Shown here: positions 1-64,000 of the stretch, piece by piece | How positions within the stretch are numbered: position 1 is the first letter of the stretch | Layout of the letters: each line of letters starts with the position of its first letter | Source: an uncultured Verrucomicrobiota bacterium | GTDB taxonomy: Bacteria > Verrucomicrobiota > Kiritimatiellia > RZYC01 > CAZAYP01 | Direction: 5' to 3' | DNA length: 64,000 nucleotides | NCBI GenBank assembly: GCA_964489425.1 | Contig: CAZAYP010000001.1 | Span: 80,171-144,170, forward strand | Translations under genes and position numbers: made by a program | The notes under the pieces: model-generated | Database searches by the model: none | What the model saw: the letters and a program-made list of their open reading frames with translations, nothing else | What the model was told of the DNA's origin: nothing

Positions 1-335
1 GCAACGCCTGCTCCCCGACCTGGCCGGCCGAGGCCAACGGCCTGGCCGAAGACCAGGACTTGAACTCCTTTATCTACAGCTGCACCTGGCCGGCCAACCC
101 GTGCCGCCCCAACGGCGATGTCATCACCAACAACGCGCACTGGGTGGACGCGGCCGCGGGCGACTTCCGGCTGCGCGCGGACTCTCCCTGCCGCGATGCA
201 GGCCTGAACGCGGTGTGGATGTTCAGCGCCAAGGATCTGGCCGGCCGGCCGCGCGTTGTCGGCGGGCGCGTGGACATGGGCGCGTATGAATACCAAGTGG
301 CGGGCGTGCCCTGGCAACTGCTGCTGTTGCCGTGA
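1..335 (+). CDS. Partial (5'-truncated) choice-of-anchor-Q / beta-helix secreted protein, C-terminal part
   Basis: Frame is open from position 3 (NACSPTWPAEANGLAED...). Contains GDFRLRADSPCRDAG...DLAGRPRVVGGRVDMGAYEY and is paralogous to the next gene. Confidence 0.85.
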   Translation, partial: NACSPTWPAEANGLAEDQDLNSFIYSCTWPANPCRPNGDVITNNAHWVDAAAGDFRLRADSPCRDAGLNAVWMFSAKDLAGRPRVVGGRVDMGAYEYQVAGVPWQLLLLP

Positions 336-369
336 GTCGCAGGCCTGACAGGAAGAGGAGAAAAATACC

Positions 370-1905
370 ATGACAAGATTCCCGGTCGCGCAGTGGGCCT
401 TCGCGGCGGCGGCGCTGTTCCCGCTGGCGGCGGGTTGGGCAACCACCCGGCATGTCTGGCAGAACTCCCCAAGCCCGAACCCGCCATACAGCAGTTGGGC
501 CACGGCGGCCCATACCGTCCAAGCGGCGGTGGACGTGGCCAACGCCAATGACACGGTCCTGGTCACCAACGGCATCTACACGTTGAGCCAGCAGCTCAAC
601 ATCAGCAAAGGCGTGACCGTCCGCAGCGTGAACCCTACGTTCGCTCGCCTGGATGCCAATTACGCGGATCGGTGCGTGTACATGAATCACGCGCAGGCCC
701 AGTTGGTCGGTTTCTTCCTTGAACACGGCCGCAAGGCTGCGGATGGCGGCGGCATCTACATCGATACGGCCGGCGGCATCGTCTCCAACTGCTGGCTGGT
801 GGAAATGCAAAGCCAGGGCGCCAGCGGGGGTGCGATCTTCTGCAACACCACCGGGCTGGTCACGGACTGCACCATCCAAAACAGCGAGGCCGACGCGGGC
901 GGCGGCCTGTACTGCCACCGTGGCGGCCGCGTGGACAACGCGCTGATCGAGAACTGTTATGCCCATTACAACGGCGGCGGCGCGCTGCTGTACCAGGGCG
1001 GCACCCTCGGCAACACCTGGCTTGTCCACAACCGGGTCGAGGGCAACAACCACTGCGGCGGCGGCGTGTACGGTTTCGAGGGCGGCCTGGTCGAGAATTG
1101 CACTTTGAGCTTTAACGTGGCCGTCATGGGCGGGGGCGCCTGCTTCTACAACGGCGGCACCCTGCGCGCCAGCAACGTGTTTTCCAACCAGTGCGATCGG
1201 TATGGCGGCGGCGTGGCGATCATCACCGCCGGGACGGTAACGGATTGTTCGATCCACGACAACGACGTGACCAACGGCGCGCCCTACGGCCTGGGCGGGG
1301 GCGTCTATTGTCTCTATGGCGGCCTGGTGGAGAACAGCTGCATCTCCAGCAACTTTGCCGGGGATCGCGGCGGCGGCGCGACCTTGGAACAAGGCGGCAC
1401 GCTGCGCAACTGCCTGTTGGAACTCAATGTCAGCTGGTACTGGGGCGGCGGCGTGCACTGCAAGGACGGCGGCCTTGTTGAGAACACCACCATCGCCCGG
1501 AACACCTCGGATCGCGCGGGCGGCATTTTCCTGCAGGGCACCAACGCCGCGGTGCGCAACTGCATCGTCGTGGACAATGGCACCTGGACGTTTACCTCGA
1601 AAAATGGCCTGGCGGAAGACCCGGACCGCAACACGTTTGTTTACAGTTGCACATGGCCCACCAGTCTCTGCACCATCGCCACCGGCAACCTCATCACCAC
1701 CAACGTCAACTGGGTCAATAAGGATGCCGGTGATTACCGCCTGCGTCCGGACTCGCCCTGCCGCGACGCCGGCACGAACCAGAACTGGATGCTCACGGCC
1801 CGCGACCTGGGCGGCCTGCCCCGCATCTGGAACCAGCGCGTGGACATGGGCGCCTACGAGTACCGGGCCGCCAACCTGGCGTGGGCGTTGCTGCTGTTGC
1901 CGTGA
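370..1905 (+). CDS. Secreted right-handed beta-helix (GGG-repeat) protein with choice-of-anchor-Q C-terminus
   Basis: Signal peptide, TAAHTVQAAVD motif, repeated GGG..C...GG.V.NC units, DYRLRPDSPCRDAG...VDMGAYEY. RBS-like GAGGAG upstream. Confidence 0.85.
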   Translation: MTRFPVAQWAFAAAALFPLAAGWATTRHVWQNSPSPNPPYSSWATAAHTVQAAVDVANANDTVLVTNGIYTLSQQLNISKGVTVRSVNPTFARLDANYADRCVYMNHAQAQLVGFFLEHGRKAADGGGIYIDTAGGIVSNCWLVEMQSQGASGGAIFCNTTGLVTDCTIQNSEADAGGGLYCHRGGRVDNALIENCYAHYNGGGALLYQGGTLGNTWLVHNRVEGNNHCGGGVYGFEGGLVENCTLSFNVAVMGGGACFYNGGTLRASNVFSNQCDRYGGGVAIITAGTVTDCSIHDNDVTNGAPYGLGGGVYCLYGGLVENSCISSNFAGDRGGGATLEQGGTLRNCLLELNVSWYWGGGVHCKDGGLVENTTIARNTSDRAGGIFLQGTNAAVRNCIVVDNGTWTFTSKNGLAEDPDRNTFVYSCTWPTSLCTIATGNLITTNVNWVNKDAGDYRLRPDSPCRDAGTNQNWMLTARDLGGLPRIWNQRVDMGAYEYRAANLAWALLLLP

Positions 1906-1979
1906 GGCGCGGCAGCAGGCCAGCCGCCCATCCGTGCATGGACTTTTGGCGATGATCGGGTTATCCTGCGGCAGGCATT

Positions 1980-3140
1980 ATGAAAACCATTGGCGTGGCG
2001 ACGTTCAGCCGGGCAGAATACGGTTTGTACCGGCCGATCCTGCAGGCGATCCGGCAGGCGCCTGACCTGCGCCTCTTCCTCATCGCCGGCGGCGCGCACA
2101 TGGCAACCGGCGCAGCCGGCAGCCGGCAGGAAATCCTGGCCGACGGGTTCACTATCGACGCGCAGGTGGACTGCCGGCCGGCCACCGACAACCCGTGGGG
2201 CGTGGCCGACGCCATGGGCCGCGCCACGGCCGGCCTGGCCCAGGTTTTTGCGCACGCGGAAATGGATTTTCTGCTGCTGCTGGGCGACCGGTTCGAGATG
2301 CTGGCCGCCGCGGCCGCGGCCGTGCCCTTCGGCATTCCCCTCGCCCATCTGCATGGCGGTGAGATCACCGAAGGCGCCATGGATGACCAGTTCCGCCACG
2401 CCATCACCAAGCTGAGCCACCTGCACTTTGCCGCCACGGCCGAGTATGCCCGCCGCATTCGCCAGATGGGCGAGGAAGACTGGCGCGTCACGGTCAGCGG
2501 CGCGCCGGGCCTGGACAACCTGCGCACCCTCAAGCTGCTCGAGCCGGCCGCGCTGGGGCGGGACCTCGGGCTGGACCTGGCGCAAGCGCCGCTGGTGGTC
2601 ACGTGGCACCCGGCGACCCGCGCGTGGCAGGAATCCGGCGCGCAGGCGGCAGAGTTGCTGGCCGCGCTCGAAGGCGTGGACCGCCCGATGGTGTTCACGC
2701 ACCCCAACGTGGACATGGGGTCGCAGCCAATCCTGGCGGCGCTGAAGGCTTTTGTTGCCGCGCACCCGGCGTGCCGGCTGGTCGAAAACCTGGGCACAGT
2801 CCGTTACTTCTCGCTGCTGCAGTGTGCCGCGGCCATGGTGGGAAACTCGTCCAGCGGGCTGATCGAGGCGCCATCGTTCGAGCTGCCAGTGGTCAATGTG
2901 GGCGACCGCCAGCGCGGCCGCGCGCGGGGCCGCAACGTGCTGGATGCGCCCTGCGACCGCGCCGCCATCTGCGCCGCGCTCGACCAGGCGCTGCAACCGG
3001 AGTTCCGCGCCGGGCTGCGCGGCGTGGCCAACCCCTACGGCGACGGCCACGCGGCCGAGCGCATCGTGCGCGTGCTGCAGGCCACCCCACGCGACGCCCG
3101 GCTGCTGTGGAAAAAATTCCGCGATGAACCCGGCGCCTGA
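1980..3140 (+). CDS. neuC: UDP-N-acetylglucosamine 2-epimerase (hydrolysing), NeuC/LegG family
   Basis: SRAEYG, LGDRFE, HLHGGEITEGAMDDQFRHAITKLSHLHF, GNSSSGLIEAPS, GDRQRGR, NPYGDG motifs. Confidence 0.9.
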   Translation: MKTIGVATFSRAEYGLYRPILQAIRQAPDLRLFLIAGGAHMATGAAGSRQEILADGFTIDAQVDCRPATDNPWGVADAMGRATAGLAQVFAHAEMDFLLLLGDRFEMLAAAAAAVPFGIPLAHLHGGEITEGAMDDQFRHAITKLSHLHFAATAEYARRIRQMGEEDWRVTVSGAPGLDNLRTLKLLEPAALGRDLGLDLAQAPLVVTWHPATRAWQESGAQAAELLAALEGVDRPMVFTHPNVDMGSQPILAALKAFVAAHPACRLVENLGTVRYFSLLQCAAAMVGNSSSGLIEAPSFELPVVNVGDRQRGRARGRNVLDAPCDRAAICAALDQALQPEFRAGLRGVANPYGDGHAAERIVRVLQATPRDARLLWKKFRDEPGA

Positions 3141-4266
3141 CAACCTGGTCCGCCAGGCATCCGGCCCGGCGCCCGCGCTGTCCATCCTGGTGCCGGTGTA
3201 CAACACCGCGCCTTACCTTCGGGACACGCTGATATCGGTCCTGTCGCAACCCGGCCTCGACTTCGAGGTGGTGGCGGTGGACGACGGGTCCACGGACGAT
3301 TCAGCCGCGATCCTGGACGCGATCAAGGACCCGCGCCTGACCGTGGTGCGGCTGTCTGCCAACCAGGGCCGCGGCGCCGCGCGCAACGAGGCGGCGCGCC
3401 ACGCCCGCGCGGATTGGCTGTGCCCGTTCGATTCCGACGACATCATGCTGCCCAACACCCTGGCTGGCTATTTCCGTGACGTTACCGGGCGGCCCGACTG
3501 CGGCTGGGGATACTGCGGACTGCGGGCCCTGGATGAGACACTGACCGAGCCCCGGGGCGAGATGAACCAACCCTTTGACTGGGTGCGATTCCTGCGCGTG
3601 ATGCTGGTGACCCATGGCATGAGCCTGTTCCGCAAGGACCTGTTCGCGGCGGCCGGCGGGTACCCGATCGATTTGCCGCGCGGCCAGGACTACTACCTGT
3701 TCCTGCGGCTGCTGGAATGGGGTGTGCCGGCCCATTATAACCAGATCTGTTTCCTCTACCGCCAGCGCGCGGACGTCACCCCGGAGAACCAGGCGGAAAA
3801 CCGCGCCCGGGTCCAGGCCGCCTGGAACGACCGCCGGGGCCGGAACCGGCTTGGGCCCCGCGGCCCGCACGCCTGCTGGGTGGACCTGGGCGCGGACCTG
3901 GTTGCGGCATTCCAAGGTCAGGATTGGCCGCGCGTGGTCGAGCTGGGCCGCCAACTGCAGGCGCGGGGCGTGCCGGGATTCGAGCTGGATCAATACCTGG
4001 TGATCGCCAGCATCAAGCTGGGGCAACGGCGCGCAGCGCTGGCCCAGGCGCTGGCAGGCCTGCAACGGCTGGGCCGCGCGCCGGACGTGGTGCCCGGCAA
4101 CCTGGTCTGGATGGCGCGCGAAACCTTGCGGATGGCGCTGCAGGAACGGGACCCCGCGGTGGTGGCTGCCGTTCAGCCCGTGGCCGCGCAGGTGCAGGAC
4201 ACATGGCCGGACCAGGAGTTGGGCACGCTGCTGGCCGCAGCAGGGGGCGCTGATCATGCCCGGTAA
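3124..4266 (+). CDS. GT2 glycosyltransferase with helical (TPR-like) C-terminal extension
   Basis: SILVPVYN, VDDGSTD, ARNEA, FDSDD motifs. Start taken at ATG 3124, overlapping the neuC end. Confidence 0.8.
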   Translation: MNPAPDNLVRQASGPAPALSILVPVYNTAPYLRDTLISVLSQPGLDFEVVAVDDGSTDDSAAILDAIKDPRLTVVRLSANQGRGAARNEAARHARADWLCPFDSDDIMLPNTLAGYFRDVTGRPDCGWGYCGLRALDETLTEPRGEMNQPFDWVRFLRVMLVTHGMSLFRKDLFAAAGGYPIDLPRGQDYYLFLRLLEWGVPAHYNQICFLYRQRADVTPENQAENRARVQAAWNDRRGRNRLGPRGPHACWVDLGADLVAAFQGQDWPRVVELGRQLQARGVPGFELDQYLVIASIKLGQRRAALAQALAGLQRLGRAPDVVPGNLVWMARETLRMALQERDPAVVAAVQPVAAQVQDTWPDQELGTLLAAAGGADHAR

Positions 4267-6400
4267 CCCGCAGGAACTGCTGGCCTACATGCTCCAGCAC
4301 AATGGCATCACGAAAACCTTCCAACACGGCACGGACCGGTGGCGTTTGGACTGGACCAAGCTGGGCATCAGCCCAACCCAAACTGCGGACGCCCAACTGG
4401 GGGTCCTGGCCCAAGCCGACGCAATAACGGGTGGCCGCCTGCTAAAAGACCTGGCGCGCGCCGGAGCCCAAACACCCGCCCTGATCATGGACATGGCGTT
4501 GCCCCCGGGATTCATGACGGAGCCGGAACTGGGCGCGCGCTGGGTGGCCGTGGACCTGGATGGGCCGGGCGGCATGACCCTGTTCCTGCCGCGGGCCGGC
4601 CAGTTCCGGGAGTTTCACGTGCTGACGGAGTACGGCGGCCGGCACAGCCCCAGGGTCAACGCGCCGCGGGTCATCCGGCCGGGGGACACGCCGCCCCTGC
4701 GGATCGTGACCATCATGAACTATCCGGACGACACCCTGTACAACCTGATGTGCATGATCTGGATGCGCCAGGTGCAACAGCACGCGCCCGGGTCCCGGAT
4801 CCTTGTGCTGACCGCCGATGGCCTGCCGCCGGCCGTGGCCGCCTGGTTCAAGACGTTTGCCAACGTCGAAGTGGTCGCTGCCGGCCAGCACCCGATCGAG
4901 GGGTTCGATCACTTCAACCTAGCGTTCAAGCTGTACCATTTGGCCCGGCTGCGCGAGGCGTTCCTGTTCCTCGACGCCGACATGTTTGTGCTGGCCGACC
5001 TCGACTACTTATGGCAACGGCGCAATTACAAGCCGTGGATGGCGGCCGGCACCGGCCAACCCCTGACGTATTTGAACGGGCATCCGGTGGTGGGGCTTAA
5101 CTCCGGCCTGCAACTGGTCTCTGATCCCCCCTTTTACAACTACGACCAAATCCGCGCCTGTTTCATGGCGCATGGCCGCCGGTTTCCCTACGCGGGCGAG
5201 GACCAGTGCCTGATCCGGGATTATTTCGAAACGATCGAATATCTGCCCTGGCATCCGGATATCGGCCCGGAATGGAACGTGTGCTCCCTTTACGCGCGGC
5301 TGGCTCCGGACACCGCGGGTGTCTGGCACGGGCAGCGGCAGGACCATCCGGACAAGCCCGTGTTCATCAGCCATTACTGGAACGGAGTAAGCCGGCCATG
5401 GAACATGGAGTGCCCGCTGTACCTGGCGCGGCAAGCGGAGTTTGACCGCCAGGGGATTTCCTACCGGGCGGCCGCCGCCGCCCACCCCGCAGTCAAGCCC
5501 GGCCCGGCCACCTCCCACGTGATGCGCGTGGCCTTGTTTAACGCACCACCAGACCTGCCAACCAGGCCCGGCAACCATCCGTTTTACCCGCTGGACCAGT
5601 GGCGGGTGGAGGTTGTTCCTGACCTGGCCCAGGCGGATTGGGGGTTGGTGCACCTGGACCCAACCCACCCCATTGACGATTACAAACGATTCCTGTACCT
5701 GCACCACGAGCTCTTTAAGCAGAACGAGACACGGTTTGTCTTTTGCTCGGACCACGGGTTCCCCGACTTTTTATACACCAACCGGGCGCTGCACCTGGCC
5801 GCGCACCCGATTTATGAGCGCCGGCGCAACGAGATGTCCCGGGTGGTTCCCATCCCGTTCCAGTATGACGTCATGGCCCCCGAGCTGGTCCTGGACCGGG
5901 CCTTGCATAGCCACCTACGCAACCTACCCAAGGTCCGTGACTTTTTCTATCCCGGCCCGGCTGCGGATCTGGCCAAGGCCGGGGCGCTGCCGGCGGATGT
6001 CGCCCAAGTAACCGTGCGCCCGTTATCACGGGATGCCTGGCGCGCGTTGCCGCAAGCGGAACAACTGCGCCAAGGTCGTGAATTGCTGACCGAGATTGCC
6101 CAAAGCAGGTATCTCATCCACGTCCGGCAGGGACTCAGCGACATTCCGTATCTCGTATACAATGCCCTCATGGTTGGGACGATTCCGATCCTGATCGCGA
6201 CCCCGGACCTTGCATTTTCCGAGCGACTGCGCTGGCAGGACTGGTCATTTGTTGTTAATGGCCTCAATATCAAGGAAATACAGAATATATCTATCGACCA
6301 GGCATCCTTGATGCGTGACCGTGCCATGAATTTCTGGGATACCTATTGTTTTCCGCCCCTGTGCAATGACCGTATTCTGTCTTATTATTTAACCCGTTAA
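4256..6400 (+). CDS. Multidomain glycosyltransferase (unknown N-terminus + GT8-like + exostosin/GT47-like C-terminus)
   Basis: FLDADMFV (DxD), LNSGL, EDQCLI in the middle. YNALMVGTIPILI...WQDWSFVV resembles the exostosin C-terminal motif. Confidence 0.6.
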   Translation: MPGNPQELLAYMLQHNGITKTFQHGTDRWRLDWTKLGISPTQTADAQLGVLAQADAITGGRLLKDLARAGAQTPALIMDMALPPGFMTEPELGARWVAVDLDGPGGMTLFLPRAGQFREFHVLTEYGGRHSPRVNAPRVIRPGDTPPLRIVTIMNYPDDTLYNLMCMIWMRQVQQHAPGSRILVLTADGLPPAVAAWFKTFANVEVVAAGQHPIEGFDHFNLAFKLYHLARLREAFLFLDADMFVLADLDYLWQRRNYKPWMAAGTGQPLTYLNGHPVVGLNSGLQLVSDPPFYNYDQIRACFMAHGRRFPYAGEDQCLIRDYFETIEYLPWHPDIGPEWNVCSLYARLAPDTAGVWHGQRQDHPDKPVFISHYWNGVSRPWNMECPLYLARQAEFDRQGISYRAAAAAHPAVKPGPATSHVMRVALFNAPPDLPTRPGNHPFYPLDQWRVEVVPDLAQADWGLVHLDPTHPIDDYKRFLYLHHELFKQNETRFVFCSDHGFPDFLYTNRALHLAAHPIYERRRNEMSRVVPIPFQYDVMAPELVLDRALHSHLRNLPKVRDFFYPGPAADLAKAGALPADVAQVTVRPLSRDAWRALPQAEQLRQGRELLTEIAQSRYLIHVRQGLSDIPYLVYNALMVGTIPILIATPDLAFSERLRWQDWSFVVNGLNIKEIQNISIDQASLMRDRAMNFWDTYCFPPLCNDRILSYYLTR

Positions 6401-6454
6401 CCGTAAGACAGTTGCGCGACAAGCCACGAACCTTGAAAAACAAGGCCTTCTGGC

Positions 6455-6483
6455 TTGCCAACCTCCGCGAAATACCGGATAGT
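6455..6483 (+). promoter_or_regulatory. Candidate sigma70 promoter
   Basis: TTGCCA-17 bp-GATAGT in an AT-rich gap upstream of the Mur ligase. Confidence 0.4.
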
Positions 6484-6509
6484 GGATCCTTTGGAAATGT
6501 TACCAAATC

Positions 6510-7862
6510 ATGAGCGAATCGACCTCCAGGCAATATCATATCGTCGGTGTGGCAGGCGTGGGCATGTGCGCTCTGGCCGAGGTGTTGCGCGCCCAGGGAA
6601 ACACGGTTTCCGGGTCTGACCGCCACCTTGACCAAGGGCGGGATCTGGACGTGCTGCGCAGGTTGCAAGCCCAGGGCGTGCGCCTTACCCCGCAGGACGG
6701 ATCGGCCGTGACGCCAGGGACCGAAGCGGTGCTTGTCAGCACAGCCATCGAGCCGGACAACGCGGACCTCCTGGCGGCGCGGACGCACGCGGTCCCGGTG
6801 GTCCACCGGGCCGCCATGCTGGCCAAGCTGGTCCAGGGCCAGCGCTGTGTGGCCGTGGCCGGAACAGCCGGGAAAACCACGGTCACCGCGATGATCGGCT
6901 GGCTGCTGGAACAGGCGGGCCTGGATCCATGGGTGGTCAACGGCGGCGCCGTGGTCGGCTGGGACACCGGCGATCGGGTGGGCAACGTGCGCGCCGGCCA
7001 TTCTGATTTGTGGGTGGTGGAAACCGATGAAAGCGACCGATCCTTCCTGAACTTCCATCCCGAGTGGGCGGTGATCACCAATCTTTCCAAGGACCACTTT
7101 GAGCTGGATGAAACCGTGACCTTGTTCCGCCAGTTTGCCCGGCAAGTGCGGCGCGGCATCGTCAGCGGGCCGGGCGTGCAAACCCTCATGGGGCCGGCGG
7201 AGGGCCCGTTCCTGCCGGAGGAGCACGCCGACTGCACGCGCGGCGATGTGAGCTGGAGATTTTCCCACCAGGGCGTGGACTACCTGGTCCCGATGCTGGG
7301 CCGGCACAATGCCGTCAACGCTTTCAACGCCGTGCGGCTGTGCCGCCAGCTGGGGGTGGCGCCGGACATCCTGCAGCAAGGACTCAAGACCTTCCGCGGG
7401 GTGCGCCGGCGGCTGGAGATGATCGGGTGGGCCCGCGGGATCACGGTGGTGGACGATTACGCCCACAACCCGGCCAAGATCAAGGCCGCCTGGCAAGCCG
7501 TGGGCGACAGCGGCGAACGGATCATCGGCGTGTGGCGGCCGCACGGGTTCGGCCCGCTGGCGGCCATGATGCCGGAGCTGGCAGCCGCGTTCGGCGCCGG
7601 CATGCGCGAGCCGGACCGGCTCTTCCTGCTGCCGGTCTATTATGCCGGCGGCACGGCCCAGCGCAACGTGTCCAGCGAGGATCTGGCGGCCCGCCTGCAG
7701 GCGGCCGGCCGCAAGGCGGAAGCGGTGCCGGACTACGAGACCCTGATGGCGCGGCTGCTGACGATCTGCCAGATCCGCGACGTGGTCTTGTGCATGGGCG
7801 CGCGCGATCCGGATTTGCCGGTGTTTGCCCGCCAACTGGTGGCCCAGCTTGAGCGGGCCTGA
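6510..7862 (+). CDS. Mur ligase family protein (MurC/Mpl-like)
   Basis: HIVGVAGVGM, VSGSD, AVAGTAGKTTVT, VETDESD, HNAVNA, FRGVRRR, VDDYAHNP motifs. Confidence 0.85.
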   Translation: MSESTSRQYHIVGVAGVGMCALAEVLRAQGNTVSGSDRHLDQGRDLDVLRRLQAQGVRLTPQDGSAVTPGTEAVLVSTAIEPDNADLLAARTHAVPVVHRAAMLAKLVQGQRCVAVAGTAGKTTVTAMIGWLLEQAGLDPWVVNGGAVVGWDTGDRVGNVRAGHSDLWVVETDESDRSFLNFHPEWAVITNLSKDHFELDETVTLFRQFARQVRRGIVSGPGVQTLMGPAEGPFLPEEHADCTRGDVSWRFSHQGVDYLVPMLGRHNAVNAFNAVRLCRQLGVAPDILQQGLKTFRGVRRRLEMIGWARGITVVDDYAHNPAKIKAAWQAVGDSGERIIGVWRPHGFGPLAAMMPELAAAFGAGMREPDRLFLLPVYYAGGTAQRNVSSEDLAARLQAAGRKAEAVPDYETLMARLLTICQIRDVVLCMGARDPDLPVFARQLVAQLERA

Positions 7863-7890
7863 TCCCGCGCGGCGCGCGGGCACGCCGGTT

Positions 7891-7920
7891 TTGACAGCGC
7901 CCCGTTTTTTGAGGTATAAC
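7891..7920 (+). promoter_or_regulatory. Sigma70-type promoter of the rfbF operon
   Basis: TTGACA-18 bp-TATAAC, then AGGAGG RBS (7936-7941) and ATG 7950. Confidence 0.7.
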
Positions 7921-7949
7921 CACGGTTCATGAAACAGGAGGCTGAGAGT

Positions 7950-8723
7950 ATGAAAGCCGTCATCCTGGCCGGCGGCTATGGCACGCGGCTGGCCGAAGAG
8001 ACCGGTGTGCGGCCCAAGCCCATGGTGGAAATCGGGGGCATGCCGATCCTCTGGCATATCATGAAAATCTATGCCCGGTACGGCATCCGCGACTTCATCA
8101 TCTGCTGCGGCTACAAGGGCTACATGATCAAGGAGTTTTTTGCCAACTACCTCGTCCGCAACAGCGATATCCGGGTGGATCTCGCCCGCCAGCGGGTCGA
8201 GGTGCTCAAGCCGGCGGTCGAGCCCTGGTCCGTAACCCTGGTTGACACCGGCGAGCAATGCGGCACCGGCGGCCGGCTGCGGCGGGTGCGGGAATATCTC
8301 GGCAACGCGCGGTTTTGCTTCACCTACGGGGACGGGGTGGCGGATGTGGATCTCGAGGCCACCCTCCGGTTCCACGAGCAGGAGCAGGTGTTGGCCACCC
8401 TGACCGCGGTGCAGCCGCCCGCGCGCTACGGTGCGCTGGACCTTGCGCCCGAACACGCGCGCGTCCGCATGTTCAAGGAAAAGCGCGGGGAGGAACACGC
8501 CTGGGTGAACGGCGGCTTCTTTGTCCTCGAGCCGGCGGCGCTGGATTATGTCACCGACGACAGCCAGATGTTCGAGGGCCCGCCCATGGAGCGCCTGGCT
8601 GCGGAGGGCCAGCTGGCCGCCTACCGGCACCACGGATTCTGGCGCTGCATGGACCATCTGAGCGACAAGATCCACCTGGAAGATTTGTGGGCGTCCGGCC
8701 ACGCGCCGTGGAAAACGTGGTGA
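7950..8723 (+). CDS. rfbF: Glucose-1-phosphate cytidylyltransferase
   Basis: MKAVILAGGYGTRLAEET..PKPMVEIG, TGGRL, FTYGDGVAD, GFWRCMD, APWKTW. Confidence 0.92.
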   Translation: MKAVILAGGYGTRLAEETGVRPKPMVEIGGMPILWHIMKIYARYGIRDFIICCGYKGYMIKEFFANYLVRNSDIRVDLARQRVEVLKPAVEPWSVTLVDTGEQCGTGGRLRRVREYLGNARFCFTYGDGVADVDLEATLRFHEQEQVLATLTAVQPPARYGALDLAPEHARVRMFKEKRGEEHAWVNGGFFVLEPAALDYVTDDSQMFEGPPMERLAAEGQLAAYRHHGFWRCMDHLSDKIHLEDLWASGHAPWKTW

Positions 8724-8787
8724 GGCCGACCGCCAGGCCAGCCAGCGGCCCCGCGGGCACGGGGCCGGCATTGCAAGGAGACCGCAC

Positions 8788-10026
8788 ATGACCACCTTAG
8801 CCTGCCGCGCTTGCGGCGCGCCATTGCGCCACACGTTCGTGGACCTGGGCATGGCGCCCCTGTCCAACGCCTACGTGGCGCCGGACGAAGACACGGCCGC
8901 CGAGCCGTTTTACCCGCTGCACGCGCGCGTGTGCGACCAGTGTTTCCTGGTCCAGATCCCCGCGGTGGCCGCCCCGGACACGATCTTCGGCAGCGACTAC
9001 GCGTATTTTTCATCGTATTCGGACACCTGGTTGCGGCACGCGCAGGCCTACGTGGAGATGATGATCGCGCGCTTCGGGTACGGCCCGCCATCGCAGGTGG
9101 TGGAGATCGCCAGCAACGACGGCTACCTGCTGCAGTACTTCGCGGCCGCGGGCGTGCCGGTCCTGGGCGTGGAGCCTTCGGCCAGCGTGGCCCGCGTGGC
9201 CATGGAGAAAAAGATCCCCACGGTGGTCAAGTTCTTCGGTGTGCAAACGGCCGCCGAACTCGTCGAACAGGGCCACGCGGCGGACCTGGTCATCGGCAAC
9301 AACGTGCTGGCGCACGTGCCGGACATCAACGACTTTGTCGGCGGCATCGCGCGGCTGCTCAAGCCCGGCGGCACGGCCACCCTGGAGTTCCCCCACCTGC
9401 TGCGCCTGGTGGCGGGCAACCAGTTCGACACCATCTACCACGAGCATTTCTCCTACCTCTCGCTGTACGCCGTCGAGCAGGTGTTCCGCCGCCACGGGCT
9501 GGCCATCTTCGACGTCGACGAGCTGCCCACCCATGGCGGCTCGCTGCGCATCTACGCCTGCCACGCCGCCGACGAGGCCGGCCGCCGCACCCCGCGGCCC
9601 GCGGCGCTGCGCGAGCGCGAGGCCAGCGCCGGGATCAACCGCCTGGCTTACTACGCGGCGTTCTCCGAGGCGGTCAAGGAGACCAAGCGCAAGCTGCTGG
9701 AGTTCCTCATCGCCGCGCGGCGCGCCGGGCACGCAGTGGCCGCCTACGGCGCGGCGGCCAAGGGCAACACCCTGCTGAACTATTGCGGCATCCGCACGGA
9801 TTTCGTGGACTTCGTGGTGGACCGCAACCCGCAGAAGCAGGGCCGGCTGCTGCCGGGCACGCACATCCCCATTTTCGGCCCGGACAAGGTGCGCGCGGCG
9901 CGGCCGCGCTACCTGCTGATCCTGCCCTGGAACATCAAGGACGAGGTCATGGACCAGATGCGCGACATCCGCGCCTGGGGCGGCGAGTTTGTCGTGCCCA
10001 TCCCCGCGGTACGGGTCCTGCCGTGA
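8788..10026 (+). CDS. NDP-hexose C-methyltransferase family (Zn-binding + class I SAM + C-methyltransferase C-terminal domain)
   Basis: CRACG...CDQC, EIASNDG, FDTIYHEHFSY, THGGSLR, YGAAAKGNTLLNY, ILPWN. Confidence 0.88.
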   Translation: MTTLACRACGAPLRHTFVDLGMAPLSNAYVAPDEDTAAEPFYPLHARVCDQCFLVQIPAVAAPDTIFGSDYAYFSSYSDTWLRHAQAYVEMMIARFGYGPPSQVVEIASNDGYLLQYFAAAGVPVLGVEPSASVARVAMEKKIPTVVKFFGVQTAAELVEQGHAADLVIGNNVLAHVPDINDFVGGIARLLKPGGTATLEFPHLLRLVAGNQFDTIYHEHFSYLSLYAVEQVFRRHGLAIFDVDELPTHGGSLRIYACHAADEAGRRTPRPAALREREASAGINRLAYYAAFSEAVKETKRKLLEFLIAARRAGHAVAAYGAAAKGNTLLNYCGIRTDFVDFVVDRNPQKQGRLLPGTHIPIFGPDKVRAARPRYLLILPWNIKDEVMDQMRDIRAWGGEFVVPIPAVRVLP

Positions 10027-10559
10027 AGTTCACCCCCACGGCCATTGCCGGCGCCTGGATCCTGGAACTGGACAAGCGCGTTGACGCGCGCGGCTTCTTC
10101 GCGCGCACCTTCTGCGAGCAGGAATTCCGCGCGCACGGGATCGCGTTCACGGTGCGCCAGTGCAACGTCTCCCACAACCGCCAGCGGGGCACCCTGCGCG
10201 GGATGCACTACCAGGCCGCGCCCCATGCCGAGGGCAAGGTCGTCTGGTGCTACCAGGGCGCCATCTATGACGTCGCGCTGGACTTGCGCCCGGGGTCGGC
10301 CACGTGCGGCCGCCATGTCGGCGTGGACCTCACCGCGGACAACGGCCGCCTGCTCTACCTCGCCCCCGGCCTGGCCCACGGGTTCCTGACCCGCGCGGAC
10401 GAGACCGGGGTGTTCTACTGGATGGACGCGTTCTACCAGCCGGACGCCGGCCGGGGCGTGCGCTACGACGACCCCGCGTTCCAGATTGCCTGGCCGGAGC
10501 CGGTCCGCGCCCTCTCCCCGCGCGACGCGGCCTATCCCGCCTACGCCCCCGACGCCTAG
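10023..10559 (+). CDS. rfbC: dTDP-4-dehydrorhamnose 3,5-epimerase family (cupin)
   Basis: GTG start overlapping the upstream stop (GTGA). DARGFFAR, GTLRGMHYQ, GLAHGFLT motifs. Confidence 0.88.
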   Translation: MKFTPTAIAGAWILELDKRVDARGFFARTFCEQEFRAHGIAFTVRQCNVSHNRQRGTLRGMHYQAAPHAEGKVVWCYQGAIYDVALDLRPGSATCGRHVGVDLTADNGRLLYLAPGLAHGFLTRADETGVFYWMDAFYQPDAGRGVRYDDPAFQIAWPEPVRALSPRDAAYPAYAPDA

Positions 10560-10598
10560 GCCCGCGCCGGCCGGCCCGTTTTTTCCGGGCGCGTTGTT

Positions 10599-10627
10599 TT
10601 GACTTTCAGGCCCCGCTGGCCTATTAA
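10599..10627 (+). promoter_or_regulatory. Candidate sigma70 promoter of thyX
   Basis: TTGACT-17 bp-TATTAA, with AAGGAG RBS before GTG 10664. Confidence 0.45.
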
Positions 10628-10663
10628 TGGACAGGCGTCGAAAGCAGCAACAAGGAGCACAGC

Positions 10664-11566
10664 GTGGCCCACATGGTCAGTCCCGAAGCAGAACAACTGC
10701 TGGACCAGGAAGTCAAGGTCCTGGACCATGGGTTTGTCCGGCTGGTGGACTACCTCGGCGGCGACGACCGCATCGTGCAGGCGGCCCGCGTGTGCTACGG
10801 CCAGGGCACCCGGACCCGGCGCGAAGACGCGCAGCTGATCGACTACCTGATGCGCCACCAGCACACGACCCCGTTCGAGCACGTGGTGCTGGAAATCCAC
10901 TGCAAGATGCCGATTTTCGTGGCCCGCCAGTGGGTGCGCCACCGCACGGCGCGGATCAACGAGCTGTCCGGCCGCTACAGCGTGATGGAGGACGAGTTCT
11001 ACGTGCCGCCGGAGGAACAGATCCGCCTGCAAAGCCGCACCAACAAGCAGGGCCGCGACCGCGAGGAAGTGGCGGCCGAGCTGCGGCAGAAAGTCCTGAA
11101 CATCATCCTGCGCGACCAGGGCAACGCCTACGCCTCCTACGAGGAACTGCTCAACGACGGCGTGGCCCGCGAGCTGGCGCGCATCAACCTGCCGCTGGCC
11201 CTCTACACCCAGTGGTACTGGCAGATGGATCTGCACAATCTTTTCCATTTCCTGCTCCTGCGCATGGACCCGCACGCCCAGTGGGAGATCCAGGAGTACG
11301 CCCGGGCCATCGCCCGCATGGCCCAGGCCGTGGCGCCCATGGCTTTCGCCGCGTTCGAGCGCCACATCCTCCACGGCCGGCATTTTTCCGCCGACGAGAT
11401 CCAGGCCCTGCGCGCCATGCTGCGCGGGGAGCAACCCGCCCTGGCCGGCTCCGCGCGCCGCGAATTTGACGCCAAGCTCCAGCCGCCATCCGCCCATCCG
11501 GCCCCCGCCGACCCGGCGCCCGTGCCCGGCAATAAACCCAACCGGCGCCGGGCGCCAGGGACATGA
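10664..11566 (+). CDS. thyX: FAD-dependent thymidylate synthase
   Basis: [28 protein letters not shown] signature, [16 protein letters not shown]. Confidence 0.95.
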
Positions 11567-11574
11567 GGCCGGCC

Positions 11575-11733
11575 ATGGACGCCTGGGTATGCACCTCGTG
11601 CGGCTATCTCTATGACCCGGCGCTGGGCGATCCGCAGCCGGGCATCCCGCCGGGCACGCCGTTTGAATCCCTGCCGCAAGGCTGGCACTGCCCGATCTGT
11701 TACGCCGCCCGATCCGCCTTTGACCGTTGGTAA
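11575..11733 (+). CDS. Rubredoxin (52 aa; absent from the ORF track)
   Basis: Manual translation [52 protein letters not shown] gives two CxxC knuckles. An alternative in-frame ATG at 11563 overlaps the thyX stop. Confidence 0.92.
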
Positions 11734-11751
11734 ACCGGCCGCCCGCATACC

Positions 11752-12870
11752 GTGAAAATCCTGGATAAATACCTGCTCCGCTCGCTCCTGGCGCCGCTGG
11801 CTTACTGCATGGCGGCGTTCGTGCTCATCTTCCTCATTTTCGACCTGTTCAATAACCTCGAAGACTTCATCGTGGCCCGCACCGCGGCGTTCCGGATCGT
11901 CTTGTACTATGCCAGCCTGGTGCCGTCAGTCCTGGTGTACACCGTGCCCATCTCGCTGATCCTGGCCGCGCTCTACAGCCTCAGCTCCCTCACCAAGAAC
12001 AACGAGCTGACCGCCATGCGCGCCAGCGGGATCAGCATGTACCGGATGATGCTGCCCTACGTGAGCGTCGGCCTGCTGGCCAGCCTTATCGTGGCCGCGG
12101 TCAACGAAACCATCGCCCCGCGCTCCGCCTACTGGACCGCCCTGTTCCTCCAGGCCGAACGCAGCGCCAACCCGCATACCGCCCACGTGGCCCGCAACCT
12201 GGCCTTCCGCAACTCGGTCCAGCGCCGCGAGTGGATCATCGAGAGCTTCAACACCCGCACGTTCGAGATGGAGAACATCCGTGTCGTGCAGCAGCGCACC
12301 AACGGCACGGACGCGGTCAAGTACTGGGCCCGCCAGGGCAAGTGGCTCGACAACCGCTGGTGGTTCACCCACGTCGTCCGCCAGGACTTCGATGACCGGG
12401 GCTACCCCAAAGGCGGGCCGGCCAACATGGCCGCCGCCCACAAGGAACGCGCCCTGGAAATGACCGGGTTCGAGGAGACCCCGCAGGACTTTGTCAGCGA
12501 GCGCAAAGACGCCCGCGAAAGCCCGGAACAGTTCTCGACCGTGGAGATCCTGCAGTACATGCAGCGTCACCGCGAGTTTGCGCCCGACACCCTGGCGCGC
12601 CTGCGCACCGATCTCCACGCGCGCATCGCCATGCCCTGGACCTGCCTGGTCGTCATCCTGATCGGCATCCCGTTCGGCGCGCAGACCGGGCGCAAGGGCG
12701 CGTTCATCGGCGTGGCCACCGCGCTGGGCATGTTTTTTCTCTATTACGCGCTGATGAGCGTGGCCCTGGCGATGGGCAAGGGCCAGCACATCGAGCCCTG
12801 GCTCGCGGCCTGGCTCCCCAACCTGGTGTTCCTGGTGGTGGGCATCATCCTCCTCGTGCGCCTGCGCTGA
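11752..12870 (+). CDS. LptF/LptG family LPS export permease
   Basis: ILDKYL N-terminus, NNELTAMRASGIS motif, 3+3 TM layout, AAWLPN C-terminus. Confidence 0.9.
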   Translation: MKILDKYLLRSLLAPLAYCMAAFVLIFLIFDLFNNLEDFIVARTAAFRIVLYYASLVPSVLVYTVPISLILAALYSLSSLTKNNELTAMRASGISMYRMMLPYVSVGLLASLIVAAVNETIAPRSAYWTALFLQAERSANPHTAHVARNLAFRNSVQRREWIIESFNTRTFEMENIRVVQQRTNGTDAVKYWARQGKWLDNRWWFTHVVRQDFDDRGYPKGGPANMAAAHKERALEMTGFEETPQDFVSERKDARESPEQFSTVEILQYMQRHREFAPDTLARLRTDLHARIAMPWTCLVVILIGIPFGAQTGRKGAFIGVATALGMFFLYYALMSVALAMGKGQHIEPWLAAWLPNLVFLVVGIILLVRLR

Positions 12871-12998
12871 ACCCCGCCGGGACACGGCAGCACCGGCCCC
12901 TGCGCGGCCATCCGGCGCAAAAAGATGGATTTCCGCCTAGCGCGCGCGCCACGGGCTTTGTACTATGCCTGCCACGCGCACGGCGCGCCGGTAATGCG

Positions 12999-14336
12999 AT
13001 GAATAGAATGGTAACCAACTGGGGGAACTACCCGCGAATCGCGGCCGACTGGCTGGAGTACGATCAGCCGGAGCCCATGGCCGCGGCAGTGCGCGACCCA
13101 CGCGGCCTCATCGCCCGCGGCCTGGGGCGCTGCTACGGCGACTCGGCCCTCGCCCCCCGCATCCTGTCCACGCAGCGCTACAACAAGTTCCTTGCCTTTG
13201 ATGCCGCGACCGGGCATCTGACCTGCCAGGCCGGCGTCGCGCTGGAAGACATCCTCGCCGCGTTCATCCCCCGCGGTTGGTTCCTGCCGGTCACCCCGGG
13301 CACCAAGTACGTCACCGTGGGCGGCGCCATCGCCGCCGACGTGCACGGCAAAAACCACCACAAGGAAGGCAGCTTCGGCGACCACGTCACGGCCCTGGAC
13401 CTGCTGCAGGCCGACGGCCGGGTCGTCACCTGCACGCCCACGGACAACGCCGAGCTGTTTGAGACCACCCGCGGCGGCATGGGGTTGACCGGCGTGATCC
13501 TGCGCGCCACGCTGCGGCTCAAGCGCATCGCCACCTCCTACATCCGCGAGGAAACCATCCGCGCCCCGGACCTGGCCGCGATCATGGACCTGTTCGAGGA
13601 CGGTGCGGACTGGACCTATTCCGTGGCCTGGATCGATTGCCTGGCCACGGGCCGGAGCATGGGGCGCAGCATCATGATGCGCGGCGAGCATGCGCGGCCG
13701 GAGGAACTGCAGCTGGCCCACCACAAGCGCCAGCCCCTGCGGGTCATGCCCGGTCCGCGCCTGGACGTGCCGTTCATGTTCCCGGGCCTGGCGCTCAACC
13801 CCCTGACCGTGCGCGCGTTCAACACGGCCTATTACCACAAGCACCCCGCCGGCGCGAAAGTCCACATCACGGACTACGACACGTTTTTCTACCCGCTCGA
13901 CTTCGTCAACAACTGGAACCGCATTTACGGCCGGCGCGGGTTCACCCAGTACCAGTTGGTCATCCCGCGCGCGGCCAGCCGCCGCGGGCTGCCGGCGATC
14001 CTCCAGCGCATCAGCCAGAGCGGGCTGGGCTCGTTCCTGGCGGTGCTCAAGCTGTTCGGCCCGCAAAACGGGTTGGTCAGCTTCCCCATGGAAGGCTACA
14101 CGCTGGCGCTGGACTTCCCCATGAGCCGCCGCCTGCTGCCATGCCTGGACGCGTTCGACCGCCTGGTGCTGGAGCATGGCGGCCGGCTGTACCTGGCCAA
14201 GGACGTGCGCATGAGCGCGGCCATGTTCCAGCAGGGGTATCCCAACGCGGCGGCGTTCAAGGAGCGCGTGCGGCGCGGGGATCCGCAAGGCATTTTCCAC
14301 TCGCTGCAATCCCGCCGCATAGGAGTGACGCCATGA
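12999..14336 (+). CDS. FAD-binding oxidoreductase, DprE1-like (decaprenylphosphoryl-ribose oxidase family)
   Basis: IARGLGRCYGD, PVTPGTKYVTVGGAIAADVHGKNHH, YSVAWID, SFLAVLKLFG, GGRLYLAKD. Confidence 0.88.
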   Translation: MNRMVTNWGNYPRIAADWLEYDQPEPMAAAVRDPRGLIARGLGRCYGDSALAPRILSTQRYNKFLAFDAATGHLTCQAGVALEDILAAFIPRGWFLPVTPGTKYVTVGGAIAADVHGKNHHKEGSFGDHVTALDLLQADGRVVTCTPTDNAELFETTRGGMGLTGVILRATLRLKRIATSYIREETIRAPDLAAIMDLFEDGADWTYSVAWIDCLATGRSMGRSIMMRGEHARPEELQLAHHKRQPLRVMPGPRLDVPFMFPGLALNPLTVRAFNTAYYHKHPAGAKVHITDYDTFFYPLDFVNNWNRIYGRRGFTQYQLVIPRAASRRGLPAILQRISQSGLGSFLAVLKLFGPQNGLVSFPMEGYTLALDFPMSRRLLPCLDAFDRLVLEHGGRLYLAKDVRMSAAMFQQGYPNAAAFKERVRRGDPQGIFHSLQSRRIGVTP

Positions 14337-15064
14337 GAAACGCACTGATCCTTGGCGCCGGCTCGGATGTGGCCCAGGCCCTGGCGCACGCCCTGGCGCG
14401 GGCGGGCTACTCCCTGACCCTGGCCGCCCGCCGCCCCGAGGCGCTCAAGGCCATGGCGGACGACCTCGCCATCCGCTACCAAGCCCCGCCCGAGCTGGTC
14501 GCCTTCGACGCGCTGGCCATGGAGTCGCACCCGGACTTTTACCGGCAGCTCAAGACCCGGCCGGACCTCGTGGCGTGCGTGTTCGGCTACCTGGGCGACC
14601 AGGCTTTGGCCGAGCGCGATTTCCGGGAAGCGCGCCGGGTCCTGGACACCAACTTTACCGGCGCGGTATCGATCCTCGAAGTGATCGCGGCGGATTTCGA
14701 GGCGCGGCGCGACGGCGCGATCATCGGCATCAGCTCCGTGGCCGGGGAACGCGGCCGGCAGAGCAACTACATGTACGGCTGCGCCAAGGCCGGCTTTTCC
14801 GCCTTCCTGAGCGGCCTGCGCAACCGGCTGTTCCATGCCGGCGTCCACGTGATGACCGTCAAGCCGGGATTCATCTACACGCGCATGACCGCCGGGATCA
14901 AGTTGCCCGCCGCGGTGACGGCCCAGCCGGAGCAGGTGGCCGCGGACATCCTGCGCGGTCTTGCCCGCCGCCGCGACGTGGTCTATACCCGCTGGTACTG
15001 GCGCTGGATCATGGCCATGATCCGCGCCATCCCCGAAACCCTGTTCAAGCGGCTGAAGCTGTAA
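14333..15064 (+). CDS. SDR oxidoreductase, DprE2-like
   Basis: ATG 14333 overlaps the upstream stop. LILGAGSDVA, ISSVAGERGR.SNY.YG.AKAG, VKPGFI.T motifs. Confidence 0.85.
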   Translation: MRNALILGAGSDVAQALAHALARAGYSLTLAARRPEALKAMADDLAIRYQAPPELVAFDALAMESHPDFYRQLKTRPDLVACVFGYLGDQALAERDFREARRVLDTNFTGAVSILEVIAADFEARRDGAIIGISSVAGERGRQSNYMYGCAKAGFSAFLSGLRNRLFHAGVHVMTVKPGFIYTRMTAGIKLPAAVTAQPEQVAADILRGLARRRDVVYTRWYWRWIMAMIRAIPETLFKRLKL

Positions 15065-15080
15065 CCGGCGGCCCCGCACC

Positions 15081-16616
15081 ATGCCCGACCAACCCATCAA
15101 CGACGAGACCGTCCTGGCGGAACTTGACCTGCCGGACTACCAGCTGACGCTCAAGCTGCGCCAGCAGGACACGGAATGCATCGCCGCCCTGCGGCCCAAG
15201 GTCACGGGCATGATGCTGATGGAAGAAGACCTGCGCACGGTCCTCGCCGATCACGGCGTGGTGGAAGGCCTGCTGGATGACGCCATCCGCGAGTTTTGCG
15301 CCGCAGCCTCCCGCGGCGAGACGCTGCCGGAGGTCCTCCTGGCCCAGGGGTCCCTGCCTCGCAGCCAGGACGGTTCCGTGGAGTTCATGTTCCGGCCCAG
15401 CTCCGACCAGCCCGATTTCCACGTCGATGAGCAGGACCACGTCGACTACCGGGCCACGCGCCTGTTCGAGAACGTCCGCAAGGGCCAGCCCATCGCCCGG
15501 GTGCAGCCGCACGTCGAAGAGGCCGGCCGCACCGTGACCGGGCGCGCGCTGCCGCCCGAACGCGTGCAGCGCGTGTTCGTGGCCCTGGGCCCGGGTGTCG
15601 CCCGGGTCGGCACCACCAGCGAGATCGTCTCCACCCGCGACGGCCGGATGGTGTTCGAGGACAGCAAGCTATCGGTCACCGATCGCCTGGAAGTCAACGC
15701 CGCGGTGGACCTGCATGTCGGCCACATCGACTTCATCGGCCACGTGGCCATCGCCGGCGACGTGCTCGACGGCTTCAATGTCACCGGCGGCAAGAGCATC
15801 GAAGTCATGGGCACAGTGGGCGCCTGCCAGGTTGTTTCCGGCGGCGACATCAAGCTCAACGGCGGCATGGCCGGCAACGGCCGCGACAGCACCATCAAGT
15901 GCGGGGCCCACCTTACGGCCAACTACCTGCACGACGTGGCGATCGAGTGCGAGGGCAACCTCGCCGTGGTGAGCGAGATGATGCGCTGCCGCGTGCGCTG
16001 CAACGGGATCCTGAACGTCTCCGGCAACCTGGCCGGCGGCGAATACCTGGCGCTCAACGGGATCGAGGTGCGCACGGTCGGTTCCGAGCTGGGCGTCAAC
16101 ACCAAGCTGGTGGCCGGCGTGGACTACCGCATCGACACCGAGCGCATGGCGCTCGAAAAAGAGCACGAAGCCACCACCCGGCGCCAGCAGCAACTCATGC
16201 GCGAGCTCGCGCCCCTGGCGCGCAATCCCAAGGCCATCGCCTCCTCGCAGCGGATCAAGACCAAGGTGGCGGACATGCTGCAGGAATACGAGAAAATCAA
16301 GAACAACTGCGCCGAACTCAAGGCCCGGCTGGATGCCATGCATTCGGACGAGCGCGACAAGACCAACTGCAAGATCAACGTCATCGAGAAGATGTACCAC
16401 GGCACTACGATCCAGCTGGGCCACGTGATCCACCGCATGAACACCGATTACGCCGGGCCGATTTCCATCGTGAAGTTCTCCGAGGAAGCCGACTTCCGCA
16501 TCCTGCCCATGACCCCGCTCTCGTTCAACGCCCGCCAGATGGAACTCCAACACATGGCCGCCAAGGCCAATGCCCCAGCGGCGGCGCCCAAGGAAAAACC
16601 ATCGCCGCCGCCCTGA
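15081..16616 (+). CDS. DUF342 / FapA family protein
   Basis: VDYR...ENVRKGQPIA, GRTVTG, GHIDFIG.V.I.GDV..GF.V beta-helix, coiled coil. Confidence 0.8.
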   Translation: MPDQPINDETVLAELDLPDYQLTLKLRQQDTECIAALRPKVTGMMLMEEDLRTVLADHGVVEGLLDDAIREFCAAASRGETLPEVLLAQGSLPRSQDGSVEFMFRPSSDQPDFHVDEQDHVDYRATRLFENVRKGQPIARVQPHVEEAGRTVTGRALPPERVQRVFVALGPGVARVGTTSEIVSTRDGRMVFEDSKLSVTDRLEVNAAVDLHVGHIDFIGHVAIAGDVLDGFNVTGGKSIEVMGTVGACQVVSGGDIKLNGGMAGNGRDSTIKCGAHLTANYLHDVAIECEGNLAVVSEMMRCRVRCNGILNVSGNLAGGEYLALNGIEVRTVGSELGVNTKLVAGVDYRIDTERMALEKEHEATTRRQQQLMRELAPLARNPKAIASSQRIKTKVADMLQEYEKIKNNCAELKARLDAMHSDERDKTNCKINVIEKMYHGTTIQLGHVIHRMNTDYAGPISIVKFSEEADFRILPMTPLSFNARQMELQHMAAKANAPAAAPKEKPSPPP

Positions 16617-16697
16617 CCCAAGCCGGCAGGCAGACCGGGGGCCCGGTGAGGTCTGGAGAAAACCCGGGGTGGGTGACGGTTGGTTTGTAGCAGGCAG

Positions 16698-17594
16698 CTA
16701 CTCGACTGGCGGCGCAGCGCGATGTTCGAAGACCAGCCTGGAGACCGCGCTGATGACGCGGTCCGACTCCTCGCGCGTGCTGTTCCGGCTCATGACGCAG
16801 AGGATGTAAGGCCGGCCGGGCAGGTACACGATCCCGCAGTCGTGAAAGTCGCCGGCGGCAGCGTTGAACCCCACCTTGTGGGCCACGGGAATGTCGCGCG
16901 GCAGGGGCTGGCAAAGCTGGCTTTCATACACGGTCTGCTGCATCAAGCCCAGCAGGTAGCGGCTGTGGTCAGGCGAAAGAAACGTCGCCGCGTGCAGGCA
17001 CCGTAAAGCCGCCGCCATCTGCCGCGGGCTGATCGGCGGCAGGTAGTTGCGCGGCTGGCCCGGCGCGGCATGGGGCAGGCCCAGGCCTTGCAGCGCGGCC
17101 TGGAAATCGGCCCCGTTGAAGACCCGGGCCAGGACGAACGAAGCGGTGTTGTCGGAATAGCGGATCAGGCGGTCCAGCATTTCCCGCACCGTGACGGTGT
17201 CGCCCGGCCGCTTTTCGATGGGCACGGGAACGTTGGTGTCGATGTCCTGCGGCCGCAGCACGAGCTGGTCGTCCAAGGCCAGGCGCCCTTGCTCCACATT
17301 CTTCAGCACCGCGGCCATGACCGCGATCTTAAGCAAGCTCCACGCGTTGTAGGTTGCATCCGGATCAATGCCCAGGCTTTCCCCGCTAACCAAGTCTTCC
17401 AAGTAAACGCTGAAATGTCCCTGGACCTGGAAGATCAGCGTATTGGCCACCTCGGGCGCCAATGCATCAGGCCATGCGATGGACTCGGCAGCGGCCAGCG
17501 ACCGGCCCATGGCAAAAACAAAAACCGCCAGGCCCATCCGCAGCAAGGCGGCCGGTCGGCCACGGGCGGCCACTGGCTCATACCATTTCCGCAT
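16698..17594 (-). CDS. Class A beta-lactamase-like serine hydrolase (secreted)
   Basis: SxxK (SLLK), SDN and HKVG motifs. Signal peptide. Confidence 0.8.
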   Translation of the reverse strand: MRKWYEPVAARGRPAALLRMGLAVFVFAMGRSLAAAESIAWPDALAPEVANTLIFQVQGHFSVYLEDLVSGESLGIDPDATYNAWSLLKIAVMAAVLKNVEQGRLALDDQLVLRPQDIDTNVPVPIEKRPGDTVTVREMLDRLIRYSDNTASFVLARVFNGADFQAALQGLGLPHAAPGQPRNYLPPISPRQMAAALRCLHAATFLSPDHSRYLLGLMQQTVYESQLCQPLPRDIPVAHKVGFNAAAGDFHDCGIVYLPGRPYILCVMSRNSTREESDRVISAVSRLVFEHRAAPPVE

Positions 17595-17615
17595 GAGGAT
17601 CGGTACTTATCTGGG

Positions 17616-17750
17616 CTCCCCGCCTTTTTAAGGCGGGGGGGACCCGAAGGGTGGGGCGGTTGTTCCGGGTTCCACCCACCGTGATATCGGGGCGCGGACC
17701 ATCCACAACCACCCCGGCCTGCGGCCACCCCTCCTTGCAAAGGAGGGGAG
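17616..17750. repeat. 135-bp miniature inverted-repeat (REP/MITE-like) element with nested hairpins
   Basis: Left arm CTCCCCGCCTTTTTAAGGCGGGGGGGACCCGAAGGGTGGGGCGGTTGT is an imperfect reverse complement of right arm ACAACCACCCCGGCCTGCGGCCACCCCTCCTTGCAAAGGAGGGGAG. Confidence 0.7.
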
Positions 17751-17848
17751 CTTGTATGCTTGTTCTCATGCGAAAATGGTATCAGACCCGCGGATGCAGA
17801 CAGCTATAGGGAGTTGCAGAATGATTATCCGTTATCGGCGCCATGCTT

Positions 17849-19291
17849 TCACCGGCTGAAATCTTTCAAGTGTCCCAGCACGGCCTTGGCGCCGCGCCAG
17901 AGGTACGAGGGATCGTGCAGATTTTTCAGGGCCTGGCGCAGCATGTACTGCGGCGTCAGGAACGAGCGGTACACGCCGTTGCACATCTCGATGACTTCTT
18001 CGTTGCTCATGTCCGGCAACTGGATGACCGTGCCGCGCATGTCGTATTTCTCGTACTCGTCCGGCGCGAACCGCAGCAGGCCGTGCTGGATGACGTAATC
18101 GTTCATGGGCGTGCCCGGGTACGGCACCACGATCGTGGCCTGGAGCATCTCGGCGCTACCTTCAGCCATGAGCCGGCGGGCCAGATCGAGGGTGCGTTGC
18201 GCGTCGGCCCGCGTCTCCCAGGGGTAACCGACCATCACGGTCAGGTGCACGTCGATGCCGGCGCGGGCCGCGTTGCGGCACCCGGTAACGATATGGTCCA
18301 CGGTCGTGCCCTTGTTGATCTTGTCCAGCGTGGCCTGGTTGGCGGATTCCAGGCCGCTCTTGATCTTGCGGAACCCGGCGCGCTTCATCAGCCTTGGGAG
18401 TTCTGGATCGGTCAGGTAGTCGAACCGCATGTTGCAGGAAAACAGGATCTCCTTGTGGTAACCGCGCGCCATCATGCCGGCGCAAAATTCGCGCAGCCAC
18501 GCGCCACCCGGGATCGTGCCGGAGTCGTCGAATATTTCGCGCGCGCCATCATGTTCGATCAGGTGCCCGATCTCGTCCAGCGTCCGCTCCACGGTCATGG
18601 TGCGGAACTTCGGGAAAATGACCTGCCACGCGCAAAACGTACAGCGGCCCCATGGACAGTCGCGGCCTTCCATCATGTAGAAGAAGGGCTGGCGCTTTTT
18701 CCACTTTTCGCCGTAGAGGTGCGCCTTGGTCAACTGCCGGTCGATGAACGGCAGGGTGTTCAGGTCGTGGTTCAATTCGAACCGGCCGGTGCTCTTGATC
18801 TCCGCCCCATCGCGGAAATACCAACCGGGCTCGAGCGCCGCGCCGGTGTCCAGGTGGCGCGCCAGGTTGAGCAGCATGAAATCATAGTCGCCGCCGGTGA
18901 GCACGTAATCCACGCGCGAGCGCCGCAAGGTTTCTTCGGGCAGGGCGGTGACGTGGTCGCCCATCAGCACGATTTTCGCCGCCGGGAACCGCTGTTTCAG
19001 GTTGTCGGCGATCTGCCAGTGCAGCTTGACCACCGGCGTCTTGGTCTCCATGGCGATGATATCCGGCTGCTCATGGTCCATGAGCGCGCAAAACTCGTCC
19101 GCCGTCTTTTTTTCCGTGATGTGGTCGGCCCAGACCACGGCGAATCCTTGCTGGCGCAAGAGAGTGGCGGCCGAGGCGGCGACCACCGGGTAAATGAAAG
19201 ATTCCGCGTGGTACCACTGGAACTGGCGGTTCTGGGTCAGCATGGGGCTGCCCTTGCCGGCCAGGGGGGGGTACGCGATGGCGATTTTCAT
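17849..19291 (-). CDS. B12-binding-domain radical SAM protein
   Basis: N-terminal B12-binding region (MGDHVTALPEE, GGDYD). CPWGRCTFC cluster motif, GLESANQ, MVGYPWET, PYPGTP. Start may be 19309. Confidence 0.85.
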   Translation of the reverse strand: MKIAIAYPPLAGKGSPMLTQNRQFQWYHAESFIYPVVAASAATLLRQQGFAVVWADHITEKKTADEFCALMDHEQPDIIAMETKTPVVKLHWQIADNLKQRFPAAKIVLMGDHVTALPEETLRRSRVDYVLTGGDYDFMLLNLARHLDTGAALEPGWYFRDGAEIKSTGRFELNHDLNTLPFIDRQLTKAHLYGEKWKKRQPFFYMMEGRDCPWGRCTFCAWQVIFPKFRTMTVERTLDEIGHLIEHDGAREIFDDSGTIPGGAWLREFCAGMMARGYHKEILFSCNMRFDYLTDPELPRLMKRAGFRKIKSGLESANQATLDKINKGTTVDHIVTGCRNAARAGIDVHLTVMVGYPWETRADAQRTLDLARRLMAEGSAEMLQATIVVPYPGTPMNDYVIQHGLLRFAPDEYEKYDMRGTVIQLPDMSNEEVIEMCNGVYRSFLTPQYMLRQALKNLHDPSYLWRGAKAVLGHLKDFSR

Positions 19292-19301
19292 GGGGCGCCG
19301 C

Positions 19302-20075
19302 TCAGCCATCGTGCATCTCGATGCGGGTGATCTTCATTTTTTCCGGATCGATTTTGGCCGCGCAATGCGTCACCAGCTTGTCCATGTCGTAGCCCTGGGC
19401 ACGCAGGTGGCTGTTGATGTGGAACTCGGCGGAGAGGTATTCAATCCGGTCCAGGACACTGCACCGCGTGAGGACTTCATGTTCGGCGCCCTCGCAGTCA
19501 ATCTTCAGCATGCGGCAGCGGACGATCTGGTTTTTCTGGAACACGTCGTCCAGGGTGGTGGAAGCGATGGTGTGGTATTCATGGCCGACCGGGCGCAGGT
19601 CGCGCAAGCAACCGGTCGCGCCGGCGGGGCAGACCGCGTTCATCACCATGGGGAACGGGCGCCCATCAGCCGTGATCGCCAGGTTGAACGGCCGCACGTT
19701 GGTCACCTGGTTGAGGCGCAGGTTCAGGACCAGGTGGCGGAAATTGCTCGGGATCGGTTCAAACGCATAAATGGTCACATCCGGCCGGCGTTTGGCCAGG
19801 TAAATGGACACCATGCCCACGTTGGCGCCGACGTCAATGACCACGTCGCCGGCCTGGAAGGGAATTTTATCGATTTGATAATCGTCCTGCTCCAGTTCCC
19901 GCGCGATCACATCCACGGCAATCGAAGAGTTCAGGTCCAGCACTTCCAACTCCAGGCCCTGGATGACGTAATGCCGCAGGGTCGGTTGCGGCCGGTCCTG
20001 GTACAGGCCCTGGCGGGCGATGCGGAACGGGTGTCGGACCAGCAACTTCAGATCAGCCAGCGTCAATCCCTTCAT
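19302..20075 (-). CDS. FkbM family methyltransferase
   Basis: VIDVGANVG, YAFEP, LKIDCEGAE. Confidence 0.88.
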   Translation of the reverse strand: MKGLTLADLKLLVRHPFRIARQGLYQDRPQPTLRHYVIQGLELEVLDLNSSIAVDVIARELEQDDYQIDKIPFQAGDVVIDVGANVGMVSIYLAKRRPDVTIYAFEPIPSNFRHLVLNLRLNQVTNVRPFNLAITADGRPFPMVMNAVCPAGATGCLRDLRPVGHEYHTIASTTLDDVFQKNQIVRCRMLKIDCEGAEHEVLTRCSVLDRIEYLSAEFHINSHLRAQGYDMDKLVTHCAAKIDPEKMKITRIEMHDG

Positions 20076-20095
20076 GCGTTCATCTCCTGTAGGAT

Positions 20096-21241
20096 TTAGT
20101 GCCCCTGCAACAATTGTTCATACACGGCCAGCACCCCGCGGGCGCAGCGTTCCCACGAAAAGAAACGCGCGCGCTCCACGCAGCGCTGCCGCAGGTCCGC
20201 CAGCGTGGCCGGCGCCTGCAGCAACCGCAGCAGGGCCATGCCGATTTCCGCCGGGCTGGCCGGGTTCACCATCTGGCCGGCCGACCCGACCACTTCCGGG
20301 AGCGAGTCCACGTTGGACACCAGCACCGGCGTACCGCAGGCCATGGCTTCCACCACCGGCAAGCCAAACCCTTCTTTGAAGGACACGGCCACAAACAAGT
20401 CCGCCATCTGGTACACGTGGGGCAGGTCGTCGTCCGCCACGTAGCCGGGGAACAGCACCTGGCCGGCCAGTCCCAGTTGCTGGGCCTCGCGCGCGGCCTC
20501 GTCGAAAAAGCGATCGCGCACGCCGACCATGACGAGCGGCATGGGCGCGTCGGCCAGGTGCCGGTACAGCTGGTAGCCGCGGATCATGCCCCGCCAGTTC
20601 TTGTGCGGCCGGGAGTTGCCCACGTTCAGCAGGTACCGCGCGGGCAGGCCGTACTTGCGCCGCACCCGGTCGCGGGCGGCATCGTCCCGCCGATCGTTGA
20701 AGTGGGAATCCACGCCGTTATAGACCACGGTGATGCGGTCGGCGGGCAGGTGGTAGGTGCGCATGATGTCCTGGCGCGTGGCTTCGGATACGGCGATGAT
20801 ATGGCGCGCGCGGCGCATGCTCATCTTGTAGGCGAGGCGATAGAACAACGCGATCACCGTGGCCACGGGTTCCGGCCGCTTGCCGGAAAAGCCCTCCACC
20901 TTGATCGCCTGCAAATCATGCACGGTAACGATCGTCGGCGCCGGGATCCGCAAAGGCATGACCGGGAACAGCGCATGGAACAGGTCCAGGCGCTGGCGCT
21001 GGACGGCGTCTTCCATGAAAAACCACGTACCCAGCGACACGGGCTTGGGACGGCACGACACCTCGCGCACGCGGCTGCCGGCCGCGCCCAGGGCTTCCCC
21101 ATAATCCGCGCGCTTAAACACCACGAACTCATGGTCTGACGGGAGGCTGGCCAGGTGCCGCACCAGGTTCAGGCTGACCCGGCCGATGCCGTGGAAGTGG
21201 TCGGCGTAAATATAGCGGGCGTCTAATCCGATCCGTGCCAT
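20096..21241 (-). CDS. GT4 glycosyltransferase
   Basis: GIGR, TVHDL, PHKN, EGFGLPVVEAMACGTPV. Confidence 0.92.
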   Translation of the reverse strand: MARIGLDARYIYADHFHGIGRVSLNLVRHLASLPSDHEFVVFKRADYGEALGAAGSRVREVSCRPKPVSLGTWFFMEDAVQRQRLDLFHALFPVMPLRIPAPTIVTVHDLQAIKVEGFSGKRPEPVATVIALFYRLAYKMSMRRARHIIAVSEATRQDIMRTYHLPADRITVVYNGVDSHFNDRRDDAARDRVRRKYGLPARYLLNVGNSRPHKNWRGMIRGYQLYRHLADAPMPLVMVGVRDRFFDEAAREAQQLGLAGQVLFPGYVADDDLPHVYQMADLFVAVSFKEGFGLPVVEAMACGTPVLVSNVDSLPEVVGSAGQMVNPASPAEIGMALLRLLQAPATLADLRQRCVERARFFSWERCARGVLAVYEQLLQGH

Positions 21242-21248
21242 GGATACC

Positions 21249-22262
21249 TCAGCAGATGCCCTGGGTGTTCAGCCAGGCCGCGGTACGGGCGCAGCCCGCG
21301 GCTATATCAAAGGCCGGGGCATAGCCCAGCCGCGCCCGGATTTTATCCGTGGACACGATGTCCACGCTATGCGATGTCCAGAACACCGTGGTGCGGGTGA
21401 AAAAGGGTTTGCGCGTGGCCGGTGAGACAATGGGCCAGAACGGGAACACCTTGGCCGTGTACTCGAAGGTTAGCCCAATCAACATGGCCAACGGCACCGG
21501 GATATGGACAAACCAGACCCGCACCCCCATGGAAGCGGCCACGTGGGCCACCATCTCGCGGACCGTGTAAGAGCGCTGGCCGGAGATGTAGAACAGCTCT
21601 CCTGCGGCCGCCGGTTGTTCGCCGCACAGTCGCAGCCCCTGCACCGCATCCTCCACGAAGCAAAACTCCATTAAGGACCGGCCGGATCCGATCAACGGAT
21701 AAAACCGGCGCTTGACCATGCGGAACAGTTTGGGCACCAGGATGTCCGTTCCCGGGCCATAGATCATGGGCAGGCGGGCCACCACGGATTCAAAAGTCCA
21801 GGGTCCCTGCAGCACCAATCGCTCCGCTTCCAGCTTGCTGCGGCCATAGTTGTTGACCGGGTGGGGCGGCTCCTCCTCGCGCCGTGGATGCACGCCATCG
21901 CCGAAGCCCGCCGCCTCCACGGTGGACACGAACACGAAGCGCCGCACGCCGGCTTGCTGCGCCGCGCGCAGCAGGTACAGCGTGCCCAGCACGTTGACGC
22001 GCCAGAAGTCGTCCCAGGTTTTGCTGAGGATGTTGCGCGGGATTGCCGCCAGGTGATACACCACCTCGACCCCGTCCACCAGGCCCTGGGTCGTCGCCGG
22101 ATCGGCCAGGTCCCCTACCCGCCAGTCCAGGGCCGCCGGGTCCAAGTCATGGAGCGCGTACGTGCCAAAGGCCAGGGCGCGCACCTCGTGCCCGGCACGC
22201 ACCAGCGACCGTACCAGGTGCTGCCCGATGAACCCATTAGCGCCAGTGACCAGGGTTTTCAC
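21249..22262 (-). CDS. NAD-dependent epimerase/dehydratase
   Basis: GTG start at 22262 (GTGA overlap). VTGANGFIG, HLAA, YGRSK, IYGPG. Confidence 0.88.
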   Translation of the reverse strand: MKTLVTGANGFIGQHLVRSLVRAGHEVRALAFGTYALHDLDPAALDWRVGDLADPATTQGLVDGVEVVYHLAAIPRNILSKTWDDFWRVNVLGTLYLLRAAQQAGVRRFVFVSTVEAAGFGDGVHPRREEEPPHPVNNYGRSKLEAERLVLQGPWTFESVVARLPMIYGPGTDILVPKLFRMVKRRFYPLIGSGRSLMEFCFVEDAVQGLRLCGEQPAAAGELFYISGQRSYTVREMVAHVAASMGVRVWFVHIPVPLAMLIGLTFEYTAKVFPFWPIVSPATRKPFFTRTTVFWTSHSVDIVSTDKIRARLGYAPAFDIAAGCARTAAWLNTQGIC

Positions 22263-23323
22263 GCTGGCAGCGCCCCGGCCAGGACATCCTGGTATTTTCG
22301 AAACACCTTGGCCCACGCATAGCGCTCCACCACAAACTGGCGGCCCGCGGCGCCGAGTTGCGCGCACCGGGCGGGATCCGCGTAAAGCTGGACCAGGGCT
22401 TGGGCCAGGGCGGCGGCGTCAGACCGGGGAATGCACACCCCGATCCCGCCCGTGGCTTCGCAGACGGCCGGGTCATCCGCATAGATAACCGGTTTGCCGC
22501 AGGCCATGCCTTCCAGCGCCGTGTAACCATAACCTTCCTGCATCAGGGTGGGGAAAACCACGACATCCGCCTGCTGATAATACGGTGCAAGGGCTGCAAC
22601 ATTCGGATGGAATTCCACCGGCAAGCCGGCCGCGGCCTGACGCAGTTCCTCGTAATAGGCCCGATCCTCGATGTAGCCCGCGATCCACACCTTGATCCGG
22701 TTCAGCCATTCGGCGGGCAACTCCCGCAGTGCGGCCAATACGATATGCTGGCCCTTGCCCCGGGCAATCCGCGACGGATAGGATATGACCCACTTCTCGT
22801 TCGCGCACGACCGCGGGCTGAACGTGTCGGTATCCACGCCGTTGTGAATGAAGGATACGATGCCCCGGAGCGCCTCGTCCCGGACCAATTCACGGCAACT
22901 CGCCTGGCTGATCGCCACGATTCGGCGGGCGGCGCGCAACCGGCGCCGGGCCAATCCTTTTTTTACTCGTTCCATCCAGCCATGTTGATCGGCCGCTTTG
23001 CCAAAATTGAAATCGTAAAACAGGGTGACCGTGGGAATATCAGCATAGGTGGTTTCGATGTTGTTCGACAGCACGAGGTCCACCCCGCGGGCTTTCAAAA
23101 TCTGATACCCCTGCCGCCGCAATATTTGATAGTTCAGAAATTTATGGGTGGTCAGCGGGATGATATGCGCGCCAGGCGGCGGGACGCAGGCCGCGTTCTT
23201 CCACCCGGTCACCAGTTCGACGCGGTAATGTTGGGTGGCCTGCTGCCAGAGATTATAAATCACCGTTTCCCGGCCGCTGGTGACATCCGGCGGAAAATGG
23301 CGGGTAATGATGCCCAGCTTCAT
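22259..23323 (-). CDS. GT4 glycosyltransferase
   Basis: MKLGIITRHFPP, HNGVD, KGQ, EGYGYTALEGMACGKPV. Confidence 0.88.
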   Translation of the reverse strand: MKLGIITRHFPPDVTSGRETVIYNLWQQATQHYRVELVTGWKNAACVPPPGAHIIPLTTHKFLNYQILRRQGYQILKARGVDLVLSNNIETTYADIPTVTLFYDFNFGKAADQHGWMERVKKGLARRRLRAARRIVAISQASCRELVRDEALRGIVSFIHNGVDTDTFSPRSCANEKWVISYPSRIARGKGQHIVLAALRELPAEWLNRIKVWIAGYIEDRAYYEELRQAAAGLPVEFHPNVAALAPYYQQADVVVFPTLMQEGYGYTALEGMACGKPVIYADDPAVCEATGGIGVCIPRSDAAALAQALVQLYADPARCAQLGAAGRQFVVERYAWAKVFRKYQDVLAGALPA

Positions 23324-24441
23324 ACATGCCGGCCCGGCTGGGCCGGGCGCTCCGCGGCGGCGGCTTGGTACACCTGCCAGGTCGCGGTGGCACACCGATC
23401 CCAAGTGAACGCCGCCGCCCGTTGCCGCCCCTGGGCGACGAGGTCGGCGCGCAAGGCCGGGGTCCGGATCAAGTCCAGCAATCCTTGCGCGATGGCAGCG
23501 GTGGAATACGGATCTACTTTCAACGCGGCATCGCCCACCACCTCCGGCAGGCTGGTGACGTTGGAGGTTACCACCGGCGTGCCGCAAGCCATGGCCTCCA
23601 GCGGCGGCAGACCGAACCCCTCATACAGGGAGGGGAAGGCAAACACCGCGGCGGCGTTATACAGGGCGGGCAGATCGGCCGCCGGCACAAAGCCCACGTG
23701 GCGCAGGCGCGCGCCCAACCCGGCCTCCCGGCTGGCCCGGGCCAGGCTGTAGCGCCACCCGCCGCCGCCCGCCAGCACCAGATCGTGCGGCACCTGGCCG
23801 GCGATCTGCGCGAACGCCGCCACGAGCCGGTCCAGATTCTTGTGTGGCGCCAGGGTGGCCACGGACAGCACAAACGGCCGGCTTAATTCGTATTTTTCCC
23901 GCACCGCCGCCAAGGCTTCCGGGGCCAGGGTCCGAAACCGCGCGTTCACGCCCAGGGGAATGGCGACGACCCGCTGCGCGTCCAGGTCCGGGTAACGGGC
24001 GAGCACCGCATGCCGGACGTGTTCGGAAATGGCAATGATCCGCGCGGCGCGATAGACCACGCGATCCTGGCAATACGTATGCGAGGCGCCATGCCAGCGG
24101 TTGTAATCTTCCGGGTGCTGGCTGCAATGGAGGTCATATATCGTCAGCACCATGGGGCACGGCGGCCGGAACGGCGCGTGCACGCCAGGCACATGCAGCA
24201 CCTCGGCGCCGGCCGCCCGCGCGTCGCGCGGCAACTGATATTGCGTCCAGATCGTTTCCCGCCACAGCGTGTCCCACGCCCGCAGGACGCGGTGCGCGCG
24301 CCCGAAGCAAGGCGCATAGCCCGGCGTGACCAGCTGCGCATCCGGCGCCACCCGGTGCAAGGCCGGCAGCAACTCCTCGATGTAAACAGCCGTGCCGTCC
24401 CGGGCGATCCGGGTGTGGGAAATATCGAGGGCGACCTTCAT
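23320..24441 (-). CDS. GT4 glycosyltransferase
   Basis: MKVALD, TIYDL, PHKNL, FPSLYEGFGLPPLEAMACGTPV. Confidence 0.92.
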   Translation of the reverse strand: MKVALDISHTRIARDGTAVYIEELLPALHRVAPDAQLVTPGYAPCFGRAHRVLRAWDTLWRETIWTQYQLPRDARAAGAEVLHVPGVHAPFRPPCPMVLTIYDLHCSQHPEDYNRWHGASHTYCQDRVVYRAARIIAISEHVRHAVLARYPDLDAQRVVAIPLGVNARFRTLAPEALAAVREKYELSRPFVLSVATLAPHKNLDRLVAAFAQIAGQVPHDLVLAGGGGWRYSLARASREAGLGARLRHVGFVPAADLPALYNAAAVFAFPSLYEGFGLPPLEAMACGTPVVTSNVTSLPEVVGDAALKVDPYSTAAIAQGLLDLIRTPALRADLVAQGRQRAAAFTWDRCATATWQVYQAAAAERPAQPGRHV

Positions 24442-25574
24442 CCCGCAGCCCCCCGGGCGGTCCCGCCGCGGGCCGCGGCGGCCACGCGCTCGTAGACCGC
24501 CCAGGTTTGTTGCGCGCAGCGATCCCAGCTGAATTCCCGCGCACGCCGCAGCCCGGCCGCGGCCAACTGCTGCCGCCACGCGGCATCCGTCAGCATGCGG
24601 CCCAGGCCCGCGGCAATGGACGCCACCGAAAGGGGATCTACCAGGCAACCGGCCGCCCCGACCACTTCCGGGATGCTGTTGGTGTTGGACGCCAGCACCG
24701 GCGTCCGGCAGGCCATGGCTTCGAGGGGCGGCAACCCGAACCCCTCGTTCAGGGACACAAACGCCAGCGCATCGGCCAGGCGGTACAGGCCCGGCAAATC
24801 GACCAGCGGCACATAGCCCAGGATCCGGACCCGGTCCTCCAGGCGCAGGTCGCGGACCTGCTGCCGCAACGCGCCGGCCATCCCGTCATCTCCGCCCGCC
24901 AGAACCAACTGGTGCGGCACGCCGGCCGCCAACTGGTGGAACGCCGCCACCAACCGCTCCAGGTTCTTGCCATGGCGCAAGGCGCACACGGACAAGACCA
25001 CTGGCGCCGCGAGTTGGTATTTCCGGCGCACGCGGTCCGCCTCGCCTTCGGAGACCGGATGGAAGATCGGGTTGACCCCCAGCGGGATCGCGGTCACGCG
25101 CGCCGGTGCCACGCGCGGAAAATGGGCCTGCAAATCGCTTTTGACAAAATCGGAAATCGTGATGAGGTGATCCGCGCCACGCACGGCCTGGCGCAGGTAG
25201 AAACTGCTGGACATCCGGTTCCATGGCCGGAACAACTCCGGGTGCCGTAGCAGGGTCATGTCGTAGATCGTCGCTACGCAGGGGACGGCGCAGCGCAAGG
25301 AGTGCCAGAGGGCCGTGGCGTGGAACACCTGGACCTGGTGCTGGCGCAGGAGGCGGGGCAGACGGGTTTGGAACCATACGACCTCGCGCAGCAGGGTGTC
25401 ATACACCCGGCCCCATTTATTCCGCCGCGAAAAGCGCGGCTGGTACTGCAGCTCGATCAGGCTGCCGGGCGGCACCTGGCGCCGCAGCGCGCTGACGATC
25501 TCGCGCACGTACGTGGCCATGCCGGCGCCTTCCACGCCGCAGGCCGAAGTGTCGATGGCTACCTTGATGCTCAT
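24438..25574 (-). CDS. GT4 glycosyltransferase (paralog of the adjacent gene)
   Basis: KVAID, TIYDM, KNL, SLNEGFGLPPLEAMAC. Confidence 0.92.
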   Translation of the reverse strand: MSIKVAIDTSACGVEGAGMATYVREIVSALRRQVPPGSLIELQYQPRFSRRNKWGRVYDTLLREVVWFQTRLPRLLRQHQVQVFHATALWHSLRCAVPCVATIYDMTLLRHPELFRPWNRMSSSFYLRQAVRGADHLITISDFVKSDLQAHFPRVAPARVTAIPLGVNPIFHPVSEGEADRVRRKYQLAAPVVLSVCALRHGKNLERLVAAFHQLAAGVPHQLVLAGGDDGMAGALRQQVRDLRLEDRVRILGYVPLVDLPGLYRLADALAFVSLNEGFGLPPLEAMACRTPVLASNTNSIPEVVGAAGCLVDPLSVASIAAGLGRMLTDAAWRQQLAAAGLRRAREFSWDRCAQQTWAVYERVAAAARGGTARGAAG

Positions 25575-26536
25575 GGGCCGGACACCGCGTTATCGGTTGA
25601 GGTGGCCGGTTGCGGGACCAGCGGCATGCGCCAACCGTCGGCCAGGCCGCGGCCCAGGGCGGCGATTTTCGGCCAGCGCCCGCGGGCCAGGAACCCGGCC
25701 AACAAATACACGTTAAAGCCCGCGTAGGCCGCGAGGGCGCAGGCCCATTGCGCCGCACCGCGCGCGTGCAGGCGGATCACGAACAGCCGGTTGCGCGCAA
25801 ACAGGTAATGCGCCCGGGGCGACGTGGTGCCGCCAAATTGCAACAAGGTGTTTTTCACCGTGGAGGCGGCCACTTTATGGCGCAGGACGGCCGACGGCAC
25901 ATAGCGCATCCGCAGGTGATGACGGCGCAGGCGCAGGCACCATTCGACATCCTCGTAGTAGGCGAAAAATTGGTCATGCAACAAGCCCACCTGCGCAAAC
26001 ACGCTGCGGCGCACGAACAGGCAGCAACCGCAGACATAGCCCACGTCCAACGCTCGGTCAAATTGTCCGCGGTCGGGCTGTCCCAAGCCCCCATGGTGGT
26101 TGGTCAGGCGCAGGGGGTTGATTGCGCCACCGCCGTACCAGATCCGGTCGGGCGGATCCTGGTACAGAATCTTCGCGCTGGCCACGGCCACGCCGGAATC
26201 CGCCTGCATCGCCGCCAGCAACGATTCCAGGCAGTCCGGCGCCACTTCAGTGTCGTTGTTCAACAGCCAGATGTAATCCGCGCCCAGCTGTTGCAGCCGG
26301 CGAATCCCGATGTTGTTGCCGCCGGTGAACCCCAGGTTGCGATCGTTGCGGATGACTTCGACCTGGGGAAACATCGCGGCCAGTTGGTCCGCCTCGTTGC
26401 CAGCGGACGCATTATCGACCACGACCATCCGCCATGGCACGCGGCGGCCCGCCAGCAAGGACGCGATGCAAAGACGGGTGAACTCCGCCGTGTTCCAGTT
26501 GACCAGGACCACGCCGACCTTGGCCTCCATGGTCAT
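25571..26536 (-). CDS. GT2 glycosyltransferase
   Basis: VLVNWN, VDNAS, NLGFTGGNN, LLNND, FAYYEDVEW. Confidence 0.92.
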   Translation of the reverse strand: MTMEAKVGVVLVNWNTAEFTRLCIASLLAGRRVPWRMVVVDNASAGNEADQLAAMFPQVEVIRNDRNLGFTGGNNIGIRRLQQLGADYIWLLNNDTEVAPDCLESLLAAMQADSGVAVASAKILYQDPPDRIWYGGGAINPLRLTNHHGGLGQPDRGQFDRALDVGYVCGCCLFVRRSVFAQVGLLHDQFFAYYEDVEWCLRLRRHHLRMRYVPSAVLRHKVAASTVKNTLLQFGGTTSPRAHYLFARNRLFVIRLHARGAAQWACALAAYAGFNVYLLAGFLARGRWPKIAALGRGLADGWRMPLVPQPATSTDNAVSGP

Positions 26537-28095
26537 GAAGGCGCCGGCGTCGGGTCTGGCGCCGGTGGCCGACTGGCGCGCGCAGGCGGCGCGATGGGCG
26601 GGGTGGCTTCCTCGTCCGGTTCGGGCGCCGCCCGTTCGTCGGCTTGCACCAGGAGGTTGATGATCCCGGCATAGAACATGAACAAGGGCACGGTTTTCAC
26701 GTCACCGTAAATGGAGGTGAGGAACAGCAGGATCACCGTGAAGTTGTAGGCCGCCACTCCGACCGCGCAGCGGTAGAGCAAGGGGTCGTGCCACGGCCGG
26801 CGCAACTGGCGCATCATCAGGACCGCGATGCTAATGATCAGGGCCACCACCGTAACCGCGCCAAACGCCCCCAGGTCCAGCATGAGCGAGAGCATGGAAT
26901 TATGGTAGTTGCGCGTCCAGATTTGATACTCGATATTGTCCGCCCACCAGTGCACCGTGGCCAGAATGCGATCGAATTCCGCGCTGTCGAACACAAACCC
27001 CTTGCCCATCCAGAAGTAGCGGGGAATATCCAGCACCGCCCGTTTCCACAATTCCTGGCGCCATTCCAAGGTGCCCACGGCCGACGCCAAGGCCTCGCTC
27101 TTGACCTCGACCAGGGGCAAAAAGCTCACGATCCGCTGCACCGTGAGCGGCATGTCCCGGGCGAAGATAATCACGCCGACGTAGCCCAACAACGTCAACC
27201 CGCCCAGCATGAAATACCAGCGCCACTTGGCCTGCCACCGACCGCAGAAGATATACATCAGCGTGAACAGTCCCAGGATGATTACGGAAGAGCGATAACC
27301 CGAGATCAGGATCAGGAACAGGGAAAAGCACCATAACAGCAAGGCCAATGGCCACCGGATTTTGCCGGCGCCCAGGAGGACGAGCGTCAGCATGGGCAGC
27401 AACTGCCCGAGGCTCACCGCGCTGAACAGGCGGAACACGCCGCCGTACCGGTAGGCGCTCATACCTTCCGCCAGGGCCTCGAATTGCACCGTGCGGAAAA
27501 ATGAATACATCATGCTCAGCTTGCCGCCAGTCTTGATGAACAGGAAGTCCACGATCGGCGAGATGCCAGCCAGCAGCACCATGAACAGGAGGGCGACCTT
27601 GAGCTGTTTGGCTGACAATTCGAACCGGCGGGAGAAAAAGAAGAAAGCCACCAAGGCAAAATGGGTGACATAGACCATGCCTCCCCATTTGCTGCTGCCC
27701 AGCAAGCGAAACCCGCTGCCCCGCGCCACGATCAGCATGACCAGGATCGCCCCGTAGGCCAAGGCCAGCCGCTCGCTCCAGTTGATGCGCACCCGTTGTT
27801 CCTTGTGGATGATGGCCGCGGCCAGCATGGTCAAGGCAAACATCGTGAACATGCCTTCGGCCAGAGTCAACTGGCGCGACAGCAGGATGATGTCGCTGTT
27901 ATAAAAGGCAATGCCCAGCGCCAGCACCATGGCCGGACGGCTGACGAGCCAGACTCCCAACGGGAACAGAACCAGCAACGCCAAAAGCAAAAAGCTCCCG
28001 CTCTGGGCAAAGAGCAGCAGGACGGCAGCCACCAGACCGAACACGAACAGGATCAAGGTCAGGCTGGAAGATACGCTAACGTTTTGCGCGCCCAT
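26533..28095 (-). CDS. wzy: O-antigen polymerase/ligase family membrane protein (probable Wzy)
   Basis: More than 10 hydrophobic segments. SGYRS, R.ELW...G.GF and HNS...LDLG Wzy_C-type motifs. Lies among glycosyltransferase genes. Confidence 0.7.
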   Translation of the reverse strand: MGAQNVSVSSSLTLILFVFGLVAAVLLLFAQSGSFLLLALLVLFPLGVWLVSRPAMVLALGIAFYNSDIILLSRQLTLAEGMFTMFALTMLAAAIIHKEQRVRINWSERLALAYGAILVMLIVARGSGFRLLGSSKWGGMVYVTHFALVAFFFFSRRFELSAKQLKVALLFMVLLAGISPIVDFLFIKTGGKLSMMYSFFRTVQFEALAEGMSAYRYGGVFRLFSAVSLGQLLPMLTLVLLGAGKIRWPLALLLWCFSLFLILISGYRSSVIILGLFTLMYIFCGRWQAKWRWYFMLGGLTLLGYVGVIIFARDMPLTVQRIVSFLPLVEVKSEALASAVGTLEWRQELWKRAVLDIPRYFWMGKGFVFDSAEFDRILATVHWWADNIEYQIWTRNYHNSMLSLMLDLGAFGAVTVVALIISIAVLMMRQLRRPWHDPLLYRCAVGVAAYNFTVILLFLTSIYGDVKTVPLFMFYAGIINLLVQADERAAPEPDEEATPPIAPPARASRPPAPDPTPAPS

Positions 28096-28158
28096 GGAAT
28101 CCGGTAGTTGGGTTATTCAGTCGAAAACTATTGGCCGTCAGGATTTCAAGCCAAATGG

Positions 28159-29412
28159 CTAGATGATGCTGAAGTGCGGCGCGGGCAACAAGAACCGGCC
28201 ACCGGCCATCAGGTATTCTTTTTCGCGCTGCTTGAACTCTTCGATGAAATGCCAGGGCAGGACCAGGAAATAATCCGGCCGGGCGCCGCGCGCCTGGGTC
28301 TCGGACACGATCGGGATGTGGGTCCCCACGGTGACCTTGCCCCATTTGTCCGGATTGCGTTCTGCGGCGGCGGTAATCACGGTGTGGTCCAGCCCGTAAT
28401 ATTGCAACAGGGTATTGCCCTTGGTGGAGGCCCCGTAAACATAAATGGACTTGCCTGCCGCGTGCTGGGCGCGCACAAAGCCCACCAGATCGGTTTTGAT
28501 CCGGTCCATCCAAAAGGCAAATTCGTGGTAGGTCTGGACATCGTCCAACTGCAGCTTGATTTCCTGCTCGCGCAGCGCCTGCACCCGTTGCCGGGCCAAC
28601 GCGCGATAGGTTTCATCGCCGAACGCGTCCGGGCGGGCGGCCTTGTTCCGGATATACGCCCGGAAGCTGCCGCCATTGATGTCGTTCAACTCCAGGTCCA
28701 CGACCTCGAAATCATGCAGGGCCAGGAGGTATTCAAAGGAGTGCAGCGCGTAGTACTCCAGGTGCTCATGGCAGATGTTCCCCAGTTCATGCTGCCGCAA
28801 CATGAGCGGCAGGTATGCCATCTGCACCACCCAGAGACCATCCGGGTGCAGGACCGCCTTGATATCACGGACAAATGCGTTGGGATCCTCCAGGTCGTAG
28901 AACATGGCGATGCTGGTGATGATCTTGGGGCGCCGGCCGGCCAGCATGGAATCTGCCGCCAGCGTCTCGGCGTTGAAAAAACCCACCAGAACCCGGTCAG
29001 CCACCTTGCGGGACAAATCCGCCAGGTTGCGGGCCGGGTCCACGCCGATCTTGAATACGCCCCCGGTTTCATACGACGCCAGGAGCGTGCCGTCATTACA
29101 GCCAATATCCAGGACGGTGTCGCCCTGCTCCAGGCGGATCAGGTGCTCGGCCTTTTGGGCGATGTCGTGCAGGGCATCCCGCATGGTTTGGTTGGTCCCT
29201 GACCGGTACCAGTAGTTGCGATACATCTGGTCAGCCGGCACGGTGTGTTTCAACTGCAGCAAATGGCAGCGGCGGCAGAACACCAGTTCCAGGGGCGCGC
29301 GCTGGCCGTCATCCGCGCCCGGATCGGGAAAATCCGAAACGTACAGATCGCCCAGCGATAGGATCGGCGCCAGGGCGCCTTCGCAAACGCGGCAGGTGGT
29401 GCGTGTTTTCAT
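28159..29412 (-). CDS. NDP-sugar C-methyltransferase family
   Basis: CRVC...CRRC, DIGCNDG, CHEHLEYY, NGGSFR, YGASTKGNTLLQY, VLPWHF. Confidence 0.88.
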   Translation of the reverse strand: MKTRTTCRVCEGALAPILSLGDLYVSDFPDPGADDGQRAPLELVFCRRCHLLQLKHTVPADQMYRNYWYRSGTNQTMRDALHDIAQKAEHLIRLEQGDTVLDIGCNDGTLLASYETGGVFKIGVDPARNLADLSRKVADRVLVGFFNAETLAADSMLAGRRPKIITSIAMFYDLEDPNAFVRDIKAVLHPDGLWVVQMAYLPLMLRQHELGNICHEHLEYYALHSFEYLLALHDFEVVDLELNDINGGSFRAYIRNKAARPDAFGDETYRALARQRVQALREQEIKLQLDDVQTYHEFAFWMDRIKTDLVGFVRAQHAAGKSIYVYGASTKGNTLLQYYGLDHTVITAAAERNPDKWGKVTVGTHIPIVSETQARGARPDYFLVLPWHFIEEFKQREKEYLMAGGRFLLPAPHFSII

Positions 29413-30830
29413 GGCAATGCTCCTGTATTGATCGGTGGGCAAGTGTAGTGTTGCGCGGCCCAGAAATCCAGCAGGGTTTGGGCGATCAACTCCTGGCCGC
29501 GGGCGCTCGGATGGCCATCATAGAGCAGGTACGGCAGATCAGCGGCCGTGGCCGTGGCCGGCAACGCGCGCACATAGTCCAGGAAGGCCGGTCCGGTGTC
29601 TACCAGCGGCACCCCACGCGCCGCGCACCAGGCGCGGATCAAATCGGCTTCCAGCCGGTCGCTGGTATTGGTCGGCGGCGACTGGCCCAGCAGGCGTTCG
29701 TAATACACCTCGCCGCGATGATGGAACAAGAGCACGGCCACCCGCGCGGACGCCCCGGTGGCGCCGGCCAGGATCCGGTCCAGGGCGCGTTCCGTGGACT
29801 GCCATTCAGGCGCGGCCGCGATGGCGGCGGCCGCGCGGGTCGCGGGCACCTGCTTGCGGGTTTCGCCCCGGTACCGCTGCAGGGCCTGCGCCAGGGGCGA
29901 GGCCCCGGCCGCGGCCGCCGGCATCTTGATGAACCGGGGATCGTCCGGCCGCCACCAGGCCTCGGTCCAACTGCGCCAGCGGGTCTTGACCAGCACGCCC
30001 AGCGCGGTGACGACCAGGCGGTATCGTTTTTTCATTTCCCGGTCCAAGTATACGAGACGGCCAATGGCGCTCGGATACCTGCCCGCCCGAACCACGTCTT
30101 CCGGACGTTGAAGGAAAAACTCCTCGCGCAGATAGACGCTGGACAGGTAACCCACCAGGATCCAATCCGGACGGAACGCCAGGCCATACTTGCACAACGC
30201 ACCGGCCATCTGGGATGGCGCGTAGCCTTGGACCCCGAGGGAATAGGTCGGATACCCGCGCTGCGTCAGCAGCGTGGTCCACGTTTGCTCCAGCGGAACG
30301 CCCATACCCTCCACAAAGCTGTCGCCCACCGCCACCACCGGCAGGTGGGCACAGCCGGCAAGCTCGGGTAGATTCTTGAACCCCAGCTGGTCGGTCTGCC
30401 ATTCATAAGCGAAGGTGTTGGTGGGGCCATAGTAGCCGGGCACCTGGATCCGGGTGTCGGCCTTGGGCTTGGCATACGGGCTTTCCGGCAGGTAGTCCAC
30501 CATGGCGGTGCGCAAGTCCTGGATCGCCGCGCCCTCAACCATGTTGCGCAGGTGGACCGGGAACAGCCCCGGGCAGCAGCGGAACACCAACTGCACAAAG
30601 ACGATCATGAGGGTCAGCGCAATCAAGGATACCTGGGCCTTCATCATCAGGCGGGTGACCCAGCGGGACCAGAACAACGAGAGCACTGCCCCGGCCCACG
30701 ACAGCCAACCAATGGCCAGCAGCAGATCCTTGGCCCTGGCCGAGACGTGCTCCGGCGCCACCACCGCCGTCCACCCGGCCATGCCCAGGGCCAACACGCC
30801 GATGATCAGTATTTTTTTATGCGCACCCAT
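29409..30830 (-). CDS. Membrane-anchored SGNH/GDSL (AlgX/AlgJ-like) protein
   Basis: Three N-terminal TM segments. VGDSFVEG, LGVQGY, DGHPS catalytic motifs. Confidence 0.75.
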   Translation of the reverse strand: MGAHKKILIIGVLALGMAGWTAVVAPEHVSARAKDLLLAIGWLSWAGAVLSLFWSRWVTRLMMKAQVSLIALTLMIVFVQLVFRCCPGLFPVHLRNMVEGAAIQDLRTAMVDYLPESPYAKPKADTRIQVPGYYGPTNTFAYEWQTDQLGFKNLPELAGCAHLPVVAVGDSFVEGMGVPLEQTWTTLLTQRGYPTYSLGVQGYAPSQMAGALCKYGLAFRPDWILVGYLSSVYLREEFFLQRPEDVVRAGRYPSAIGRLVYLDREMKKRYRLVVTALGVLVKTRWRSWTEAWWRPDDPRFIKMPAAAAGASPLAQALQRYRGETRKQVPATRAAAAIAAAPEWQSTERALDRILAGATGASARVAVLLFHHRGEVYYERLLGQSPPTNTSDRLEADLIRAWCAARGVPLVDTGPAFLDYVRALPATATAADLPYLLYDGHPSARGQELIAQTLLDFWAAQHYTCPPINTGALP

Positions 30831-30831
30831 A

Positions 30832-31833
30832 TCATCCCCCAGCGCGGGCAAAACGGCTGAGCGACAGCACATCCGCCTCGGACAGGCGTCCGCGCCACAG
30901 CATGTACCGCAAGAGCCCTTGCTGGCATGCCCGACCCGGCACGCGGGCGATTACCCAGGCCGCGGCCTTGTCCCACCATGGCGCGCGCAACGCCGCAATG
31001 TACTTGTGATATTCCGCCGGGCCATACGCGCCGTAGCCTCGGTATAAAAGCAACGTCCGCCACCGGCGCCAGTACTCACGGGGCACGACCTGTTGCTTGA
31101 CCGAATCCGGGCAGTGCGGGAAAGACCACACCAGCGCGGGCCAGCGGAACACGAACACCTCCAGGCGCCGGGCGGTCCACTGGGCATTGCCATGGCGGAT
31201 TTGGATCAGCGGTTCCGCGAGGGCCAGCACCGGGCCAGCCAGCGGCCGCTGGTAAATCGCTCCGATGTGCGCAAACTCGGTACCCATGTACGGTGTTTTA
31301 TCCCGGGCCTGCCATACGGACCGCTTGATAACGACCCCGCCGATAAAACTCAGGTAGTTGATGGTGATGCGGAAAAACTCCGGGAAGTCGGCGGGCGCGA
31401 ACTCGCGGTCTTGCGCCAAACCCATCCGGCTTTTTTCCAGGCAGCGGGTAAAATCGGCGTTCCAGACCTCCGCATCCACCACGATCAAGTCGTAGCGCCC
31501 GGTGCGGGCGCGCGCGAGCACGGTGGCCACGGCCCCCGGTTTCAGCAGGTCGTCATCGGAGAAAAACCAGCAGTATTCGCCTTGGGCCAGTTCGGCCGCG
31601 CGGCCAAAGTCCGCGTCCACCCCGCGCGGCGGCTGGCGCTCGTAATGCAGGCGGGAGAACCGGTCCCGGTACCCGGCCACGATCTTTTCCGTGGCGTCAT
31701 CCGGCGACCCATCCACGATGATCAGCTCCACCTCGGTGCCCGCTTGCGCGGCCAGGCTCTCCAACGTGGCGCCAATATAGTCCGCGCGCCGGAACGTGGC
31801 CATGCAGATGGAGATGACCGGGTTGCTCATCAA
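30832..31833 (-). CDS. GT2 glycosyltransferase
   Basis: ISICMATFRR, IIVDGS, CWFFSDDD. Confidence 0.88.
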   Translation of the reverse strand: MMSNPVISICMATFRRADYIGATLESLAAQAGTEVELIIVDGSPDDATEKIVAGYRDRFSRLHYERQPPRGVDADFGRAAELAQGEYCWFFSDDDLLKPGAVATVLARARTGRYDLIVVDAEVWNADFTRCLEKSRMGLAQDREFAPADFPEFFRITINYLSFIGGVVIKRSVWQARDKTPYMGTEFAHIGAIYQRPLAGPVLALAEPLIQIRHGNAQWTARRLEVFVFRWPALVWSFPHCPDSVKQQVVPREYWRRWRTLLLYRGYGAYGPAEYHKYIAALRAPWWDKAAAWVIARVPGRACQQGLLRYMLWRGRLSEADVLSLSRFARAGG

Positions 31834-33434
31834 GTCTCGCTCATTGCCAGCTGGCCCATCGTGGCTGTTTCCCCGCCCGCCAGCGCCGAGGCCAGGTCGG
31901 CCACGCGACGGGCTGCGGCGCCATCGGTGCGGAACACCCAGTTGGCCAGGAATTCCCGGCGGGCCGGCTCCATGGCCGATAACCGTTCCGCGGTTTGCTG
32001 TCGGGCGACGGCTTGGAACGCGTTGCGCAACTCATCTGCGGAATGTGCGACCATCACGGCGCCACTATCCAGAAAATCGTCATGGAACCAGCGGAGCCCA
32101 TGGAAGTAGGGCCAGATCACCAACTTGTTAAGGATCAATGCGTCCATGGTCGCCGTGGTGCCAAACGTCACGAACACATCCGCGGCTTTGATCATGGCGC
32201 CGATGTCGTCCTTTGGCGCGGCCCATACGACCCGCGCCCCGGCGGGCGCCAGCGGGTGCAACTCCTTTATTTTTTCGAGCGGATGCGGCTTGCACACCAG
32301 CAGGAGCCCGGGCGTTTGCGCGGCGGCAGTAAATATCGCGCGCTTGATCTCCCGGACAAAGGCAGGGTCTATGAGATCATCGTAAGCGCTGGCTGCATAG
32401 CTGGACGCCAGCAGGACCACGACCTCGCCCGGGCGCGCTTCCCAAGCCTGGCGCTGGGCGGCCACGGCGCCGGGCATCGTCACAGCCAGGGCGTCATACC
32501 GCGGCGAGCCCGTCAGCGTTATTTTATCGTGCGCCACGCCGTGCTGCTCCAGGATCCGGCGCGAGCTTTCGCCCCACGCTGCCACGCGATCAGCCAGCAG
32601 AAACCGCCACTCGACTGATTCGGTGGCGTTATACAGGCCGAACTGGACGTCCAGGGTGGGGATACCGGCCGCATGCGCCAGCCAGACAAAGACGCGGTTG
32701 CGGGGATCCGCCATGTCCGGAGACACCACCACGCGCGGCGGATGCCGCGCATACAGGCTCCCGGCCACAGCCGCGTACCGCAACAGCCGGGGGACATGCA
32801 CTTGACACAGGAAACGCAGCGTCTCGCGCAAATCCGCCGCCGCCACCGCGGGCAGGTCATGGGCCAGCTGCTGCACCTCGGCCCGGTCCAGCCAGCAGGC
32901 GGCGCGGCGACGAAACTCGTGCTGCAGCGCCCGGGCCTGACGGCGGCAGGCAGGCGTCCAATACTCCCAAAGATTGGTGCGTCGGTCAGCCACACCGCTG
33001 CCGGTGGCCGGCGGGCCGTCATCGCGCAAAGCCACCGGCTGCAGCGGGAGACCGTGCGGCAAGACGTCCGCCACGGGCGCCAGCACATCCCGGTAGATGT
33101 AGTCGTTGAACCCCAGCAGCAGGGCGGCAGGCCCGGCCGGCCCGCCGGGGGTCTGGTCGTCGGCCACCAGGGGCAACATAGCATCCCGCACACAGCGGCG
33201 CGCCCATTGCCAGCGCCGCCGCACGCCCCGGCGCCAGCGCGCGCGCCGGCTGGTGCGGCCGGCCAACAACGGCGGCAGGTAATACAAGGCCAAGTCCACG
33301 GCAATCACATCCCACAGCGAAAGCCCATCCACGGTCAACAACTCGCGCAAGCTGGCCGCGCCACCCAACGGCTGGTTGCCCCAGGCTGCCGTCAGGTCCG
33401 CCGAACGGCGGAGGATATCTTGCAGTAACGGCAT
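31830..33434 (-). CDS. GT-B-like surface carbohydrate biosynthesis protein (CDP-glycerol phosphotransferase/capsule/sialyltransferase-like)
   Basis: PTLDVQFG, AAWGE, TGSPRYD, KPHP, TTATMDALIL.K, DGAAARR motifs. Confidence 0.6.
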   Translation of the reverse strand: MPLLQDILRRSADLTAAWGNQPLGGAASLRELLTVDGLSLWDVIAVDLALYYLPPLLAGRTSRRARWRRGVRRRWQWARRCVRDAMLPLVADDQTPGGPAGPAALLLGFNDYIYRDVLAPVADVLPHGLPLQPVALRDDGPPATGSGVADRRTNLWEYWTPACRRQARALQHEFRRRAACWLDRAEVQQLAHDLPAVAAADLRETLRFLCQVHVPRLLRYAAVAGSLYARHPPRVVVSPDMADPRNRVFVWLAHAAGIPTLDVQFGLYNATESVEWRFLLADRVAAWGESSRRILEQHGVAHDKITLTGSPRYDALAVTMPGAVAAQRQAWEARPGEVVVLLASSYAASAYDDLIDPAFVREIKRAIFTAAAQTPGLLLVCKPHPLEKIKELHPLAPAGARVVWAAPKDDIGAMIKAADVFVTFGTTATMDALILNKLVIWPYFHGLRWFHDDFLDSGAVMVAHSADELRNAFQAVARQQTAERLSAMEPARREFLANWVFRTDGAAARRVADLASALAGGETATMGQLAMSET

Positions 33435-33437
33435 GGA

Positions 33438-34913
33438 TCATCCCCCGCCCTTGTGCATCCACCCCACCGACAGGATCAGGGCCCGCCGATCCGCGGCCGG
33501 GACCACCCCGCCGAACAGCAGGCAAGCCGCGAACAACGCCAGCAGCAGCGCCAGCAGCCCGCTATCGCACCAGAAGTTCACTCCGGGCCACTGCCACCCG
33601 GCCGCGAAGAACAGCAACGTGAGCGCCGCCAGCCAGGCCGCGCGGCGCCATTCCACGATCCGCAGCGTGTCCAGCCGCCCCGCCGCATACAGCGCCGCGC
33701 CAGCCATGACCCCCCACGACAGCAGCGTGGTCAGCGCGGCCGCGCGTACGCCCCACAACGGGATCAAGGCCAGGTTGCCCACCACGTTCACCGCGGCGCT
33801 CAGCACCGCGATGCCCAGGATCCATCCGGTCTTGCCCGTGGCATAGACATAATTGACCGGGATGAAATAAAACAGGCTCAGGCCGGCCGACCAGACCAAG
33901 TAGGGCAGCCACTGAATGGCCGCAGCATAACGGGTGTCCAGCAGGTACTGCACCAGGATCCGTCCACCCAGTATCGTGCCCAACAGGAGCAGGGCTTCCA
34001 GCGCAAGCAGGAGGTTGGCCAGACGGACCAGTTGGTCGCGGCCCGGCACCGTCTTAACCAGGCGGAACACCATGGGAGCCCAGGCGCTATTCAACGCCAC
34101 GCCGGCGATGGTGAGGACGTTGGCGACCTGGTAGGCCAACGTGTAATAGCCGATCTGGTCCAGGGGTACCGCATGCTGCAAGATCAACCGATCGGAAAGC
34201 GCCATGGCCCAGTGGCAGGCCGCCGTGGGCACCAGGGGCAGGGCCATGGGCATCATGGCCAGCAGCAAGCGCCACCGGAACTGCGGCCGGCCCCAGTTCC
34301 GCATCAGGCCCCACGCCAGACCGGCCAGCAAAAACGCCGCCAGGGCCAAGCCCGCAAACATCCCGTTGATCCCGGCCCGCAAACCCACGAGGAACAAAAG
34401 GATCAGGCCGGCATTGAGCGCGCAGGAACAGAGCGACACAAGCACAAACGGGACGGGCCGCTCCGCCGCCTGGAAAGTCAGCATCGGGATCTGCAACCAA
34501 GCGCCGAAGCACGCAGCCGCCAAGGCCAGCAGCAGGGTGGGATAAACCGCGATCCCAGGCATGACCCATCCCAACCCGTGGCGCCCGCCCAAGGCCAACA
34601 GCGCCGTGACAATTAAAGAAAATCCAGCAATGGCGCTGAACATGGTCCAGATGCGAGCCTGCCGCTCGGCCGTCGCTTCCGCCCGATGATAAATAACCGC
34701 GACCAGATTGGGGAACCCGAGAGAAAGCATGACGATCAGGATGGTGATGAGTGCGGTTAGCGTGCCATAGGCACCGTATTCGGTGGGCGTCAGGAAGCGG
34801 GTGTAGACCGGGATCAGGATGAAGTTGAGCGCGCGGTTGAGAACCTCGCCCACCAGGTACAGGCTGGCGCGTACCCGCAGGCCGCGGCCTTCACCGGCAA
34901 CGATGGTGCTCAT
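33438..34913 (-). CDS. wzx: Polysaccharide flippase (Wzx, MOP family)
   Basis: ILIPVYTRFLTPTEYG, SDRLIL, IGYYTLAY, LIPLWG. About 14 TM segments. Confidence 0.88.
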   Translation of the reverse strand: MSTIVAGEGRGLRVRASLYLVGEVLNRALNFILIPVYTRFLTPTEYGAYGTLTALITILIVMLSLGFPNLVAVIYHRAEATAERQARIWTMFSAIAGFSLIVTALLALGGRHGLGWVMPGIAVYPTLLLALAAACFGAWLQIPMLTFQAAERPVPFVLVSLCSCALNAGLILLFLVGLRAGINGMFAGLALAAFLLAGLAWGLMRNWGRPQFRWRLLLAMMPMALPLVPTAACHWAMALSDRLILQHAVPLDQIGYYTLAYQVANVLTIAGVALNSAWAPMVFRLVKTVPGRDQLVRLANLLLALEALLLLGTILGGRILVQYLLDTRYAAAIQWLPYLVWSAGLSLFYFIPVNYVYATGKTGWILGIAVLSAAVNVVGNLALIPLWGVRAAALTTLLSWGVMAGAALYAAGRLDTLRIVEWRRAAWLAALTLLFFAAGWQWPGVNFWCDSGLLALLLALFAACLLFGGVVPAADRRALILSVGWMHKGGG

Positions 34914-34969
34914 GAATTCATCAATGGGGATCTTACCATGAACGAACCAACGGGCCTATTCCCGGACCA

Positions 34970-35896
34970 TCATGCGGTTTCCCGGCATGGCGGCCGGCTG
35001 CCGTCCACAGCCGACCTTGATTCCGTGAGGCCCAGGGCGTGCCGCGTACCCTCATCCTGCAGCCATTCCCCGGGAACCGCCACCAGGTTCATGATCCGCT
35101 CGTCCAGCCACTCGTAGGGCTGCAACCGGCCCGCCTGCTCCTTGTAAACCTGGTACTGGTGGTCCCGGAACCAATGGAAAACCTCGTTGATCGAAATCCC
35201 GACATAGGCCAGCAGCGAAAGATTTAGCTCGAACGCCACCAAAGGCCGGCTCGCCTGCAAGAGCGCCCGCGCGCCGCGCAACGCCCGGATCTCGTTGCCC
35301 TCCACGTCCAGCTTGATCAGGCGCAGCTTCGGCCAGGCGTCCCGGGGCACCAGCGTCTCCAGCGGGTTCACCGGCACGCGCACCCGGGTGTACCCCAGGT
35401 GCCCGATATCCAGCAACGACCCCCAGGCTCCGTCGCCATGGAACTCCAAATGCGCCGGCTCGTCGCCGGCCGCCTGTGGCACGATCGTGATGTTGGCCAA
35501 GCCGTTCAGCGCGATGTTGGCCTGCAGGCTGGCGATATTGGCGGGATGCGGCTCCACGCAGTAGACCCGGCCGGTCGGACCCACGCGTTGGGCCAGCGGG
35601 ATGGCCATGTACCCTTCGTTGGCCCCCACGTCAGCCACGACATCCCCGGGCCGCAAGATGCGCTTGAGCAAGTCCAGGTATCCGGCCTCATACTGGCCGC
35701 AAACGTTCATGATGCGCAACGCCAGGACATGGGCGGCGGCGCAGGGGTGCAGGCGCACTTGCCAGCCGGCCCGGCCGAGCAGCGACTCGATCCCGGGACA
35801 CCGGCGGATGATCGCTGCCACCACCCGGTCTCCCACCCGATTCGCCGGGAGCCGGAGCAGCGCCGTTGCCAAACCCGCGCCGAACGGGACCTTCAT
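34970..35896 (-). CDS. FkbM family methyltransferase
   Basis: ATG 35896 (ATGA overlap). DVGANEG, VEPHP, IKLDVEGNE. Confidence 0.85.
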   Translation of the reverse strand: MKVPFGAGLATALLRLPANRVGDRVVAAIIRRCPGIESLLGRAGWQVRLHPCAAAHVLALRIMNVCGQYEAGYLDLLKRILRPGDVVADVGANEGYMAIPLAQRVGPTGRVYCVEPHPANIASLQANIALNGLANITIVPQAAGDEPAHLEFHGDGAWGSLLDIGHLGYTRVRVPVNPLETLVPRDAWPKLRLIKLDVEGNEIRALRGARALLQASRPLVAFELNLSLLAYVGISINEVFHWFRDHQYQVYKEQAGRLQPYEWLDERIMNLVAVPGEWLQDEGTRHALGLTESRSAVDGSRPPCRETA

Positions 35897-36972
35897 GGGT
35901 TGGGCCCCCAATCGCCGACGCGAACGTCCTGCTGCGCCTGCTGGTAATCGCCCTGCTGGCCGATATCCAGCCAGTATTCGCAGATCGGGAACCCGGCCAC
36001 GCGCCGGCCGGCGGCGATCAGGCGCTCGATCACGTCGGTCATGTTGAAGGCTTCCCCCCTGGGGATCACCTCGTAAGCCGCGGGCTCCAGCAGGTAGATG
36101 CCGGCGTTCACAAAAAAGTTGAGCCGCGGCTTTTCCTTGATGCCCATGATGGCGGCCCCCTGGCATTCCACCACGCCATAGGGAACCTGAAAATAGTAAT
36201 CCCGGAGCGCCACGGTGAGCACCGCCCGCTGCTCGCGATGGTATTCCCACATGGCCCGCATGTTGACCCGGGTCAGGATGTCGCCGTTGATTACCAGCAG
36301 GGTTTGCTGGGGCGGCTCCATGAGGCCCAGGGCGCCGGCCGTGCCCAGGGGTTGCTCCTCGTGAACGTAGGTCAGCTTCACGCCGAACGACTGGCCATCC
36401 TGAAAATGGTCGCGGATTTTTTCGGGCTTGTAATGGGTCGTCACGTGCACCCGGTCGATCCCCAGGCCGGAGATCTGCTCCACGATGTACTCCATGATCG
36501 GCCGGCCGCCGACCGGCAGCATGGGTTTGGGCAGGTCATCGGTCAGCGGTCGCAGCCGCGTGCCGCGCCCTCCGGCCATAATCACGGCCTGGACCGGGAT
36601 GCCAGCCGCCGGCGCCAGGTCGTCGAACGTGGCCAGGTCGGCGACCCGGCCCTGGTCATCCAGCAACGGCACCTGGCGGATGGCCCGCTCTTTCATGATG
36701 GCCAGCAGATCGTCCGGGCTTGACCCTGCGGGTGCAGTCACCGGCTCCGGATAATCGGGATCCAGCTTGAGATCGAGCAAATCCTGGACCGGCCGGTCGG
36801 GATCGAGCGAGGCCAGCATGGCGCGGCGGATATCGCCATCGGTGATCGTGCCGATCAGCCGGCGCGCGGGATCCACCACCAGTACGATGCCCTTGCCGCC
36901 ACGCGCCAGACGCGCCATGGCCTCGCGCAAGGGAAGGTCCGGCTCCATCAGGAGTGGCGCGATGTCTGTCAT
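35893..36972 (-). CDS. CBS-domain nucleotidyltransferase (PtmE-like sugar-1-phosphate nucleotidyltransferase)
   Basis: GTITDGDIRR (CBS), IMAGGRGTRLRPLT..PKPML, PLGTAG, NGDILT, WLDIG. Confidence 0.9.
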   Translation of the reverse strand: MTDIAPLLMEPDLPLREAMARLARGGKGIVLVVDPARRLIGTITDGDIRRAMLASLDPDRPVQDLLDLKLDPDYPEPVTAPAGSSPDDLLAIMKERAIRQVPLLDDQGRVADLATFDDLAPAAGIPVQAVIMAGGRGTRLRPLTDDLPKPMLPVGGRPIMEYIVEQISGLGIDRVHVTTHYKPEKIRDHFQDGQSFGVKLTYVHEEQPLGTAGALGLMEPPQQTLLVINGDILTRVNMRAMWEYHREQRAVLTVALRDYYFQVPYGVVECQGAAIMGIKEKPRLNFFVNAGIYLLEPAAYEVIPRGEAFNMTDVIERLIAAGRRVAGFPICEYWLDIGQQGDYQQAQQDVRVGDWGPNP

Positions 36973-37029
36973 ATCAGAATATTCCGCACGAAGAACGCAT
37001 TACTAACCCCTGCAGCCTTCACATCTCTT

Positions 37030-37110
37030 CTTCGTGGCCTTCGTGTTCTGTGGTGGAATTATCATTTCAATCTTCAACATTACACCACGAAGAACACGAA
37101 GATCACGAAG
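37030..37110. repeat. Inverted pair of 9-bp-periodic CTTCGTG/CACGAAG repeats (REPIN-like hairpin) downstream of the GxxExxY gene
   Basis: CTTCGTGGCCTTCGTGTTCTGTGGTG (37030-37055) and CACCACGAAGAACACGAAGATCACGAAG (37083-37110). Confidence 0.85.
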
Positions 37111-37113
37111 GGA

Positions 37114-37485
37114 TTACAAGACGAAGCGCCGGATGCCATCCTTGAGGAGCGGCACGTTAAAGTTGATCAGCAGCCCGGTTTTTATACCTGCCAGCTTCAT
37201 GTAGGTAAGCAACTGGGCCTCGTGGATGCCTTTGACTTCATCGACGCTTTTCAGTTCGACAATTAGTTTGCGCGCTACCAGCAGGTCAACACGGTAGCCA
37301 CAGTCAAGGTGGACATCCTTGTACGCAATCGAGAACGGCTGTTGCAGGACAAACTCAATGCCCTGCGACTTCAGCTCAAAGGCCAGGCACTGCTCGTAAG
37401 CCGATTCCAGCAACCCTGGCCCCAAGGTCCGGTGAACTTCGATCGCGCAACCGATCACGCTCCTCGACAAATCATCGAACTCCAT
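37114..37485 (-). CDS. GxxExxY protein (PD-(D/E)xK nuclease-like)
   Basis: VHRTLGPGLLESAYEQCL, YRVDLLV..IVELKSV, QLLTYMK..GLLINF. Lower GC than its neighbours. Confidence 0.92.
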   Translation of the reverse strand: MEFDDLSRSVIGCAIEVHRTLGPGLLESAYEQCLAFELKSQGIEFVLQQPFSIAYKDVHLDCGYRVDLLVARKLIVELKSVDEVKGIHEAQLLTYMKLAGIKTGLLINFNVPLLKDGIRRFVL

Positions 37486-37548
37486 CTTCGTGGACTTCGT
37501 GCTCTTCGTGGTGAAATTAATCTTGTCAGTCTCCAACATTACACCACG
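37486..37548. repeat. Second copy of the GxxExxY-associated repeat (direct repeat of 37030-37089)
   Basis: CTTCGTGGACTTCGTGCTCTTCGTGGTG...CAACATTACACCACG. The last 15 nt are identical to 37075-37089. Confidence 0.85.
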
Positions 37549-37554
37549 CCGGGG

Positions 37555-38808
37555 TTACAGGCCGCCGAGCAGGCTGGACACGTAGCCGGGCAGCTCGCTG
37601 CTCTTGGGGTACTCGTCGTACACCGCCTGGCGCAGCTTCCACATGCCGCTGACTTTTTCCCAGATGTGCGGCTGGCGGTACTTATCCACCACCTGCCAGA
37701 ACTGCTCCTCGCTCATGTTCAGGTAGGCCAGGCTGTCCTTGTAGTAATTCTTGGGGAACTCGCCGTCATACCGTTTCACCAGGACCGCCGCCTCCTCGCG
37801 CGTGATGTGCCCATCGCGCACCTCGTGGGCGGCGTCGGACGTGGCCCGCCCGATGCCGAACTTCACGAACCCCAGGTAGTAATGCAGCCCGTCCAGCTTG
37901 TCGTCCAGGCTGGCATACTTCGAGTACGTGCCCTCGGACCGGCCCTCGGGATTGGCCTGCAGCCCGGTATGTTCGGCGGCCAGGTAATAGTTCTCCTGCG
38001 GCACCCATTTTTTGTAGTAAGAAAACCAGTGGAACTCGATGCCCTTGCCGCGCAGGTCGGCGATGTCCGGCGGCGAGTAGAAGGTCAGGTCACACTCGTC
38101 GTAATCGCTGCGGGTCAACACGTCGGTCTCGTTAAGCCCGTACTCGATCAGCTCATGCACCGTAATGCCCTTGCAATACTGCTCGGCCCACATCTCAAAC
38201 GGCATGCCCCGCAGGTTGAACACGCGCGGATCGCCGGTGTACTCCGCCTCGCCGTTCTCGCCGAAGAACACGAGCTTGATGTCGAACTTCTGGGCAATGT
38301 GGAAAGCATAGCTCATCTGGCCGTAAATGAACGGCAGGAACACGTCGCCCACGGCCTCGAAGGCCAGGCGCGCCAGCTTGCGGTGCAGCCGGCCGTTCTG
38401 CCAGGCCATGAGGTTGTTGAACCCGCCCACATTGATGAAGTTGCAGAAGTTCTGGAACCCGATGGCCGTGTATTCGAACGGCACCCAGGTCACGGTCAGC
38501 GGATGCATGCCATACTTGTATTTCAGCTCATAGCTGACACGCGCGCTGTCCTTGCCTCCGCTGCCGGGCACCACCACATCAAAACGCCCATCGTTGCGCC
38601 GGTACTGGTCGCACAGCGCGCGCAACTCCTTTTCGCGCGTCTCCCAATCCACGCTGTTCTTGATGCCGGTGTAGCGGCACGCGCCACACACGCCCTCGGC
38701 ATCAAACTGGATGCGGGGCCGCTGGTTGGAGATCACGCAGCGTTTGCAGAACTTGATTTCCGCGGGCAAATGCGGGAGCTGACGATCAATGATTTTCTGG
38801 CTAACCAT
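37555..38808 (-). CDS. N-acetyl sugar amidotransferase (WbpG/PseA/PtmG-like PP-loop)
   Basis: FCKRCV...RPRI.FD..GVCGAC, VPGSGGKDS, GENGEAEY, SLDDK, KFGIGRATSDA. Confidence 0.9.
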   Translation of the reverse strand: MVSQKIIDRQLPHLPAEIKFCKRCVISNQRPRIQFDAEGVCGACRYTGIKNSVDWETREKELRALCDQYRRNDGRFDVVVPGSGGKDSARVSYELKYKYGMHPLTVTWVPFEYTAIGFQNFCNFINVGGFNNLMAWQNGRLHRKLARLAFEAVGDVFLPFIYGQMSYAFHIAQKFDIKLVFFGENGEAEYTGDPRVFNLRGMPFEMWAEQYCKGITVHELIEYGLNETDVLTRSDYDECDLTFYSPPDIADLRGKGIEFHWFSYYKKWVPQENYYLAAEHTGLQANPEGRSEGTYSKYASLDDKLDGLHYYLGFVKFGIGRATSDAAHEVRDGHITREEAAVLVKRYDGEFPKNYYKDSLAYLNMSEEQFWQVVDKYRQPHIWEKVSGMWKLRQAVYDEYPKSSELPGYVSSLLGGL

Positions 38809-38820
38809 GGCGAATCCTCC

Positions 38821-39690
38821 TTAGGGTAAACTGGGGCCGGCCTGGCGACAGGGGATGCCCCGCGAACGACAGTATTCCTTGATGCCTTCCAGGGTTGTGT
38901 CCTGGAAGCCGGAAACCGATGATGGCTGCTTGAGGAAGGTGAGGTTGCCCTCGGTCGAGTAGTCTTCCTCCAGCACCGGGAGTTGGCGCAGGACATTGTA
39001 ATGCAACAGCGCGGCGAGGCTCACGGCGGAAGCCAGTCCTTCGGTGATGGCCGCGGCCACATGGTCTGGCCGGCCTGCCCCGCCGGCGGCAATGACCGGC
39101 ACGGGAACCGCCGCGGCGATCCGGTGCGTCAGGCCCACGTCGAACCCCCGGCCCGTGCCTTCCTGGTGGATGGCCGTCACCATGACTTCGCCCGCCCCCA
39201 GTTCCACGCCCTGCTGCGCCCATGCGAGCACTTCCTGCCCGGTGCGCTGCCGGCCATTGTTGGTATAGGCTTCATAGCGGCCCGTGGCGTTCGGCATGGC
39301 CTCGATGGACAGCACGATGGTCGATGACCCGAACCGGCGCGCCGCGCGCCGGATAAACTCCGGGTCAGCCAGGGCCGCTGTGTTGATCGCCACCTTGTCC
39401 GCCCCGGCCTTCAACACCCGGCTGATATCGTCCAGGGTGCGCAATCCACCACCCACCGTCAGGGGGATAAAAATCTGCCGCGAGGTCTGGCGAATGATTT
39501 CGTCAAGGCTGTTGCGATTGTACAGGCTGGCCACGGCATCCATGTAAACCAGCTCATCCGCGCCGTGCTCGTAATAGTACTGGGCAAAGCGGTAGGGCTT
39601 GCCCAAAACCCGCAGGCCTTCCAGGTGGATGCCCTTGACCAGGTTGGGCCCCTTGATGTCCAGGCGCGGTATGACACGCGGGCCGATCAC
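38821..39690 (-). CDS. HisF-like cyclase subunit (glycan-modification paralog)
   Basis: RVIPRLDIKG..LVKG, GADEL, PLTVGGGLR, GADKVAINT, GAGE. Adjacent to the amidotransferase. Confidence 0.88.
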   Translation of the reverse strand: MIGPRVIPRLDIKGPNLVKGIHLEGLRVLGKPYRFAQYYYEHGADELVYMDAVASLYNRNSLDEIIRQTSRQIFIPLTVGGGLRTLDDISRVLKAGADKVAINTAALADPEFIRRAARRFGSSTIVLSIEAMPNATGRYEAYTNNGRQRTGQEVLAWAQQGVELGAGEVMVTAIHQEGTGRGFDVGLTHRIAAAVPVPVIAAGGAGRPDHVAAAITEGLASAVSLAALLHYNVLRQLPVLEEDYSTEGNLTFLKQPSSVSGFQDTTLEGIKEYCRSRGIPCRQAGPSLP

Positions 39691-40736
39691 GCGACGGGGC
39701 CCGCCGCCATCTCCACCAGCGCCCGCCCCACCCGCCCTTGTTCGAGATCATCCAGCGCCTGGTTGATTTGCTCGAGCCGGTAGCGGTGGGTCAGCAGCTT
39801 CTCCAGGGGCACCCGCTTCTCGCTGATCATCTCGTAAAACCGCGGCACGTCGCGATCCGGCTGCACAGCGCCGCCCCAGCTGCCGGCGATCCGCTTGCCG
39901 CAGATTAAATCAAAAGGATCCAGCTTGATCCGGTCCCCGAACCGCGGGTGGCTGGCAAACACACACAGCCCGCCACCCTTGTGCACGGATTGGAACGCCT
40001 GCTCAATGGTTTCCACCCGGCCAGCCGCCTCGACGGAAAAATCCACCCCCTGGCCGCCGGTCATATCCCGAATCGCCGCCAGCGCGTCCTGCCGGCGGGC
40101 ATCGATGACCGCGGTGGCGCCGAGCTCCGACGCGAGCTGCAGTTTGCCCGGATCAATGTCGACGGCGATAATCTTGGAGGCATTGCACACGATCGCTCCG
40201 ATGAGCGCGCTCATGCCCACGCCGCCCAAGCCCCAGATCGCGATCGTATGACCGGCGGACGGCTTGACCTCGTTGATCACCATGCCCGCGCCGGTGGGGA
40301 TGGCGCATCCGAACAATACCGCCAGCTCCATGGGCAGGCCGTCCGGCTTCTTCACGCACCGGTTTTCCGCCACCACGCTGTAATCGCTGAACGTCGTCAC
40401 GGCGCCGGAGTTGATGACCGTGCTGCCTTTGCGGTACTGGGCGCCGGGCGCATTCAGACCCGTGCCGCGGATCCAGCCGAGGATGACGGCGTCACCCGGC
40501 TGCACCTTGGTCACGCCGGGCCCGACGGCCTCCACCGTTCCCGAGCCTTCATGCCCGAGCAGGTGCGGCAGGTAGGGATCCGGCCCGCGCCGGCCACGCG
40601 CCTCCATCAACTGGCTGTGGCAGACCCCGCTGTAAGCCAGCTTCACCAGCACCTGGCCGGTCTGCAGGGCCGGGATTTCCAGGCCATTCACAATTTCCAG
40701 CGGCTTGCCAAGCTCTGTGAGTACCGCGGCTTTCAT
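39687..40736 (-). CDS. Zinc-binding alcohol dehydrogenase (MDR family)
   Basis: GVCHSQ, LGHEGSG, GCAIPTGAG, GLGGVG. Lacks the four-Cys structural-Zn lobe. Confidence 0.88.
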   Translation of the reverse strand: MKAAVLTELGKPLEIVNGLEIPALQTGQVLVKLAYSGVCHSQLMEARGRRGPDPYLPHLLGHEGSGTVEAVGPGVTKVQPGDAVILGWIRGTGLNAPGAQYRKGSTVINSGAVTTFSDYSVVAENRCVKKPDGLPMELAVLFGCAIPTGAGMVINEVKPSAGHTIAIWGLGGVGMSALIGAIVCNASKIIAVDIDPGKLQLASELGATAVIDARRQDALAAIRDMTGGQGVDFSVEAAGRVETIEQAFQSVHKGGGLCVFASHPRFGDRIKLDPFDLICGKRIAGSWGGAVQPDRDVPRFYEMISEKRVPLEKLLTHRYRLEQINQALDDLEQGRVGRALVEMAAGPVA

Positions 40737-40752
40737 AGGTTTACCCACTTTC

Positions 40753-41811
40753 TTAAAACGGCCCTTTGAACCACGCGCCGGGCACGTCGTGCGGACATGG
40801 TTTGGCGCCGGGTTGTTCAGACCACTGCAGGTCCCGGCCCAGCATGCGGCCAATGGCCGCGGTGATGGCCGCCGGGCCAGGATAAAAGTCGCGGGTCAGC
40901 GCGGGGCTGGTGGGCACAGGAAAATCCGGCAGCGCGATGCGCGCCGGCGCAGCCTTCAGGTCCTTGAAGCACTCCATGCTGGCGCGGGCCACGATCTCGC
41001 CGGCCACGCTGCCGAAGGCGCAGCCGGTATCCAGGGCCACAAGGCGGCCGGTCTGGCGGACAGACCCCAGCACCAGGTCCCAGTCCAGGGGGCGCAGGGT
41101 GCGCAGGTCGATGACATCGCACGTGACGCCCTGCGGTGCCAGCGCCTCGGCCACGCGCAAGGCTTCCACGCTCATGTAGGAGTAGCCCACGATCGTGACG
41201 TCGCGGCCCGCGGCCAGGCGATGGGCCTGCCCCAGCGGCACCCGGTAGTCACCCTCGGGCACATCGCTTTCCGAGTTGTGGATCCAGCGGTGCTCCAAAA
41301 AAATGACGGGGTTGTCGTCGAAGATGCTGGCCAGCAGCAGCCCCTTGGCGTCCGCAGCCGAGGTCGGCATGACCACCTTCAGGCCCGGGATATGCGTGAA
41401 CAGAGCCTGCAGGTTCTGCGAGTGGGTCGGCCCCTGGCCCCAGCCCCGGCCGAGGATCATGCGGATGGTGATCGGGCACGGCAGGAGGCCGCCAAACATG
41501 TAGTGCCACTTGGCCGCATTGTTGATGAGCTGGTCCAGGCTCAGCAACGCGAAGTCGAGGCGCTGGTGGACCATCACTGGCCGCAACCCCTGCAACGCCG
41601 CGCCGATGGCCACGCCGGTCATGGCGTTCTCCGAGGTCGGCATGTCGAACACGCGCTCCGCGCCGAACTTCTCGGCCAGGCCGGCGGTGGTGCCGAAGAT
41701 GCACTTGGGATCCGTCACGCCCAGGCCGAAACAGAGAACCCCGGAATCCTGTTCCATGGCCACGGCCAGCGCATCGCGGACAGCCTGCACAAAGGTCATG
41801 CGGCGGGTCAT
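40753..41811 (-). CDS. TPP-dependent dehydrogenase E1 beta subunit / transketolase C-terminal-like
   Basis: DMPTSEN..G.AIGAAL.GLRPV, GPTHSQ, PGLKVV.P, NPVIFLEHR, VIDLRTLRPLD. Confidence 0.9.
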   Translation of the reverse strand: MTRRMTFVQAVRDALAVAMEQDSGVLCFGLGVTDPKCIFGTTAGLAEKFGAERVFDMPTSENAMTGVAIGAALQGLRPVMVHQRLDFALLSLDQLINNAAKWHYMFGGLLPCPITIRMILGRGWGQGPTHSQNLQALFTHIPGLKVVMPTSAADAKGLLLASIFDDNPVIFLEHRWIHNSESDVPEGDYRVPLGQAHRLAAGRDVTIVGYSYMSVEALRVAEALAPQGVTCDVIDLRTLRPLDWDLVLGSVRQTGRLVALDTGCAFGSVAGEIVARASMECFKDLKAAPARIALPDFPVPTSPALTRDFYPGPAAITAAIGRMLGRDLQWSEQPGAKPCPHDVPGAWFKGPF

Positions 41812-42803
41812 GGCGTCACCGCTTCCCGGTAAAGATTCGTGTACGCCTCGGCCGGGTCCGGCCACGGCGACTGCTCGGCAAATGCGAAGGCCGCATCCAC
41901 CTCGGAGGTAATCTGCGCCTGGACCGCAGCCACCTCGGCCGCAGACACCAGGCCCGCGGCAATCAGGTCATCCTGCAGCAGCAAGACCGGGTCCCGCTCC
42001 TTCCAGTGATCGAACTCCGCCAGGGGGCGGTACTCCAGGTCGTTGTCGTAGTTCGGGCCACAATGTTCGCGCCAGCGATACGTGGAGAACTCCAGAAAAT
42101 ACGGGCCGGCGCCGCCGCGGACTTGGGCGGCGGCGGCGGCGATCATCTCATAGACCTGCAGGGCGTGGTTGCCGTCGCCGCTGCCCGCGGGGCAGCCCAG
42201 GCCGCGCACCATCTCGTGGATGGCGCGGCCCGCCGGCTGGCGCACATCGATCCGCGAATACACGGAATACAGGTTGTTCTCGCACAGGAACAGCACGGGC
42301 AGCTTCTTGAGCACGGCAAAGTTGACCGACTCGTAAAACACACCCTCCTCCACGGCCGCGTCTCCCAGGAAGATGCAGCTCAGGCGGCCGGTCTTGCGGT
42401 ATTTCAACGCCAGGCCCAGGCCCACGCCCACGGGGATGGTCCCGCCGACAATGGCCGTGCTGGCCACGAATCCCACCGCCAGGTCCGCCAGGTGCATGGA
42501 TCCGCCGCGGCCGGCGGCGCAGCCCGTGGCCTTGCCGTAGAGTTCCGCCAGCATGCGGCCGAGGTTGCCGCCCTTGCCGAGATAGTGGCCATGCGAGCGG
42601 TGGGTGCTGACGGCGAGGTCCCCGCGGTCCAGCACCATGCCCGCGGCAGCCGCCACGGCTTCCTGGCCGGAGCACAGGTGCGTGGGGCACCGCATCTTTT
42701 GCTGGGCATAGCGCTCGGCAATGGCTTCCTCGGCCATGCGGATACGCAGCATGCGCCGCCACAGCTCAACCGCCGCGGTGCGGGGAATGGGTATAGCGCT
42801 CAT
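41808..42803 (-). CDS. TPP-dependent dehydrogenase E1 alpha subunit
   Basis: HLCSGQEA, STHRSHGH, GRGGSMH, GDAA...ENN TPP motif, TYRWREHCG. Confidence 0.9.
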   Translation of the reverse strand: MSAIPIPRTAAVELWRRMLRIRMAEEAIAERYAQQKMRCPTHLCSGQEAVAAAAGMVLDRGDLAVSTHRSHGHYLGKGGNLGRMLAELYGKATGCAAGRGGSMHLADLAVGFVASTAIVGGTIPVGVGLGLALKYRKTGRLSCIFLGDAAVEEGVFYESVNFAVLKKLPVLFLCENNLYSVYSRIDVRQPAGRAIHEMVRGLGCPAGSGDGNHALQVYEMIAAAAAQVRGGAGPYFLEFSTYRWREHCGPNYDNDLEYRPLAEFDHWKERDPVLLLQDDLIAAGLVSAAEVAAVQAQITSEVDAAFAFAEQSPWPDPAEAYTNLYREAVTP

Positions 42804-42821
42804 CTTCTCAACTCCGGGCTG

Positions 42822-43481
42822 TCAGGGCATGAACCAGTAGTAATCCCCGGTGAATCCCACTTCCTTGAAAAAGGCTTTCCACTCGTCCACGTGCATCACC
42901 GTCAGCGCGGTGAGGTTCCATGCCGCCATGGCCTTTTTCTCCTCCTCGTTGCGAAAGGCATCCACGGTGATGAAGCTGCCCTTGCGCGCCACGCGTTCGA
43001 TTTCGCGCAGCACGGTAGCGCAATCCTGACGGTTGAAGTTGTGCACGGTCGTGATGGAGATCACCACGTCGAACGACTTGTCCGGGAACGGCAGGCGGCG
43101 GGCGTCCGCCACCTGGACGCAGGGCTTCATATCGTCCATGGCGTTGGCAATGGCGTACTCGGAGATATCGATGCCGCGCACGGTGATGCCGGGGATCAGC
43201 GCCGCCATGTCGTGCAGCATGAATCCTTTGCCGCAGCCCACGTCCAGCACGGAACTGGCCGCAGTCAACCCGAAGTGCTGCTGGAACGTGGGGATGACCG
43301 GCTGCCAGAAACGCGCGTTGTAGTAGTAGCCGCCGTAGCCGGTGCGGCGATCGCCATCAAAAAAATCTTTCCCGAACTGGCGGGCGATCCGCCGATCCTC
43401 CTCGGTCTTCTCCGCGGCGCGCTTGGTCACATCGCGCTTGGTCTTGGGGTAATTCACCAGCAAATCAATTTCTTGGCCCAT
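42822..43481 (-). CDS. Class I SAM-dependent methyltransferase
   Basis: VLDVGCGKG, GIDIS, LPFPDKSFDVV. Confidence 0.88.
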   Translation of the reverse strand: MGQEIDLLVNYPKTKRDVTKRAAEKTEEDRRIARQFGKDFFDGDRRTGYGGYYYNARFWQPVIPTFQQHFGLTAASSVLDVGCGKGFMLHDMAALIPGITVRGIDISEYAIANAMDDMKPCVQVADARRLPFPDKSFDVVISITTVHNFNRQDCATVLREIERVARKGSFITVDAFRNEEEKKAMAAWNLTALTVMHVDEWKAFFKEVGFTGDYYWFMP

Positions 43482-43507
43482 GGTGGTTTCCTTTCGTTGT
43501 TGTCAGT

Positions 43508-44461
43508 CTATTTCGCGCCGCCCGCCGCCCCGAGCTTCTTCATGGTTTTGATGTTGTAGTAAATGTCGTCGTTCTTGAGCTGGCCGGCACGGAACGCGGC
43601 GATCACGTCACGGATCCCGTCCTCCACGCCATGGGCGGGCGCGAACCCAGTCGCCAGCAGTTTCTTAGAAGACAGGCGATAGGAGCGCGGGTCGTTGGAC
43701 GCGCTCACGGAAATCTCGGCGGGCACATGGCGGATGACCATCTGCGCGATGTCCAGAATGGAGATATTCTCAAAACCGGCGTTGTAGATGCCCGGCGCCC
43801 GCGCCCCCAGCGCAAGGAAGTGCTGGTACACCCGGACCATGTCGGCGATGTGGATGTTGGGCCGGGTCTGGTCGCCGCCAAACACGGTGATGCGGCCGTT
43901 GGCCAGGGCTTGCATGGTGAGCATGTTCACCGACAGGTCCAACCGCATGCGCGGCGAGTAGCCGCAGATGGTCGCCGGCCGGATGCATTGGATGAGGATT
44001 TGATCCTGGTAACTGAGCAGCACGCGCTCGCTGATCATCTTGGTCTTGTTGTAATCGGAGATCGGCACCAGGTCCAAATCCTCGGTGACCTCGGGTTCGT
44101 CTTTCACCCCGTACACGCTGCCGGAGCTGGCATAGATGAACTGGCGCACCTTGTGGCGGATGGCGCGCTCGACCAGCCGCATCGCCCCCAGGGCATTGAC
44201 TTCCCAAGAAAGCTTGGCGTCGAGCTCGGCGCAGGGATCATTGGCCACGTTGGCCAGGTGTATGATGGCGTCCACCCCGGCCATGGGCAAAGCCTCCACG
44301 TTGCGGATGTCTTCACGGACCACGGTCAGCGCCGGGTGCGCGGCCAGGTAGTTGCCAAACCACATGGCGTCCACCACGGTGACCTTGTGCCCTGCCTCCA
44401 GCAGGGCCGGCGTCAGCCGGCTGCCCACGTAACCGCAACCCCCGGTAACCAGAATGTGCAT
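43508..44461 (-). CDS. NAD-dependent epimerase/dehydratase (extended SDR)
   Basis: VTGGCGYVG, HLA, ASSGSVYG, YNKTK, G.SPRMRLDL. Confidence 0.9.
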   Translation of the reverse strand: MHILVTGGCGYVGSRLTPALLEAGHKVTVVDAMWFGNYLAAHPALTVVREDIRNVEALPMAGVDAIIHLANVANDPCAELDAKLSWEVNALGAMRLVERAIRHKVRQFIYASSGSVYGVKDEPEVTEDLDLVPISDYNKTKMISERVLLSYQDQILIQCIRPATICGYSPRMRLDLSVNMLTMQALANGRITVFGGDQTRPNIHIADMVRVYQHFLALGARAPGIYNAGFENISILDIAQMVIRHVPAEISVSASNDPRSYRLSSKKLLATGFAPAHGVEDGIRDVIAAFRAGQLKNDDIYYNIKTMKKLGAAGGAK

Positions 44462-44473
44462 GGCGCGTCCTTG

Positions 44474-45580
44474 TTAGGCTTGTTGTTTGAAAAAGTCCAA
44501 AACGTTTTCGATCACATACCCGACGGCATCGTCCTCCAGCTCCGGATAGACCGGCAGGCTCAGGATCGTGGCGGCCAACTGCTCCGCCATGGGGAAGTCG
44601 CCGCGCCGGTAACCGAGGCCGGCAGCCGCGGGCTGCAGGTGCAGAGGGATGGGATAATTCACCTTGGTTTCCACGCCACGCGCGGCCAGGAACGCCTGCA
44701 ACTCGTCGCGCCGCGGGGTTTGGACCATGTAACGGTGGTAGACCGGCTCCTCGTAGTCGCGGTCTTCGGGCACGGTGACCACCCCGCGCAACGCCCGGGA
44801 ATACTGGCCGGCGATGGCGCGCATGCGATCGTTCCAGCCGTCCAGGTACGGCAGCTTGATGTTGGCGATCCCGGCCTGGATGGAGTCCAGGCGCGAGTTG
44901 ATGCCCCAGAACTCGCACACGTCGCGGTTGGCCAGCCCATGGTTGCGGTATTTCATGAGTTGGGTTGCCAGGGCGGCATCGCGGGTGGTGATCACGCCGC
45001 CATCGCCGTGCACGTGGAGGTTCTTGAGCGGGTGCAGGCTGAAGCCGGCGGCCGTGCCGAACGAACCCGCGCGCCGGCCGTTACGCCGCGCGCCCACAGC
45101 CTGGGCCGCGTCCTCGATCACCAGCAGGTGGTGCTTGGCGGCCAGCGCCAGGATCGCGTCCATGTCCGCCACGCGGCCGGTCAGGTGCACGGGCAGGATG
45201 GCCTTGGTGCGCGGGGTGATGGCGGCCGCGACCGCGGCCGGGTTGATGTTCATGTCCGGCCCCACGTCGGCGAACACGATCCGCGCGCCGGTGCGGTCAA
45301 TGACCCAGGCCGAGGCGATGAACGAGTTGGGCGCGGTGATCACCTCGTCGCCCGGGCCGATGCCCAGGGCGGCCAGGGGCAGGTAGAGCGCGTCCGACCC
45401 GTTGGCCACAGCAATGGCATGCGGCACTCCGCAGTACGCGGCAAACTGCGCCTCAAAACGCTCCACCTCGGCGCCCAGGATGTAGGCCCCGGCGCACGAG
45501 AGTTCCTCGAACTTGGCCAGGATGGCCGGCCGCAGGCTCTCGAACTGGCGGCCCAAATCAACAAATTTAACCGCGCGCAT
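44474..45580 (-). CDS. DegT/DnrJ/EryC1/StrS aminotransferase
   Basis: NGSDAL, GPGDEVIT, PVHLTG, IEDAAQA, SLHPLKNL...GDGG, NSRLDSIQA. Confidence 0.92.
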   Translation of the reverse strand: MRAVKFVDLGRQFESLRPAILAKFEELSCAGAYILGAEVERFEAQFAAYCGVPHAIAVANGSDALYLPLAALGIGPGDEVITAPNSFIASAWVIDRTGARIVFADVGPDMNINPAAVAAAITPRTKAILPVHLTGRVADMDAILALAAKHHLLVIEDAAQAVGARRNGRRAGSFGTAAGFSLHPLKNLHVHGDGGVITTRDAALATQLMKYRNHGLANRDVCEFWGINSRLDSIQAGIANIKLPYLDGWNDRMRAIAGQYSRALRGVVTVPEDRDYEEPVYHRYMVQTPRRDELQAFLAARGVETKVNYPIPLHLQPAAAGLGYRRGDFPMAEQLAATILSLPVYPELEDDAVGYVIENVLDFFKQQA

Positions 45581-46721
45581 AGAATTCCCGCACCTTGGCA
45601 AGCATGTAGTCGATCTCGTCATCCGTGATATACTCGTGCACCGGCAGGGAGATCACGGAATCGCACACCGCCTCCGCCACGGGAAAGTCGCCGCGCCGGT
45701 AGCCATACGGCCTGGCCGCGGGCTGCAGGTGCATGGGAATGGGGTAATGCACCTTGGCGTCAATCCCCTGCCCCACCAGGTACTGCTGCAACGCGTCCCG
45801 CCGCTCGGCGCGCACCACGTAGATGTGGTAGACCTGCTGCACGTCAGCCGGACGCGCCGGGACCGTGACCTGCGGGATAGCGCGCAGCCCTTGGTCCAGG
45901 CGCGCGGCGTGCGCCATGCGCGCGGTAGTGATGGCGTCGATTTTTTTCAGCAGGTGGTTGGCGACGATCGCCTGGATCGAATCCAGCCGCGAGTTGTAGG
46001 CAAACACCACGCACTCATCGCGATTCACCAGGCCGTGGTTGCGGGACAGCACCAACTGGTCGTGAAGCTCCGGTGAATCGGTGACGATGTAGCCGCCGTC
46101 GCCCCACACGTTGAGGTTCTTGAGCGGATGCATGCTGAAGCACCCGGCCAGGCCGAAGGTACCGGCCGGCTTGCCCTGGTAATAGGCGCGGATCCCGTGG
46201 CAGGAATCCTCCACCACCTTCAGGCCCCGGCGATTGGCGATCTCCATGATCCGGTCCATCTGGCACGGCAGGCCCGACCAGTGCACGGGCAGGATGGCCT
46301 TGGTCCGCGGGGTGATGGCCGCCTCGATCAGGTCCGGGTTGATGTTGTAATCCGCGCGGATATCCACGAACACCGGCCGCGCGCCCGCGGTGACGATTGC
46401 GCCAATGGTGGCAAAAAATGTATACGGCGTGGTGATGACCTCGTCGCCCGGGCCCACGCCGGCCCCCTTGAGGCTCAGGAGCAGCGCGTCTGTGCCGCTG
46501 CCCACGCCGACGACAAACCGGCTGCCGGTGAGCTTGCGGATGTTCTCCTCGAACTCGTCCACGCTGCGGCCGAGGGTGTAGTCCGCGCGCTGGACGAGCT
46601 GCTCGATCTGCTTGAAGATTTCCGGGTAATCCGCGAACTGCTGGACGAGGTAGTTGTGGTTGATCTGCGGACGGCCGGTGGCCTCGTACTGGCCGGGCAG
46701 GTAGTTGTGCATCACTGGCAT
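45567..46721 (-). CDS. DegT/DnrJ/EryC1/StrS aminotransferase (second paralog)
   Basis: SGTDAL, GPGDEVIT, VEDSCH, SMHPLKNL..WGDGG, NSRLDSIQA. Confidence 0.92.
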   Translation of the reverse strand: MPVMHNYLPGQYEATGRPQINHNYLVQQFADYPEIFKQIEQLVQRADYTLGRSVDEFEENIRKLTGSRFVVGVGSGTDALLLSLKGAGVGPGDEVITTPYTFFATIGAIVTAGARPVFVDIRADYNINPDLIEAAITPRTKAILPVHWSGLPCQMDRIMEIANRRGLKVVEDSCHGIRAYYQGKPAGTFGLAGCFSMHPLKNLNVWGDGGYIVTDSPELHDQLVLSRNHGLVNRDECVVFAYNSRLDSIQAIVANHLLKKIDAITTARMAHAARLDQGLRAIPQVTVPARPADVQQVYHIYVVRAERRDALQQYLVGQGIDAKVHYPIPMHLQPAARPYGYRRGDFPVAEAVCDSVISLPVHEYITDDEIDYMLAKVREFYARG

Positions 46722-46738
46722 GGGGCGGGCTCCGTGGG

Positions 46739-47758
46739 TTAAACCTTGTGAACGTAGTCCAGGGGCTGGGTTTGCAGAAACTCCCAGTTTTCATCAATCC
46801 AGGCGCGGGTCTCGGCGAGGCCGGCGGCGAACGGCACGCGTGTCTGCCAATCCAGCTCGCGCCGCGCCTTGGACGCATCGAGGCTGAACACCGCGTCCTG
46901 GCCAAAATTTTCCGCGGTGACGCGCAGGGCCGCGGCCGGGTCGGCGCCGCACTGGCGGCAGATCATCTCCACGACCTCGCGGATGCTGAACACCTCGCCC
47001 TGGGGCGCCACGTGGTAGACCTCGCCGTTGCGGCCGGCCACGATCGCGCGGTGCACAGCCGCGGCCACATCGCGGATATGGACGAACGCGCGCCGCGACA
47101 ATCCGCCGCCGTGCAACTCGATCGGCCGCCCCAGCTTCAGGTAGATGAACGCGCGCGGAATGATGCGGTACAATTGCTGGTGGATGCCATAGACATTGGC
47201 CGACCGCGTAAACACCACGGGAAACCCGTAGCGCTTGAACAGCGTGAACAGGTGCAGGTCGCCGGCCAGCTTGGACGCGGCGTAGGGCGTGCTGGGATAG
47301 TAGGTGTGGCTTTCGACAATGTTTTCGCCGGTGCTGCCGTACACCTCGGGCGTGGAGATCGCCACGTAGCGACGCAGGTACTTCTTCTCCTTCAGCCCCT
47401 CGGCCAGGCGGACCACGCCCAGGCAATTGGTCTGGTACCACTGCTCCGGCCATTTCCAGCTGTTGCGCACCTCGCCCTGCGCCGCGAGATTGACCACCAC
47501 GTCGGGCTCAAACTCATCGCACAGCGCCACAAGCCGGTCCATCTCCGCGTTCACGTCCAACTGGCGGAAGGCGAAGCGCTCCGGCCGGCGCGGCTGGCGG
47601 TACAGGTAAGGCAAAAAACAGGCGGGATACTCGGCCGACCGGCTCACGCCCAGCACCTGGGCCGCGGTGTGCTGCAGCAGGTGCTGCACGATGTGCGCGC
47701 CGGTGAACGAGTTGCTCGCCACCACCAGCGCCCGGCGGATGTCCAGCTCCGGGGTCAT
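46739..47758 (-). CDS. NDP-sugar dehydratase/epimerase (extended SDR, RmlB/GMD-like)
   Basis: ASNSFTG variant of the nucleotide-binding motif. NLAAQ, ISTPEVYG, PSTPYAASK, ANVYG. Confidence 0.85.
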   Translation of the reverse strand: MTPELDIRRALVVASNSFTGAHIVQHLLQHTAAQVLGVSRSAEYPACFLPYLYRQPRRPERFAFRQLDVNAEMDRLVALCDEFEPDVVVNLAAQGEVRNSWKWPEQWYQTNCLGVVRLAEGLKEKKYLRRYVAISTPEVYGSTGENIVESHTYYPSTPYAASKLAGDLHLFTLFKRYGFPVVFTRSANVYGIHQQLYRIIPRAFIYLKLGRPIELHGGGLSRRAFVHIRDVAAAVHRAIVAGRNGEVYHVAPQGEVFSIREVVEMICRQCGADPAAALRVTAENFGQDAVFSLDASKARRELDWQTRVPFAAGLAETRAWIDENWEFLQTQPLDYVHKV

Positions 47759-49296
47759 CCAAAATTCAACATGGCCTCGCAGCTCTTGAGCAGCCGCGCC
47801 TTCTTGATGCACTCTGAGTTACCCACGATCCGCACGGCCTGGGCCCCCGCCAGCTGCCCAAGGAACGTGGCCACGTTGATGGGCAGGCCGCTGGCCGCGG
47901 CCAGGGACGCCACGGACGTGAACGCATCGCCGGCGCCAATCGTGTCCACCACCTGGACCTCCAGCGGCGGACACTTGCTCACCGCATCCTGGCACAGGCC
48001 GATGGTTTCGATGTTGCCGCGCGTCAACCAGCAGTAGCGCGCCTTGAAAAACTGCTGCAGCTGGCGCAGTTCGCCTTCGAATTCAAGCTGCCGGCGGCCG
48101 GACGCCAGGCAGATTTCATTTTCGTCCAAAGAAAACGAATCGGTGCGCGTGTAGCGGCGGTTGATCAGGTTAAACCCGAAATTGTTGCTGTTGGTCTGGC
48201 AGTTCAAGGCCATGAACCGGGCGCGCTCCTGCACCATCTGGCGCACGGGCTCGGACATCAGACCATGGCCGAAGTCCATGACCATGACCACATCGAATTG
48301 ATCAATGCAGTCGGCCAGGCGCCGGCCCACTTGCGCCTGCACCGCGGGGCCCGGGACCTGGCCGTTCAGGTAGTTGACCGAAAACAGCTTCCACAGTTCC
48401 TTGCCCTCTTGCATGGGCTCCACAAACCGCTGCTTCACGATCGTGACAAACTCCGGGATCCGCAGGATCAGGTCCTCGTCCGGATGCACGTACTTGGCCA
48501 ACTCGCCTTCCACCCAGGGCTCAACGCCGACCAGGCTGAGGATCTTGACGTTGGGCGTGAACTCCTTGACGTGGCGGAACACGGCCAGCGCGCCGCCCGC
48601 CTGCCAGTCATCGTTGAGAAACCGCCCGGAAATCATGCGGTTCTTCGAGGTCAACCCCTGGACCTTGACCGTGGAATACCGATCAAAAATAATTTCGCCA
48701 ATCACCAGCACCTTCAGCTGGCTGAACCGGTCCACGCAGTCGCGCAACTGCGAGGCGGTGGTTTCCCGGGCCAGCTGGCGGCAGAACGTCTTGACCTCCG
48801 GCGGGTACACCTCGAAGTGCTCGTTCAGCAAGCGGGTGGAGCTGAACACCACGGACCCCACGTAGCACACCTTGCCACCCAGGCGCTCCACGGTCTGGAC
48901 ATCGTCCTGGATGTTGCCAGTGACGTCCACCGCGGGGTTCTCGTACTCGCGGCCTTTGCAGTACACGTCCGGCCGCACGCACTCGATCGCCTCGACCGCG
49001 GCCGGGTACGGGATCACGACCACGTAGTCCACGTAACCGATCGCCGCCAGGGCCTTGACCCGCAAGGCGTCGTTGAAGTACGGGCGGCCCGGGCCCTTGT
49101 TGACGTGCTTCTCGCCGGTGATGGTCACCACCAGCACATCGCCCAGCTTGTGCGCCTCCTCGAAGTGAATGACGTGGCCGGGATGGACCAGGTCGAAGGT
49201 CCCATGGCATTGAACGAGGGTCTTGCCTTCGGCGCGCAGCCGGCGGAACAGCTCCGGCGCGGCGGCAAACGGGATGATTTTGTCAGCCAGGTCCAT
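47755..49296 (-). CDS. Bifunctional cytidylyltransferase-like + PfkB kinase (HldE-like, reversed domain order)
   Basis: N-terminal HGTFDLVHPGH (HxGH), KGPGRP, KGREY. C-terminal VIGE.I.DRY, DFGHG, DTIGAGDAF. Confidence 0.88.
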   Translation of the reverse strand: MDLADKIIPFAAAPELFRRLRAEGKTLVQCHGTFDLVHPGHVIHFEEAHKLGDVLVVTITGEKHVNKGPGRPYFNDALRVKALAAIGYVDYVVVIPYPAAVEAIECVRPDVYCKGREYENPAVDVTGNIQDDVQTVERLGGKVCYVGSVVFSSTRLLNEHFEVYPPEVKTFCRQLARETTASQLRDCVDRFSQLKVLVIGEIIFDRYSTVKVQGLTSKNRMISGRFLNDDWQAGGALAVFRHVKEFTPNVKILSLVGVEPWVEGELAKYVHPDEDLILRIPEFVTIVKQRFVEPMQEGKELWKLFSVNYLNGQVPGPAVQAQVGRRLADCIDQFDVVMVMDFGHGLMSEPVRQMVQERARFMALNCQTNSNNFGFNLINRRYTRTDSFSLDENEICLASGRRQLEFEGELRQLQQFFKARYCWLTRGNIETIGLCQDAVSKCPPLEVQVVDTIGAGDAFTSVASLAAASGLPINVATFLGQLAGAQAVRIVGNSECIKKARLLKSCEAMLNFG

Positions 49297-49306
49297 GATG
49301 TCCCCC

Positions 49307-49903
49307 CTAGGACGGTTTGAGCTCGACCAGGTCCATCCACCGGTGAAGGATGGCCGCGTGGCAGGTTTCGGCGTGTCCGTAGCTCATGGCGGGCACGTAG
49401 AAGTTAAGCCGGCCGAGCCGGCGCAGCGGGTTGGCTTCGGCCATGGCGGACAGCGTGATCACGGCCAGGCCGTGACCGCGCGCCCAGCGCGCGGCATGCA
49501 GGATGTTGGGCGATTTTCCCGAGCTGCTGATCGCCACCAGCATGTCGCCGCGGCGGGCGCGGCGGCGCAGCGGCTCGGTGAACACCACTTCGTAACCCAG
49601 GTCGTTGGAAATGGCCGTGATCAGGGACAGGTCGGAGAACACCTCGGTGTGCACATGGGCGTTCTTGGCGAGGTCGGCGGCATAGTGGCTGGCCATGGAG
49701 GCGCTCGCGCCGTTACCGATCAGGTACAAGGTGCCGCGCCGCCGGCGCAGGGCCAGGGTCCATGCCTGCCAAAGCGCAAACCCCGCGTCCACGGCCAACG
49801 CGCGGCCACGGCCATCGCGCACCGACACGGCCGCCAGGACCGCGCCCAACCGGGCCAGCTCCAGCTGCCAGGACCCCGTGATTTCACGGCCGGCGCGCGT
49901 CAT
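49307..49903 (-). CDS. SIS-domain phosphosugar isomerase (GmhA-like)
   Basis: IGNGASASMASH, TAISNDLGY, AISSSGKSPNI, ETCH..ILH. Confidence 0.88.
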   Translation of the reverse strand: MTRAGREITGSWQLELARLGAVLAAVSVRDGRGRALAVDAGFALWQAWTLALRRRRGTLYLIGNGASASMASHYAADLAKNAHVHTEVFSDLSLITAISNDLGYEVVFTEPLRRRARRGDMLVAISSSGKSPNILHAARWARGHGLAVITLSAMAEANPLRRLGRLNFYVPAMSYGHAETCHAAILHRWMDLVELKPS

Positions 49904-50466
49904 GGCTGCAGGATCCCCTGGATGACTTTCTGCCACATCCATTGCAAACGCTCGCGGAACAGGTTGAAACGCTGGATCCGTCCGGCCACGAAAGCCCACT
50001 CTTCCCCGGCGGCCGCGCCGGCCGGCTGGCCCTGCAGCAGCGTGTCCAGGTCGCGCACCAGGGCGTCGGCGCTCTCGAGGCGCTGGGCAATGATGTCGCC
50101 CAGGGCGCGGCGCGCGCTCTGGCCCCACTCCTGGTTGGCCTCGTAGTAGTCCTTGCGGTCGCCCTTGACCCACACGCGGCGCAGCGCGCCCCACTGCTCG
50201 AGCTGGCGCACGGCCATGCTGGCGCTGCCCTTGCTGATGCCCAGGCGCCGGGTCAGATCATCCAGGGTCTGGGCCACGGGGCTGAGATACACATGGGCGA
50301 AGATCTGGCCCAGCACCCGCCCCACGCCCAGGGCCTGGGACGCGTTGCCGGCCAGGGTGATGAACCGCTCGCGGACTTCCTGCAGGGCCGGGGCAGACTT
50401 CGTCCCGGTCGCGTCCCGCGGCGGCTGGTCCGCCGGCCGGGAAGCGCGGGCTTTAGCAGCGGGCAT
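49900..50466 (-). CDS. GbsR/MarR family transcriptional regulator
   Basis: GQIFAHVYLS, TLDDL...LGISKGSASMAVRQL..WG.L, GDRKDYYEA. ATG 50466 preferred over TTG 50484. Confidence 0.85.
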   Translation of the reverse strand: MPAAKARASRPADQPPRDATGTKSAPALQEVRERFITLAGNASQALGVGRVLGQIFAHVYLSPVAQTLDDLTRRLGISKGSASMAVRQLEQWGALRRVWVKGDRKDYYEANQEWGQSARRALGDIIAQRLESADALVRDLDTLLQGQPAGAAAGEEWAFVAGRIQRFNLFRERLQWMWQKVIQGILQP

Positions 50467-50479
50467 CTTACGTCCAGCG

Positions 50480-50521
50480 TTCAATAGGTTTTGAATTTAT
50501 CATACGCCGCTTGGCGGACAA
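50480..50521 (-). promoter_or_regulatory. Candidate promoter overlapped by palindromic operator TTCAA-N6-TTGAA
   Basis: Minus strand TTGTCC-16 bp-TAAATT with TG extension. Palindrome TTCAATAGGTTTTGAA at 50480-50495. Confidence 0.55.
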
Positions 50522-50545
50522 GCGATTTTTCCCGGTTTTTCCCGG

Positions 50546-52474
50546 TTACGGCGCTCCCGGCCGCGGCTCCAGAAGCTGGAGGTTGAGCTGCACGGCCTCA
50601 CGGCCGGGATCCAGAGCGGCGGCCCGCGCAAACACCGCGCGCGCGGCCGGGAGATCGCCCGTCAGCCGCAGGCGCAACCCCAGTTGCGTCAGCAGCAGCA
50701 CGTCGGTCGGCGCCAGGTCCACGGCGGCGCGCAGGGCCTGCAACGCGCCGGCGTCGTCGCCTTGCGCGGCGTAGGCGCGGCTCTGGCCAAGGTAGATCTC
50801 CGTGTCGAGGGGATTGCGCGCCAGGGCCTGCGCGTACCAGGCCAGGGCGTCGCCGGCCGCGGCGCTCCGGGCGGCCGGCCGCACCTGCCAGGCGGCGCGG
50901 GTCTTGTAGACATGCCCCAGTTGCAAGCAGGGCTGCCAGTTGCCCGGATCCAGGCGCCGCGCCCAGTGCAGGCTGGACAGCGCGCGCGCGTCCTGCTGCA
51001 TCATGCGGTGCACCTCGCCCACCTTGAGCAGCGCATCCGCCGCACCCACCCGCAACGCCATCCACGCCCAGAGCGCGGCCAGCGCCAGGCCGCTCCCGAA
51101 CACCACCGCCCACCCCGGCCGGGGCAGCGGGCGGGCGCGCAACAGGCCGTTTTCGTGCAGCGCCGCGAACGTAACGCCGGCCAGCAGGGCGAAGGCGTCC
51201 ATGTTCGCCAGCACGTGGAAGTTGAAGTCGAAGACCGCGTGCGCCAGGTTCGCCAGGCCGCCGCCCACCAGGCCGGCGATCAGCAACGGATCCCGTTCGC
51301 GGTCCGAGCGGTGGAACGCCAGCAGCAGGCGCACCAGCCAGTAGATGGCCAGCAGGGCGAAGATCGCCAACCCGGCCACGCCGTACTCCGCGAGGATCTG
51401 CAGGTACTCGTTGTGGGCGTAATTCACCCACAGCTGGAAGTCGGTGGACTTGTACTGGAAAAAGGTCCAGCGGTACGTGCCCGGGCCATGCCCGAGCAGC
51501 GGCCGCGCGGCGACGACCTTGAGCGTGTCCGGCCAGATGCGCTGGCGGATGTCGCCGGCGCGCGCCTGGTCCACGCGGGTCTTGACCATGGGCGAAGCCA
51601 CGTACAGCCCCACGGCCAGGGCCACGACCCCGAGCGGCAGCACCACCAGCGCGCACCAGAACAGGCGCCGGCTGCGCTTCCAGGCGATCATCCAGCAGGT
51701 CACGGTCACGCCCAGGGCCGTGCCGATCCAGCCGCTGCGGGATTGGGACAGGAAGATGTTGGGCAGGAACATGAGCAGCCCGTAGCCGGCCAGCAGCCGC
51801 AGCGGCCACCCGGCGGAGGGCATGAACAGCAGCGCCAGGGCCAGGCACACCAGCATCTCCAGCAGGTTGGCAAAATGGTTGGGGCACATGTACGTGCCGC
51901 TGGCCCGCAGGCCGTACTGCGCCGGACGGGGCAGGTTCAGCACCATGCGCGAGTGATGGAAGTGCTGGATCAAGGCATACCACGCCACCAGGGCGACCGC
52001 GAAGATCAGCACGGCGTACACGAACCGCCAGCGGCCATTGCGCGCGCCCAGGTCGGTCCAAATCCAGCAGGCTGCGGCCAGGCTGGTCAGCTTGAGCGCG
52101 TCCAGCCGGCTTTCCCAAGGCACCACCGACCACGACCCGGCCAGCCACGCGTAGCCGAGGCCGAGGGCGATCAGCGCGCTGCCCGGCGGCAGTTGGAGTC
52201 CGCGCAGGTCCGGGGCAATGAAGGGCCGGAGACAGAAAAGCAGCAGCGCCACGAACGTGCAGAACATCAGGCCGCCGGCGGACCACGGCCGCACGGCGCC
52301 GAACAGAACGAGCCCCGCCAGCAACGGACCGAGCAGCAAGCCCAGCACGGTGCGGTCATACACCAGCCGCCGCGTGGAAAACACCTCCTTGCGCCGCCGC
52401 CGGCGGGACGCGGGGAACTCCGGGGCCGGGATGATGGGCGGCGGTTCCGAGGCCGGGGCGCTGGTTTCAGGCAT
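50546..52474 (-). CDS. O-antigen ligase family protein with C-terminal TPRs
   Basis: GTYMCPNHFA, SQSRSGW, R..IW...G.GPGTY, AHNEYLQ..AEYG, FDFNFH, helical repeats. Confidence 0.85.
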   Translation of the reverse strand: MPETSAPASEPPPIIPAPEFPASRRRRRKEVFSTRRLVYDRTVLGLLLGPLLAGLVLFGAVRPWSAGGLMFCTFVALLLFCLRPFIAPDLRGLQLPPGSALIALGLGYAWLAGSWSVVPWESRLDALKLTSLAAACWIWTDLGARNGRWRFVYAVLIFAVALVAWYALIQHFHHSRMVLNLPRPAQYGLRASGTYMCPNHFANLLEMLVCLALALLFMPSAGWPLRLLAGYGLLMFLPNIFLSQSRSGWIGTALGVTVTCWMIAWKRSRRLFWCALVVLPLGVVALAVGLYVASPMVKTRVDQARAGDIRQRIWPDTLKVVAARPLLGHGPGTYRWTFFQYKSTDFQLWVNYAHNEYLQILAEYGVAGLAIFALLAIYWLVRLLLAFHRSDRERDPLLIAGLVGGGLANLAHAVFDFNFHVLANMDAFALLAGVTFAALHENGLLRARPLPRPGWAVVFGSGLALAALWAWMALRVGAADALLKVGEVHRMMQQDARALSSLHWARRLDPGNWQPCLQLGHVYKTRAAWQVRPAARSAAAGDALAWYAQALARNPLDTEIYLGQSRAYAAQGDDAGALQALRAAVDLAPTDVLLLTQLGLRLRLTGDLPAARAVFARAAALDPGREAVQLNLQLLEPRPGAP

Positions 52475-52555
52475 GGCAGTCCCCACGGGCCGGAGCGCGC
52501 CGCGCCGGACGGAAGACGGGAGCAAGCCTCATGCCGTGCGCCCTGCGATCATGGG

Positions 52556-53221
52556 TTAGAAAAAGCTGCGCGGCACAATGATGACATCCCCGGCCTTGAC
52601 TTCCTCGGCCTTCTCCGGGCGCCGCTCCATGTCCTTGACATCCACCTCGAGGGTGGTTTTATCCGCGCGGGTGATCTGGACGCTCCGGGGGTTGGCGTAC
52701 TCCGTGTACCCGCCCGCCGCCGCGACCGCCTGCACCACGGTGCACTTCCCGGCCAGCGGGAACCGGCCGGCCATGCGCACCTCGCCGCGCACAAAGTAGT
52801 ACTGGATCGGCACCATGACATTGACCGAAACATCCTTGTAGATCTTCTGCGCCACGTAGGTGCGGCGGATGACCCGCTCCAATTCCGCGGCCGTGCGCTC
52901 GGCCGCGCGCACGCGCCCGATGAACGGCATGGTGACGAAGCCGTCCTCGTCAATGACATCCTCCATCATGTCGCCGTTGGGGATGCCCCGCAAGGCGATC
53001 ACCACCGGGTCGCCCACCTGCAGCTTGTAGGCGTCCGGGTTCACGCCCTCGGCCACGGCGCCCGGCAGGCTGGCCTGGAGCGAGGGCACCCGGTAGGGCG
53101 ACGCCGCCGCGCCGGTGGCGCGCGACCCGGACCCGCGGCGCGGTCCGGCACACCCAGCCGCCGCGGCCGCCAACACCAGCACCGCCATCCCCCAGCGCCA
53201 CCCTGTCATACCCTTGTTCAT
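52556..53221 (-). CDS. wza: Polysaccharide export lipoprotein (Wza/Poly_export + SLBB)
   Basis: Lipobox-like AAGC, YKLQVGD, IDEDG..MPFIG, VRGEV..G, AAAGG.T. Confidence 0.88.
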   Translation of the reverse strand: MNKGMTGWRWGMAVLVLAAAAAGCAGPRRGSGSRATGAAASPYRVPSLQASLPGAVAEGVNPDAYKLQVGDPVVIALRGIPNGDMMEDVIDEDGFVTMPFIGRVRAAERTAAELERVIRRTYVAQKIYKDVSVNVMVPIQYYFVRGEVRMAGRFPLAGKCTVVQAVAAAGGYTEYANPRSVQITRADKTTLEVDVKDMERRPEKAEEVKAGDVIIVPRSFF

Positions 53222-53242
53222 GCCTTGCGCCTCTAGTCAGAA

Positions 53243-55366
53243 TTAATAGCTTTTCGCGGCGATTTTCACCGGGGCCGCCGGCTCGGCGGTCTGGTTTTCC
53301 TCGCTGTCGTAATACTGGTAATACGCGGAATGATAGTAATAGTAATAATCATCCCGCATGATGTTGATGTTGTTCAACACCACCCCGAGGATATTCCCGC
53401 CGGCATTCTTGATCAACTGCTTGGCGCGCGCGGAGATCATCCGGGGATATTTCCGGTACTGGATCACCAGCAGCACCCCGTCCACCTCGCTGGCCAGGAT
53501 CGAAGCATCGCTGACGCCGATCAGGGGGGGCGAATCAAAATACACGCAGTCGTACCGCTTCTTCAGCTCCGTGACCAGGTCGCGCATCTTGCGCGAATCC
53601 AGCAGCGCCACGGACCCGCGCGGCAGGCGGCCGCTGGGCAGGAAGTCCAGGTTGGGCACGGTGGTCGGCTTGATGGCCTCATCGAGCGGCACGTTGCGCA
53701 TCAGGACATTGGTCAGCCCGAACTTGTTGGACATGCCCAGGATCTTGTGCTGCACGGGCCGGCGCAGGTCCGAGTCCACGACCAGGGTTTTGTAGCCCTG
53801 CTGGGCGGTCACGTACGACAGGTTGAACAGCGTGGTGGACTTGCCCTCGCCGACGCCGCCGCTCACCGCGGCAAAGGCGCCTTTGGGCTGGTTGGCGTTG
53901 GCGAACTGCATGTTGGTCCGCAGCACGCGGTAGGACTCGGCATGCTTGCTGCCCACGCCCTCGTCGTTGAGCGGCTTGACCTTCTGCGGGATGATGCCCA
54001 GCACCGGGAGGCCCATGTAATTTTCCACATCGTCCACGGTCTTGACCGAGGTGTCCAGGTACTCGATGAAGTACGCCAGACCGACGCCCGCCAGGAGGCC
54101 GAGGATGATGCTGAGAATGATGTTCAGATACAGCTTGGGGCTGACCGGCCGCAGGGGGGCTTCGGCCGGGTCGACGATCTCCACCGGGGTGCGCGGCACT
54201 TCCAGGGTGATGCCTTCCTGGGCCACGCGCGCCTGCAGCGCCTCGAGGATATGGCGCTGCACCTCGAGTTCGCGCTCGGCCTTGGAAAACGGCAGGAAAC
54301 GATCGTGCTCGGACTCGATATCTTTTTTGCGCGCCAGCTCCAGCTCGGTTTCCAAGGCATTGTATTTTTCGCGCGCCACCTCGAAATCGGCGCGCAAGCC
54401 GCGCTTCAGCCCCACCAGCGAGTCGCGCAGCTGGGTCTGCAGCTCGTCCTGCGCCGCGCGCAGGCGCCGCACCTCGGGGTGGTTCTCGCCGTAATTTTCC
54501 AGCATCAGCTGGAGGGTGACGCGCGCGTCCATGAGCTGCTTGCGCACGCTCATGAGGTTCATGTCGTTCACCATGTAAGCCGACGCGCTCATCAGCTCGT
54601 CGCCCTCGAGATTTTCCAACTGCTCGAGGCGCGCCTTGCGCACCAGCATATCCACGCGCGCGGAGATCCGGTCGGCTTCGAGCTGCGACAGGCGCACCTT
54701 GTCGGCCTGGATGCCCTTGCCGATCATGGACACGCCCAGTTCCTGGCGCACGCTTTCCACCTTCTGCTCCGCCTCCTCCACCAGCGCCTGCTGTTTCTGC
54801 AGCTCGTTTTTCAGGGCGTCGATGGCGCGCTTGATCTCCTGGCGCTTGAGGTTCAGGCGCTGCTCCTTGTAGACCAGGGCGACCTCGTTGGCGATGCGCG
54901 CCGCCTCGAGGTTGTCCTTGCGGTACACCTTGACGGCGATCAGGCTGGTGTCGCGGTACTGCTCCACCTTGAGGCTGGCGGCGAGCTCGCGCAGCGCGAC
55001 TTCCCGCGCCAGCGGCTGGCCGTTCTCGTTAAACTCCGCGCCCCAGGTTTTCTGCAGGTCCAGGTTGCGGATCACTTGGTACAGGATGGGCTTGGACTGG
55101 ATGGTTTCGTACTCCGTGCGCAGGAAGAAGGGGTTGAACCCGGGGCTGATCTGGCGCTCGAAAACGTCAATGTCCAGCGCGTCCTGGCGGACCAGGATGC
55201 GGGTTTCGGCCATGAAAATGCGCGGCAGCAGGAACGTCACGCCGGTGCCGGTCAGCACGATCAGCAGCATCACGGCCAGGACGATTTCCTTGCGCGAGCG
55301 GATGACCTGCCAGTAATCGAGAAAATGTAGATTCTCTTCTTTTTTATCCTTCATCACCGACCCCAT
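53243..55366 (-). CDS. wzc: Polysaccharide co-polymerase / BY-kinase
   Basis: Two TM segments with a coiled coil. ESYRVLRTN, GEGKST, DSDLRRP, FDSPP, Tyr cluster DDYYYYYHSAYYQYY. Start may be 55354. Confidence 0.92.
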   Translation of the reverse strand: MGSVMKDKKEENLHFLDYWQVIRSRKEIVLAVMLLIVLTGTGVTFLLPRIFMAETRILVRQDALDIDVFERQISPGFNPFFLRTEYETIQSKPILYQVIRNLDLQKTWGAEFNENGQPLAREVALRELAASLKVEQYRDTSLIAVKVYRKDNLEAARIANEVALVYKEQRLNLKRQEIKRAIDALKNELQKQQALVEEAEQKVESVRQELGVSMIGKGIQADKVRLSQLEADRISARVDMLVRKARLEQLENLEGDELMSASAYMVNDMNLMSVRKQLMDARVTLQLMLENYGENHPEVRRLRAAQDELQTQLRDSLVGLKRGLRADFEVAREKYNALETELELARKKDIESEHDRFLPFSKAERELEVQRHILEALQARVAQEGITLEVPRTPVEIVDPAEAPLRPVSPKLYLNIILSIILGLLAGVGLAYFIEYLDTSVKTVDDVENYMGLPVLGIIPQKVKPLNDEGVGSKHAESYRVLRTNMQFANANQPKGAFAAVSGGVGEGKSTTLFNLSYVTAQQGYKTLVVDSDLRRPVQHKILGMSNKFGLTNVLMRNVPLDEAIKPTTVPNLDFLPSGRLPRGSVALLDSRKMRDLVTELKKRYDCVYFDSPPLIGVSDASILASEVDGVLLVIQYRKYPRMISARAKQLIKNAGGNILGVVLNNINIMRDDYYYYYHSAYYQYYDSEENQTAEPAAPVKIAAKSY

Positions 55367-55370
55367 AAAC

Positions 55371-55404
55371 GGCTAGTGAGGCGTTTTGAACCGCCTCACC
55401 AGCC
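55371..55404. other. Stem-loop immediately upstream of wzc
   Basis: GGCT-A-GTGAGGCG-(8 nt)-CGCCTCAC-C-AGCC. Confidence 0.5.
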
Positions 55405-55488
55405 TGTCCTTGAATCCTGAATGGGTGGAACGCCCGCGCGGCCGCGCAAGCGCCATACTGCTGATTAAAGCGCCGCCCCATCCTCCGT

Positions 55489-56784
55489 TTAGATGCTGAC
55501 CCGCCAGCCCGCGTAGTACCAGTTGCGGGTGAAATCTTCGCGCAGGTCCGACTTGACATTGGTCACGCGCCAGCCGCCTTCCAGCCAGTTGTTGCGGTTG
55601 AGCTGGTAGGTCAAGCCCACGCGGAACTGGCCCGTGTTTTCCTTGCTGTCCGCCACGCTGTCCACATAGGCCTTGGTCAGGGGGGTGTCCTCCTTGATCC
55701 GGCCCGTCTTGGGGTCGATCAGTTGCGGATTCTGCTTGACCATCTGTTCCTGCACCTTGGCCGGCAGATCGCCCACCGTGGCATTCTGGGGCAGGTCTTC
55801 GCCATTGTAATCGCCCTGGCCATACGAGCCGGCAATCGTCAGCATGACGCGCGGGGTGATGTCGTAGTTCAGGCCGACAAAGCCGCGGGCGCGCTTCTGG
55901 CCGGTGTACGGGTAGATGTCCGTCTCCAGCAACTCGTAGCTGCCGCCGAGCGAGATCCGCGTGGCGGGGGTGGGCAGGTAGGTCAGGCCCAGTTCCCCGG
56001 CCGGCGCGTTTTCGCTGCTCTTGAAGGCGTCCTGGGACTTGCGGTTCTCGTAGCCCAGGCGGAGGCTGCCCAGCAGGTTGGGGCTGAAGATCTGCTCCGC
56101 GCCCACGCCGATGTTGAGCATCTGGGAATCACGGTCCACCGGGCTCTTGCCGTAGGTGGTGCTCTGCCCGCCGGCGCCCACGGACAACTCGGTCTCCTGC
56201 ACCAACTGGTAGCGCGCGCGCAGGCCACCGGAGTAGATGTGATGGTCATTCTCATCCGCCGCGGCCTTCTCGTCGTACATCATGATTTCCCAGCCGGCGC
56301 TGAGATCGACAAACGTCTTGGGCGCCACGCCGAGGGCGAGGATGCCGTTCAGCGTATTGTAATTGAAATCCTTCTCGTCGCGCACCGCGGTGCCGCCTTC
56401 GATCACTTCCGGCGCCTCGGCGCGGCGGAACGTGTCTTTCAGCGTCAGGCTGACCCGCGGGGTGAAGTTGTGGTTGATCAGCAGGTCGATGTAGGCCTGG
56501 AGGTCCGTGCTGTCGCCGGGCCGGTTCTCCCACCACACCAGCGCGGGCCGGATGCGGATGCCGACAAACGTCTGCTGCATGTTGATGTCATACAGGAACT
56601 CCGGCTCCTCGATGATCTTGAGGCTGGCCTTCTTGTTGTTGTCCGTCTCCAGGTAATTGTCATCGTATTCCACCATGAGGCGGTTCAACAGCGTGAACGG
56701 CAACTGTTCCAGCGCCGTGGACATGCCCACCCAACCCAGCATCGCCAGCGCCGCAGCGCCCAAAACCCATTTGATACGTTTCAT
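55489..56784 (-). CDS. EPS-associated outer-membrane beta-barrel protein
   Basis: Signal peptide, EYDDN N-terminal motif, alternating beta-strands, terminal strand YAGWRVSI. Upstream of wzc. Confidence 0.78.
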   Translation of the reverse strand: MKRIKWVLGAAALAMLGWVGMSTALEQLPFTLLNRLMVEYDDNYLETDNNKKASLKIIEEPEFLYDINMQQTFVGIRIRPALVWWENRPGDSTDLQAYIDLLINHNFTPRVSLTLKDTFRRAEAPEVIEGGTAVRDEKDFNYNTLNGILALGVAPKTFVDLSAGWEIMMYDEKAAADENDHHIYSGGLRARYQLVQETELSVGAGGQSTTYGKSPVDRDSQMLNIGVGAEQIFSPNLLGSLRLGYENRKSQDAFKSSENAPAGELGLTYLPTPATRISLGGSYELLETDIYPYTGQKRARGFVGLNYDITPRVMLTIAGSYGQGDYNGEDLPQNATVGDLPAKVQEQMVKQNPQLIDPKTGRIKEDTPLTKAYVDSVADSKENTGQFRVGLTYQLNRNNWLEGGWRVTNVKSDLREDFTRNWYYAGWRVSI

Positions 56785-56814
56785 GATTTCTCCTGTTTGA
56801 CCGTGACCGCTTGT

Positions 56815-57582
56815 TTAATCGGGGGTGACCGGGGTGGGTTTCGGCCGGGGCGGAAACTCCACGCTGTACACCACGTTGACCACTTCGATGTCGCGCAACA
56901 CGTAGTCCACGTTCACGTCCTGGATGGATTGGCCCGTGCCCGCGCCCCCGGTGGGATCGGAGTTGATGTACTTGTTGGGATACAGGTTGTAGGCCAGCGG
57001 GCGCAGGTTCTCGAGCGCCTCGTCAATCGTGCCGAACTTGATGTCCATGCTGCGCAGCACCGCCACGTAGGAGCGCGGATCGTCCGGGTTCTGGACCTGG
57101 CCCGTGAGGCGCAGCGCCTGCACCAGCACGCGCGCCAGGTCGGCCAGGGTCACCAGCTTGTACGGCTGCCAGCCGTCGGCCGGCTCAATCCCATTTACCA
57201 GCAAGGCGTTGACGCACTGGATCACGGTCGGATTGGGCGGCAAAAACGGGGCCAGCCCAAGGCGGAACACCAGCAGGCGGACAAGGTACGCCTGGTTGGC
57301 GGTTTCGCCGGTCGGGTCCGGCGGCGCGCCGTCCTGGCCGGACAACCCGGGCTCTTCCTGGACCGCCTCGTCAGCCGCCGGGGCTTCCGGCGCCGGGGCT
57401 TCTTCCGCGGGCGGCGTAGCCGCAGGGGCTTCCTCGGCCGGCGCGGTGGGCTGCTCGGCCGGCGGCGCATCCGTGGCGGCCTTGCTCTTTTTGAAACGTT
57501 TTTCAGCCGCCAGCGCCGCGGGCACGCTCATGCCGATCCCGATGAGCAACGCCAACAACGCCAAACCCATCTGTTTTTTCAT
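56815..57582 (-). CDS. Secreted hypothetical protein with Pro/Ala/Glu linker and SLH-like helices
   Basis: Signal peptide. ANQAYLVRLLVFRLGL and VTLADLARVLVQALRL resemble SLH helices. RBS-like AGGGAGGG upstream. Confidence 0.6.
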   Translation of the reverse strand: MKKQMGLALLALLIGIGMSVPAALAAEKRFKKSKAATDAPPAEQPTAPAEEAPAATPPAEEAPAPEAPAADEAVQEEPGLSGQDGAPPDPTGETANQAYLVRLLVFRLGLAPFLPPNPTVIQCVNALLVNGIEPADGWQPYKLVTLADLARVLVQALRLTGQVQNPDDPRSYVAVLRSMDIKFGTIDEALENLRPLAYNLYPNKYINSDPTGGAGTGQSIQDVNVDYVLRDIEVVNVVYSVEFPPRPKPTPVTPD

Positions 57583-57779
57583 GGTTGCGCCCTCCCTTTC
57601 AATCGTTGGTCCCTGTCGCCTGGTTGTCTGGACTGCCTGTTCTCATACCTTGAGTTAAGACGGATAACACGCGCAACGCAAAGGGGTCAACATAAAAACC
57701 GGCAAAATAATCGTCGAAAAGCCGACCATTGCCAGCCGCCGGCCGGGCGTGGTAGGGTCCTGCTAATCATAGGAACTCG

Positions 57780-58823
57780 ATGAAGAAAACCTCGTTTACG
57801 TTCCCCTTGACCCCCGCCCAGCAGGCGGCGGCGCAACAGTTGCTGCGATCCGGAAACTACCCCCCGGTGGCGGTGCCGCACAGCATCGTGGGCGTGGAAG
57901 GCCCCAACTGCCGCATCACCCTCTTCAAGAGCGGCAAGCTCCTGGTCCAGGGCCAGGGCGCCGAGGACTGGGTGCTGTTCGTCCTCGAACCCCAGGTCAT
58001 CGGCCAGGCCAAGGTGGGCTACGAAGACATCCTCAACCCCACCCTCGCCACCCCCCACTGCGGCGTGGACGAGAGCGGCAAGGGCGACTTTTTCGGCCCG
58101 CTGGTCATCGCCGCGGCCTACGTGGATGAAGAGCTGTTGCCCAGGTTCCAGACCCTGAACGTGCGCGACAGCAAGACCATCACCAGCGACGCCAAGGCCG
58201 AGTCCATGGCGCGCGAACTGCGCCACCTGCTGGGCCGCCGGTTCGCCGTGGTCACCATCGGCCCCGAGGCGTACAACCGGCTGTACGCCCAGATGGGCAA
58301 CGTCAACCGCATCCTCGCCTGGGGCCATGCCCGGGCGATCGAGAACATCCTCGAGGCCGTGCCCGGCTGCCCGCGCGCGGTGTCCGACCAGTTCGGCCCC
58401 ACGCGCCAGATCGAGCAGGCGCTGCTGAAAAAAGGCCGGCGGATCAAGCTGGAGCAACGGCCCAAGGCCGAGTCGGATCCCGCCGTGGCCGCGGCCTCGA
58501 TCCTGGCGCGCGCCGGGTTCCTGCAGGCGCTGCGCAAGCTGCGCGAGGATTTCGCGGGCTGCACCTTCCCCAAGGGCGCCTCGCCCGCGGTGAAGACCGA
58601 GGCCGGCAAACTGATCGCCGCCCACGGTCCGGAAATCCTGGTGCGCACCGCCAAGTGCCATTTCCGCACCGCGGACGAAGTGCTCGCCACCGCCGGGCAC
58701 GCCCGCGCCGTCCTGGGGCCCCTGGGCGCGGCCAAGTCCAAGACGCCGTCCGGATCGTTCCACCGGCGGCCCGCGCGGCCGGCGGCGGAGGATGGCGGCG
58801 AACCCGGCGCCGGACCCGCCTGA
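57780..58823 (+). CDS. rnhC: Ribonuclease HIII
   Basis: N-terminal TBP-like domain (FKSGKLLVQG). GVDESGKGDFFGPL, VRDSK, SDQF, KAES..AVAAASILAR, KCHFRT. Confidence 0.93.
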   Translation: MKKTSFTFPLTPAQQAAAQQLLRSGNYPPVAVPHSIVGVEGPNCRITLFKSGKLLVQGQGAEDWVLFVLEPQVIGQAKVGYEDILNPTLATPHCGVDESGKGDFFGPLVIAAAYVDEELLPRFQTLNVRDSKTITSDAKAESMARELRHLLGRRFAVVTIGPEAYNRLYAQMGNVNRILAWGHARAIENILEAVPGCPRAVSDQFGPTRQIEQALLKKGRRIKLEQRPKAESDPAVAAASILARAGFLQALRKLREDFAGCTFPKGASPAVKTEAGKLIAAHGPEILVRTAKCHFRTADEVLATAGHARAVLGPLGAAKSKTPSGSFHRRPARPAAEDGGEPGAGPA

Positions 58824-58827
58824 CGGT

Positions 58828-58939
58828 TTTTCCAAACATTGGAAAATCCAAGGGGCGTTTTTCCAAACATTGGAAAAATGGGCCCCCGGTTTTCCAATCC
58901 TTGGAAAAAGCAGCCGGAAATTTTCCAATGTTTGGAAAA
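58828..58939. repeat. Four 19-bp palindromes TTTTCCAAnnnTTGGAAAA at exact 31-bp period with unrelated 12-bp spacers
   Basis: Units start at 58828, 58859, 58890 and 58921, with centres ACA, ACA, TCC, TGT. Confidence 0.92.
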
Positions 58940-58945
58940 CTGCGC

Positions 58946-59821
58946 TCAGGGCGCCAGCAGGTCGATGGATCGGCCGGCGCGCCAGTGGGCGGCGATGGTG
59001 CGGATGGTCAGCGGGTTGCAGGCCGAGTCCGGCAGGCCGAGACCTTTGAGCACGGCCGCGGCGAGTTCGGCCGGCTTGGCGGCGGGCTGCAGCCGCGCCT
59101 GTTTGATCACCCGGTGGTGCACCTGGCGCACGTAGTGCAGGCCGCGATCAATGGCCGCGCCGATCTCGGCGCCGCGCCGCGGCTCATCCCACGCGGAGAG
59201 CAGGACCTGGACGTCCGCGAGCGCGCGCAGCTTGCGCAGCGTGGCGATCAGCGCGGGCACGTCGTCGTAGATGGGCATGCCGCCGGGCATGGGGATGGTA
59301 TCGCCGCAAAACAGCGCGCCGTCCGGCTCGAAAAAAAGCGCCGCGTGGCCCGGGGAATGGCCGGGCGTATGGATGACGCGCAGGCTCATTCCCGGCTCGA
59401 GCTCCAACATTTCGCGATCGGCCAGCCGGACATCCAGCGCCACGGAACCGGCCACCAGATGATCAAACCCGGGCACGGGGCGGTCGCGCTGCTGGCGGGC
59501 AAGGTCGGCGATCCAGTCCGCGTCGGCGGCGTGCGCAGCCACGCGGCAGGCCGGAGCCAGGCGCTTGAGCTCCGCGGCCGCGCCGATGTGGTCGGGGTGG
59601 GCATGGGTGAACACCATCCAGCCGAGGTCGGCCGGGCTGCGCCCCATTTCCTCCAGCGCGTGGCACACCATGCCCGCGCCGGCCTTGACGCCGGTGTCCA
59701 CGAGGTGGACCTGGCGGCCGCACAGGAGGTACACGTAGACCCAGCGCGCGAGGGTCTCGCCGGCAGGTGTATGGATCTCGAACGGGATTTTCAGCGCGTG
59801 GATGCGGGGCGTGATTTGCAT
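58946..59821 (-). CDS. MBL-fold metallo-hydrolase
   Basis: LVDTG, THAHPDHIG, HTPGHSPG, FCGD. Confidence 0.9.
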   Translation of the reverse strand: MQITPRIHALKIPFEIHTPAGETLARWVYVYLLCGRQVHLVDTGVKAGAGMVCHALEEMGRSPADLGWMVFTHAHPDHIGAAAELKRLAPACRVAAHAADADWIADLARQQRDRPVPGFDHLVAGSVALDVRLADREMLELEPGMSLRVIHTPGHSPGHAALFFEPDGALFCGDTIPMPGGMPIYDDVPALIATLRKLRALADVQVLLSAWDEPRRGAEIGAAIDRGLHYVRQVHHRVIKQARLQPAAKPAELAAAVLKGLGLPDSACNPLTIRTIAAHWRAGRSIDLLAP

Positions 59822-59831
59822 CTGCCAGCGC

Positions 59832-62800
59832 TCACGCCTGGGTCACCGGCGCCGTGGCCGGGGCCGTCGCGACGCCGGCGCCGTCCGCCTTGGTTTCGCC
59901 GCCGAGGGCCGGGAACCGTTCCTGGATGGCTTCCATGTAGAGGTAGATGCCGGGGGTCACAAAGAGGGTGATGACCTGGGCGAACACCATGCCGCCGACC
60001 ACGATCAGGCCCAGCGGGATGCGCGAGGAGGCGTCCGCGCCATACCCCAGGGCAATCGGCAGGGTGCCGAAGATGGTGGACATGCCGGTCATGAGGATCG
60101 GCCGGAAGCGGATGAGGCAGGCGTTGTAGATGGCGTCGAACGCGCTTTTGCCCGTGGCCTTTTCCTCGATGGCAAAGTCCACCATCAGGATGCCGTTCTT
60201 GGCGATGATCCCCAGCAGGGTGAACATGCCGATGTAGGCGTACAGGTTGAGGGTGGAGTTGAACAGCAGCAGGGTCAGCACGCCGCCGAACGCGCCCACC
60301 GGCAGGGTGGTGAGAATGGTGAACGGGTGGATGTAGCTTTCGTAGAGGATGCCGAGCACGATGTACATCAGGAAAATCGCCACGCCCAGCATGACCACCA
60401 GGCCCTGGATGGCCTCCTCGAATTCCTGGGCCTGGCCCTGGACCTGGCCGGTGACCTCGGGCGGCAGGATCTCCTGCGCGGCCTTGTTCAAGGCCTTGGT
60501 GGCGTCGCCCAGCGGCACCTTGGGATCGATGTTGAACGAGATCGTCGCGGCATCCATCTGCTGCAGGTGGGGCACATTCTGCGGGCCGACGTCGGGCACC
60601 ATATCCACGATCGAGGCAAACGGCACCAGCTTCTGGGTGAGGCTGGAGCGCAGGTAGAGCTTGTTGAGGTCCGGCGGCAGGCGCTGGTCTTTTTTCAGCA
60701 CCTCCAAGTCCACGTCGTACTGGTCCGAGTCCGTGGAGAAAATGGTGACCCGGCCCTGGGCATAAGCCAGCGCCAGGGTGGTCTCGATCTCCTGGGCGGT
60801 GATCCCCAGGGTGGAGGCCCGGTCGCGGTTGAGGTTCACGTTCAACTGGGGCAGGTTCAGCTTGACGCTGGTCTGGATGCCCTGGAACCCGGGCAGGGTG
60901 TACATCCGCGCCTGCAGCTTGTCGGCGGTGGCGTAGAGCACGTCGCGGTCGCTGCCGCGCATGGTGTAGGAATAGTTGGCGCCCGAGGCGGTGGCCTCGC
61001 CGCCGGTGCTGAGCTTGAGCACGGCGATCGGCTGCATGAACACCATGCCGTTGGGCAGCATGTAGAACTGGGCGTTCAGCGCGTTGGCCACCTCGTCGAT
61101 CGGCGGCCGCTGATCGCGCGGCTTGAGGCAGACGATGATGTAGCCGCTGCTCTGGTCAGCGCCGGGGCTGGTCCCGGTGATGGTGGCGCAGTTGGCGATG
61201 TTGGTGTTCTGCATCAGGAGCGCCTGCACGCGGGTCTGGTACTCCTGCATCTGCTCCGACGAGGCGCCCAGGGGCGTCATGATCACGCCGAAGATCGTGC
61301 CGCTGTCGCCCGGCGGGATGAAGTCCTTGGGCAGGATGCTGAAGACCAGCCCCGCGCCGCCGATGCACACCACCCAGGCCACGATGGCCAGCCAGCGGTG
61401 ACGCAGGGTCCAGTGCAGCGCCACGCCGTACCGGGCGATCAAGGCGTTGATTACCTTGTCGATCACCTTTTGGAACCGGTTCTTCTGGCCGCCGGTGTCC
61501 TTGAGCAGGCGCGAGCACATCATCGGCGTGAGCGAGAGCGCCAGCAGGGTGGAGGCGATGATCGCGAACACCGCGGTCAGGGCGAACTCCTTGAAGTTGC
61601 GGCCCACGACGCCGGGCATGAACACCAGGGGCACGAACACGATGATCAGTGCCACGCTGGTGGAGATCACCGTGCCGGTCAGCTCGGTCATGCTGCGGAT
61701 CGCCGCCGGGATGGGTTTGAGGCCGTGCTCGATGTGGCGCACGGTGTTCTCCAGCACCACGATCGCGTCGTCCACCAGGAACCCCACCGACAGCACCAGG
61801 GCCATGAGCGAGAGCGTGTCGAGGCTGAAGTTGGCGATCTGCATGATGATGAACGTGGTCAAGAGCGCGATCGGCAGCACCATGCTGGGGATGATCGTCT
61901 CGCGCACGCGGCCGAGAAACAGGAAGATGATCAGCACCACCAGGCCGATGGCGATGAGGATCGTGGTCTGCACGTCGTCGATCGACTCGACGATCGGGCC
62001 GGACCCGTCGTACATGATGTCCAGGTGCACCGAGCCCGGGATCTCCTGGCGAATCTTGTCCACCTCGTTGCGGATGTTGCGCGCCAGTTGCACCGTGTTG
62101 ACCCCGGACTGGCGCGAGATGGCCAGGCAGATGGAGTCGTAGCGCACCAGGTTCTGGGGCGGGAGGCCGTAGCGGGTGTCCATCTGGTCGGAGTCCAGCG
62201 AGTCGATGCAGTTGGCGATGTCGCCCATGCGCACCGGCGCGCCGTTGCGGTAGGCCACGATCACCGGCTCCCAATCCGCCCCATGCTGGAGCTGGCCGAA
62301 AGGCTGGATGGAATAGGTGTGGTACTTGCCGTTGAGGCTGCCGCCCGGCACCTGCACCGTGCCGCTCTGGATCGCCTGGGAGATCTCCGCCAGGCTGATG
62401 TCATAGGCGGCCAGCTTTTCCGGATCCACCTGGATGTGGATGGCGCCCTTGGATCCGTAGATGTTCACCTGCGAGACGCCGTCGATGATGTTGATGCGCT
62501 TGGCGATCATGCGGTTGGCATAGTCGTAGAGCTGGCCCAGCGTCAGGGTGTCGGAGCTGACCATCAGGTACATGATGGGCTTGTCCGAGGGGTTGGTCTT
62601 GCTGTAGGTCGGCTGGCTGGGCAGGTCCGGCGGCAGCAGGCTGGAGGCGCGCGAGATCGCCGCCTGCACGTCCGGGGCCACGAGGTCGACGTTCTTGTTG
62701 ATGTCGAACGTCAGGGTGATGGTGGTCGACATGAACCGGTTGTCGGAGATGATCGACTGCAGCCCGTTGATCTGCATGCACTGGTTTTCCAGCGGCGTGG

Positions 62801-62990
62801 CCACGGTCGAGGCCATGGTTTCCGGGCTGGCGCCCGGGTAGCTGGCGGTGACCGTGATGACCGGGTAGTCCACCGTCGGCAGGCTGCTGACCGGCAACTG
62901 CAGGTAGCAGTAGACCCCGAAGACGCTCACCACCACCATCAGCAGGGTGGTCATGATCGGCTTGCGGATGAAGAGTTCTGGCAACGTCAT
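59832..62990 (-). CDS. RND efflux permease (AcrB/MdtBC family)
   Basis: FIRKP, LPTVDYP, GFLVDDAIVVLEN, LYESYIHP, KNGILMVDFA, RFRPILMT. Confidence 0.95.
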   Translation of the reverse strand: MTLPELFIRKPIMTTLLMVVVSVFGVYCYLQLPVSSLPTVDYPVITVTASYPGASPETMASTVATPLENQCMQINGLQSIISDNRFMSTTITLTFDINKNVDLVAPDVQAAISRASSLLPPDLPSQPTYSKTNPSDKPIMYLMVSSDTLTLGQLYDYANRMIAKRINIIDGVSQVNIYGSKGAIHIQVDPEKLAAYDISLAEISQAIQSGTVQVPGGSLNGKYHTYSIQPFGQLQHGADWEPVIVAYRNGAPVRMGDIANCIDSLDSDQMDTRYGLPPQNLVRYDSICLAISRQSGVNTVQLARNIRNEVDKIRQEIPGSVHLDIMYDGSGPIVESIDDVQTTILIAIGLVVLIIFLFLGRVRETIIPSMVLPIALLTTFIIMQIANFSLDTLSLMALVLSVGFLVDDAIVVLENTVRHIEHGLKPIPAAIRSMTELTGTVISTSVALIIVFVPLVFMPGVVGRNFKEFALTAVFAIIASTLLALSLTPMMCSRLLKDTGGQKNRFQKVIDKVINALIARYGVALHWTLRHRWLAIVAWVVCIGGAGLVFSILPKDFIPPGDSGTIFGVIMTPLGASSEQMQEYQTRVQALLMQNTNIANCATITGTSPGADQSSGYIIVCLKPRDQRPPIDEVANALNAQFYMLPNGMVFMQPIAVLKLSTGGEATASGANYSYTMRGSDRDVLYATADKLQARMYTLPGFQGIQTSVKLNLPQLNVNLNRDRASTLGITAQEIETTLALAYAQGRVTIFSTDSDQYDVDLEVLKKDQRLPPDLNKLYLRSSLTQKLVPFASIVDMVPDVGPQNVPHLQQMDAATISFNIDPKVPLGDATKALNKAAQEILPPEVTGQVQGQAQEFEEAIQGLVVMLGVAIFLMYIVLGILYESYIHPFTILTTLPVGAFGGVLTLLLFNSTLNLYAYIGMFTLLGIIAKNGILMVDFAIEEKATGKSAFDAIYNACLIRFRPILMTGMSTIFGTLPIALGYGADASSRIPLGLIVVGGMVFAQVITLFVTPGIYLYMEAIQERFPALGGETKADGAGVATAPATAPVTQA

Positions 62991-63008
62991 GGCAAGGTCT
63001 CCGGGTTG

Positions 63009-64000
63009 TTACGGTTGCGCCGTGGGCTGGCGGCGGCCCTGCTGGCGGCGCTCCGCGCGCGCCTTGCGCCGCTCGGTGTAGCTGTTGCGCTCAGCGGTTG
63101 ACGTGGCCGCCGACTGCACGGTGGCTGGCGGCTGCACGGTGGCCGGCGGGCTGGTGGGCGCCGCGGGCGGGGCCAGGGTGGCCGTGGGCGCAGCGGCCGG
63201 CGGGACGGCCGTGGCAGCCGCGGTTGTGTCAGGCGCAGCCGCGGCAGGCGCGGCACCGGCGGGCGGCGTCACCATGACCGTGGCGCCGGGATACAGGCCC
63301 ATCTGGCCCAGGGTGACGACCCGCTCCCCGGCCTGCACGCCCTGGGAGATCACGACGTTGTCGCCCTGCAGCAAGCCGGCGGTCACCAGGCGCAGGCCGG
63401 CAGTCATGTTTTGATCCACCACGTACACGAAGGCGCCATCCTTGCCCAGGGTCACCGCGCCCTCGCTCACCAGCACGGCGGCCTGGAGCGTGCCCAGGAT
63501 CAGGCGCACGTCCACGAACTGGCCCGGCCACAGCTGCCGGTCCGGATTGGGCGTGGTGGCGCGCAGGGCGATCATGCCGGTGTCCTGGTTCACGGCGTTG
63601 TCGATCAGCGCGACCGTGCCGCCGAACCAGTTGGTGACGCCTTCCACGCCGTGCACCTGCAGTTGGATGGCCAGCGGGCCCAGCGCCATGGCGGCGCGGA
63701 TGTCGTCGAGGTACGTTTCCGAAAGGGTGAAATCGACATACAGCGGGTCCATGGTGCGAATATTAACCAGCTTGCTGCCGCCGACAGACACGTAGTTGCC
63801 CAAGTCCACCAGCCGCTTGCCGGTGACGCCGTCCACCGGGGCGGTGACGTAGCAGTAGGCCAGGTTGATGCGCGAGGCGTTGATCTGGGCCTCGTCCGCC
63901 TCCACCTTGGCGCGCGCGGCTTTGTAGTTGCTCTCGTAGGTGTCAAAGCTTTGCTGGGAAATAAGGTTCTGTTTGACCAGCGTCTTGTTGCGCTCGAAGT
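63009..64000 (-). CDS. RND periplasmic adaptor subunit (5'-truncated by the window end)
   Basis: ISQQSFD, APVDG..G.RLVD.GN, IDNAV...TG, LWPGQFV, GERVVT.GQ. Frame runs to the window end. Confidence 0.9.
   Translation of the reverse strand, partial: FERNKTLVKQNLISQQSFDTYESNYKAARAKVEADEAQINASRINLAYCYVTAPVDGVTGKRLVDLGNYVSVGGSKLVNIRTMDPLYVDFTLSETYLDDIRAAMALGPLAIQLQVHGVEGVTNWFGGTVALIDNAVNQDTGMIALRATTPNPDRQLWPGQFVDVRLILGTLQAAVLVSEGAVTLGKDGAFVYVVDQNMTAGLRLVTAGLLQGDNVVISQGVQAGERVVTLGQMGLYPGATVMVTPPAGAAPAAAAPDTTAAATAVPPAAAPTATLAPPAAPTSPPATVQPPATVQSAATSTAERNSYTERRKARAERRQQGRRQPTAQP

Follow-up and report, generated by a model that had tools for sequence, protein, structure and literature searches.

What does a pair of genes related to the E1 alpha and E1 beta subunits of pyruvate dehydrogenase (PDH) do among the nucleotide-sugar genes of a freshwater bacterium? 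The window analyzed here (the whole stretch of 64,000 nucleotides, from an uncultured member of the Verrucomicrobiota) contains such a pair within a cassette that a first-pass annotation had proposed as a new pathway for a higher-carbon or branched diamino nucleotide sugar. All genes with coordinates from 33438 to 55366 lie on the minus strand. We lean towards a product that would be an NDP-activated, heptose-derived sugar carrying a pyruvate-derived acetyl branch placed by the E1 pair and modified by two aminations and a methylation.

Gene content, setting and conservation of the cassette

Searches with Pfam and NCBIfam profiles recovered ten genes between 39687 and 49903, in the order SIS isomerase, nucleotidyltransferase-kinase, dehydratase, two DegT aminotransferases, SDR, methyltransferase, E1 alpha, E1 beta and Zn-dependent alcohol dehydrogenase (ADH), which by their ORF coordinates are spaced by 10–26 nt or overlap. 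This content and order agree with the ten-gene operon first described, but its proposed end at 39687 does not hold, as the operon runs on unbroken 3' of the ADH gene through a WbuZ-like gene, WbuX and a GxxExxY gene. The regulator placed directly ahead of the cassette was confirmed as a winged-helix gene (49900..50484) whose stop overlaps the SIS start in ATGA at the junction, although it is only weakly MarR-like (Pfam MarR_2 28.9 bits, cut-off 27) and its NCBIfam CudC match (52 bits) is far under the cut-off of 218.

The cassette sits within a Wzx/Wzy/Wza-Wzc polysaccharide locus. Upstream (50546..55366) are genes for a Wzy_C-TPR protein (Wzy_C 84.9 bits), a Wza-like exporter (Poly_export with SLBB) and a Wzc-like tyrosine kinase (Wzz, GNVR and AAA_31), while a Wzx-type flippase (33438..34913, Polysacc_synt 60.7 bits) and a CBS-domain NTP_transferase (35893..36972, NTP_transferase 145.9 bits plus CBS) are also present. 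The latter matches the HddC model (100.5 bits) and mannose-1-phosphate guanylyltransferase (161 bits), both under cut-off, and may serve the locus as a nucleotidyltransferase for a sugar-1-phosphate, either a heptose or a hexosamine. A second sugar pathway in the window (7929–10559) comprises an NTP_transferase, a TylC3-type C-methyltransferase and an RmlC-like enzyme.

The Pfam scan of the window covered 75 long ORFs (20 + 55). Unannotated gaps exceeding 254 nt number just three, and their ORFs gave no Pfam match. E2, E3 and GmhB domains were absent from all of these, as had been claimed. In the same ORF scans, the window lacked synthases of the NeuB or Kdo type, and genes for an acyl carrier, a CoA ligase or a transferase were absent from the surroundings of the E1 pair; with the gap ORFs included, neither a HisH partner nor an N-acetyltransferase was found. 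Amidination, originally counted among the pathway steps, was not upheld: the HisF/WbuZ-like amidotransferase subunit (38821..39690, TIGR03572 WbuZ 243 bits, cut-off 299.7), the start of which shares 4 nt with the ADH stop, and the WbuX-family N-acetyl sugar amidotransferase (37555..38808, TIGR03573 323.3 bits, above the cut-off of 203.2) recur in 1 of 80 related loci, one that lacks the DegT pair, and the HisH partner is missing from the window. By its position, the WbuZ-like gene is predicted to be co-transcribed here; it does not belong to the conserved cassette.

Among these 80 loci, 52 had enough flank to be treated as full loci. A core of 4,6-dehydratase, SDR, methyltransferase, E1 alpha and E1 beta recurs in the set across many phyla, usually joined by the SIS isomerase, the nucleotidyltransferase-kinase and the Zn-ADH, and such recurrence in other genomes means that the gene set reflects more than chance and is conserved as a unit, as first suggested. 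E1 alpha was found in all 52 full loci, followed by the dehydratase (44), methyltransferase (42), nucleotidyltransferase-kinase (41), ADH (39), SDR (37) and SIS gene (30). Of the E1 pair's partners, the methyltransferase is conserved best: it is 60–77% identical in 59 of the 80 loci, in 53 of which it directly precedes the E1 genes. The SDR is 55–73% identical in 48 of the 80. Cultured carriers include Roseibium marinum DSM 17023 and Viridibacterium curvum JCM 18715. The two-DegT form seen in the window occurs in 12 of the 80 loci, the remaining 68 having the core without the DegT pair. Neither an acetolactate-synthase-like (ALS-like) ThDP enzyme nor a transketolase was found in the 12 two-DegT loci or in the window, and the E1 pair is the only ThDP enzyme in two-DegT loci; in the other 68, an ALS-like enzyme is present in 36 and a transketolase in 10–11.

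The E1 pair and its relation to dehydrogenases

E1 alpha (41808..42803, E1_dh 196.9 bits) is a ThDP-dependent protein of the PDH 'y' type lineage with a GDA...ENN stretch that we take to be the ThDP motif. For E1 beta (40753..41865, Transket_pyr and Transketolase_C), the most likely start codon is the ATG at 41811, which overlaps the stop of E1 alpha, as judged from the start of its profile match. If the pair were the E1 component of an ordinary pyruvate, branched-chain or acetoin dehydrogenase, served by an E2 and E3 from elsewhere and placed in a glycan operon by chance, this would explain why the two subunits have PDH E1 alpha and E1 beta as their best family matches, why the best solved relative of E1 alpha is the human PDH subunit (171 bits) and why the genome encodes a lipoyl domain; homologues from the C. 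burnetii O-antigen region are also read, in the part of the source available, as pyruvate dehydrogenases for fatty-acid metabolism (PMC5423948). Such a role nevertheless appears very unlikely, in agreement with the first-pass annotation. Both subunits score under their family cut-offs (TIGR03182 282.8 bits vs. 393.85 for E1 alpha, PRK09212 288.4 vs. 321 for E1 beta; the latter profile stops at residue 342 of 370), overlaps with sugar genes occur at start and stop codons, and the synteny with such genes is kept across phyla. The E2 catalytic domain (PF00198) gave no match across the 97.4% complete genome, in a search that returned matches in 10 of 14 control genomes, and the one lipoyl domain detected is joined to a different, distant E1 of its own (29% identity).

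The E1 beta subunit further carries a clade-specific C-terminal extension, ending in PHDVPGAWFKGPF. The tail spans 28 residues, closes with PHDVPGxWFxGPF and shows conservation of 80% or more across 81 sequences, whereas 8 of 8 E2-linked E1 betas lack it; E2 lay directly behind E1 beta in all three E2-linked relatives tested for it. Related E1 betas align through the last residue in 79 of 80 cases, and in a quick tree the window sequence and its 80 relatives formed a single clade (SH-aLRT 98). EHC in E1 alpha and THSQ in E1 beta appear retained; their histidines are presumably the lipoyl-transfer active-site residues, which leaves the tail as the sole sequence feature arguing against a lipoyl acceptor.

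The closest precedents, likened by description, are the PDH-E1-like pairs of antibiotic sugars, AviB1/AviB2, Pau11/Pau12 and KbDH; the parallels drawn at first, YerE and transketolases, did not include them. The available parts of two sources describe such pairs as placing a pyruvate-derived acetyl branch on keto sugars at C3 or C4, after which the branch is reduced, methylated or transaminated (PMC12247030; PMC4753412). We use the acetyl branching proposed for the AviB1/AviB2-type enzymes as the model for the E1 pair. In a sample of 401 Actinomycetota genomes, the tail clade was found only in the one already known cassette carrier, so that no actinomycete bridge to the antibiotic enzymes exists in this sample.

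Sugar activation and the choice of acceptor

The divergent GmhA-like SIS-domain sugar-phosphate isomerase (49307..49903, SIS_2 47.5 bits; TIGR00441 gmhA 72.8 bits vs. a cut-off of 209) is proposed to act on sedoheptulose-7-phosphate. It is followed by a fusion of an N-terminal nucleotidyltransferase and a C-terminal PfkB kinase (47755..49296, CTP_transf_like and PfkB), in which NCBIfam places rfaE domain II at residues 17–155 and domain I at 189–496, both under cut-off; compared with HldE, the domains stand in reversed order, an architecture also given for C. burnetii CBU0678 in the accessible part of its description (PMC5843353). Elsewhere, the genome has a better GmhA match (187 bits), and its complement of housekeeping GmhA, split HldE and two GmhB-like genes makes the divergent cassette copies look dedicated, while the lack of GmhB in the cassette is no obstacle. 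A heptose is no firmer than probable, because the SIS enzyme and the nucleotidyltransferase-kinase score far under the GmhA and HldE cut-offs and, of the 52 full loci, 22 lack the former and 11 the latter.

These absences would also fit branching on a 6-deoxyhexose (e.g., dTDP- or GDP-4-keto-6-deoxyhexose), to which we assign a low but appreciable probability. The SIS and nucleotidyltransferase-kinase enzymes would in that case make a distinct heptose residue for this glycan, and branching would yield an amino sugar with eight carbons, of the same type as yersiniose or paulomycose. The RmlB-like SDR, a putative NDP-sugar 4,6-dehydratase (46739..47812, GDP_Man_Dehyd and Epimerase in Pfam; true start probably near 47737, from the profile match start), points this way, being closest to dTDP-glucose 4,6-dehydratases among solved structures (6bi4, 140 bits; TIGR01181 185.6 bits vs. 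a cut-off of 365), as do the RmlA/HddC-like NTP_transferases in 20 of the 80 loci and the lack of a dehydratase, in the window ORF domain scan, from the second sugar pathway. The E1-pair sugars described in the available parts of the antibiotic literature are likewise branched deoxyhexoses (C-4 branched octoses), and a heptose acceptor is not mentioned there (PMC12247030; PMC4753412). A heptose is favored by the dedicated look of the cassette copies and by the fact that most loci with the core, from many phyla and in shifting gene orders, also carry the SIS or nucleotidyltransferase-kinase gene. The extended SDR of the core (43508..44461, Epimerase 124.9 bits), a candidate NDP-heptose dehydrogenase (making a keto group) or ketoreductase, argues for it too, since its best solved relative is 6vo6 (128 bits), which we take to be Cj1427, a GDP-heptose C4-dehydrogenase.

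Two DegT-family PLP aminotransferases complete the sugar-modifying set. The first (45567..46721, DegT 349.9 bits) has 3uwc (378 bits) and 7b0d, a glutamine--scyllo-inositol transaminase (278 bits), as best solved relatives, then QdtB, 2oga and WbpE, and the second (44474..45622, DegT 354.9 bits) matches 3uwc (321 bits), 2oga (311), 7b0d (311) and QdtB (303). FSMHPLKNL in the former and FSLHPLKNL in the latter presumably retain the catalytic lysine.

Alternatively, the E1 pair, ADH and methyltransferase could make a non-sugar substituent or donor (a unit of the acetoin or hydroxyethyl type, or an acyl group destined for the amino groups), or E1 could decarboxylate a sugar 2-keto acid, with no branching. 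We regard this as unlikely, even if two aminotransferases without an N-acyltransferase in the window leave room for an unusual N-substituent. The class I SAM methyltransferase (42822..43481, Methyltransf_11 76.5 bits) has only weak solved relatives, none sugar-specific, and those of the Zn-dependent medium-chain ADH (39687..40853, ADH_N and ADH_zinc_N; true start probably near 40739, from the profile match start) are generic class P/III enzymes, which suits this alternative as well. Against it, the window has no E2, acyl carrier, CoA ligase or transferase next to the E1 pair and no NeuB- or Kdo-type source of a sugar keto acid, and the core does without the DegT pair in 68 loci, so that E1 function does not hinge on amino groups. 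The ADH, directly behind E1 beta in 13 loci and variable in position between loci, is instead a candidate reductase of the acetyl branch.

A possible route to a branched amino-heptose

Carboligation by the E1 pair had been envisaged either on an NDP-keto sugar or as extension of a sugar phosphate. The former fits the linkage data better, since the tightest partners of E1 (methyltransferase, SDR and dehydratase) act on NDP-sugars, whereas extension found no specific support. A pair acting before activation, in the manner of DXS or transketolase, would join the C2 unit of pyruvate to a sugar phosphate, and the SIS enzyme, kinase and nucleotidyltransferase would process the longer ketose phosphate. 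E1 beta shares its fold with DXS and transketolase and matches both weakly in NCBIfam, the SIS enzyme and kinase are too divergent for substrate assignment, and split transketolases occur in 10–11 of the 80 loci. We still consider it quite improbable, as extension with pyruvate would give a 1-deoxy-ketose, on which an aldose-ketose isomerase cannot act, and E1 alpha/beta persists in loci without SIS or kinase.

On the preferred reading of NDP-keto sugar branching, sedoheptulose-7-phosphate would be isomerized by the SIS enzyme, phosphorylated at C1 by the kinase domain, relieved of its 7-phosphate by a GmhB-like phosphatase encoded elsewhere and converted into NDP-heptose by the nucleotidyltransferase domain or the CBS-NTP_transferase of the locus. 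The RmlB-like dehydratase and Cj1427-like SDR would create keto groups, and E1 alpha/beta alone, as a ThDP carboligase, would decarboxylate pyruvate and transfer the acetyl unit to a ketone of the sugar; the result would be an acetyl-branched tertiary alcohol of nine carbons. The two DegT enzymes could then aminate, or the Zn-ADH reduce, the branch ketone and a ring ketone, and the methyltransferase would add a methyl group. We infer the heptose acceptor, both aminations, the eight to nine carbons, the step order and the final product, which would be destined for a polysaccharide assembled via Wzx/Wzy and exported by Wza-Wzc.

The searchable literature yielded no description of this cassette, pathway or sugar, in line with the initial view that the set is not a characterized pathway. 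If this reading is true, a PDH-E1-like pair without a dehydrogenase complex would make a C2-branched amino-heptose, a type of sugar and a pathway that we did not find described.

Gene content and setting of the cassette

The ten cassette genes were recovered with Pfam and NCBIfam in the same order in which the first-pass annotation had read them, and this order is borne out by gene-to-gene overlaps. They are part of a minus-strand gene run, annotated with the same two databases, that extends without a break from 50484 down to 37114, with neighbors spaced by 10–26 nt or overlapping according to their ORF coordinates. The run starts with a weak MarR-like regulator (49900–50484), the stop of which overlaps the ATG of the SIS isomerase (49307–49903), followed by a fusion protein with an N-terminal cytidylyltransferase-like domain and a C-terminal PfkB kinase domain (47755–49296), an RmlB-like 4,6-dehydratase (46739–47812), two DegT aminotransferases (45567–46721 and 44474–45622), an extended SDR (43508–44461), a class I methyltransferase (42822–43481), E1 alpha (E1_dh, 41808–42803), E1 beta (Transket_pyr and Transketolase_C, 40753–41865), and a Zn-ADH (39687–40853). 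While the order stands, the bounds proposed for the cassette hold only in part: the operon does not end at 39687, as the run goes on behind the Zn-ADH with a WbuZ-like, a WbuX and a GxxExxY gene, and several of the listed ORFs probably have later starts and are shorter. Judged from coordinates and sequence, the probable ATG of E1 beta lies at 41811 and overlaps the stop of E1 alpha. The GxxExxY (PD-(D/E)XK_3) gene at 37114–37539 (−), located between WbuX and a CBS-NTP_transferase gene, has no obvious role in sugar synthesis.

The window has a G+C content of about 65% and belongs to a genome of 5.9 Mb (97.4% complete) that is of Gram-negative type, LptF/G being encoded in the window. The run sits in a large surface-polysaccharide locus, with a Wzy_C-TPR protein, a Wza-like exporter, a Wzc-like kinase, and a beta-barrel porin encoded upstream, and the CBS-NTP_transferase, an FkbM methyltransferase, Wzx, several glycosyltransferases, and a second Wzy downstream. 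No E2, E3, GmhB, HisH, or N-acetyltransferase domain was detected in the 75 long ORFs of the window, which extends to the whole stretch the earlier remark that E2/E3 and GmhB are missing from the cassette region. Three unannotated gaps longer than 254 nt were left in the window, and their ORFs had no Pfam match.

Several other genes of the window may be mentioned. An NTP_transferase, a TylC3-type sugar C-methyltransferase (8788–10026), and an RmlC-like epimerase lie together at 7929–10559 (+) without a 4,6-dehydratase of their own, and a second TylC3-type C-methyltransferase is found among the glycosyltransferases (28159–29442, −); because of these two C-methyltransferases, the locus may also make C-methyl-branched sugars. 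Adjoining the former group is a Mur-ligase-like gene (6510–7862, +; Mur_ligase, Mur_ligase_M, and Mur_ligase_C), which is an unusual setting for such a ligase. The glycosyltransferase block closes, at its far end, with the genes for a B12-binding radical SAM enzyme and, behind it, an FkbM methyltransferase (17849–20075, −), and long ORFs of 714, 411, 511, and 255 aa in or beside the glycan locus had no Pfam match (4256–6400 (+), 223–1905, 56815–57582 (−)). DNA of the stretch 40000–49900 was present, partly or wholly, in freshwater and lake metagenome runs of three studies, one of which may have given rise to the assembly.

Conservation of the cassette and the two-DegT variant

A scan with E1 beta over one genome per species retrieved 497 relatives, of which the best 80 (57–67% identity) were taken on together with their surrounding loci. 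These 80 span more than 12 phyla (Pseudomonadota, Thermodesulfobacteriota, Planctomycetota, Fidelibacterota, Omnitrophota, Spirochaetota, Chloroflexota, Bdellovibrionota, Cyanobacteriota, Patescibacteria, Actinomycetota, and others) as well as one archaeal MAG (Methanomicrobia). Gene linkage was counted by tblastn with the proteins of the window in the 52 loci offering at least 8 kb upstream and at least 3 kb downstream of E1 beta. E1 alpha was present in all 52, the 4,6-dehydratase in 44, the methyltransferase in 42, the nucleotidyltransferase-kinase in 41, the Zn-ADH in 39, the SDR in 37, and the SIS gene in 30, while the first and second DegT genes were found in 9 and 10, respectively. Where a methyltransferase occurs, it mostly lies directly upstream of E1 alpha/beta (53/59 loci). 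The dehydratase, SDR, two DegT, methyltransferase, and ADH genes adjoin the E1 pair, and as this linkage recurs in the loci around the best 80 of the 497 relatives, the cassette is conserved as a unit, a point that had been left to be checked.

Amidination, which the first-pass annotation had included as a step, does not belong to the conserved pathway. WbuX and WbuZ co-occur in one of the 80 related loci, and there without the DegT pair; in the window, WbuX scores above its NCBIfam cut-off and WbuZ below it (243 vs 299.7), and no HisH-like gene was found in the Pfam/NCBIfam scan of the window's ORFs.

When all ORFs of the 80 loci were clustered, an ALS/YerE-like ThDP enzyme appeared in 36 loci and a split transketolase in 10–11, along with frequent additional SDRs, methyltransferases, and radical SAM enzymes; a single sugar locus may hold up to three kinds of ThDP enzyme (E1 pair, ALS/YerE-like enzyme, split transketolase). 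Both aminotransferases were present in 12 of the 80 loci, and the window clusters with such two-DegT loci in a quick tree. Two of the 12 belong to cultured strains in which the sugar might be found, Roseibium marinum DSM 17023 and Viridibacterium curvum JCM 18715; others come from two Legionellaceae genomes and a Coxiellaceae MAG. A further cultured strain, Paludibacterium purpuratum CECT 8976, has a related E1 pair in a locus from which the methyltransferase and the core SDR are missing. The ALS-like enzyme occurs in none of the 12, in contrast to 36/68 of the others, and the transketolase likewise (0/12 vs 10–11/68); in the window, the Pfam/NCBIfam scan revealed no single-chain ORF of the TPP_enzyme_N/M/C type. 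This leaves E1 alpha/beta as the sole ThDP-dependent candidate for C–C bond formation, both in the window and in the two-DegT variant as a whole.

The catalytic lysine is kept in both DegT proteins, so that both are aminotransferases and not dehydratases of the ColD type. Among solved structures, PDB 3uwc comes first, and the named relatives next to it include QdtB and WbpE, which, like DesV (presumably PDB 2oga), we take to be C3 aminotransferases. The DegT of one locus from the order of the Coxiellaceae MAG, belonging to the middle identity tier described below, was considered as the protein of PDB 3uwc, and the two proved not to be the same. As possible products of the two-DegT variant, bradyrhizose, caryophyllose, and the sugar of R. 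palustris CGA009 were also considered; they were dropped because they carry no amino groups and because the branching enzyme of R. palustris is assumed in the literature to be YerE-like.

The E1 pair and its C-terminal tail

According to Pfam, the window encodes a split E1 alpha and E1 beta side by side, and the first-pass annotation had itself named the case against its proposal, i.e., that this pair works with E2/E3 as an ordinary 2-oxoacid or acetoin dehydrogenase. The scores and the rest of the genome speak against such a role. E1 alpha reached 282.8 bits against a cut-off of 393.85 (TIGR03182), and E1 beta remained below the cut-offs of both NF006667 (288.4 vs 321) and NF008854 (288.5 vs 454). 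The E2 catalytic domain (PF00198) was not found in the 97.4% complete genome, while the same search was positive in 10 of 14 control genomes. Certain histidines of the window's E1, which we take to serve lipoyl transfer, are apparently retained, and therefore do not discriminate between the readings. Judged by its sequence and genomic company, the pair is not an ordinary dehydrogenase E1.

The genome contains two further E1-like genes, both distant (29% and 33% identity). One locus (L002, G000:C16:51917-55816, minus strand) carries a fused E1 alpha-E1 beta (Transket_pyr and Transketolase_C)-lipoyl gene with an open frame of 1132 aa that extends past the fetched stretch. Its product may be a self-contained E1-lipoyl system; a lipoyl domain does thus exist in the cell, yet it is attached to its own E1. 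Another locus (L003, G000:C63:26769-30218) holds a short split E1-like pair of 203 aa (first part of E1_dh) and 200 aa (Transket_pyr) next to a B12-binding radical SAM enzyme and a GT2, and has the look of a further, distinct thiamine module that belongs to a separate glycan locus.

An E1 beta of a dehydrogenase complex would be expected to end about 325 residues in, with a free C-terminus that we take to dock E2. The E1 beta of the window is 370 residues long by its ORF and about 352 from its likely start, and the PDH E1 beta profiles stop at residue 342, so that a conserved extension of 28 residues lies past the profile end. Among the loci of the best 80 of the 497 relatives, the alignment reaches the last residue of both proteins in 79, and the extension terminates in PHDVPGxWFxGPF (at least 80% conserved, n = 81 sequences). 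This tail was absent from all eight inspected E1 betas of another order that are 38–40% identical; they are the E2-linked ones of the third tier described below. In a quick maximum-likelihood tree, the window and its 80 relatives formed one clade (SH-aLRT 98), the E2-linked group stood apart (100), and the topology was at odds with the organismal phylogeny. The E1 beta search in 401 Actinomycetota genomes returned the tail clade only in the genome already known as a cassette carrier; the remaining matches were at most 47% identical and had no tail, the few that ran on doing so only through stop codons. This sample offered no bridge to the antibiotic enzymes treated below, and it bears on kinship with them in neither direction. 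The C-terminal tail of E1 beta provides a sequence marker for the clade.

In 86 genomes from the order of the Coxiellaceae MAG, the E1 beta search yielded three tiers of identity. The top tier (61–62%) comprised two genomes and the middle tier (41–48%) about 30, with all eight inspected loci of the latter lying beside sugar genes. In the third tier (37–40%, apart from one partial match of 56%), the eight loci inspected had no neighboring sugar genes, and in 3/3 of those tested E1 beta was directly followed by an E2 with lipoyl, E3-binding, and catalytic domains. Loci L107–L114 from this order represent a second E1 beta clade (44–46% identical) that is also placed beside sugar genes and also has GPF at its C-terminus. 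DegT genes are present in two of these eight loci and NTP_transferase in six, four of which also have a SIS gene; the neighbors in L108 are a WbpB-like oxidoreductase, a sugar dehydrogenase, and a reversed nucleotidyltransferase-kinase.

Acceptor, precedents, and proposed pathway

The start of the cassette resembles heptose activation at some distance, as all its matches to the heptose families of NCBIfam fell below the cut-offs. The SIS protein matched GmhA with 72.8 bits (cut-off 209.45), and the fusion protein matched both HldE domains in reverse order (108.7 vs 521). Outside the window, the genome encodes a split HldE and a GmhA that matches better, together with two GmhB-like proteins that stay under the cut-off of 149.6 (122.7 and 114.8 bits), which marks the cassette copies as extra and divergent, and means that the absent phosphatase could be supplied in trans. 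The best solved relative of the cassette SDR was PDB 6vo6, which we take to be Cj1427, a GDP-heptose C4-dehydrogenase. A hexose acceptor is the rival reading: the dehydratase was most similar, among solved structures, to dTDP-glucose dehydratases. We consider a heptose to be the probable acceptor. The solved relatives of the methyltransferase, the ADH, and the nucleotidyltransferase-kinase were generic.

In the GDP-heptose route of the Campylobacter jejuni capsule, GmhA, HddA, GmhB, and HddC are followed by Cj1427, for which activity as a GDP-heptose C4-dehydrogenase has been described, and by 4,6-dehydratases, epimerases, and reductases (PMC10680097). This route shares with our proposal the activation of sedoheptulose-7-phosphate and the subsequent C4 oxidation or 4,6-dehydration of the NDP-heptose. 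The description in that source, however, mentions no ThDP enzyme and neither an amination nor a branch at carbon (PMC10680097), and its kinase HddA is a separate protein, while in the cassette the PfkB domain stands behind a cytidylyltransferase-like domain. The domain order of the cassette's nucleotidyltransferase-kinase is that of Coxiella burnetii CBU0678, a reversed-domain HldE needed for full-length (phase I) LPS, in the vicinity of which CBU0674 (phosphoheptose isomerase) and CBU0676/0677 (SDRs) are encoded (PMC5843353); the exact role of CBU0678 has been called unclear (PMC13252051). By their locus numbers, CBU_0692/0693 fall within the cbu0676-cbu0700 LPS region; they are annotated as pyruvate dehydrogenases and were read as serving fatty-acid metabolism, not sugar branching (PMC5423948). 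As C. burnetii was compared through published text, this likeness is a lead rather than a result; the nearest nucleotidyltransferase-kinase from a Coxiellaceae MAG was 34% identical.

The closest precedents for the E1 pair are the PDH-E1-like ("alpha-KADH2") pairs of antibiotic pathways, i.e., AviB1/AviB2 (avilamycin), Pau11/Pau12 (paulomycin), the aldgamycin pair, and KbDH-alpha/beta (kibdelomycin), the last of which was tested in vitro for cross-coupling with simple ketones and sugar analogues (PMC12247030, PMC4753412). Antibiotic E1 alpha/beta enzymes are described as transferring a pyruvate-derived acetyl unit onto C3 or C4 keto sugars (PMC12247030), and the branch ketone is thereafter reduced, methylated, oxidized, or transaminated (PMC12247030, PMC4753412), a tailoring pattern that the ADH, methyltransferase, and DegT genes of the cassette match. 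Common to both are the split E1 alpha and E1 beta without E2/E3, and the surrounding genes for NDP-sugar dehydratase, reductase, aminotransferase, and methyltransferase. Unlike the antibiotic pairs, the cassette is part of a Wzx/Wzy/Wza-Wzc surface-polysaccharide locus in a Gram-negative-type genome, with relatives in very many phyla, and the activation genes linked to it are of the heptose type, not those for dTDP-hexoses; the likeness is drawn from gene content and published descriptions, and AviB1/B2, Pau11/12, AlmDI/DII, and KbDH were absent from the solved structures. The literature associates E1 pairs with secondary metabolites (antibiotics of Gram-positive producers) and YerE-type enzymes with LPS sugars (PMC12247030, PMC4753412). 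The latter (YerE/YerF of yersiniose A, ErwE, MyGE) are single-chain, ALS-related ThDP enzymes acting on CDP-4-keto-3,6-dideoxyhexose in LPS (PMC9306805). They share the surface-glycan setting and the chemistry proposed here, in which the acyl anion of a 2-keto acid would attack a sugar ketone, with later reduction of the branch, yet they belong to another protein family (TPP_enzyme_N/M/C), of which the window encodes no member.

Since the tailoring set (ADH, methyltransferase, aminotransferases) fits the antibiotic precedent, we propose a pathway in which a heptose would be activated first, the dehydratase and SDR would then form keto groups, and E1 alpha/beta would add an acetyl branch, with two aminations (at a ring ketone and possibly also at the branch ketone) and a methylation. 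The data themselves establish which genes are present, that the set is conserved, and that the E1 pair is not of PDH character, whereas the acceptor sugar, the modified positions, and the sequence of steps are inferred. More broadly, and with confidence that stays clearly short of even, we suggest that the very widespread stand-alone E1 alpha/beta clade with the PHDVPGxWFxGPF tail lost its E2 link and now acts as a nucleotide-sugar carboligase, and that the two-DegT variant leads to a nine-carbon C-acetyl- or C-(1-aminoethyl)-branched diamino heptose.

The pathway is real, conserved, and apparently uncharacterized. In agreement with the first-pass annotation, which did not recognize the gene set as a characterized pathway, no description of this cassette was found in the literature searched; the approximately 120 gene clusters with such enzymes that Krug et al. 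2024 is said to list (as cited in PMC12247030) may already include glycan loci. The cassette would extend E1-type branching to surface glycans across a very broad spectrum of bacteria and move it onto a heptose scaffold, joined in the two-DegT variant with two aminations, and it would predict monosaccharides reported by no structural study. If the broader suggestion is true, the nine-carbon sugar would stand for a new class of surface monosaccharides in bacteria, one that arises with no NeuB-type condensation. The reading of E1 genes in glycan loci as pyruvate dehydrogenase is likely an annotation error, and, if the proposal holds, the genes labelled in this way in the O-antigen regions of other bacteria would be sugar-branching enzymes.
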